Shown: positions 1-32,000, counted from the stretch's first letter. The stretch is DNA of 32,000 nucleotides from Pirellula staleyi DSM 6068 (GCA_000025185.1 CP001848.1:3420001-3452000); one strand, 5' to 3'. Translations and numbers: made by a program. Notes: generated from the letters alone by a model not told the origin.

Positions 1-20
1 AGGACTCGCAGGGAAAAGAA

Positions 21-1280
21 TCAGCTCTCGCTTCGAAAAATAAATCGACCGCGATTGAGCAGATCTCCGGGGTCAAACTCCCGCTTGATGGCAGTCGAGA
101 TCGCGAGGACTGGCTGCGGAATGGCAAACACGCTGCGCTGCGTCATTTCACTCTGCGAAGGATTGGAGAGGACCACCAAACTGCCAACACTGGCAGCTAC
201 TTCCGCTTGGAGCCTCCCCACGACCGCGCGCGAAATCCCGCTGCTCGGAAACTCCGAGAATCGAAGCACCAGGATTCCACTTTGGGCATGCGAGACGACC
301 GAGACCTGCGGATCGACTTGTTCGGCCGACGCAATGATCGCCGTCACCACGCTAGGGCGGAGGCTGGCTTTAAGCACCAAGGGGGAACTTGTCGCTGCGG
401 GAAACTCGACCATGCGCGACACCAACGCTGCTGTGTCGTCGATCACTATCGAATCGCCTATGCCGGCCGAACGCCACTCACTTTGTAGCTGCGTGGTCAT
501 CCACTCCACTTCACGATTCGTTCCCTCCAGGAGTGCCGCAAGGGCGGTTTCGCAGCCGCGCGATTTAGCGAGCGGCGCGAGTGCGGGATCTTGAGCCCAC
601 GCCGGTCCACGCAGCAGTTCCACCGCCAAAGGACGCGACTTCGAATGCACCATCTTCGCGAGTAGATCGTCAGCGACCTCCAATGTTTTGGGGGAGCAAA
701 CCACCCACTTCGAGCATTCGGGAATCGGCTGCAATTTGAACGTGGCACTGGTGATCACGGCCAGTGTTCCGAGCGAACCGGTCAGCAGTTTGCAAAAGTC
801 GTAGCCTGCAACATTCTTCACAACACGCCCACCACCGTGGAACAATTTGCCATGCCCATCCACAGCGGCGATGCCAATCACATGATCGCGCAGCAGTCCA
901 CATCCGAGTCGACGTGGGCCATTAAAGTTCGTCGCCAGCACACCTCCTACGGTCGCCTCGGCAGCACTCGGTACGTCGACCGGAAGCCGCTGATTTTCCT
1001 GCGCAAGTGTCGTGACGAGCGTTTGCCATCTCAGCCCCGCTTCCACCGTGATGGTCATATCGCGCGCGGGATAGTCGATCACTTTCGACATGCCCGTTAG
1101 ATCCAAACCGATACCTCGATGCTTGGCCGGTAAACCAAAATCGAGGCTGGTTTGGCCACCCAGGGGATAGATCGGCGTGCGCGTCGCCAGCGCATCGCGC
1201 ACTACCCTCTGCACGTCACTCTCCAAGGTGGGAGCGGTGATGGTATCGAGCGGTAGGGGAGAGGTAGTAGTGCGAGTCAC
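21..1280 (-). CDS. glcE: FAD-binding (PCMH-type) oxidase subunit, glycolate-oxidase GlcE-like
   Basis: 419-aa ORF. Its first codon is GTG at 1280 with no obvious SD, so the start is uncertain. It has FAD_binding_4-type motifs 'IYPLGGQTSLDFG', 'ATVGGVLATNFNGPRRLGCGLLRDHVIG' and 'VVKNVAGYDFCKLLTGSLGTLAVITSATFKL'. It lies 83 nt downstream of the glcD-like gene on the same strand. Confidence 0.7.
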   Translation of the reverse strand: MTRTTTSPLPLDTITAPTLESDVQRVVRDALATRTPIYPLGGQTSLDFGLPAKHRGIGLDLTGMSKVIDYPARDMTITVEAGLRWQTLVTTLAQENQRLPVDVPSAAEATVGGVLATNFNGPRRLGCGLLRDHVIGIAAVDGHGKLFHGGGRVVKNVAGYDFCKLLTGSLGTLAVITSATFKLQPIPECSKWVVCSPKTLEVADDLLAKMVHSKSRPLAVELLRGPAWAQDPALAPLAKSRGCETALAALLEGTNREVEWMTTQLQSEWRSAGIGDSIVIDDTAALVSRMVEFPAATSSPLVLKASLRPSVVTAIIASAEQVDPQVSVVSHAQSGILVLRFSEFPSSGISRAVVGRLQAEVAASVGSLVVLSNPSQSEMTQRSVFAIPQPVLAISTAIKREFDPGDLLNRGRFIFRSES

Positions 1281-1363
1281 GGGAGAGGTTGCTCAGGTTC
1301 AAGGTGTCAGCAAGTCGGTGAAACGATCCGAGTGAGTTCGCTTAGCAGAATGTCTTGCGAGGT

Positions 1364-2803
1364 TCACATCGCGGCATGTCGTCCGGGATGCTTTTGCTCC
1401 ATCCCACAACCTCCGGCGGTCGGCAGCAGCTTTTGGGGACTTAGGTTCCCTCGTGGATTAAGGGCGACACGCAGCTGCGTCATCGCAGCGAGATCATCGG
1501 GGGTGAACATCTTGTCCATGAAGCCGATTTTCTCCACGCCGATACCATGTTCGCCCGTCACACTCCCCCCGAGGCGAAGGCACTCTTCGAGGATTTCATC
1601 GCTCGCCAGGAGCACACGTTTCACTTGCTCGGCGTTACGTTCGTCGAATAGCAAAATGGGATGCAAGTTGCCATCGCCCGCGTGAAATACGTTGACGATT
1701 TTCAGATCGTAGCGGGCACCGATCTCGCGAATTTTACGAAGCATTTGTGGCAATTTTGTGCGTGGCACCACACCATCTTGCGTGCAATAGCTCGGGCTCA
1801 ATCGGCCAATAGCGCCAAACGCTTGCTTGCGTGCTTTCCATAGTTTTTGTCGCTGGGCTGTATCACTTGCCAGACGGACTTCCCGCGCGCCGGAGGCTTT
1901 GCAAATCGACACAATCCGCTCTTGCTGCTCATCGAGCCCCGCTTCAATACCGTCGACTTCGATCAGCAGAATCGCTTCCGCATCGAGTGGAAATCCAAAG
2001 TGAAACGCATCTTCGAGGGCAGCGAGGATTCCCTGATCCATCATCTCGAGCGCCGCGGGAACGATCCCTGCGCCGATGATTTCACTAATCGCACTCGTCG
2101 CATCGTCGACTGATTCGAAAATGCCGAGCATCGTGCGATACCCTTGTGGATCGGGGGTAATGCGAACCCACACCTTGGTAACGATCGCGAGTGTCCCTTC
2201 GCTCCCCACCAGAGCACCGACGAGATCGAGCCCTGCTGGTTCTTCGGTCGGGCCACCCACCGTCACGATACTTCCGTCGGCCAGAACGCACTCAAGCCCC
2301 AGCACATGGTTCACTGTCACCCCATATTTCAGCGTGTGAGGGCCGCCGCTATTCGTGGCCACATTGCCACCGATGGTGCACGCTCCCTGACTCGATGGGT
2401 CGGGCGCGTAGTGAAAGCCAGAACCTTTGAGTTTGGCTGTGAGCCAGGCATTCACGACACCAGGTTCGACGATTGCAAAGCGATCGCGAAAGTTGATCTC
2501 GAGAATCTCTTTCATCCGCGTGAGGACGATCATCACCCCGCCGCCAACCGGCAGGCATCCGCCGGCAAGCGAAGTCCCAGCACCACGAGGCAAGAAGGGG
2601 ATGTCCATCGTGTTGCAGATTTTTACGATGGCCGAAATGTCCGTCGCATTCCGAGGAAAAACAACCACATCGGGACTGTTCTTCTCGATCACAAATCCGT
2701 CGCACTCGTACACCAGCAGATCGCAGCCCTGAGCCAGCACGCGCTCGCTGCCGACGATGTTTCGCAGCTGATCGACAAGCAGTTGTTTTTTGGCGATGAC
2801 CAT
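1364..2803 (-). CDS. glcD: FAD-linked 2-hydroxyacid oxidase/dehydrogenase, glycolate oxidase subunit GlcD family
   Basis: 479-aa ORF with ATG at 2803. Motifs 'FLPRGAGTSLAGG', 'GGNVATNSGGPHTLKYGVT' and 'GSVTGEHGIGVEKIGFM' are typical of the GlcD / D-lactate dehydrogenase FAD-oxidase family. Confidence 0.88.
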   Translation of the reverse strand: MVIAKKQLLVDQLRNIVGSERVLAQGCDLLVYECDGFVIEKNSPDVVVFPRNATDISAIVKICNTMDIPFLPRGAGTSLAGGCLPVGGGVMIVLTRMKEILEINFRDRFAIVEPGVVNAWLTAKLKGSGFHYAPDPSSQGACTIGGNVATNSGGPHTLKYGVTVNHVLGLECVLADGSIVTVGGPTEEPAGLDLVGALVGSEGTLAIVTKVWVRITPDPQGYRTMLGIFESVDDATSAISEIIGAGIVPAALEMMDQGILAALEDAFHFGFPLDAEAILLIEVDGIEAGLDEQQERIVSICKASGAREVRLASDTAQRQKLWKARKQAFGAIGRLSPSYCTQDGVVPRTKLPQMLRKIREIGARYDLKIVNVFHAGDGNLHPILLFDERNAEQVKRVLLASDEILEECLRLGGSVTGEHGIGVEKIGFMDKMFTPDDLAAMTQLRVALNPRGNLSPQKLLPTAGGCGMEQKHPGRHAAM

Positions 2804-2959
2804 GAGAGATGCTGGAGAGCTGGTCGGTTAGTTAGGTAAGAAAAGGTGCGAGCGGGCTGGAGAGCCCGACGCACGGGTCCTGATTATAGATCGAAGCGAG
2901 CACGCTTCCAGCCGACGAGTGTCGTGATCTTCCCAGCGGAAGAGCGTGGCGCGAACCGG

Positions 2960-4195
2960 TTAGTCTGTTTTTTCCAGTTCATCCACCACTTGCTGTCCGA
3001 TTTGCAGCGCTGCAGTTGCGGCGGGGGAGGGGGCATTCAGTACATGCACCATCCGTCCCGATCGCTGAATCACAAAGTCATCGACAATCATTCCATCGGG
3101 CGCGACAGCCTGCGCTCGCACTCCTGCCGGGGCAACGTGCAGGTGCTGCTCGCGAATTTCTGGGACGAGTCGCGATAGAGCCCGAACAAACGCACGTTTG
3201 CTGAGTGAACGCCAGAATTCTCCGGCACCCATGCGCCAGTGCTTCGTTGCAAGCCGAAGAAACCCGCCGTACGTGAGTGTTTCAGCAAGATCCGCGAGGT
3301 TGATGTCGAGCATCCTGTACCCTTCGCGCGCGAAGGCCAGCACGGCGTTGGGGCCACACTCCACTCCCCCTTGAATCATCCGCGTGAAGTGCACTCCCAG
3401 GAACGGAAACGAGGGATCGGGCACCGGATAAATCAGCCCCTTCACTAAATGTTCGGCAGCTGGGGTGAGCTCGAAGTATTCGCCACGAAAAGGGACAATT
3501 TTGGCCGATGGTTTCTCACCAGCAGCTCGCGCGATACGGTCACTCTGCAGCCCGGCACAGCCGACCAGTTTCTGGGAACGAAAATCACCCGCTGTCGACT
3601 GGACAGTCACTTCGCCAGCAGAGGTGCGAATATCGGTGACTTGAGCACGCAAAATTACGTCGCCACCCCGCTGCTTAATCAGGGTGGTCAATTTCTCGCA
3701 AACGCCGCGATAATCCACAATTCCGGTCTCGGGAACATGAATCGCAGCGACTCCCGCAACGTGCGGCTCGATCTCGCGGAGCCTAGCGGCGGTGATCATT
3801 TCGCAGCGAACACCGTTTTGCGTTCCACGCTCGAGAATTTTTGCCAGCCGAGGGCGTTCTTCGTCACTGGTGGCGACAATCACTTTGCCGCAAATTTCGT
3901 AAGCCACGCCATGCTCGGCACAGAAGGTTTCGAGCAGCCGCTTTCCGATGCGGCAGTTCGTTGCCTTCAGTGAACCCGGCTTGTAGTAGATCCCCGAGTG
4001 GATCACGCCTGAATTGCGGCCGGTTTGATGAAAGGCCACCGACGCTTCTTTTTCCAGAACGATCACACGCTTATCGGGATGACGATTCTGTAACTGCCAG
4101 GCAGTTGCTAGTCCCACAATGCCGCCACCAACGACGACTACATCGCAGCGGCTGACGCTCGAGGAATGTACGGATGACACCGGGTGACTCGTCAT
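2960..4195 (-). CDS. lhgO: L-2-hydroxyglutarate oxidase/dehydrogenase (FAD-dependent)
   Basis: Rossmann motif 'DVVVVGGGIVGLATA'. It appears collinear with my recollection of E. coli LhgO in the blocks 'HQTGRNSGVIHSGIYYKPGSLKA', 'PFRGEYFELTP', 'LIYPVPDPSFPFLGVHFTRMIQGGVECGPNAVLAFAREGYR', 'PAGVRAQAVAPDGMIVDDF' and 'HVLNAPSPAATAAL'. I chose the ATG at 4195 (M29 of the 439-aa ORF) because it sits just before the dinucleotide-binding fold. The longer ORF extends to 4279. Confidence 0.9.
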   Translation of the reverse strand: MTSHPVSSVHSSSVSRCDVVVVGGGIVGLATAWQLQNRHPDKRVIVLEKEASVAFHQTGRNSGVIHSGIYYKPGSLKATNCRIGKRLLETFCAEHGVAYEICGKVIVATSDEERPRLAKILERGTQNGVRCEMITAARLREIEPHVAGVAAIHVPETGIVDYRGVCEKLTTLIKQRGGDVILRAQVTDIRTSAGEVTVQSTAGDFRSQKLVGCAGLQSDRIARAAGEKPSAKIVPFRGEYFELTPAAEHLVKGLIYPVPDPSFPFLGVHFTRMIQGGVECGPNAVLAFAREGYRMLDINLADLAETLTYGGFLRLATKHWRMGAGEFWRSLSKRAFVRALSRLVPEIREQHLHVAPAGVRAQAVAPDGMIVDDFVIQRSGRMVHVLNAPSPAATAALQIGQQVVDELEKTD

Positions 4196-4461
4196 GGTTG
4201 GCAAAGAAGCGAGGCTGAAATTGCGTCGCACTGAGGTGGCGAAACGATGCCGTATTGTAGTCTCACGCACTATGGACACGCGATTTCATCGCTAGCAGAA
4301 AGCGCAAGTCGCTATCTGACAAGGTGTTGCATGGCAGCAAAGTCGCTCTGGTACGACAAGCAGGGGGGCAGTACACTCCCGAGCCAATTCTATTCAGCAT
4401 CGGCACTCCAGAACGGAGTGCGATCGAGCCAACTTTGGGGCTCAGGAGTTGAATCCACGTA

Positions 4462-5478
4462 GTGGTCGGTCCTTCGATGAGTTCAGACAGTCTCCAGCAA
4501 CAACAGCCGGTTCATCCAGCGCAAAGACGCACAACTCTTCTGCTGCGCTGGTCTACTTGGATCATCGTCGGATGTCTGGTCGCATTGACTCCAGCCTCAG
4601 TACAGGGGCAGTATGCCGCCGGAGATCCCGAAGTCCTTGGTGGAGAACTCGCCGGACCGGGCGAATATCTCGATCTCGACTGGTATCTCGCTCAAGGGGG
4701 CGAACTGGGGCCCTCCGAACCATGGTCGCTGCAGTTGCTGCCCGAGGGAATCATCTACAAACCGTATCTCGCGAGCACGAAAGAGTCGCGACTTGCGGCA
4801 ACGATTGTCAGCACGACCAAGCAAGGGACCAATTGGGATGCAACTCTCGGTGGTCGAATCGGGCTCGCGAGGCTCGGAACCGAAAACGAAGTTCTGCCGG
4901 AAGGTTGGCAGCTGGATGTGGAAGGTTCTGCACAAGTTCGCTTAAATCTCTCCGAAAATGTAGATGTGCAGAGCGTCGATTTTCGGGCAGGTTTGCCACT
5001 GACCTACGGGGTCGGACCGCACCGGATGAAGTTTGCTTACTACCACCTGAGCGCTCACATCGGCGATGAGTATCTGTTTGCTAACCCCGGCACGCCGCGA
5101 CAGAATTTTGCACGTGATGCCCTCGTACTTGGCTACGCACGTTATTTTTCGCCAGAGTTTCGCGCTTATGGCGAAATGGGCTGGGCGTTTTACTCCATCG
5201 AGAGCGAACCGTGGGAGTTCCAGTTCGGCGTCGATTATTCCCCATCGATGGCAACCGGATTTCAGGGGAGTCCCTTCTTTGGCGTGAATGGGCACCTGCG
5301 ACAAGAACTCGACTACAGCGGCACGCTTTCCGTGCAAGCAGGCTGGGCTTGGCGTGGGGATGAGACTGGGCATCTGCTGCGAGCCGGACTTCAGTATTAC
5401 AACGGTGCCAGTAGCCAGTTTGCGTTCTATCGCCGCTTTGAAGAGCAAATTGGCTTTGGCCTCTGGTATGACTATTAA
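4462..5478 (+). CDS. Secreted DUF1207-like putative outer-membrane beta-barrel protein
   Basis: 338-aa ORF. A GTG at 4462 lies 13 nt after the SD-like AGGAG at 4444-4448. An alternative ATG is at 4477. The signal peptide is 'LLLRWSTWIIVGCLVALTPASVQG'. The motif 'YYHLSAHIGDEYL' and the aromatic C-terminus 'GFGLWYDY' recall the DUF1207 family. This family assignment is from memory and was not searched. Confidence 0.6.
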   Translation: MVGPSMSSDSLQQQQPVHPAQRRTTLLLRWSTWIIVGCLVALTPASVQGQYAAGDPEVLGGELAGPGEYLDLDWYLAQGGELGPSEPWSLQLLPEGIIYKPYLASTKESRLAATIVSTTKQGTNWDATLGGRIGLARLGTENEVLPEGWQLDVEGSAQVRLNLSENVDVQSVDFRAGLPLTYGVGPHRMKFAYYHLSAHIGDEYLFANPGTPRQNFARDALVLGYARYFSPEFRAYGEMGWAFYSIESEPWEFQFGVDYSPSMATGFQGSPFFGVNGHLRQELDYSGTLSVQAGWAWRGDETGHLLRAGLQYYNGASSQFAFYRRFEEQIGFGLWYDY

Positions 5479-5539
5479 ATCGAGCGGAAACCGCTGATGC
5501 ACCCGGCGATTGCGCGGGTCGGTCGTCAAAAGCAGCTAG

Positions 5540-6610
5540 ATGGCGTACGATTCTACTACTATGAATCTGCCATCTAGTTCGTCTCTCAAGTATCTCCTGA
5601 CGATCGAAACGACGTGCGACGAAACCGCAGCGGCGGTGATCACCGATGGGCTCGAGGTGAGAAGTTCAGTGGTCTCATCGCAGGCCAAATTGCACGAGAA
5701 GTTTGCCGGAGTGGTTCCGGAAATTGCAGCTCGCGCTCATCTCGAGAGCATCTTGCCGGTGCTCGATGAAACGGTGAAGTCGGCCGGCATTTCGCTCGCG
5801 CAGATTGATGCCATTGCTGTCGCGACTACACCGGGACTTGCAGGATCGCTTTTGGTCGGGCTGATCGCGGCCAAGACCTTGGCAGTCGTGCTCCGCAAGC
5901 CACTCCTGGCGGTGAATCATCTGCATGCTCATATCTACGCTTGCCAAATGTCGGCCGGACGCAACGTGTTTCCATGCGTCGGGCTAATTGTGAGCGGTGG
6001 ACATACGAGCCTCTATCGATGTGCGGGGCCGAGTGAGTTCGAATTTCTCGGCGGCACGATCGATGATGCTGCGGGCGAAGCGTTCGACAAAGTAGCGGCG
6101 ATGCTCGGGCTTTCGTATCCCGGTGGGCCGAGTATTTCGGCGGCTGCTCTTACCGGGAATCCCAAGGCCTACACCTTTCCGCGAGGACTCGCGGGGAAAC
6201 AGCGTCCCTTTGATTTCAGCTTCAGCGGACTGAAGACAGCTGTTCGTTATGCCATTTGCGGACCTGGAAAGCCCCTGGAATCGGCAGCTCCGCTTACGCC
6301 ACAGCAGGTGGCTGATTTAGCCGCGAGCTTCCAAGCAGCGGTGGTGGATAGCATCGCCGACAAAACAATGCGAGCGCTCCGTGAAACGAGACTCCGGCAA
6401 CTCTGCGTGGGTGGTGGCGTGGCGGCTAACGCGGCACTTCGCGAGCGGCTGAAGCGAGAGACTTCGAAGATCGGAGTGGCGCTCGAGATTGCACCGCTGG
6501 AGATGTGCACCGACAACGCCATCATGGGAGCGATTGCTTGGGAGCGTTATCACGCAGGTAAGTTCGAAACCCTCGAGCTCGATATCACGCCAGGGCTCGT
6601 GCGAGGTTAG
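5540..6610 (+). CDS. tsaD: tRNA N6-adenosine threonylcarbamoyltransferase TsaD (Kae1/Gcp family)
   Basis: 356-aa ORF with ATG at 5540. Hallmarks are 'LLTIETTCDETAAAVI', 'AVNHLHAHIY', 'LIVSGGHTSLY', 'GEAFDKVAAMLGLSYPGGP' and 'LCVGGGVAANAALRERL'. Confidence 0.95.
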   Translation: MAYDSTTMNLPSSSSLKYLLTIETTCDETAAAVITDGLEVRSSVVSSQAKLHEKFAGVVPEIAARAHLESILPVLDETVKSAGISLAQIDAIAVATTPGLAGSLLVGLIAAKTLAVVLRKPLLAVNHLHAHIYACQMSAGRNVFPCVGLIVSGGHTSLYRCAGPSEFEFLGGTIDDAAGEAFDKVAAMLGLSYPGGPSISAAALTGNPKAYTFPRGLAGKQRPFDFSFSGLKTAVRYAICGPGKPLESAAPLTPQQVADLAASFQAAVVDSIADKTMRALRETRLRQLCVGGGVAANAALRERLKRETSKIGVALEIAPLEMCTDNAIMGAIAWERYHAGKFETLELDITPGLVRG

Positions 6611-6667
6611 CAGCGGTTGTTGAATCAGCTCGGCTAATCAGGCTCTCTTGCCCGTCCGTGTCAAGAC

Positions 6668-6715
6668 AACGAAAAAGGGCTCTACCGCTGAACGGTAGAG
6701 CCCTTCGTTTTGCTT
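6668..6715. terminator. Bidirectional intrinsic terminator between convergent tsaD and the 1358-aa gene
   Basis: A perfect 13-bp stem joins AAGGGCTCTACCG (6674-6686) and CGGTAGAGCCCTT (6692-6704) around the 5-nt loop CTGAA. On the + strand it is followed by CGTTTTGCTTT. An A-run at 6670-6675 gives a U-tract on the - strand. Confidence 0.75.
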
Positions 6716-6750
6716 TAAACAAACGGTTCAGGCTGAGCTGTGATGCTGGC

Positions 6751-9700
6751 TTAGAAGCCGACGCCACCGCCACCGAATCCGTTGCCGCCACCAGCGTTGC
6801 CCTGGTCTTGCGTTTCGGAGTCACCCGTGACGTAGTTGAAGGTCGAGACTTCGGTGACTTGCGAGAAGGTTGGCGAAGGCGAAACGCGGACGTAGCGACG
6901 GTCGGCCGAGATCACCGCGTTGCTGTTGAAGTTAGCACCTTCAGGGAGCGAGATGATCACAGGACGGTAGCCAACGCCACCACGACGGAAGGCACGCAGG
7001 CCAAGTCGTTCGGCCAAGGCGACCGATTCAGCGAATTCGCGAGCTGCTTGCGAATCGTCGAGGCTTGATAGCTGCTGAGCGAGAATAGCTCGGTTCACAG
7101 CATTCTGCACCTTGGCGATGTTCTGCACTTGTGCTTCTGCGAGTGGTTCGTTGCGGCGGCCTTCTTTCACATCGAACACCACGAGAGCGTTCTTCTCGCC
7201 GAGATCGATTTGCTTGCGCATCCGCTTCTGTTCGTCAGTACCATACTTGGTGTAGATATCGACGGTGACTTTGCCACCCGTTGGGCGACCGTAGATGCCG
7301 CGAATCATCACGCGATACTCGCCACTGAAGCCTTCACTGCAAACGTAAACTTCTTTCTTCTCACTCGAAGCGAGGGGATCGTTGGCATTGGTAGTGCTGT
7401 CGCCAATGAGGACGCCACCGCTGGTGGAACGTGGGTTGGTGAGCGAGCAAACCGTTCCGGCTGGCTCTTCGACGCTGATGTCGACATCAGCATCGCCACC
7501 GTAGGAGACGACAACCACGCAGTCGCGTGAGTTGGCTTGACGAACGGCAAGGTCGAAAGCTTTCGCTTCTTCAACCTTCTTTTCACGAAGCAGCTGTTCG
7601 TAGGTGGCTTTACCCACGCGATAAGCGTTTTCGCTAACCGCTGTGAGTTCCTTGGGCCAAGCATGGCTCAGAATTCCCACGCAGGCCCATTTAATCGCGT
7701 CGCGGTCGTTCACCCGCTGAGCGAGTGCGAGGCCTTGAACAAAAGCTTCCGAGCGACTGGGGTTCACGTTTCCAACCTGACGGAAGACCTGAAGAGCACG
7801 GGCGTGCAGGCCAGCCTTCGACAAGTATGCGGCGACGAAGAGCATTTGTTCTTCGGTTTCCGCAAAGTCGACAGCCGACATCAGAGCACGCTCGATTTCA
7901 TCCGGGGATGCTTGAGCAGCTTGGAGCGAGAGCCCGAGAGCTTCGTACATCCACGATTCGGTCATGCCATGACGCATGGCCCCATGCAGGAGGTGCGAAA
8001 CTTCTTCGTACTTCTTTTCGTGCATGAGCACGCGAACGGTTTCGCGTACATCGCCACGAAGCGTGAACGAGCGTTTGTCGTCGTCGGGCGTGGCAGCGAG
8101 CGAGCTCTTCTGCGAGGCAAAAAAGCTGTCCCAAGCTTCAGCAGTGGTGCGACCAGCAGGAACTGTCACAGTGATCCGCTTGGCAGCGGAAGCACTGGTG
8201 GCAGCCGATTCTGGGCGACGGACCGCCGTGGGAACTTCGGCAGCTTGTGCAGTTGGACGAGCCACTTTCGCGGCGGGTGGGTTAACAGGAGCGGCAGGTG
8301 CAGGGCTCTTGGTGCCGAGCGAAAGGTCGTCTTCGACAGCGAAGATACCACCACCACCACCGCCACCGAAGCCACCACCACCGCCACCGAATCCGCCACC
8401 ACCACCACCAAGACCACCACCGAAGCCACCTTGGCCACCACCACCACCGTTAATACCACCTTGGCCACCGAGACCGAACAGGTTGGTGTTGATGCCGATG
8501 GGGAGCACAAGATCGCCCACTGGATACACCTTGGTGATCAGCTGGCTTTCAGCATCTTCGGGGGTCGTGATCTGAAGCACTTCGTCGCGAACGACGTAGG
8601 TGAGTTCGAGTTCCGAAAGGAGCAGACGGAGGGTCGAGCGAAGCGAAATACCACTGAGGGTTTTCGTGATCGGGGTATCGACACTGGCACCAGCTTCTTC
8701 GAGCTTCTTGGTCATCAGCACGATCGGAATGCCGTGCACTTCTTGGAGGAAGGAGATCACGTCGCTGAGAGGCGTTTCGACGAAGTCGAGCGAGGCATCG
8801 CCGTTGAGAGCCTTGAAAATTCGTTCTTCCGATCCACCTGGCTTGGCAAGGTCGACCTGAGCGTATTTCTTACGGCTGATCGTGATTTGTTCCCACTTCT
8901 CGGCCGAAGGATAGACGATTGGTGGTTCATCGGGGAATGGAACCGTCGAGAGCTCGACTTGATACATGGCATCGACGAAGCCACGATCACGCTTGGCAGC
9001 GAGTTCGAACATCCGATGACCGTGAATCTGGAAGCGACCACCGTAGGTGGCCGATGCCGAGAGAGCAGTATCGGGAGCCAAGTTGGTGATTTCTGGAATG
9101 ACTTCGATGTCGGCAATGTCGTAGCGACGCTCGTCCATCAGGGCATCGAAGCGATCCATGATCTGCTTGATCCGCTGTTCTTTCAGCACGAGTTCGCGAT
9201 TCAGACGTTCGCGTTCGAGAGCCGAGGCACGTTGCGATTCAGCTTGTGCTTTGCGTTCGATGAAATCGATGCCGACTCGCTTCGATTCGCGGATGGCCGA
9301 TTCGAGTTGATCGCGGAGTTGCTTGCGGGTCGAAGCGTCGATGTCTGCTGCTTCTTCAATACGTTGCAGAGCCACTTTAAGCGTTTGCTCGGAACCTTCA
9401 GGGTTGTCCCCCATGGTGTCGCGAGCTTCACGCAAGATGTTTTCAACTTCGGCTTTGAGCCGGCCAGCACGCACAGCACGATCGGTTTCGACGGTGCGAA
9501 TAAAACCATCGCCAGCGCCTTCAGCAAGGACTTCGTCGAGCAAGGTACCGGCAGCGGCACCATCGTCGGCTTTGGTCAGAGTGAGGTCGTCTTCAGCGGC
9601 GACTGGACGAACAGGGGAAGTAGCGGCTTTGGCTTTCTTCGCAGCTTCGATCAAAGCCTTAGCAGCAGGATTTCCTGGATCAGCGACCAGGGCAGCTTCA

Positions 9701-10827
9701 GCAACCTTGGTAGCCCCATCGAAGTTGCCGCTGGCGAGAGCTTGATGGCCGAGTTTGACCATCGAGTCGGCTGTTGCGAATGCGGTGGCAGCAGCTTCAC
9801 GAAGTCCAGCCGAACCGAGCGTTGGGAGCGAGGCTCCTCCGTCAGCTTTGGCAGCGGTCACCATTTTGGTGAGGAATGCGAAGTCGGGCGATGATTTGCT
9901 TGCCTTCACATCCCACTTGAGCGAAACAGGCTTGCCATTCATTTCCCCTTCGACGGCGAAGGTGGCTTCGGGAGCGTTCTTCATACGGCCGATCACGATC
10001 GAATCGCGATCGAGACGCAGTGGATTCATGTTAGCTGGGTAGGCTTCGACAACATCAGCGGAAAGCGTGGTTTTGGTTGGCCAAACCACGTTGCCGTGAA
10101 CGGTGCGAGCCAGAGCCGAACCGGCCTGGTCGGGGGCACCGACTTCGTCGCTATCGATCACCAGATTGCCGCCCGTTTGTTTTGCCAGGGCTGCAAGCAT
10201 GGTGGCGTTGCGTTCTTGGCCGATAGCCAAAGCTGACACCGAGACGTGGGCCTTCGCCAGATCGCTCGAAAGCTTGCTGAACGAATCGGTGGTGAACATA
10301 TTGGCTTTGCTCATGCCATCGCCAAAGTACACCACGCTGCGAGCGTTTGTGCCTGGTTCGAACGCGGCTGCAGCGGTGCGAAGTCCCGCTTCCATGTCGG
10401 TGGCACCGAGTGGCGTGCGTGCCATCAGTTTGACAAGTGCGGCATCGAGTTCGGCGGAACCGACGGTCACAAAGCCGGTCGTGAGAGGCACTGCCTTCAC
10501 GTCGACAGCTACGAGTTTTACGCGATCGTTCTTTCCGAGTCCGCGAATCATCGCCGACAGGGCTTCGAGCGCGTCGTCGCGGTAAAGACCGCTTTGACTA
10601 GCCGAAGTATCGAACAGAATTACGACGTCATTTTTCTGGGTGGCATCGGGAGCCACTTGCGGCGTGACGCTCAGAGCGAAGTGGACATCGCCACTTCCGT
10701 CGTCAAACGTCGCAAGACGGGCAGCCTCGGTGCCCAACTTGGCCGTTTCCTCTGCAACGAGCGACGTGGCAAGAGCCAGCGTGAAGACTGGCAATAGCGC
10801 CAGTACCAGCGACCTGCGCAAAAGCAT
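6751..10827 (-). CDS. Giant secreted multidomain protein: VWA domain, coiled-coil/TPR-like region, STN-like domain, Gly/Phe-rich tract, DUF2135-like beta-sandwich and a Gly-rich C-terminus ending in Phe
   Basis: 1358-aa ORF with ATG at 10827, preceded by GGAG 9 nt upstream. The signal peptide is 'MLLRRSLVLALLPVFTLALATSLVA'. The VWA domain carries the MIDAS-like motif 'ILFDTSAS' (about 10138-10632). The STN/secretin-N-like block is 'SLDFVETPLSDVISFLQEVHGIPIVL...ISLRSTLRLLLSELELTYVVRDEVLQITTPE' (about 8560-8796). The Gly tract spans 8347-8475. The block 'VVVVSYGGDADVDISVEEPAGTVCSLTNPRSTSGGVL...GEYRVMIRGIYG' (about 7162-7521) resembles DUF2135. The C-terminus is '...AVISADRRYVRVSPSPTFSQVTEVSTFNYV...GGGNGFGGGGVGF'. 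Confidence 0.88.
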   Translation of the reverse strand: MLLRRSLVLALLPVFTLALATSLVAEETAKLGTEAARLATFDDGSGDVHFALSVTPQVAPDATQKNDVVILFDTSASQSGLYRDDALEALSAMIRGLGKNDRVKLVAVDVKAVPLTTGFVTVGSAELDAALVKLMARTPLGATDMEAGLRTAAAAFEPGTNARSVVYFGDGMSKANMFTTDSFSKLSSDLAKAHVSVSALAIGQERNATMLAALAKQTGGNLVIDSDEVGAPDQAGSALARTVHGNVVWPTKTTLSADVVEAYPANMNPLRLDRDSIVIGRMKNAPEATFAVEGEMNGKPVSLKWDVKASKSSPDFAFLTKMVTAAKADGGASLPTLGSAGLREAAATAFATADSMVKLGHQALASGNFDGATKVAEAALVADPGNPAAKALIEAAKKAKAATSPVRPVAAEDDLTLTKADDGAAAGTLLDEVLAEGAGDGFIRTVETDRAVRAGRLKAEVENILREARDTMGDNPEGSEQTLKVALQRIEEAADIDASTRKQLRDQLESAIRESKRVGIDFIERKAQAESQRASALERERLNRELVLKEQRIKQIMDRFDALMDERRYDIADIEVIPEITNLAPDTALSASATYGGRFQIHGHRMFELAAKRDRGFVDAMYQVELSTVPFPDEPPIVYPSAEKWEQITISRKKYAQVDLAKPGGSEERIFKALNGDASLDFVETPLSDVISFLQEVHGIPIVLMTKKLEEAGASVDTPITKTLSGISLRSTLRLLLSELELTYVVRDEVLQITTPEDAESQLITKVYPVGDLVLPIGINTNLFGLGGQGGINGGGGGQGGFGGGLGGGGGGFGGGGGGFGGGGGGGIFAVEDDLSLGTKSPAPAAPVNPPAAKVARPTAQAAEVPTAVRRPESAATSASAAKRITVTVPAGRTTAEAWDSFFASQKSSLAATPDDDKRSFTLRGDVRETVRVLMHEKKYEEVSHLLHGAMRHGMTESWMYEALGLSLQAAQASPDEIERALMSAVDFAETEEQMLFVAAYLSKAGLHARALQVFRQVGNVNPSRSEAFVQGLALAQRVNDRDAIKWACVGILSHAWPKELTAVSENAYRVGKATYEQLLREKKVEEAKAFDLAVRQANSRDCVVVVSYGGDADVDISVEEPAGTVCSLTNPRSTSGGVLIGDSTTNANDPLASSEKKEVYVCSEGFSGEYRVMIRGIYGRPTGGKVTVDIYTKYGTDEQKRMRKQIDLGEKNALVVFDVKEGRRNEPLAEAQVQNIAKVQNAVNRAILAQQLSSLDDSQAAREFAESVALAERLGLRAFRRGGVGYRPVIISLPEGANFNSNAVISADRRYVRVSPSPTFSQVTEVSTFNYVTGDSETQDQGNAGGGNGFGGGGVGF
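8347..8475 (-). repeat. Low-complexity CCA/CCG(+)/GGN(-) tract encoding a 43-residue Gly/Phe-rich segment
   Basis: The + strand reads ccaccaccaccaccgccaccgaagccaccaccaccgcc... On the - strand this encodes 'GLGGQGGINGGGGGQGGFGGGLGGGGGGFGGGGGGFGGGGGGG' (residues 785-827 of the 1358-aa protein). The tract generates spurious poly-Pro and poly-Thr ORFs in other frames. Confidence 0.9.
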
Positions 10828-11217
10828 GTGGAGAACTCCAATACCGATGTGACTAGACCGGCAATTTCTCTGTTCCGTAGAAAAACCGCAAGTCGCCCCT
10901 TAAATCTGGTCCCCGAGAGTGGGACCGGCAGCAGCGAACGCCGCCGTCTGTTCAGTTTATTCGGCTTACCGAGAATACGCTACCAAAAAAATACAAAATG
11001 CCGTTAAACCCGATGTTCGCACGTTCCGATCATACCGCCCACGGCACTTCGCAAGGAACATTCGGGCAAGTTCGGCCAGCGTCTCGTGCGGCAATCCGTC
11101 TCTAGAATAGTCTACTTACTGACTGTGTGTTTGTGCGGTCGAAAGAAAAGCCCGCGAGCCGGTTCAGCTTATTCAACCAATTGATTAGCAGAGGGGGCCC
11201 AGGGGGTCAGAAAGCGA

Positions 11218-11259
11218 CCGAGGCGGCCAACTGCCTCGAAAGACATTGGGCCGCCTCGG
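11218..11259 (-). terminator. GC-rich stem-loop downstream of the 11317-12489 gene (candidate terminator)
   Basis: A perfect 11-bp inverted repeat joins CCGAGGCGGCC (11218-11228) and GGCCGCCTCGG (11249-11259) around a 20-nt loop. It lies about 57 nt past the stop codon. The following - strand sequence 'tcgctttctg' is only weakly U-rich. Confidence 0.45.
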
Positions 11260-11316
11260 GGGCGCGTTCAGGATGCGATGGTTGTTCGGTTTGTGACAGC
11301 TTTCCCCTCGTTAGGG

Positions 11317-12489
11317 TTAGCGGCTCTCGGCAGTGGTCTGGGCTGTAGCTGTTTCAGCGGGCTGCTCATCGCCGGTGAGTTGCTGTTCGGTCTCAGCCTC
11401 GAAGGTAGCGCCTTCGTAGTCACTCCAATCGTGGGAGTCTTCGAGACCCACCTGATTTTGCCGACGCTCGCGAATCGCAAGTGGTAACACGACTTCGAGG
11501 CCACTTCGATCGACAGCGGACTCAATCTGTGTGGTGATTCCACGGCGATAGAAGGCAATCGTTGATTGTGAATCGCTTTGCATCAGCCACTCGAAAAGCC
11601 CATCCACCTGTCGGCGAGTCGCGGAAAGCAACATCAGCCGACCGGTGGAAGTGGACTCAGCGTGGGCTTGCTCTTGAGCGGGTTGGCTTGCACTTGGCGA
11701 TGGGTTATCACGTTTTTCTCGAGGGATTTCGCGTTTACGAGCAAGTGGTTGCTGCTCTTGCTCGAGCGATCGGCCGAGCGACAGCAGGGGAAAGAAATCG
11801 TCGGCAAGACGAATCATCGAGCCACTGCTTGGCAGTTTCTCGCTACCGGCAATCGTGGACGAGCTGATCATTGTGCTTACATCCAGGTGATCGATCGCCA
11901 CGATCTCGTGGCCGGCTCGTTTCCAGAGCACAAGATGCGTTTGCCCTTCCAGCACCACGGCGCGAGCTTCATCGATCTGGGTGGCCAGTTCGCTTCGCAA
12001 TGGACCGTGGGGCACTCGACTGGTGACCACCAGGGGGGAGTTTTCGCTCGTCAGTTCCACGCTAGGGGCTGCTGTGATCATCCCAAGAGCCGATGCGATG
12101 TCGCTGGGGGTAACTGGCGAGGATGTCGCGTCGGCCTCCACGGCGACCGTCGGGCTGTAGATCTCGCCGGTTACTGCATCGAGGCCGCACGAACCTTCGT
12201 AGCCGATCGAAGCCGAGATCTCTCGCGGGGCAATGCTGGCGTGCAGGTCGCTGGTAAGTAGTGTGGGAGAACGATCGACCGGCAGGATGGCGACGGTGGT
12301 CTCACGGTTCGTGGCAAGGAGCGGACGAGCTGTGGGATCGATCGTCACAGGGGCCGTGAGCGACACCTTCTCGCGCAGCGGAGCATATTTCGGCTGTGGC
12401 TTGGCGGATTGCTCGGGCCGGCCGATGGCGGCAACGGCTGCGCCAAGCAAGCCGAGCAACACAAAAACGGCCTGGAAGGAGCGATTCAT
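11317..12489 (-). CDS. Hypothetical secreted protein (no recognisable domain)
   Basis: The ORF runs to 12564, but the ATG at 12489 gives a canonical signal peptide 'MNRSFQAVFVLLGLLGAAVAAIG' and has GGGAG about 10 nt upstream. The C-terminal tail is acidic. No motif was recognised. Confidence 0.65.
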   Translation of the reverse strand: MNRSFQAVFVLLGLLGAAVAAIGRPEQSAKPQPKYAPLREKVSLTAPVTIDPTARPLLATNRETTVAILPVDRSPTLLTSDLHASIAPREISASIGYEGSCGLDAVTGEIYSPTVAVEADATSSPVTPSDIASALGMITAAPSVELTSENSPLVVTSRVPHGPLRSELATQIDEARAVVLEGQTHLVLWKRAGHEIVAIDHLDVSTMISSSTIAGSEKLPSSGSMIRLADDFFPLLSLGRSLEQEQQPLARKREIPREKRDNPSPSASQPAQEQAHAESTSTGRLMLLSATRRQVDGLFEWLMQSDSQSTIAFYRRGITTQIESAVDRSGLEVVLPLAIRERRQNQVGLEDSHDWSDYEGATFEAETEQQLTGDEQPAETATAQTTAESR

Positions 12490-12810
12490 TCGCGGCAAAC
12501 TCCCGTCAAATCCGTGGGGTGCAAGTCGCGGGGAGGCGCTTGCAGGTGCCTGAGGAAAGGTCAACGAGCGAGGTGCACAACCATCGCCCCTTGATAATCA
12601 AAGGTGCCGGTAGCAACGGTGTCTCTGGCGGCGGGGCGAAGTCCGGGGAGGACGTTTCGCATAGCTCACACCAAGCGAGATGCAACAGGTACCGGTGATA
12701 TCGGAGTCTGATGTCTGCAGAAATTAGGTAAATGGCGTTGGCCTGCAAAACCGTACCGGTCATACCTAGGCGGTAGGTGGCGATTGATGGGTGGAATAGG
12801 AGGGATTGAT

Positions 12811-12838
12811 GTGAGTGATTCAGTGAAACATCACTCAC
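12811..12838. other. Perfect 9-bp inverted repeat (stem-loop) of unknown function in a gene-free region
   Basis: GTGAGTGAT (12811-12819) pairs with ATCACTCAC (12830-12838) around a 10-nt loop. There is no U-tract on either strand. Confidence 0.5.
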
Positions 12839-13256
12839 CCTTGCTATTGGGCGCGCAGCAAGCATCAAGATGATCCGATGCGTTCAGGTCGGTCAGGAGT
12901 GGCTAGAAAATGGGCAAGCTACATCCACAGTCCGGAAGTGCAGCCATAAGGCGACTTCATTTACCACTGGCCCGAGCACCGATTTCGACACCTGCCTACC
13001 TCTTGGGCACCCCTGTGGCATCAAAACTCATCACTCCTCGACCCTGTTTTTCGCTATTCTTCTTGAAATCATCGATTTCCACGCATCGGTGATGGCAAGG
13101 GTATGGCAGTTGCTCTTTCAGAACCAATTGGTGCGAGCTTTCCGGCATTGCGGCCTTCGCAGCGGAATGATCGCCGGTTACCGTAAAGCTTGCCGAATTC
13201 AACATAAATCCCCCAGGCTACGCAGCCGATAGTGATCATCTGCAAACCTTGGTGGA

Positions 13257-13293
13257 CAAGCTAGGTCGGAGTTCCAGATTCCGACCCAGCTTG
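13257..13293. promoter_or_regulatory. Extended 13-bp stem-loop about 130 nt upstream of the transglutaminase-family gene
   Basis: CAAGCT-a-GGTCGGA (13257-13270) pairs with TCCGACC-c-AGCTTG (13280-13293). The stem has one a/c mismatch and a 9-nt loop. The function (5'-UTR element, operator or terminator) is unknown. Confidence 0.4.
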
Positions 13294-13420
13294 GAAGTAG
13301 TGCGAGTCGCGGTTCGATTCATGCCATGGCGGGCGACGCTTCGATCGCGGCAAGGTGTTTGCTTCCCTGCGGCGGGACATAGTTCCCGTTGATCCCTTAG
13401 CCCGAAGTTAGAACCTAGCC

Positions 13421-16400
13421 ATGGCCATTCGTGTCGCCCTGCATCACAAGACGGAATATGCCTACGATCGTCTTATTACGGCCCTGCCGCACGTGGTTCG
13501 GCTGCGCCCCGCACCTCATTGCCGCACGCCGATTCTCAGCTATTCGCTGAAAGTGCAGCCGGAACCTCACTTCCTCAATTGGCAACAAGACCCGTACAAC
13601 AACTTCCTCGCTCGCTTGGTGTTTCCCGAAGCCACCAAGATCGTTTCGTTCGAAGTCGATCTGATCGCCGAGATGACGGTGATCAATCCGTTCGACTTCT
13701 TCATTGAAAGCTCGGCCGAGAAGTTCCCGTTCACTTACGACACCATCCTCTCGCGCGAACTGACGCCGTACTTCGAAAAAGAAGAGCTCGGTCCTTGTCT
13801 GGCGAAACTTGTCAGCGATCAGCGGGGCGAGGAGGAGCGAACCGTCGACTTTCTGGTGCGCATCAATCAAGCGGTGAAAGATGCCGTGGGTTATGTGATT
13901 CGCCTCGAGCCCGGCATTCAGACCTGCGAAGAAACCCTCACTAAGAAAACAGGTTCTTGTCGCGATAGCGCTTGGCTCTTGGTGCAGTTGCTACGTCACC
14001 TCGGCTTGGCCGCGCGATTTGTTTCCGGCTATTTGATTCAGCTGACAGCCGACGTGAAATCGCTCGATGGACCGAGTGGAACGGAAGTCGATTTCACCGA
14101 TCTACACGCCTGGACCGAAGTCTATATCCCCGGCGCAGGCTGGATCGGACTCGACCCCACCTCTGGTCTTCTCGCTGGCGAAGGGCATATCCCACTCGCT
14201 TGTGCAGCTGATCCGATTTCGGCAGCGCCGATCACCGGTTCGTTCGAGTTCACCGTCGATCCTGAAAAGCCCGACGACAAAGTTCGCGAAGATTTCCGCT
14301 TCGAAATGTCGGTCACGCGTGTTCACGAAGACCCGCGCGTCACGAAGCCATACACACCGCGTCAGTGGCAAGCGATCGAGTCCCTCGGCCATCGGGTCGA
14401 CGAAGAGCTCTCGACCTCCGACGTTCGTTTAACGATGGGTGGCGAGCCGACCTTTGTTTCCATCGATAATCGCGACGCACCTGAATGGAACACCGCTGCT
14501 TTGGGGCCACACAAGCGCGAGCGTGCCGGCGTGCTGTTTCGCCGATTACGCGATCGCATGGCTCCTGGCGGACTCTTGCACTTTGGACAAGGGAAGTGGT
14601 ATCCCGGTGAATCTTTGCCACGCTGGGCGCTCGGCTGTTATTGGCGAAAAGATGGCGTCGCGATCTGGGAAGATCCATCGCTGGTTGCTGAAGACGACGT
14701 GAAATATCCGTGGACTTCCGACGATGCCAAGGCATTTGCGCATTCCCTCGCGCGACGGCTTGGTGTCGATCCACAACTGGCCAATCCAGGCTTTGAAGAT
14801 GTTTGGTACTACCTCTGGCGCGAACGTCGTTTGCCAGTGAACGTCGATCCTCTCGACAGCAAGCTCGACGACAAAGAAGAACGAAAGCGCCTGAGCAAAG
14901 TCTTCACGCAAGGTCTCGACCGCGTGATCGGCTACGCATTGCCGCTGCGACGTGTTTACACGCCGATGGGGCCGAAGTGGATCAGCGGGCACTGGTTCTT
15001 GCGCCGCGAGCATATGTTCTTGGTTCCCGGCGATTCGCCGATGGGATTCCGACTGCCGCTCGATAGCATTCCTTGGCAAGTTCCCGGCGATCGTGAGGAA
15101 GACTTTGAAGTCGATCCGATGACCCGCTTGCCAGCGCTGCCACCTCGCAATTCGCAGTACAAGCATCCCGCCTTCCATCCCGATGGAATTCCGGGACCTT
15201 GGAATGTCAGCCCATGGGGAGCCACTCCCTTTGCGCCGCCATCGTATTTGACTCGCAATGGACAGAACCAAGTCGGCTCGGGATTAGGTCCCGCCGCGCC
15301 ACTGCTGCAGACGCCGCTCAGCCGCAGCTTGTCGCCGATGATCGACCCATCGAACAACGCACCTCTAGTGCGCGATTTGGCACGCGATTGGCAGCAGAAT
15401 CGTTCGCTGCTTTCACCTCCGGGGCTCAACGAGAGTCGTCCAGGCATTGTGCGAACAGCACTCTGCGTGGAAGTGCGCGACGGAAAAATGTTTGTCTTCA
15501 TGCCACCGCAAACGATCCTCGAGGACTACCTCGATCTCGTGGCGGCTGTCGAAGCTACGGCTGCCGAACTCGATATTCCGGTGATGCTCGAAGGCTATTC
15601 ACCTCCGGGCGATCCACGCATCGAGCACTTCAAGGTCACACCCGATCCAGGCGTGATTGAAGTGAACGTGCAGCCCGCTCACAGCTGGGACGAAATGGTG
15701 AATCTCACCAACGTTGTGTACGAAGAAGCTCATTTCTCGCGTCTATGTACCGAGAAGTTCATGCTCGATGGCAAGCATACCGGCACCGGTGGTGGCAATC
15801 ATATTGTCGTGGGTGGTAATACACCGGCCGACAGCCCGCTGCTCCGTCGTCCGCATCTGCTTCGTAGTTTGCTGGCGTATTGGCACAACCATCCGTCGCT
15901 GTCGTACTTGTTCTCCGGCATGTTCCTAGGCCCTACGAGCCAAGCGCCGCGCGTCGACGAAGCACGTAACGATAGTTTGTATGAGCTCGAACTCGCGTTT
16001 CAGCAGATTCCCGACGATGGCTACACGCCACCATGGCTGGTCGATCGTGTGTTCCGTCATTTGCTTACCGACGTGACTGGCAACACCCATCGGGCTGAAT
16101 TCTGCATTGATAAGCTCTACAGCCCCGATTCGGCTGATGGGCGTCGAGGTTTGCTCGAGTTCCGCGCGTTCGAAATGCCTCCTCACGCGCAAATGAGCCT
16201 CACGCAGCAATTGCTGATGCGGGCTCTCATCGCACGCTTCTGGGATCGGCCTTACAAAGCAAAGCTCGCTCGCTGGGGAACGGAGCTTCACGACCGTTTT
16301 CTGCTGCCACACTTTGTACAGCAAGATTTCCAAGATGTGCTGTTCGAGATGCGCGAACTGGGCTACCCGATGCAAGAAGCCTGGTTTGCTCCGCACTTCG

Positions 16401-17068
16401 AATTCCGCTTTCCCGTTTTGGGGACGATTCAGCAGCGCGGCGTGCAACTCGAGCTACGTCAGGCCATCGAGTGCTGGCATGTGCTCGGCGAAGAAGCGAC
16501 AGGTGGCGGAACTGCCCGCTATGTCGATTCGTCGCTCGAACGTATTCAGATCAAAGTCGATGGCATGACCGACACGCGGCATGTCGTCACCTGCAATGGC
16601 CGCCGTGTTCCGTTGCACCCGACCGGTGTAAATGGGCAATTCGTGGCCGGTGTTCGCTACCGTGCCTGGCAGCCACCCAGCTGTCTGCACCCCACAATCG
16701 GCGTGAACGCACCCCTGGTGATCGATGTGATCGACAGCTGGATGAACCGTTCGCTCGGCGGTTGCAGCTACCACGTGGCTCACCCAGGTGGTCGCAGTCA
16801 CGAAACGTTCCCGGTCAACTCGTTCGAAGCAGAAGGTCGCCGGCACGCACGGTTCTTCGCGATGAACCACACGCCAGGATCGATCTACATTCCTGCGGAA
16901 GAAATTCACCCCGAATGTCCTCTGACGCTCGATTTGCGACAAGCGGTGATTCCACCTGCTCCGGTTCCGTCAGAAGCTTCGAGCGGCCAAGTGCGGGCCG
17001 GAAGCAACGGTCGCGTCGGAAAGCCTCACACCGTCAACACCGCGACGGCTGAGCATACGGCTTGGTAA
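13421..17068 (+). CDS. Large transglutaminase-family protein (Bact_transglu_N + transglutaminase core + DUF2126-type C-terminal region)
   Basis: 1215-aa ORF with ATG at 13421. The N-terminus 'MAIRVALHHKTEYAYDRLITALPHVVRLRP' is typical of the bacterial transglutaminase N-domain. The putative Cys-His-Asp triad sits in 'GSCRDSAW' (Cys codon 13958-13960), 'DLHAWTEVY' and 'GLDPTSG'. The long C-terminal part ('RTALCVEVRDGKMFVFMPP', 'GTGGGNHIVVGG', 'LLEFRAFEMPPH') matches my recollection of DUF2126. Confidence 0.88.
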   Translation: MAIRVALHHKTEYAYDRLITALPHVVRLRPAPHCRTPILSYSLKVQPEPHFLNWQQDPYNNFLARLVFPEATKIVSFEVDLIAEMTVINPFDFFIESSAEKFPFTYDTILSRELTPYFEKEELGPCLAKLVSDQRGEEERTVDFLVRINQAVKDAVGYVIRLEPGIQTCEETLTKKTGSCRDSAWLLVQLLRHLGLAARFVSGYLIQLTADVKSLDGPSGTEVDFTDLHAWTEVYIPGAGWIGLDPTSGLLAGEGHIPLACAADPISAAPITGSFEFTVDPEKPDDKVREDFRFEMSVTRVHEDPRVTKPYTPRQWQAIESLGHRVDEELSTSDVRLTMGGEPTFVSIDNRDAPEWNTAALGPHKRERAGVLFRRLRDRMAPGGLLHFGQGKWYPGESLPRWALGCYWRKDGVAIWEDPSLVAEDDVKYPWTSDDAKAFAHSLARRLGVDPQLANPGFEDVWYYLWRERRLPVNVDPLDSKLDDKEERKRLSKVFTQGLDRVIGYALPLRRVYTPMGPKWISGHWFLRREHMFLVPGDSPMGFRLPLDSIPWQVPGDREEDFEVDPMTRLPALPPRNSQYKHPAFHPDGIPGPWNVSPWGATPFAPPSYLTRNGQNQVGSGLGPAAPLLQTPLSRSLSPMIDPSNNAPLVRDLARDWQQNRSLLSPPGLNESRPGIVRTALCVEVRDGKMFVFMPPQTILEDYLDLVAAVEATAAELDIPVMLEGYSPPGDPRIEHFKVTPDPGVIEVNVQPAHSWDEMVNLTNVVYEEAHFSRLCTEKFMLDGKHTGTGGGNHIVVGGNTPADSPLLRRPHLLRSLLAYWHNHPSLSYLFSGMFLGPTSQAPRVDEARNDSLYELELAFQQIPDDGYTPPWLVDRVFRHLLTDVTGNTHRAEFCIDKLYSPDSADGRRGLLEFRAFEMPPHAQMSLTQQLLMRALIARFWDRPYKAKLARWGTELHDRFLLPHFVQQDFQDVLFEMRELGYPMQEAWFAPHFEFRFPVLGTIQQRGVQLELRQAIECWHVLGEEATGGGTARYVDSSLERIQIKVDGMTDTRHVVTCNGRRVPLHPTGVNGQFVAGVRYRAWQPPSCLHPTIGVNAPLVIDVIDSWMNRSLGGCSYHVAHPGGRSHETFPVNSFEAEGRRHARFFAMNHTPGSIYIPAEEIHPECPLTLDLRQAVIPPAPVPSEASSGQVRAGSNGRVGKPHTVNTATAEHTAW

Positions 17069-17091
17069 AAAGCTTTCGTAGTGTCTAGAGT

Positions 17092-17118
17092 TTTCGGCAG
17101 GAAAAACGTTTGCCGAAA
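17092..17118 (+). terminator. Intrinsic-terminator-like hairpin after the transglutaminase-family gene
   Basis: An 8-bp stem joins TTTCGGCA (17092-17099) and TGCCGAAA (17111-17118), followed immediately by TTTT. It begins 24 nt after the TAA at 17066-17068. Confidence 0.6.
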
Positions 17119-17123
17119 TTTTC

Positions 17124-17154
17124 GGAGGCAGCAAATCAATTGTTTGCTGCCTCC
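17124..17154 (+). terminator. Second, stronger hairpin in tandem (12-bp perfect stem)
   Basis: GGAGGCAGCAAA (17124-17135) pairs with TTTGCTGCCTCC (17143-17154) around the 7-nt loop TCAATTG. There is no U-tract after it, so it may act as a terminator, a stabiliser or a protein-binding site. Confidence 0.5.
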
Positions 17155-17339
17155 CGACCTCAAAGGCCGCGTCACCTGCCATCTTCCCCCCGAGAACGGC
17201 TAGTTTCTCGCCGCAACTCGCTTACAGCGGCGATTGCCCCCTATTTTTGGGCTCCGCGGTTTGCTAGGTTTTCTCCGCTGTCTCCATGCATCGAGGCAGA
17301 GATCACATTCGCAATACAAGCAATCGGGAGAGTTCCATC

Positions 17340-17837
17340 ATGTCGATGTACATCGGCGAAGGTCTGGTCGGCGAAGGTAACGAAATCGCGCACATCGATC
17401 TGCTCATCGGCAGCAAGGATGGCCCTGTCGGCACTGCCTTCGCAAACGCTTTGGCCAATCAGCACGCAGGTCACACCAACCTTCTCGCAGTGCTCACGCC
17501 TAACCTCGCCATCAAGCCAGCCACCGTGATGATCACCAAAGTGACCATCAAGGGAATGAAGCAAGCTGTGCAAATGTTCGGCCCAGCTCAAGCTGCAGTG
17601 GCCAAGGCCGTGGCCGACTCGGTCGAAGCTGGCATCATTCCTAAGGACAAGGCTGAAGATCTGGTCATCGTTTGCGGCGTGTTCATTCACCCAGCCGCTG
17701 CCGACGACAAGAAGATCTACCAGTACAACTACGAATCGACCAAGCTCGCCATCGCCAACGCCATGGCCGGCAAGCCAACCGTCGACGAGATGCTCGCTGG
17801 CAAAGAAGCAGCAGCTCACCCATTCCGTGGCTTCTAA
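17340..17837 (+). CDS. fae: Formaldehyde-activating enzyme (5,6,7,8-tetrahydromethanopterin hydro-lyase)
   Basis: Starting from the ATG at 17340 (SD GGGAG at 17326-17330, 9-nt spacer), the sequence reads 'MSMYIGEGLVGEGNEIAHIDLLIG...GHTNLLAVLTPNL...KVTIKGMKQAVQMFGPAQAAVAKAV...GVFIHPAAADDKKIYQYNYESTKLAI...AAHPF'. This appears collinear with my recollection of methylotroph Fae. The ORF track starts earlier, at 17286. Confidence 0.9.
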   Translation: MSMYIGEGLVGEGNEIAHIDLLIGSKDGPVGTAFANALANQHAGHTNLLAVLTPNLAIKPATVMITKVTIKGMKQAVQMFGPAQAAVAKAVADSVEAGIIPKDKAEDLVIVCGVFIHPAAADDKKIYQYNYESTKLAIANAMAGKPTVDEMLAGKEAAAHPFRGF

Positions 17838-17880
17838 GCTCCGCTGGGTCTGATCGCTTTTCGAGCGAAACTTTACAACT

Positions 17881-17919
17881 CACCTTGCGCAATTTTATGC
17901 GTAAGGTGGGTTGTTTTCG
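17881..17919 (+). terminator. Intrinsic terminator/attenuator between fae and mtd
   Basis: An 11-bp stem joins CACCTTGCGCA (17881-17891) and TGCGTAAGGTG (17898-17908) with one G-U pair and a 6-nt loop. GGTTGTTTTCG follows it. It lies 44 nt after the fae stop. Confidence 0.7.
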
Positions 17920-17977
17920 TATCGGTAGGTATGTTTGCCATGCCAGCCCGCACTATATCGAGATCGAGGTTAGGGCC

Positions 17978-18841
17978 ATGAGTAAGCCGAAAATTCTTTT
18001 GCAACTCGACCCCGATACACAAGCCAGCGTGTTCGACGCAGTGGTGGCAGTCGACAGCGGAGTCGATCATCTGCTGCAGTATCGGGGGGTTACTCCCGGG
18101 CAAGTCCGTGATTTGGTGCACGGCTGTATCTTTACCCGTGGCGGAGCCGATCTGGCTGCGACCGCGATTTTTGTCGGAGGCTCGCAAATAGCCGCTGGCG
18201 AGGCGCTCCTCGGCGAAGTTTTAGCCAGTTTTTTTGGCCCCATGCGTGTGAGTGTGATGCTCGATGCAAGCGGTGCAAACACCACCGCAGCCGCCGCTGT
18301 TTTGGCCGCTTCCAAGCACCTCGACCTGTCGCAAATCAGTGCCACGGTGCTCGGCGGAACGGGGCCTGTAGGTCAGCGCGTAGCGCGATTGCTAGTCGGC
18401 AGTGGTGCTTCCGTCAAACTAGCTTCGCGAGCCATCGAACGGGCCGAAATTGCTTGTAGTGAGATTCGTCAGCGAAATCCCGGCGGCTCTATCACGGCAG
18501 TGAAAACGTCAAATGATGATGAAACGCTCGCTGCCATCGCTGGCTCGCAATTGGTTGTTGCAGCGGGGGCTGCTGGTATCGTCCTACTCAAAAAATCGCA
18601 GATCGAAGCTGCCACCGATTTGAAGGTGGTGGTCGATCTCAACGCTGTGCCACCGCTGGGAATCGAAGGGGTAAAGTCCTCTGACAAAGCAGCTCAGCTC
18701 GGACATGTCTTGGCGTATGGTGCCCTGGGAGTTGGTGGCACCAAAATGAAGATCCATCGCGCTTGTGTGGCGTCGCTGTTCGAGAGCAACTCCCAAGTGC
18801 TCGACGCCGAAGCGATCTTCGAAGTTGGCAAAAAGCTCTAG
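17978..18841 (+). CDS. mtdC: NAD(P)-dependent methylene-tetrahydromethanopterin (/H4F) dehydrogenase, MtdA/MtdB/MtdC family
   Basis: ATG at 17978 with GAGG 8 nt upstream. The sequence 'MSKPKILLQLDPDTQASVFDAVVAVDSGVDHLLQYRGVTP...IFTRGG...TAIFVGG...FFGPMRVSVMLDASGANTTAAAAV...VLGGTGPVGQRVARLL...GALGVGGTKMKIHRACVASLFES' appears collinear with my recollection of M. extorquens MtdA. The MtdC label is the class reported for planctomycetes and the subfamily was not verified. The upstream part of the 389-aa ORF (17672-17977) is Arg-rich, looks like non-coding noise and overlaps fae. Confidence 0.85.
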   Translation: MSKPKILLQLDPDTQASVFDAVVAVDSGVDHLLQYRGVTPGQVRDLVHGCIFTRGGADLAATAIFVGGSQIAAGEALLGEVLASFFGPMRVSVMLDASGANTTAAAAVLAASKHLDLSQISATVLGGTGPVGQRVARLLVGSGASVKLASRAIERAEIACSEIRQRNPGGSITAVKTSNDDETLAAIAGSQLVVAAGAAGIVLLKKSQIEAATDLKVVVDLNAVPPLGIEGVKSSDKAAQLGHVLAYGALGVGGTKMKIHRACVASLFESNSQVLDAEAIFEVGKKL

Positions 18842-18844
18842 AAA

Positions 18845-18890
18845 TTCACGTAGCTGATTGATGAGCGATCGGCCGTAAGCTTAACGTGAA
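18845..18890. terminator. Imperfect inverted repeat between convergent mtd and the zinc-ribbon gene (weak terminator candidate)
   Basis: TTCACGTAGCT (18845-18855) pairs with AGCT-ta-ACGTGAA (18878-18890). This gives 11 bp with a 2-nt bulge and a 22-nt loop. GTTTG follows on the + strand. Confidence 0.3.
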
Positions 18891-18909
18891 GTTTGCCGCT
18901 GTCGTCGAT

Positions 18910-20388
18910 TTACCAGTAGGCCATCACAGCGGTGATGATCCCCAGCAATGCCATGCAGATGCAAAACATGATGATGTTGCGTCGCATGCGACGCTTCGCC
19001 TTCTCTTCGGGTGTGAGCCGCCGAAGTTCGATTTCGTCGTCCCCTTTGCCAATCGTTTTTGGCGTTTCTCGCACCGTCACGTAGCCACCATCTTCGGTCG
19101 GTACTGCCACAGCACCGGGAGCTAGATTTTCCGGTGGTGGAAGCATCATGCGGGGTGCAGTTGGCAAAGCCACTTGCTCGAGTGTGGTGCTCATCACCAC
19201 CTCGCCCGCCGTGGGGGGCAAAAGGGTGTCCGCTAGTTCCTTGGGACGCCCCGCCGCTAAAGCTTGCGACTCGAGTTGCAACATCGCGGCACCAGGAGCC
19301 GCAAATTCATTGGTCGCCCCCGGAGGCAGCAGAGAATCGATTGATGCACTTCCGCTCGGTGCTGCAGCTGTGGAATCACCAGCCATGGGAGGTAGCAAAT
19401 CTGCGCCGGGAGGAAGCAGATCGCTAACGGAGGAAGTTGCTGGTGGCGTTGCCACTTGTGGAAGTGGTGCAGGATCAGCCGAAGTGGTACTAGGTGAGGC
19501 GCTCGCAGGCGATTCCGCGCCGGGAGGGAGCAGCGAATCGATATTCGCTGGCTTCGTGGCCGGTTCTGTAGTTTTGGCAGGCGCAGATTTGACTGGTGTT
19601 GTCTTTGGTTCTTCGGGCGGAAGAGCGGGAGACTGAAAACCTGGTGGATACTTGTCGTCTCGTTTCGGCGACTGCTTTTCCGCTGCTGGTTTCTCGCTGC
19701 TTGTTTTTTCGCTTGATGGTTTTGGCGAAGCGAGGGGACGACGTTCTTCCTTCATCGTGGGGCGCGAGCGCGTCCCGGCATCGGCACTCGTCGTAGGTGG
19801 GGAAGTTGCTACGGGGGATGAAGGTTTGGCTGGAGCCGCGGGGGGCAAGTCCATCACCGTGGGGCGCGAGCGTTTTTCTCGCTCTTCCTTGGCTCGCGCG
19901 AGTGCCGCTTTGGCGGCTGCATGTCGCGCATCGGCATCCTGCTTGGCTTGCTGCTGTGGCGTGTTTGTGGGTGCTGCTGGCGTGGCACTTTGCGGCGCAC
20001 CTGTTTGCGCCCCGCTTGGGGTAGCAAGGCCCAAGTACTGCAGAAAAACTTCGTAGGGAGGGAGCGCGATCGGGGTCGAGCAAAACGGACATCCCACCTG
20101 CTGACCCGCCATCGAAAGTGGCACCGTCATCCCTTGCTGACAAGCTGGGCAGGGGAGTTGCAACAGCGGATCGCCCGCAGGTGCTTGAGGGGCAAAGTTT
20201 TGCGGCGCAGGCTCTTGCTGCGGGGCTTGCTGCATCGCAGCCTGCTGCGCCATCTGGTCCAAAATCTCGACGGGTGGCAATTGCAAAACGCCAGCACACA
20301 TCGGGCACTGCACCTGCTGGCCAGCCATGCTACGGTCGATTTGAAGAAAGCCCGCACAGAGCGGACACTGCAATGGCACCACACTCAT
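18910..20388 (-). CDS. Tail-anchored Pro/Ala-rich protein with two N-terminal CxxC...CxxC zinc-ribbon repeats
   Basis: ATG at 20388 with GGAGAAGG 10 nt upstream. The ORF extends to 20445. Two paralogous ribbons are present: 'CPLCAGFLQIDRSMAGQQVQCPMC' (20296-20367) and 'CPACQQGMTVPLSMAGQQVGCPFC' (20080-20151). A long low-complexity P/A/S/T/K region follows. Five 'LLPP[GMT]A' motifs lie at 19210-19545. The C-terminus 'RRLTPEEKAKRRMRRNIIMFCICMALLGIITAVMAYW' carries a single TM helix. Confidence 0.75.
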   Translation of the reverse strand: MSVVPLQCPLCAGFLQIDRSMAGQQVQCPMCAGVLQLPPVEILDQMAQQAAMQQAPQQEPAPQNFAPQAPAGDPLLQLPCPACQQGMTVPLSMAGQQVGCPFCSTPIALPPYEVFLQYLGLATPSGAQTGAPQSATPAAPTNTPQQQAKQDADARHAAAKAALARAKEEREKRSRPTVMDLPPAAPAKPSSPVATSPPTTSADAGTRSRPTMKEERRPLASPKPSSEKTSSEKPAAEKQSPKRDDKYPPGFQSPALPPEEPKTTPVKSAPAKTTEPATKPANIDSLLPPGAESPASASPSTTSADPAPLPQVATPPATSSVSDLLPPGADLLPPMAGDSTAAAPSGSASIDSLLPPGATNEFAAPGAAMLQLESQALAAGRPKELADTLLPPTAGEVVMSTTLEQVALPTAPRMMLPPPENLAPGAVAVPTEDGGYVTVRETPKTIGKGDDEIELRRLTPEEKAKRRMRRNIIMFCICMALLGIITAVMAYW

Positions 20389-20689
20389 CGATGAAGGGCC
20401 TTCTCCGCTGGCGACCAAAAACCTGGGTCTCGCACCGGTGTGCACATAGGACGGAAGATTTTGACAAGTCTTTCATCGTAGTCACCCGCAGGAGTCCACT
20501 TCAACCCACACAGGCCGGTTCTTGGCTCCCGAATCAACAACTTCTTGAGACGAGCCCCTACGAACCAACCGCGATGCCGTCCCCCCACACTTTTGGTGAT
20601 GTGCCTGGACGGACAGATTGATCGAATACCGGAAGAGACTAAAAATAAGGCCTTTCCAAACAAAAAGGCGCTGAGGAAAGTTTTCCCCC

Positions 20690-21706
20690 ATGACCGATCC
20701 TCGGCTTCCATGTGGCCAGCAGTGGGCTGCTCCCGGCAAATGGCCTCTGGTGGGCGAGCGATGGCCCGATCCTGCCCTGTCACCCACAGAGCTAACAATC
20801 GAGGGGTGCTGCGCATTTCCCCAAACGATAACTCTCGAGCAGATTGCTTCGCTTCCACCAACCACGCTCACGCTCGACATTCACTGCGTCACACGTTGGT
20901 CGCAAAAGTCCCTCACGTTTCGTGGCGTGTTGCTCCGCGATTTGCTCAGCGAATCGCAGCCGAAGCCCAGTGCTCGATTTGTTGCGTACATCGCGCGCTC
21001 GACTCGACTGCATAGCACCAGTATGCCACTTGCCGATGCGCTGGAACTTGGCACCCTCCTAGCAACGCACGTCGATGGCGAGCCGATATCGACCGAGCAT
21101 GGAGGGCCGCTGCGCGTCATCACGCCTGGGCGTTACTTTTACAAAAGCCTGAAGTGGCTCATGAAGATCGAGCTGCTGGAAGAAGACCGACTCGGCTACT
21201 GGGAAGCGGCAGCCGGATATCACAATCACGCCGATCCATGGCTTGAAGAGCGTTACGTCTCTTCGAGCCTCTCGCGCGCCGATGCGCTCGCACTAGTTAC
21301 TTCGCGAGACCTCTCCGGTAAAGAACTCCTCTCGCTCGATCTGCGTGGTCACGAGCTTTCCCATCTCCAGGCCGTGGCAGCGATCTTGCGTAACAGCAAC
21401 TTCAATCGGTGCCAACTGCTGGCAGCCGACTTCAGCCGCGCGAATCTATCCAACGCAACATTTTGCGAGGCCGATTTGCGAGGGGCTCAGTTTCGCGAGG
21501 CTGATCTCGAAGGGGCCAGCTTTTTAGGAGCGAACCTCAGCGGTGCCGACTTGCGAGGTGCTTCGCTGCTTGGCTGCACGTTCGTGAGTGGAATGGCTCA
21601 GCCGACCTGCCAAATCGACCGAACTACCCAGTTCTCAGCTACTGCACTCAACATGCTCTCGACCCTTGAGGCGGAGTTCATCGCCGCTCACGCTCTCGTC
21701 AGTTAA
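20690..21706 (+). CDS. Sulfite-oxidase-family molybdopterin-binding domain fused to C-terminal pentapeptide repeats
   Basis: ATG at 20690 with GAGGA about 12 nt upstream. The N-terminal roughly 190 aa reads 'TLDIHCVTRWSQKSLTFRGVLLRDLL...THVDGEPISTEHGGPLRVITPGRYFYKSLKWLMKIELLEEDRLGYWE', which fits an Oxidored_molyb/YedY-like fold with a candidate Mo-ligand Cys. Residues 205-300 (21302-21589) read 'NSNFNRCQLLAADFSRANLSNATFCEADLRGAQFREADLEGASFLGANLSGADLRGASLLGCTF' and form tandem A(D/N)LxX pentapeptide repeats. No signal peptide is apparent. Confidence 0.82.
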   Translation: MTDPRLPCGQQWAAPGKWPLVGERWPDPALSPTELTIEGCCAFPQTITLEQIASLPPTTLTLDIHCVTRWSQKSLTFRGVLLRDLLSESQPKPSARFVAYIARSTRLHSTSMPLADALELGTLLATHVDGEPISTEHGGPLRVITPGRYFYKSLKWLMKIELLEEDRLGYWEAAAGYHNHADPWLEERYVSSSLSRADALALVTSRDLSGKELLSLDLRGHELSHLQAVAAILRNSNFNRCQLLAADFSRANLSNATFCEADLRGAQFREADLEGASFLGANLSGADLRGASLLGCTFVSGMAQPTCQIDRTTQFSATALNMLSTLEAEFIAAHALVS

Positions 21707-21715
21707 ACTCCCGTT

Positions 21716-21760
21716 TTGCTAGCGGATTCTTGTTGTTTTTGCGATCTTCACCGCTAGCAA
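21716..21760 (+). terminator. 10-bp inverted repeat just after the Moco/pentapeptide gene (candidate terminator)
   Basis: TTGCTAGCGG (21716-21725) pairs with CCGCTAGCAA (21751-21760) around a 25-nt T-rich loop. It starts 10 nt after the TAA. There is no trailing U-tract. Confidence 0.35.
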
Positions 21761-21850
21761 GGTGCGATTCGGTCAACCGATCGCGCAAACTTTGCCGATG
21801 GATCAGAATAGAGCGCGACCACCACAAGAACTTCCAGGGTGTGCAATTCG

Positions 21851-22120
21851 ATGATCCGCATCCAGCTGCTAGCAATGCTGATGTTTTTGGCGATCGGTGT
21901 GATCTCGACCAGCGAAGTCATGGCCGGACCACCGTCGTATCTGCTGCTGCGAGATAGCGCATCACCTAGTCCGCCACATCAGCCGGGCGAGCCCGATGCG
22001 CAGTACTATCAGCAGCGCACCACAGGCTATGCCTACGGCTGGTTCGGTGCCTGTCCCCGAACGCATGCCACGCGGCACTTCGGCATCTACCGCGAGTACA
22101 CGCAGTGGAGTTTCCGCTAG
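21851..22120 (+). CDS. Small secreted hypothetical protein (89 aa)
   Basis: The ATG at 21851 gives the signal peptide 'MIRIQLLAMLMFLAIGVISTSEVMA'. The mature part is Pro/Tyr-rich and contains 'GYAYGWFGACP'. No recognisable family. The coding call rests on the signal peptide and the ORF only. Confidence 0.5.
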   Translation: MIRIQLLAMLMFLAIGVISTSEVMAGPPSYLLLRDSASPSPPHQPGEPDAQYYQQRTTGYAYGWFGACPRTHATRHFGIYREYTQWSFR

Positions 22121-22184
22121 AGCCTCTCGCACGAAAAGTTAGCGTGCGTCGTGCTGGTGGCTGGCCGCAATAAAGCTGAGTTAA

Positions 22185-24008
22185 CTACTGGCGAGTGGCA
22201 CCGACAAAGAAGCTGAACACCTGGCGATCGTCGCCATCGGCATCTGACACAGGGAAAGCGAAGTCGAGAGCCAGTGGTGCTGGCCCGAGCGCCGGAACGC
22301 TAACTCGCAAACCAAAGCCGGGAGCCACGCGGAAATTGTCTCCATTGAGGGCGATTTCCTGTTCCACGGTACCAAAGTCGCAGAACACGGTTCCTTTGAT
22401 CATGTCGTCGGCCGTGAGTGGAAAGAAGTATTCCACCGAGTTCAGCCAGCGGAATTCACCACCTACGCGCACTGTGTTATCAATCGGCGAAGCGCCACGG
22501 AAGCTAAAGCCGCGAAGGGTCGAGTAACCACCCGCAAAGTAGTTCTCAAAGATCGGTGTTTGCGACCCGGTGAAGCCGGCACGCGACGAGAACGAGAGTG
22601 TGTGACGTCCCGAACCGTCGGGGCGTTCACGCAGCAGAAAATATTTGCTGTACTCTGCTTCAAAGCGTGGATAGTCGAAATCGCCAAACACTTGTTCGTA
22701 CGAAAGCTCGATCAAGTGACCTTCGGTCGGCATGAAAATCAGGTCGCGCGTGTCGTGGGTCAGCGTTACTTTGCCACTGAACAAATCGTGCTTGCCAAGT
22801 GCGTTGTCGAGTTCAGCTACACCCAGCACACGCGGATCAAACACGTTGACATTCTCGGCCCGCACCGCACCACTCACCGAAAGATCGGGCGACAAGCGAT
22901 AACCCCACGACAGTCGACCGCCATAGCGCGATTCGTCGTAGTCGTAGTAGTTGCGGTCGAAGTAAAACGCACTCGCGCTGAAACTGACGTTACTATCCAT
23001 GAAGTACGGATCGGTGAAGCTCACCAAGTAACGCTGTACCTGATCACCTGGCTGTGCTTCCAAGCGAAACCCTTGACCACGACCTCGGAAGGCTGTGCCG
23101 TTGGCAAAATCGTCCCAGCTCGAGGGAAAGCCAAAAATGTCGAAGTTCCGTTCGTCGACTGTAATCTGACCAGTCACACCTGCATCGCTGTTCACACCCA
23201 CACCGAACATAAACCGTCCCGTGCGTGCCTCTTGCACCACGATATCCAGCGGCGTTGGTGTCCCTTGAATCTCTTCGGCAGTGGGAGCGATGTTCGAAGG
23301 TGGCTGCCACAAGGGATACGAAGGACCGAACCATCCACCACTTCCTCCCGAAGGATTCGAGATGGCATTGGGAGCACCGGCGGGAGGGACTTCAAACGTC
23401 CCTGCAGGCGGAGGTGGCAGGGGAGGTGTTCCAAAGTTATCGATGGCAGGATTGCCTGCCCCTGGATAAACCGCAGGCGGTGGCGAGTAGCCAGGCTGCG
23501 AGGCAAACGTCGAAGGTGTGCCGCTTGGTGGTGCGTATGGCTGCGGCGTGTAGGGCTGGGGAGCGGTGGAATACGTGGGAGGTGCAGCGGGCTGAGTGCC
23601 GTAGGCCGAGGGCTGTGGCGCGTAGTTGGGTTGCCCATAGCTGGGATAGGTCGGTGCCGTGTTCTGAGCAAGTTGGCCAGAAACAGGCATCGGACCACGA
23701 CGATACAGGTCGCCACCAGGGAGCCCTGCGCTGTCGTAAGCATCTGGCGACTGAAAGCGAACCACAGGTTCTTCACTAGCCGCAGTTGTGACAGTCGGGG
23801 GAGTGTAGTTCGTGGTAGTCGGGCCAAGACGCGGAGCTGTGTCTGCAGGGAGCGCTGGTGCTGTTGCAGCCGGATAACCACACGAGCCACCGGCGCACGA
23901 CTGGCAATTCCAGCAGTTACCCTGCGGCGCAACACACCCCATGGTGACGATCGAGAAGATCGTACCGAGTGCGAGCAGCAAATTGACAACGTAGCGCTTC
24001 AAGTGCAC
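22185..24008 (-). CDS. Omp85/BamA-type beta-barrel protein lacking POTRA domains, with its own signal peptide and a long Pro/Tyr/Gln-rich N-terminal linker
   Basis: 607-aa ORF starting at GTG 24008 with AGGA just upstream. The N-terminus 'MHLKRYVVNLLLALGTIFSIVTMG-C' looks like a signal peptide with a lipobox-like Cys. Residues 45-250 are low-complexity P/Y/Q/A. The C-terminal roughly 350 aa show the Bac_surface_Ag barrel hallmarks 'VVQEARTGRFMFGVGVNSDAGVTGQITVDERNFDIFG', 'GGRLSWGYRL' and 'YFAGGYSTLRGF'. The sequence ends '...QVFSFFVGATRQ'. Confidence 0.82.
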   Translation of the reverse strand: MHLKRYVVNLLLALGTIFSIVTMGCVAPQGNCWNCQSCAGGSCGYPAATAPALPADTAPRLGPTTTNYTPPTVTTAASEEPVVRFQSPDAYDSAGLPGGDLYRRGPMPVSGQLAQNTAPTYPSYGQPNYAPQPSAYGTQPAAPPTYSTAPQPYTPQPYAPPSGTPSTFASQPGYSPPPAVYPGAGNPAIDNFGTPPLPPPPAGTFEVPPAGAPNAISNPSGGSGGWFGPSYPLWQPPSNIAPTAEEIQGTPTPLDIVVQEARTGRFMFGVGVNSDAGVTGQITVDERNFDIFGFPSSWDDFANGTAFRGRGQGFRLEAQPGDQVQRYLVSFTDPYFMDSNVSFSASAFYFDRNYYDYDESRYGGRLSWGYRLSPDLSVSGAVRAENVNVFDPRVLGVAELDNALGKHDLFSGKVTLTHDTRDLIFMPTEGHLIELSYEQVFGDFDYPRFEAEYSKYFLLRERPDGSGRHTLSFSSRAGFTGSQTPIFENYFAGGYSTLRGFSFRGASPIDNTVRVGGEFRWLNSVEYFFPLTADDMIKGTVFCDFGTVEQEIALNGDNFRVAPGFGLRVSVPALGPAPLALDFAFPVSDADGDDRQVFSFFVGATRQ

Positions 24009-24023
24009 GTTCCTAAGGGCGGA

Positions 24024-25634
24024 TTACCGGGGGCTGTAGCTCGTGGCGGGAACAGGCGGTGCATACGGGCTCGGCGCGATGGGCATCGTGCCACTCGCAG
24101 GAATCACTGGGCTCGGAAGCTCGAGTGAATAAGGACCAACTTGCGGTTGCATCGGTGGATAAGCCGACGGTTGACGCACCACATCGCTGCGGGCTGGTGC
24201 ACGTGGCATGCGGCTGTCGTATTCAGGCTGCTGACCACGAACCGTGCTGCCACCACTCGAAGCGGTGTTGCCGATCGCTTGCAAATCAGGCGGTGTCACG
24301 ACAATTTTGGGGGGATCGCCTAGCTGGGGATTGGTTTCAAACAGCTGCGATGACTTCAAGCGGCGTTCACTTGCCCGCAGTTCTCGCGTGTCGAGAATAT
24401 CTCCCGGACGCAGACTCAAGCGGTTGAGAATCACACTCTCACGCGTGTGAGGATACTCCCCTTCGATCTTCACGCGGATATCGCCGACGCTGAACACGCC
24501 ACCCTCTTGCACGCGATACACCACGTCGAGTTGACCTGGCTCTTCGAGAAAGCGAGGGTCGGCTTGGACGTCGGCAAACACATGCCCTTGGCTTCCATAG
24601 AGATCAACAATGGTGTTAATATCTTTGGTCATTGCCGATTGATCGAAAAACTGACCACTCTTGAGTTCAAGGAAGTCGAGCAGCGGACCAGAGGCGAACT
24701 TGACATTCCCCTCGACCGACACGCTTCGCACGACATAACGCGGGCCTTCATCGATCACAAACTTCAGGGTGACCCATTTGCCCGAATCGTCGAACACCAT
24801 CTCACGACCGACACGAGCCCGAAAATATCCGAGGCTTCGATAGTAGCCCGTCAGCTTTTCGACATCGGCATCGATCTTCGAACGATCGACCTTGCCGCGC
24901 CAGAAATACCACATGATGCCAGGTTTCGACTCGATCTGAGTTTTGAGGCGAGCGTCGGTGGCGATGGTGTTCCCTTCGAACTCGACATCCCAAATTCGTT
25001 CGAGCGCACCTTCATTCACCAGGAATACGACACCCTTGTCCCCCGGCTTATCCCCCTCCAGGATCGAAATCTGAGCTTGGGGGAAACCACTCCGGTGATA
25101 AAGGTCCTCGATTTTGCGACGAGCTTCTTCCGTGGCGTAGCTGTTAATACTGTCGCCCACTTTGAGCCCGTGCTCTTTCACCATCTTCTTTTCGCTGACA
25201 CCCCGGTTGCCCAGGTGCCGGACATACTGAATCCGCGGCCGTTCAAACACTTCATAAATCACAATCACGCCACCATCGGCTGGGCGTGTATAGGTTTGAA
25301 CGTCGCGAAATAGACCCGTCGAAACGAGCGAGCGAACATCGCTTTGCACAAGCTCGGCATCGAATTCACGATCCTTGCGTGTGCGGAGGTGTTTTTGAAT
25401 TTCGTAGTCTTTGGTGATCGTGTTGCCACGTACTTGCACATCCACCACAAGCTGGGGAGCGGCGTTGGCGACGTTATAGCCCGAAGGAGCAGCTGGCGTA
25501 GCCATCGCTGGTAAAGCCGGTGGTGGCATGCTCGGTGGACCAAACTGCGCGCGAGCTTCGGCCTGGGCGATGAGCACCAGCAGTGCAATCGCGAGGTTGT
25601 GGCCATAGCGGAGTGGGTGATCGGCGACTGACAA
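24024..25634 (-). CDS. bamA: BamA-like periplasmic module: signal peptide + five POTRA domains + Pro-rich tail, no barrel
   Basis: Five POTRA-like repeats begin at 'VVDVQVRGN', 'IQYVRHLGN', 'IWDVEFEGN', 'VVRSVSVEGN' and 'VGDIRVKIEG'. The protein ends in the Pro-rich tail '...PSPYAPPVPATSYSPR' and stops at TAA 24024-24026. There is no in-frame ATG near the N-terminus. I chose the TTG at 25634, which has GGGGGA 8 nt upstream and gives 'MSVADHPLRYGHNLAIALLVLIAQAEA'. The ORF-track start at 25760 is also a TTG but has no SD. Confidence 0.8.
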   Translation of the reverse strand: MSVADHPLRYGHNLAIALLVLIAQAEARAQFGPPSMPPPALPAMATPAAPSGYNVANAAPQLVVDVQVRGNTITKDYEIQKHLRTRKDREFDAELVQSDVRSLVSTGLFRDVQTYTRPADGGVIVIYEVFERPRIQYVRHLGNRGVSEKKMVKEHGLKVGDSINSYATEEARRKIEDLYHRSGFPQAQISILEGDKPGDKGVVFLVNEGALERIWDVEFEGNTIATDARLKTQIESKPGIMWYFWRGKVDRSKIDADVEKLTGYYRSLGYFRARVGREMVFDDSGKWVTLKFVIDEGPRYVVRSVSVEGNVKFASGPLLDFLELKSGQFFDQSAMTKDINTIVDLYGSQGHVFADVQADPRFLEEPGQLDVVYRVQEGGVFSVGDIRVKIEGEYPHTRESVILNRLSLRPGDILDTRELRASERRLKSSQLFETNPQLGDPPKIVVTPPDLQAIGNTASSGGSTVRGQQPEYDSRMPRAPARSDVVRQPSAYPPMQPQVGPYSLELPSPVIPASGTMPIAPSPYAPPVPATSYSPR

Positions 25635-25881
25635 GTTTTGGATCCCCCGATCCCAAGTGGAAGTTGCACATCGAAGAAGAAACGACAGCGCAGCGAAGGC
25701 ACGGTGAAACGCTGCCTTCGAGCGGTCGGTGTAATTACCGGAATGGGTAGCACCCGGCAAGGTCGTTTTGAGAGAAGCGGCGAAACTTCAGAAATTCTGC
25801 CGCAAAATGTGTTCGAGAGATGCTAGCAACCGAGGCAAGGAAAACCGCTAGCGACTCGCCTAAACGACCTGAAACAAGACT

Positions 25882-26625
25882 CTATTTGCGAAACTCGCGC
25901 CACTCGCCGCCGATCAGACGTTCGTGAGGCAAGTAGTTCCCCTTGTAGCGCATATGCTCGGACTGAGAGACGTAGTACCCCAAATAGAGCCACTTCTTAC
26001 CGAGTGTCGTGCACAGGGCTATTTCCTGAAGCACGGAGTAGGTGCCTAGGCTCACCTCTTTCACGCGTGGATCGTAGAACGTGTAGACAGCAGAGATTGC
26101 GCTAGCACCGACATCAATGATCGCGATCCCCACCAGCGTTTCGTCGAGGTAGTACGCGATCTCGCGGGTATCGCAGCAGCTGAGCGTGAGGAACGATTCG
26201 TAACCCTCGGCATCAAGATGCGATTCACCAGCCGTCAGCGATCGAAGTTCGCGATGCAAATTGAAGAGCTCGACGCGCTGGTCGTCGATCACAGCTGGCT
26301 GCACTTGCATCGTGATCAGCTCGCTGCCGCGTCTCAGCAGACGCCGCTGGGTGGCATTAGGGCGATAGTCGGCTGCGACAATCCGAATCGGCTCGCAAGC
26401 CTGACAAGCGGGACAATCTGGCTTATAGAGCATCGGACCAGTACGACGATCGCCAGCCGCAAGTCGCTCGTCGAACTCCGCATGCGACAATCGTCGCAGC
26501 TGCATCCGAAGGGGCATCCGTGCGACAAGTCCCGGCAAATAAGGACAATCGGAAGGCTCGTCGTAGGCCAAGAATTCGACCGGCGATGTCTCTTCCTCTT
26601 CCGATCCGTCTTCGCCCCTAGTCAT
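25882..26625 (-). CDS. bpt: Aspartate/glutamate leucyltransferase (bacterial ATE-family N-end-rule transferase)
   Basis: ATG at 26625 (M2 of the track ORF, whose first codon is TTG). Motifs 'CPYLPG', 'RRTGPMLYKPDCPACQACEPIRI', 'RPNATQRRLLRRG', 'AVYTFYDP....SLGTYSVLQEI' and 'WLYLGYYVSQSEHMRYKGNYLPHERL' match the Bpt/ATE family. Confidence 0.85.
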   Translation of the reverse strand: MTRGEDGSEEEETSPVEFLAYDEPSDCPYLPGLVARMPLRMQLRRLSHAEFDERLAAGDRRTGPMLYKPDCPACQACEPIRIVAADYRPNATQRRLLRRGSELITMQVQPAVIDDQRVELFNLHRELRSLTAGESHLDAEGYESFLTLSCCDTREIAYYLDETLVGIAIIDVGASAISAVYTFYDPRVKEVSLGTYSVLQEIALCTTLGKKWLYLGYYVSQSEHMRYKGNYLPHERLIGGEWREFRK

Positions 26626-28082
26626 CAAAAGTTTCCACCTGCTTCGCCACCAGGAAACTGGTTGTAGCTGTCGAACTGCTCGAGTCGATCGGGAGTTGGG
26701 TCTTGAAACCGCGTGAAGTTCTTCAGGAACTCGAGCTTGATATCTTCGCCAGCCGGACCACTTCGCTGTTTACCAATGATGATCTGCGCCTGACCCGACA
26801 CCGAGTCGCGCTCTTCTCCTCGAAGATAATACTCTTCGCGATGCACGAACATCACCACGTCGGCATCTTGCTCGATTGCTCCCGATTCTCGCAGGTGCGA
26901 CATCTTAGGAATTTTGTCCGTTCCCGCTTCTGTCTGTCGGTTGAGCTGGGCCAGACAAAGCACTGGCACTTTCATTTCGCGAGCCATACCCTTCAGGCGG
27001 CGAGCAATGCGTGCCACCTGTTCCTGACGCGGGTCTTTGGTGTTGTCGGGTTCGATCAGCTGCAGGTAGTCGACGACGATCAGCCCGAGACGTCCCTCGC
27101 GGCGAGCAATGCGCCGCGCGGCTGCTGCAATCTCTGTCACGGTGCGGCTGGGAGAGTCGTCGACAAACAGCGGCGCTTGCGCAAGCTTGCTCGAAGCGTT
27201 CACGATCTTGGTGCGATCTTCGCGTGTTAGTGTACCGGCCCTGAGACGCGTACCTTCGACCCGCGCAACCGAACAGAGCAAACGATCGGCGAGTTCGAGC
27301 GACGACATTTCGAGGCTGACAAACAGTGCCGGCACGTTTTGGTTGAGCGCTACGTTCTCAGCGATGTTCATCGCAAACGCGGTTTTTCCCATCGCCGGGC
27401 GAGCTGCCAAAATGATGAGCTCGCCGTTGTGCATGCCACTCGTTTTTTCATCGAGTCCGCGAAATCCATACTCCACACCACTGGTGTCGAGTGTTCCGCT
27501 CATGCGAGCTTCAAGTCGGTCCATCGACTTCTGCAAAACATCCTTGAGCGATTGCACGGTGTTGTCGCCGCGCACATCCAGGATCGAGAAGATCTTTTGC
27601 TCAGCTTGCGAGAGCAGGTGCTTAGCTTCCTGCGATTCGTCGTACGCATCACGCAAGATTTCCGTCGATGCTTGAATGAGCGAGCGAAAAGTGCTCTTGG
27701 TACGGACGATCTCAGCGTAGTAGGTCGCGTGCGCAGCGTTGGGGACCGAGTTGATGATTTTGCTGAGATACGCCGTGCCACCCACCGCCTCGAAATCGCC
27801 GGCGGTTTTCAGGCGATCGATCAGCAGCGTGGGATCGATCTTTTTGTTCCCCTCGTGCAGCGCACACATGTGGCTGAACAGCTTGCGATGCGCATCGTCG
27901 TAGAAGTCTTCTGAACGGACGATCATCACTACGTCGTCGAGCACATCGGGCAATAGCACTATCGAGCCCAAGAGACCAATTTCTGCCTGACGATCAAAAG
28001 GAGGCTGTCGATCACCAACCTGTTCGGCTGGCTGCTCGAACAAGCGGCGTGCTGCACCATCTTCACGACGATTCTTGGCCAC
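26625..28082 (-). CDS. dnaB: Replicative DNA helicase DnaB
   Basis: 485-aa ORF with GTG at 28082 and AAGGAAG 8 nt upstream. N-terminal 'PPFDRQAEIGLLGSIVLLPDVLDDV', Walker A 'ILAARPAMGKTAFAMNIA', 'VVDYLQLI' and 'PVLCLAQLNRQTE' are present. Confidence 0.95.
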   Translation of the reverse strand: MAKNRREDGAARRLFEQPAEQVGDRQPPFDRQAEIGLLGSIVLLPDVLDDVVMIVRSEDFYDDAHRKLFSHMCALHEGNKKIDPTLLIDRLKTAGDFEAVGGTAYLSKIINSVPNAAHATYYAEIVRTKSTFRSLIQASTEILRDAYDESQEAKHLLSQAEQKIFSILDVRGDNTVQSLKDVLQKSMDRLEARMSGTLDTSGVEYGFRGLDEKTSGMHNGELIILAARPAMGKTAFAMNIAENVALNQNVPALFVSLEMSSLELADRLLCSVARVEGTRLRAGTLTREDRTKIVNASSKLAQAPLFVDDSPSRTVTEIAAAARRIARREGRLGLIVVDYLQLIEPDNTKDPRQEQVARIARRLKGMAREMKVPVLCLAQLNRQTEAGTDKIPKMSHLRESGAIEQDADVVMFVHREEYYLRGEERDSVSGQAQIIIGKQRSGPAGEDIKLEFLKNFTRFQDPTPDRLEQFDSYNQFPGGEAGGNF

Positions 28083-28547
28083 GGAAACTTCCTTCTAAGA
28101 GCTCACTCGCAAGCCCGCGTAACTGAGCGATTAATCCATCAGCGGGGCCAAAAGAGTACCTGCCAGTGCTTCTCGTAAGGATCGATAGGCGGGCGAGAAT
28201 CGTGATTTTACCACGCCCATGCCGTCTGTGCAGAGAACCGCCGGAAAGAGCACGAGCGACTTAGCGTAATGACGATTTCTCCGCGGAAATTCTGCAGCGG
28301 AAGTGCGGGCCATTTCTTATGCCAGGCGAATGCTGGTTTAGCGGCGACGGTTGAAAACTCGTCGCGCACGCACACGCTATTCAGGGCTTTCGGCGAGTGA
28401 TAGCAAGAAACGATCACAGCCATCGTGCGAGCAGGCACACAATGGCTGTGGAGGTAAGGTGTGCGAAGCATTCAGCATCGCACGAATCTTCAGTAATCGC
28501 CCAGCCGCAGTGCTGCCATCGAGCAGCAAGATGCGGACATGCGACGC

Positions 28548-29087
28548 CTATTTTTTGTCAGCTGCAGGAGCGTCGCCGGTAACCGTGGGAACAACCCAAA
28601 CCTTGAGTTCGGAGTTGATGTCGTTGTGCAGGTGGATCTTGACGGTGTAGAGACCGAGTTCCTTGAGAGGACCTTCGAGTCGCACCTGATCCGAGGTGAT
28701 CGAGAAACCAGCTTGCTTGAGCGAAGCGGCGATGTCGTTGGCATTCACGCTGCCGTAGAGATGCCCTTCGTCGTTGGCATTGGCTTCGATCGTGATGCTT
28801 TGACGCGAGATCGCTTCCGACAGTTGGCGGAGCGAAGCCAAGCGTGCCTTCTCGATTTCGAGCAGACGAGCCTTGTGCTTGTCGACCATGCGTTTGTGGT
28901 GGTCGGTGGCAATCGTGGCCAAGCCTTGTGGCAGCAGGAAGTTGAGGGCATATCCTCGCTTTACCTGAACGATATCACCTTGCTTGCCGAGGTGATCGAC
29001 CGATTGGATGAGCAGCAGTTGCACGCCACCGGTTGGGCCTTTAGGAAGACGCTTGAAGCGGCCGAATTTGGAAGATGCGTTAGCCAT
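28548..29087 (-). CDS. rplI: 50S ribosomal protein L9
   Basis: 'VQLLLIQSVDHLGKQGDIVQVKRGYALNFLLPQGLATIAT' is the canonical L9 N-domain. ATG at 29087 gives a roughly 22-aa basic N-terminal extension 'MANASSKFGRFKRLPKGPTGG'. An internal GTG at the 'VQLLL' position is an alternative start. Confidence 0.9.
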   Translation of the reverse strand: MANASSKFGRFKRLPKGPTGGVQLLLIQSVDHLGKQGDIVQVKRGYALNFLLPQGLATIATDHHKRMVDKHKARLLEIEKARLASLRQLSEAISRQSITIEANANDEGHLYGSVNANDIAASLKQAGFSITSDQVRLEGPLKELGLYTVKIHLHNDINSELKVWVVPTVTGDAPAADKK

Positions 29088-29252
29088 AGTGCAACCTGAA
29101 CTCGTCTCGAAAAACGTTTTGCTTATCGGGCTATCTCGAACGTTCTGTTCGATCGATAACCCACCAGTGAACTCAATTGTTGCTGCAGTCGGTCTGGCAG
29201 GGTTGTCCTGAAAGACGATACAGCGGTCGATCGGTATCTATTACAAAAACGA

Positions 29253-29732
29253 TTAAAACGGAATGTCGTCTTGGGGAGGTGGAGGGGGAGCGTTGCGGGT
29301 CGATCGCTGCGGTGCTGCTGGGGCCGACATCGGTTCGCCGTAGTCGGCACCATCGTCGTAGCTTGCACCACCACCACCTCGATTGCCGCCACCACCACCG
29401 CCCTTGGCGCTTCCGAGCATCTGCATTTTTTCGCCGACAACGCGAAGCTTCGAACGCTTCTGGCCATCGGTTTCCCACGTGTCGAGCTTCAGTCGACCTT
29501 CGATCAGCACCTGCGAACCCTTACCCAGGTATTCGCCAGCGACCTCAGCCGTTCGGCCCCACAGGGTGACATCGACAAACGTTGTCTCTTCAATCCACTG
29601 GCCATCTTGACCTTTGCGACGATCGTTCACCGCGAGGCCCAATTCCGTCACCGCCATACCACTTTGCAGGTACTTAATCTCGACATCCCGGGTGATATTC
29701 CCGAGCAAGATTACACGATTGAAATTGGCCAT
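29253..29732 (-). CDS. ssb: Single-stranded DNA-binding protein
   Basis: ATG at 29732 with AAGGA 8 nt upstream. It has the OB-fold N-terminus '[36 protein letters not shown]', a Gly-rich linker and the acidic tip 'DDIPF'. Confidence 0.95.
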
Positions 29733-29872
29733 AAACGGTTTCCTTGGCAGATTCTCGAAAGGGGCATCCGGTGGGATACCTAAACAAAAGTCACCTTAGG
29801 CGAGAACCTACCAAAACGTTCGAACGCTCGCAAGTTAGCCAGGTTGCCAGACTCAGATCGCCGGGGCGATCC

Positions 29873-30268
29873 TTAGTTGGCAGCTTCTTCGGGAACTTCG
29901 AGGGCAGGAGCAACAGGAGCTGCTTCCACGCGACGATGTCCACCCTTGGCGTGTTCCACCAGCGTGTCGACCAGTCGTGGATCGACCTTGAGGGTCATGT
30001 GACGAACGATCGATTCGTTGATGCGAATCTGGCTGTGGAAATCGTTGAGCTTGCTGCCGTCGAGACGGAAGTAAGTGATCCAGTACGTTCCCTTTTTGTG
30101 GCCATCGATTGGATAGGCCAAGCGTTGCTCGTTCCAGAGTCGGCTGACGAGCACTTCGCCACCCAGTTTCTCGATCAGAGCAGGAATCGTCCCACCCATG
30201 CCACCTGGATCCTGGGCATACTTGTTCGAGTCCAGGATTACCATGTTTTCATAAACACTTTGAGCCAC
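29873..30268 (-). CDS. rpsF: 30S ribosomal protein S6
   Basis: GTG at 30268 is preceded by AGGAG (30276-30280) with a 7-nt spacer. This gives 'MAQSVYENMVILDSNKY...LWNEQRLAYPIDGHKKGTYWITYF...IVRHMTLKV', a typical S6. The longer track ORF to 30379 lacks SD support and overlaps the pth 3' end. Confidence 0.9.
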   Translation of the reverse strand: MAQSVYENMVILDSNKYAQDPGGMGGTIPALIEKLGGEVLVSRLWNEQRLAYPIDGHKKGTYWITYFRLDGSKLNDFHSQIRINESIVRHMTLKVDPRLVDTLVEHAKGGHRRVEAAPVAPALEVPEEAAN

Positions 30269-30362
30269 GATCACGCTCCTCGCCAGCAAAACCAACTGTT
30301 GTGATTTGTCGAAATAATTTGGTAATTCGAAGCGATTCCGAGGGTCTGTAAGACGATTGCTC

Positions 30363-30932
30363 TTACACGTTTTTGGCATTGAACTTGTTCATGCATGCCT
30401 GAATGCCTTCTTGCACAAAGGTTTGCACGCCGTCTGCTGCCAGTTGCCAGGAAATCTCCGCTTCGATTTGTTCGTCTTTGTTAAATCTGCTGAGAACGAA
30501 GTTAGCCACATCCCAGCCGGAAGGTGGAGCTCCGATTCCGACTCGAAGTCTGGGAACCGCATCGGTTCCGAGTCTTCGAATCACATCGTCGAGCCCTTTT
30601 TGACCTCCCGAGGACCCTTTCGCTCGGAATCGCAGTTTCCCAAGGGGAAGTGCAAAATCGTCGCAAATGATCAGGATGTCGGCGGTTTCGATCTTGTAAA
30701 AGTCACGTGCTGCCAGAACGCTCGAGCCACTAACGTTCATGAACGTCGTTGGCTTTAAGAGCAACATTTTTTCAGGGCCTAAGTTTCCTTGAGAAACTAG
30801 CCCTGAAAATTGCTCTCGCTCGGCAGTGGCTTGCACGCGACGAGCGACGATCGACACCACCTCAAACCCTACATTGTGACGCGTTCCTTGGTAGCGGCTT
30901 CCCGGATTCCCAAGGCCCACAATCAATTTCAT
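30363..30932 (-). CDS. pth: Peptidyl-tRNA hydrolase
   Basis: ATG at 30932. 'MKLIVGLGNPGSRYQGTRHNVGFEV', 'LLKPTTFMNVSG' and 'GGQKGLDDV' are present. Confidence 0.95.
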   Translation of the reverse strand: MKLIVGLGNPGSRYQGTRHNVGFEVVSIVARRVQATAEREQFSGLVSQGNLGPEKMLLLKPTTFMNVSGSSVLAARDFYKIETADILIICDDFALPLGKLRFRAKGSSGGQKGLDDVIRRLGTDAVPRLRVGIGAPPSGWDVANFVLSRFNKDEQIEAEISWQLAADGVQTFVQEGIQACMNKFNAKNV

Positions 30933-30979
30933 GCTTCACCCACAGACTAGCATCTGTAGACAAGCAACTTGGCAGCGAA

Positions 30980-31606
30980 CTATTCGGCTGCTTCGTCGGC
31001 TTTGTCCTTCTTGCCAATCACCTCGGGTTCGGCCGAGCCAGCAGCTGCATCGTCGTCGCTGGCAGCCTTTGGAGCCACGCACGAGACAACGACCACACTG
31101 CCGGGAGTTACGAGCTCACCATCTTTGGGGAGCGTCACTTCGTTGGCGTGGATCGCTTTGCCAAGGTGAAGGTTGTTCACATTGACGATCAGTTTTTCAG
31201 GAATCTCTGCAGCAGGGCAGAGGATTTCGAGCTCGTGCGTGATGAACTGAAGCACGCCACCTTCGGTGAGGCCGGCAGCAGTTCCCTTGAGTTCGACGGC
31301 GATGGTGGTGCTCACCTTCTCGCTGGCCGAAACACGCATCAAGTCGATGTGGATGATTTCCTTGCTCCACACGTCCCATTGCACGGCGCGAATCAGAGCG
31401 CTCTCGGTCACATCTCCCTTGAGATTGACGAGCTTGCCACCGTGCTTCACAGCGGCCCAGATCTCTTCGCTGGCAACCGTCAGGCTGATGCTGGCTTCGC
31501 CGTGGCCGTAAAGAACAGCAGGCACTTTGCCGGTGTAGCGGAGGCGGCGATTGTTGGCGGTGCCAAGTTTGTCACGCTTGGTGACATTGAGTGTTTCTGC
31601 AGACAT
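30980..31606 (-). CDS. rplY: 50S ribosomal protein L25 / general stress protein Ctc
   Basis: ATG at 31606. The track start at 31621 is a TTG. 'LNVTKRDKLGTANNRRLRYTGKVPAVLYGHGEASISLTV' is followed by an acidic, Ala-rich C-terminal tail typical of the long Ctc form. Confidence 0.9.
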   Translation of the reverse strand: MSAETLNVTKRDKLGTANNRRLRYTGKVPAVLYGHGEASISLTVASEEIWAAVKHGGKLVNLKGDVTESALIRAVQWDVWSKEIIHIDLMRVSASEKVSTTIAVELKGTAAGLTEGGVLQFITHELEILCPAAEIPEKLIVNVNNLHLGKAIHANEVTLPKDGELVTPGSVVVVSCVAPKAASDDDAAAGSAEPEVIGKKDKADEAAE

Positions 31607-32000
31607 TAAGTCGAGGCACAAACTTGCTCGAGATGAGCAGTTGCACCAGCTCCAAACTTCAGTAGCCCGCTATCCACCGCCGGTCACATGCCAGCAGCCT
31701 GTCGCGGAATCGTTCTGATTTCTTCCCCCAGCAAAAGCCTCAAGCCACTGGATGGCGAAGTTCTTTTTGTGGGAAACCAAGTAGTGTGCCAAACAGATGA
31801 TGCGCTGACAAGCCCTAACAGCATTCAGGGAGCGACTATTTTGGGGATGCTAGCCAAATGAGAGTCGAATCCGGGTATGAACTGCGATGTATGGAGGTAA
31901 TTTCGGACCACAGGGGCGTCATGGGAAATGGCGTAAGTGCTTCTAGGGAGAGTGTTTGCATGTAAATCGTGGGTTGGTGAACCAGGGCAGTCAGGCTGGG

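Follow-up and report, generated by a model that had tools for sequence, protein, structure and literature searches.

On the minus strand of a 32,000-nucleotide stretch of the Pirellula staleyi DSM 6068 genome (the window), an ORF for POTRA domains (ORF-A), a stop codon and an ORF for an Omp85 barrel (ORF-B) follow one another. This locus is taken, with a probability of about 0.8, to be the organism's bamA, a two-gene operon inherited in the Pirellulaceae whose two chains would be rejoined by strand complementation. There is good reason to think that P. staleyi and its whole family encode BamA as two separately exported proteins, and since these are cut inside POTRA5, non-covalent re-joining in the periplasm is the probable consequence. 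The bamA gene is essential in Planctopirus limnophila (PMC10632474). As an indirect argument against another full-length bamA in P. staleyi, a BLAST search with E. coli BamA gave a best match of just 1e-22 with 24% identity (Speth et al. 2012, PMC3422733), a value to be expected if only half of the protein were matched. No description of a split BamA was found in the searchable literature.

Two adjoining genes and the stop between them

All coordinates are counted in the window and refer to its minus strand. The POTRA subunit, ORF-A (24024..25760; ADB17333.1 / WP_012911595.1), comprises 578 residues when read mechanically from the first TTG and 536 residues from the NCBI start, TTG 25634. It ends with TAA at 24024..24026. 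Fifteen nucleotides (tccgcccttaggaac, 24009-24023) separate this stop from GTG 24008, which is in frame with ORF-A and opens the barrel subunit, ORF-B (22185..24008; ADB17332.1 / WP_012911594.1), of 607 residues, terminated by TAG 22185-22187. ORF-B matches the P. staleyi DSM 6068 protein with 100% identity. NCBI, which annotates two proteins at the locus, starts ORF-B two codons downstream of the GTG, at TTG 24002 (605 residues, MKRYVV...). The spacer between the stop and this annotated TTG (24003..24023) contains an SD-like AGGA at 24011-24014, 8 nt 5' of the TTG; it leaves no space for a promoter or a terminator, scans of it for either gave nothing, and an Rfam scan found no element at the junction. 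The two same-frame ORFs, the stop, the 15-nt gap, the GTG and the length of ORF-B had all been located correctly in the initial annotation.

The arrangement is found throughout the family. In 73/73 related Pirellulaceae-type loci the POTRA gene lies directly 5' of the barrel gene, none being fused, and their barrels are 60-78% identical to ORF-B, with intact ORFs. Over 74 loci (these 73 and the window), ORF-B is in the same frame as ORF-A in 24, in frame +1 in 27 and in frame +2 in 23, and ORF-A stops with TAA in 26, TAG in 25 and TGA in 23; frames and stops at the junction are thus distributed at random. The intergenic distance ranges from -4 to 276 nt, with 4-nt overlaps in some loci. As to the elements whose conservation among orthologues the initial annotation had raised, a stop between the halves and the hydrophobic segment of the barrel gene are conserved; the identity of the stop and the 15-nt spacer vary.

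These observations bear on two alternatives offered by the same annotation. Programmed readthrough of the TAA would yield one fused BamA and make the shared frame functional, as could be suspected in P. staleyi, where a single stop and 15 nt part two ORFs of the same frame. However, a shared frame is a one-in-three chance outcome and, with relative frame, stop codon and spacing all varying over the loci, readthrough is left without support; the lack of an Rfam element also speaks against it, as do the SD-like AGGA, the start codon and the signal peptide that ORF-B has for itself, and the product would hold a hydrophobic segment absent in fused relatives. This reading is therefore very improbable. 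Even less credence is given to a fault of sequencing or assembly, a nonsense mutation of recent date or the decay of a paralogue as the source of the stop. Such an event would indeed leave a single in-frame stop, but three assemblies made independently, one from an ENA metagenome and two from Logan SRA runs, have the same junction base for base, TAA included; together with the split in every relative, this agreement excludes an assembly error as well as a nonsense mutation that arose recently. Decay of a paralogue is contradicted by the position of the locus, which is syntenic with the one fused bamA that sister lineages have. The proposal of two separately exported proteins, the barrel possibly being lipidated, is instead supported by the uniformly split relatives, by the signal peptides of the barrel genes and by the best homologues of each half, which carry only the domains of that half.

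The cut within POTRA5

Pfam recognizes five POTRA stretches in ORF-A (3.3e-53), which covers model positions 3-372 of TIGR03303 and whose best 120 homologues are all POTRA-only proteins of 434-624 aa. In the AF2 models, POTRA1 to POTRA4 (24507..25451; residues 104-418; pLDDT >90) each form a full β-α-α-β-β unit. POTRA5 (24288..24491; residues 424-491) is incomplete, comprising β1, α1, α2 and β2 (PPKIVVTPP) without β3, and when ORF-A is modelled alone its helices are kept and no POTRA5 strands appear. The five repeats initially assigned to ORF-A are thus present as Pfam stretches, except that the fifth lacks its last β-strand, located at ORF-B residues 249-258. The C-terminal tail of ORF-A (24027..24287; residues 492-578) is disordered as judged from its composition and a pLDDT of ~40; it is rich in Pro, Ser and Ala (P 21%, S 14%), and among relatives the tail measures 16 to 134 aa. 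About 15 residues past POTRA5 β2, this tail contains conserved motif 1, TVRGQQP (24225..24245; R508, G509, Q510 and P512; pLDDT <50). R, Q and P are invariant and G is nearly invariant in 99 POTRA-subunit homologues, and the motif is conserved at the level of at least 90% in 120 fused relatives.

ORF-B matches Omp85 (PF01103) at residues 307-604 (Pfam, 1e-52) and TIGR03303 at model positions 387-739, and its best 120 homologues contain Omp85 alone (349-667 aa). Its signal peptide is followed by a disordered linker (23259..23933; residues 24-248) of low complexity and pLDDT <50 (P 22%, A 13%, G 11%), with a Cys-rich stretch, CVAPQGNCWNCQSCAGGSC, at its start. In relatives, the N-terminal part of ORF-B, counted with its signal peptide between the preceding in-frame stop and the barrel match, is 90-330 aa long. 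The linker harbors conserved motif 2, VVRFQSP then LPGGDLYRRGPMPVSG (23676..23765), in which Q84 is invariant among 93 barrel-subunit homologues; the pattern [VIL]R[GAF]Q is present in 57/74 loci, and Q598, the counterpart of Q84 in fused relatives, is nearly invariant. One copy of an invariant R-G-Q-x-P motif is retained per half, both in disordered parts, and this motif may be a candidate docking site for a partner.

Directly ahead of barrel strand 1, ORF-B encodes POTRA5 strand β3 (23229..23258; residues 249-258, PTPLDIVVQE), then the hinge ARTG, and homologue alignments show D253, V256, E258, T261 and G262 to be invariant or nearly so. The 16-stranded Omp85 β-barrel (22188..23219; residues 262-605) is supported by Pfam, AF2 and Foldseek. 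The conserved loop-6 motif of BamA is defined as (V/I)RG(F/Y). In ORF-B, loop 6 has LRGF at 22506-22514 (STLRGFSFRG, residues 494-503), of which R497 and G498 are invariant across homologues. Since the barrel protein carries β3, the cut sits inside POTRA5, between β2 and β3, and the description of the barrel as POTRA-less has to be abandoned.

The same boundary emerges from comparison with E. coli BamA, of which residues 57-397 align to ORF-A and 398-809 to ORF-B in collinear fashion (BLASTP). The ORF-A alignment ends at residue 397, within POTRA5 (347-421), and the β3 segment of ORF-B aligns to residues 408-422. Each half alone scores 219.3 and 179.4 bits against TIGR03303, for which the curated cut-off is 297.15; joined, with the insertion removed in silico, they reach 404.1 bits in one stretch covering 3-739 of the 741 model positions. 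The AF2 model of the joined chains displays five β-α-α-β-β units, POTRA5 being composed of β1, α1, α2 and β2 plus β3 of ORF-B, a 10-residue strand with a pLDDT of ~93, and a barrel of 16 strands; a 287-residue stretch at pLDDT <50 lies between POTRA5 β2 and β3. The best Foldseek match of this model is full-length BamA, with a TM of 0.69 to 9cmw_A, and its matches to BamA chains have E values of 2e-43 at best. The pairing of β3 with β1 and β2 was deduced from secondary-structure assignments in two AF2 runs with different alignments. The alignment input consisted of fused homologues and AF2 has seen many BamA structures, so that the canonical arrangement in the joined model may have been imposed by AF2.

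Export, and the proposed origin and reassembly

Each chain has a signal peptide of its own. That of ORF-A (25548..25634), predicted to be of type I, reads MSVADHPLRYGHN / LAIALLVLIA / QAEARA, followed by QF, and corresponds to a helix that AF2 predicts over residues 55-70. That of ORF-B (23934..24002) has the N-terminus given in the initial annotation, MKR / YVVNLLLALGTIFSIV / TMG-Cys23, with a lipobox-like end. It fits a PROSITE-type lipoprotein pattern, and V-T-M-G-C deviates from the strict [LVI][ASTVI][GAS]C rule. In 69/74 loci, the hydrophobic region of the barrel gene is immediately followed by [GAS]-Cys, and 54 barrel genes among the 74 loci agree with the stricter PROSITE-type pattern. 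The +2 residues (A 25, S 8, T 6, V 6; never Asp) are small and uncharged, as is typical of lipoproteins. Judging from these patterns, ORF-B is probably acylated on Cys23. It is unlikely that the signal is an ordinary type-I one and that the Cys has another role, for example in disulfides of the Cys-rich stretch, which is what the atypical lipobox of P. staleyi (T at -3, M at -2), the extra cysteines just past the first Cys in several relatives and the Cys-free, AxA-type (type-I-like) signals on the barrel gene of three or four relatives would favor. These few relatives without Cys (Anatilimnocola type) indicate that lipidation is not obligatory.

Single-chain forms illuminate the origin of the split. 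They account for 96/150 cluster representatives and for all of the best 120 matches to the joined query, each being a single POTRA+Omp85 protein of 893-1270 aa, under the names Pirellulales, Thermoguttaceae, Thermopirellula and Planctomycetales. In sister lineages, Thermoguttaceae among them, one fused gene has a disordered insertion of 100-500 aa, and the fused genes are located after rpsF-ssb-rplI-dnaB, the same place as the split pair. The closest relatives, with 44-63% barrel identity, are long-insertion single-chain BamA proteins (Thermoguttaceae, Thermopirellula anaerolimosa and many MAGs), encoded by one ORF of 893-1493 aa with no internal stop and having the insertion in the same POTRA5 β2-β3 loop and the same R-G-Q-x-P motifs; a description of this form was not found in the searchable literature either. 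Insertion lengths form a series from 13 aa in Gemmatales, which have a canonical short BamA, through 50-90 aa and 250-500 aa to the split. The linkers of fused relatives contain no signal-like hydrophobic segment, the median maximum of KD11 (Kyte-Doolittle hydrophobicity in an 11-residue window) being 1.05 versus 2.48 in this window, in agreement with the initial view that such a segment would be out of place in a fused linker.

The ancestor would accordingly be pictured as a single BamA whose POTRA5 β2-β3 hairpin had gained a large insertion, disordered and rich in Pro, a form still seen among other Pirellulales, Thermoguttaceae included. The gene would then have been cut within the insertion, its 3' half gaining a signal peptide of its own, and the split would fall between β2 and β3 because the insertion lies there. 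ORF-A, exported by Sec through its type-I signal, would provide periplasmic POTRA1-4, an incomplete POTRA5 and the disordered tail, and ORF-B, with its lipoprotein-type signal, would provide the barrel with its 16 strands, preceded, in this order, by ~225 disordered residues, POTRA5 β3 and the hinge. From the models, β3 of ORF-B would take the central place in the POTRA5 sheet of ORF-A, flanked by β1 and β2, and the chains would rejoin in the periplasm, recreating the canonical POTRA5-hinge-barrel unit; such a complex could be expected to work like ordinary BamA.

The halves might also act independently, ORF-A as a POTRA chaperone free in the periplasm and ORF-B as an Omp85 insertase that is self-sufficient and has no POTRA arm, with no stable complex between them. 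The long disordered regions are compatible with this, and Omp85 proteins without an N-terminal domain are known elsewhere (Heinz and Lithgow 2014; Leptospira noNterm paralogues, PMC11358297). Yet ORF-B keeps POTRA5 β3, with invariant residues, right before barrel strand 1, precisely the strand that is missing from the POTRA5 of ORF-A, which alone gives no sheet in AF2; moreover, the genes always adjoin, some overlapping by 4 nt, and ORF-A and ORF-B between them cover the BamA model from one end to the other. Independent action is thus considered improbable, and reassembly of one BamA from two chains is preferred.

Comparison with known systems

As in canonical BamA (E. coli, Neisseria; TIGR03303), the pair comprises five POTRA units, a hinge, a 16-strand Omp85 barrel and the loop-6 RGF. 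Unlike canonical BamA, the pair divides POTRA arm and barrel between two polypeptides, has ~310 disordered residues at the cut and bears a separate signal peptide, probably of the lipoprotein type, on the barrel chain. The surroundings also differ, since E. coli bamA is followed by skp and lpxD and the P. staleyi locus is not.

TamL of Bacteroidota (NF052279) provides a precedent, being an Omp85 barrel protein that bears a lipoprotein signal peptide, and differs in having its POTRA domains on its own single chain; membership in this family was rejected, ORF-A scoring 32.7 and ORF-B 15.5 bits versus a cut-off of 400. The noNterm Omp85 proteins (Heinz and Lithgow 2014; Leptospira 2024, PMC11358297) resemble ORF-B in having a barrel without a complete POTRA domain, but are extra paralogues beside canonical BamA, whereas ORF-B is the positional orthologue of BamA itself. 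Assignment of ORF-B to this class was rejected on account of its 225-aa linker and POTRA5 β3, its constant vicinity to a POTRA gene and the bamA syntenic position.

In chaperone-usher pili, donor-strand complementation completes the incomplete β-sheet domain of one chain in the periplasm with a strand from another chain. The likeness is a mechanistic analogy only, without homology, and complementation in the split BamA is deduced from models. Engineered hinge variants of E. coli BamA have revealed that hinge flexibility matters in the single chain (Csoma et al. 2025, PMC12494951). Compared with these variants, which concern POTRA-barrel coupling, the split form leaves the hinge E-A-R-T-G intact on ORF-B and places the break one strand upstream.

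A two-gene bamA conserved in Pirellulaceae

The POTRA subunit of BamA is encoded by ORF-A (24024..25760, minus strand, 578 aa), which ends at TAA 24024-24026, and the Omp85 barrel subunit by ORF-B (607 aa, minus strand), which opens in the same frame at GTG 24008, after a 15-nt spacer (tccgcccttaggaac), and extends to TAG 22185-22187. The NCBI entries are ADB17333.1 (536 aa, from TTG 25634) and ADB17332.1 (605 aa, from TTG 24002), the latter start having AGGA 8 nt on its 5′ side. ORF-B is 100% identical to the P. staleyi DSM 6068 protein annotated 'surface antigen (D15)', and databases label its product 'BamA/TamA family outer membrane protein' and that of ORF-A 'POTRA domain-containing protein'. 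By Pfam, ORF-A contains five POTRA stretches and ORF-B the Omp85 barrel, and the BamA equivalog TIGR03303 is divided between them (positions 3-372 matched by ORF-A, 387-739 by ORF-B), each half on its own staying under the curated cut-off. Coordinates and domain models thus bear out the succession of POTRA ORF, TAA, spacer and same-frame barrel ORF described in the initial annotation. The 5′ extension of ORF-A (25635-25760, minus strand) comprises 42 codons ahead of the annotated TTG; metagenome gene callers choose the 578-aa form and NCBI the 536-aa form. AlphaFold2 draws a helix at residues 13-34 of this extension, yet it is probably not translated, and the signal peptide of ORF-A makes sense from the shorter start only.

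A comparative scan with one genome per species gave 80 loci, all from Pirellulaceae-type planctomycetes and including isolates such as Blastopirellula marina, Anatilimnocola sp. and Candidatus Laterigemmans. The flank could be judged in 72 of them and in the metagenome locus L001, hence 73 related loci, or 74 with the window. In all 73 a POTRA gene immediately precedes the barrel gene in the same orientation, and none of the 73 has a fused gene. The best 120 homologues of ORF-B (349-667 aa) carry Omp85 only, and the best 120 of ORF-A (434-624 aa) POTRA only. Across related loci the barrels are 60-78% identical to that of the window, which indicates that both genes are under purifying selection.

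These data decide between the origins that had been considered for the stop codon. The shared frame and single stop had suggested a recent nonsense mutation, an assembly error or programmed readthrough. The junction, TAA included, is base-for-base that of the window in three independent assemblies (one ENA metagenome and two Logan SRA-run assemblies), in each of which the two genes are called separately, and assembly error is thereby excluded. With the split present in 73/73 related loci as well, a mutation, artefact or pseudogene has a negligible probability. Readthrough of the TAA is highly improbable too, because relative frame, stop codon and spacing vary: across the 74 loci the barrel frame relative to the POTRA gene is the same in 24, +1 in 27 and +2 in 23, the POTRA gene stops at TAA (26), TAG (25) or TGA (23), and the gap between the genes in the compared loci ranges from -4 to 276 nt, 4-nt overlaps occurring several times. 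In P. staleyi, the common frame and 15-nt spacer, neither of which is conserved, are therefore a matter of chance and no recoding signal. Rfam and terminator scans found no element or terminator between ORF-A and ORF-B, and Rfam, promoter and terminator scans over 21.5-26.5 kb of the window gave nothing informative. The split locus is conserved and genuine.

Export signals of the two subunits

Read from its annotated start, ORF-A begins with a signal of its own, in which A-R-A forms the cleavage motif. The ORF-B signal (MKR / YVVNLLLALGTIFSIV / TMG-C) fits a permissive lipoprotein pattern and fails the strict lipobox rule. In 69 of the 74 loci, including the window, the barrel ORF starts with a hydrophobic stretch and has [GAS]-Cys no more than a few residues beyond it. 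Three loci, of the Anatilimnocola type, have signals that lack Cys and end in AxA or Q, and the N-termini of two loci from metagenome-assembled genomes (MAGs) are assignable to neither type. The idea that such a segment would be foreign to the linker of a fused protein holds as well: the maximum Kyte-Doolittle hydrophobicity over an 11-residue window is 2.48 in P. staleyi, while the POTRA5-barrel interval of fused relatives has a median of 1.05 and reaches at least 2.0 in only 3/120. Since fused relatives have no comparable segment, it is interpreted as a signal peptide gained with the split, and the two chains are very probably exported separately.

Judging from the sequence, ORF-B is probably lipidated. 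A stricter PROSITE-type lipoprotein pattern fits 54 loci; 45 of these have A, S, T or V after the cysteine and none has Asp. A non-lipidated, type-I signal, the kind to which the Cys-free barrel ORFs and the imperfect lipobox of P. staleyi might point, is rather unlikely given the recurrence of the [GAS]-Cys arrangement, and would be compatible with the rest of the model.

Right after the lipobox cysteine, a Cys-rich stretch (CVAPQGNCWNCQSCAGGSC; 23880-23936, minus strand, residues 23-41 of ORF-B) could form disulfides or bind metal; several cysteines and a recurrent SPWGP motif occupy the same place in many relatives (including L001, L005 and L021). In the MAG loci L056 (~3917-4882) and L069 (~3958-4813), the barrel frame shows no signal peptide; translation of the DNA ahead of the barrel gives what looks like out-of-frame sequence, Arg-rich in L069. 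Frameshift errors in low-complexity DNA are the probable cause, pseudogenes a possible one.

The cut within POTRA5 and its origin

E. coli BamA aligns through residues 57-397 to ORF-A 136-476 and through 398-809 to ORF-B 240-605. Its POTRA5, which we take to span ~347-421 in agreement with PDB entry 4c4v, contains the 397/398 break, and the junction is thus inside POTRA5. The end of POTRA5 on ORF-A (...LFETNPQLGDPPKIVVTPP) corresponds to β2, while ORF-B 249-262 (PTPLDIVVQEARTG) aligns to E. coli SPDQVDVVYKVKERNTG, that is β3 and the hinge, and is directly followed by barrel strand 1 (RFMFGVGVNSDAGV). The proposal of five POTRA domains on the upstream protein stands as regards the five Pfam stretches, the fifth domain being divided with its β3 on ORF-B, and the barrel cannot be described as POTRA-less.

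In canonical relatives both pieces are contiguous (GIAPTVTIL-DPDG-PSPFKDVLVEVHEDRTGSLMFGVGINS), and among relatives graded insertions occur at the exact cut point, from 13 through 50-90 to 250-500 residues. An in-silico deletion of the insertion leaves 782 aa that match TIGR03303 in one stretch (3-739 of 741) at 404.1 bits, above the cut-off of 297.15. The spliced protein and the graded series together identify the 'linker' as a very long insertion into the POTRA5 β2-β3 hairpin, within which the gene has been cut. Representatives of the classes are P0366 and P0388 (canonical), P0329, P0331 and P0353 (50-90 aa), and P0242, P0351 and P0371 (up to 506 aa); single-chain BamA in Planctomycetia reaches 1493 aa.

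Structure predictions are consistent with this division. When the halves were joined and modelled with AlphaFold2 on an alignment of 120 fused relatives (mean pLDDT 74, pTM 0.64), POTRA1-4 each displayed the complete β-α-α-β-β order, and β1, α1, α2 and β2 of POTRA5 all derived from ORF-A. They were followed by 287 residues with pLDDT <50, then by a 10-residue strand (ORF-B 249-258, pLDDT ~93) and sixteen barrel strands. Foldseek matched this model to full-length BamA structures, best to Neisseria gonorrhoeae BamA (771 aa), with a target-normalised TM-score of 0.69 (rmsd 6.4 Å), which for the predicted model is more than the barrel alone could give. With ORF-A alone, modelled on 98 POTRA-only homologues, POTRA1-4 and the two POTRA5 helices were recovered at high confidence, together with a disordered tail and none of the POTRA5 β-strands. 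In the POTRA topology, β3 is the central strand between β1 and β2, and the loss of all strands is the result expected if β3 bridges the other two. The two runs used different alignments and were read at the level of secondary structure and confidence, and, as the BamA fold is familiar to AlphaFold2, the arrangement may have been imposed by the program.

The insertion carries R-G-Q-x-P motifs. Motif 1, in the ORF-A tail (TVRGQQP; 24225-24245, minus strand), lies ~15 residues after β2; R508, Q510 and P512 are invariant in POTRA subunits, and the motif is conserved at ≥90% in fused relatives. Motif 2, in the ORF-B linker (VVRFQSP, then ...YRRGPMPVSG; 23676-23765, minus strand), has an invariant Q84. 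Fused insertions contain one to four copies, usually one or two (e.g. P0242, P0246, P0248), and short insertions of 50-90 aa already have one; in split forms inspected for this point, motif 1 is on one side of the cut and motif 2 on the other. Both are disordered in the AlphaFold2 models, and a role as short partner-docking motifs is speculation. The ORF-A motif was also considered as an in-cis stand-in for β3 and rejected, being disordered in the model of ORF-A alone.

The barrel domain alone was searched against 1.84 billion cluster representatives; 96 of the 150 best hits (44-68% barrel identity) have POTRA and Omp85 on one chain, with 14 to 506 residues between POTRA5 and barrel. With the joined halves as query, the best 120 proteins are all fused (893-1270 aa), under the names Pirellulales, Thermoguttaceae, Thermopirellula anaerolimosa, Planctomycetales or Planctomycetia. 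Thermopirellula is placed in Thermoguttaceae and shares its order with Pirellula, and a 787-aa canonical form belongs to Gemmatales. Two fused genes, encoding 1120 and 1083 aa, are found immediately 3′ of rpsF-ssb-rplI-dnaB, the neighbourhood that also surrounds the split pair in the window, L001 and L082, which makes the pair the positional orthologue of a single bamA. Neighbour-joining of the barrel domains gives one large clade, window included, in which 101 of 102 tips are split; the fused P0250 (1046 aa) lies inside it, and five split lipoprotein forms (P0249, P0268, P0278, P0312, P0358) stand among fused sequences. This hints at more than one fission or at re-fusion, the tree being too crude for counting events.

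Other genes recur nearby. A 93-aa ORF (21839-22120, plus strand) without Pfam hits, whose N-terminus (MIRIQLLAMLMFLAIGVISTSEVMA) is signal-like, lies just 3′ of the barrel gene on the opposite strand; genes of 88-89 aa are called at this position in L001 (7880-8146) and L082 (6134-6403). A sulfite-oxidase-like molybdopterin oxidoreductase domain fused to pentapeptide repeats (20690-21706, plus strand) also adjoins the pair in L001 and L082. Between dnaB (26625-28082, minus strand) and the POTRA gene, an arginyl/leucyl-tRNA-protein transferase gene (ATE_N/ATE_C; 25882-26628, minus strand) overlaps the dnaB stop by 4 nt. Split loci L001 and L082-L084 have this gene, and L086 and L087, the two fused loci examined, lack it. 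Further away, an Mpt_N protein (methylene-tetrahydromethanopterin dehydrogenase N-terminal domain; 17672-18841, plus strand), one of the C1-transfer genes known from planctomycetes, adjoins a 1215-aa DUF2126/transglutaminase protein (13421-17068, plus strand).

A two-chain BamA and known systems

The analysis establishes a conserved two-gene bamA with separate signal peptides, cut in POTRA5 within a lineage-specific disordered loop and positionally orthologous to fused genes. In the proposed mechanism, ORF-A would form the POTRA arm, soluble in the periplasm and with POTRA5 incomplete, and ORF-B would be acylated at Cys23 with its barrel inserted in the outer membrane. Its β3, beside the intact hinge, would then insert into POTRA5 of ORF-A and restore canonical BamA. 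The giant disordered loop would have expanded first in Planctomycetia, fission following inside it, perhaps more than once. Strand complementation, as read from the models, is fairly likely; that the two separately exported proteins act independently is unlikely, and each holds part of POTRA5. A probability of roughly 0.55 can be given to the full reading, namely a Pirellulaceae two-chain BamA in which the central strand of a lipid-anchored barrel subunit completes POTRA5 of the soluble subunit after separate export, the fission, maybe repeated, having always occurred between R-G-Q-x-P copies that are possible docking elements.

To our knowledge, BamA has been treated as a universal single-chain protein. 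In the searchable full-text literature, including Speth 2012, Heinz and Lithgow 2014, Cavalier-Smith 2006, the P. limnophila essential-gene study, the T. immobilis proteome and the 2026 Chem Rev BAM review, no mention of a split or long-insertion planctomycete BamA was found. The preceding step, a disordered POTRA5-hairpin insertion of 100-500 residues across Pirellulales, also appears undescribed. One published result is relevant to a possible second, intact bamA in P. staleyi: a BLAST survey with E. coli BamA obtained for this species a best hit of only 1e-22 at 24% identity, similarly weak hits for other Planctomycetia, 8e-46 for Kuenenia and 1e-39 or better for Verrucomicrobia (Speth et al. 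2012, PMC3422733). Against E. coli BamA, ORF-A scores 96.7 bits and ORF-B 65.9 bits, and the published hit fits a half-length match to ORF-A. Surveys that use BamA as an outer-membrane marker will thus obtain from these genomes no more than weak, half-length hits, domain-count classifications will misfile both halves, and the split bears on the debated planctomycete envelope.

By homology and position the locus is BamA, minus the single-polypeptide feature. It is not TamL (ORF-A 32.7 and ORF-B 15.5 bits against a cut-off of 400), which provides a precedent for a lipoprotein Omp85, Pirellulaceae adding a second lineage whose Omp85 barrel is probably lipid-anchored; nor is ORF-B a noNterm Omp85 paralogue. 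Covalent coupling of the POTRA arm to the barrel is thought to be important for BamA function, and a whole family with BamA as two separately exported chains offers a natural experiment on this coupling. E. coli hinge variants indicate that POTRA-barrel coupling matters (PMC12494951), and in the split form the hinge is retained on ORF-B. As a test case for periplasmic domain complementation, split BamA has its nearest mechanistic analogy in the donor-strand complementation of pilus assembly.
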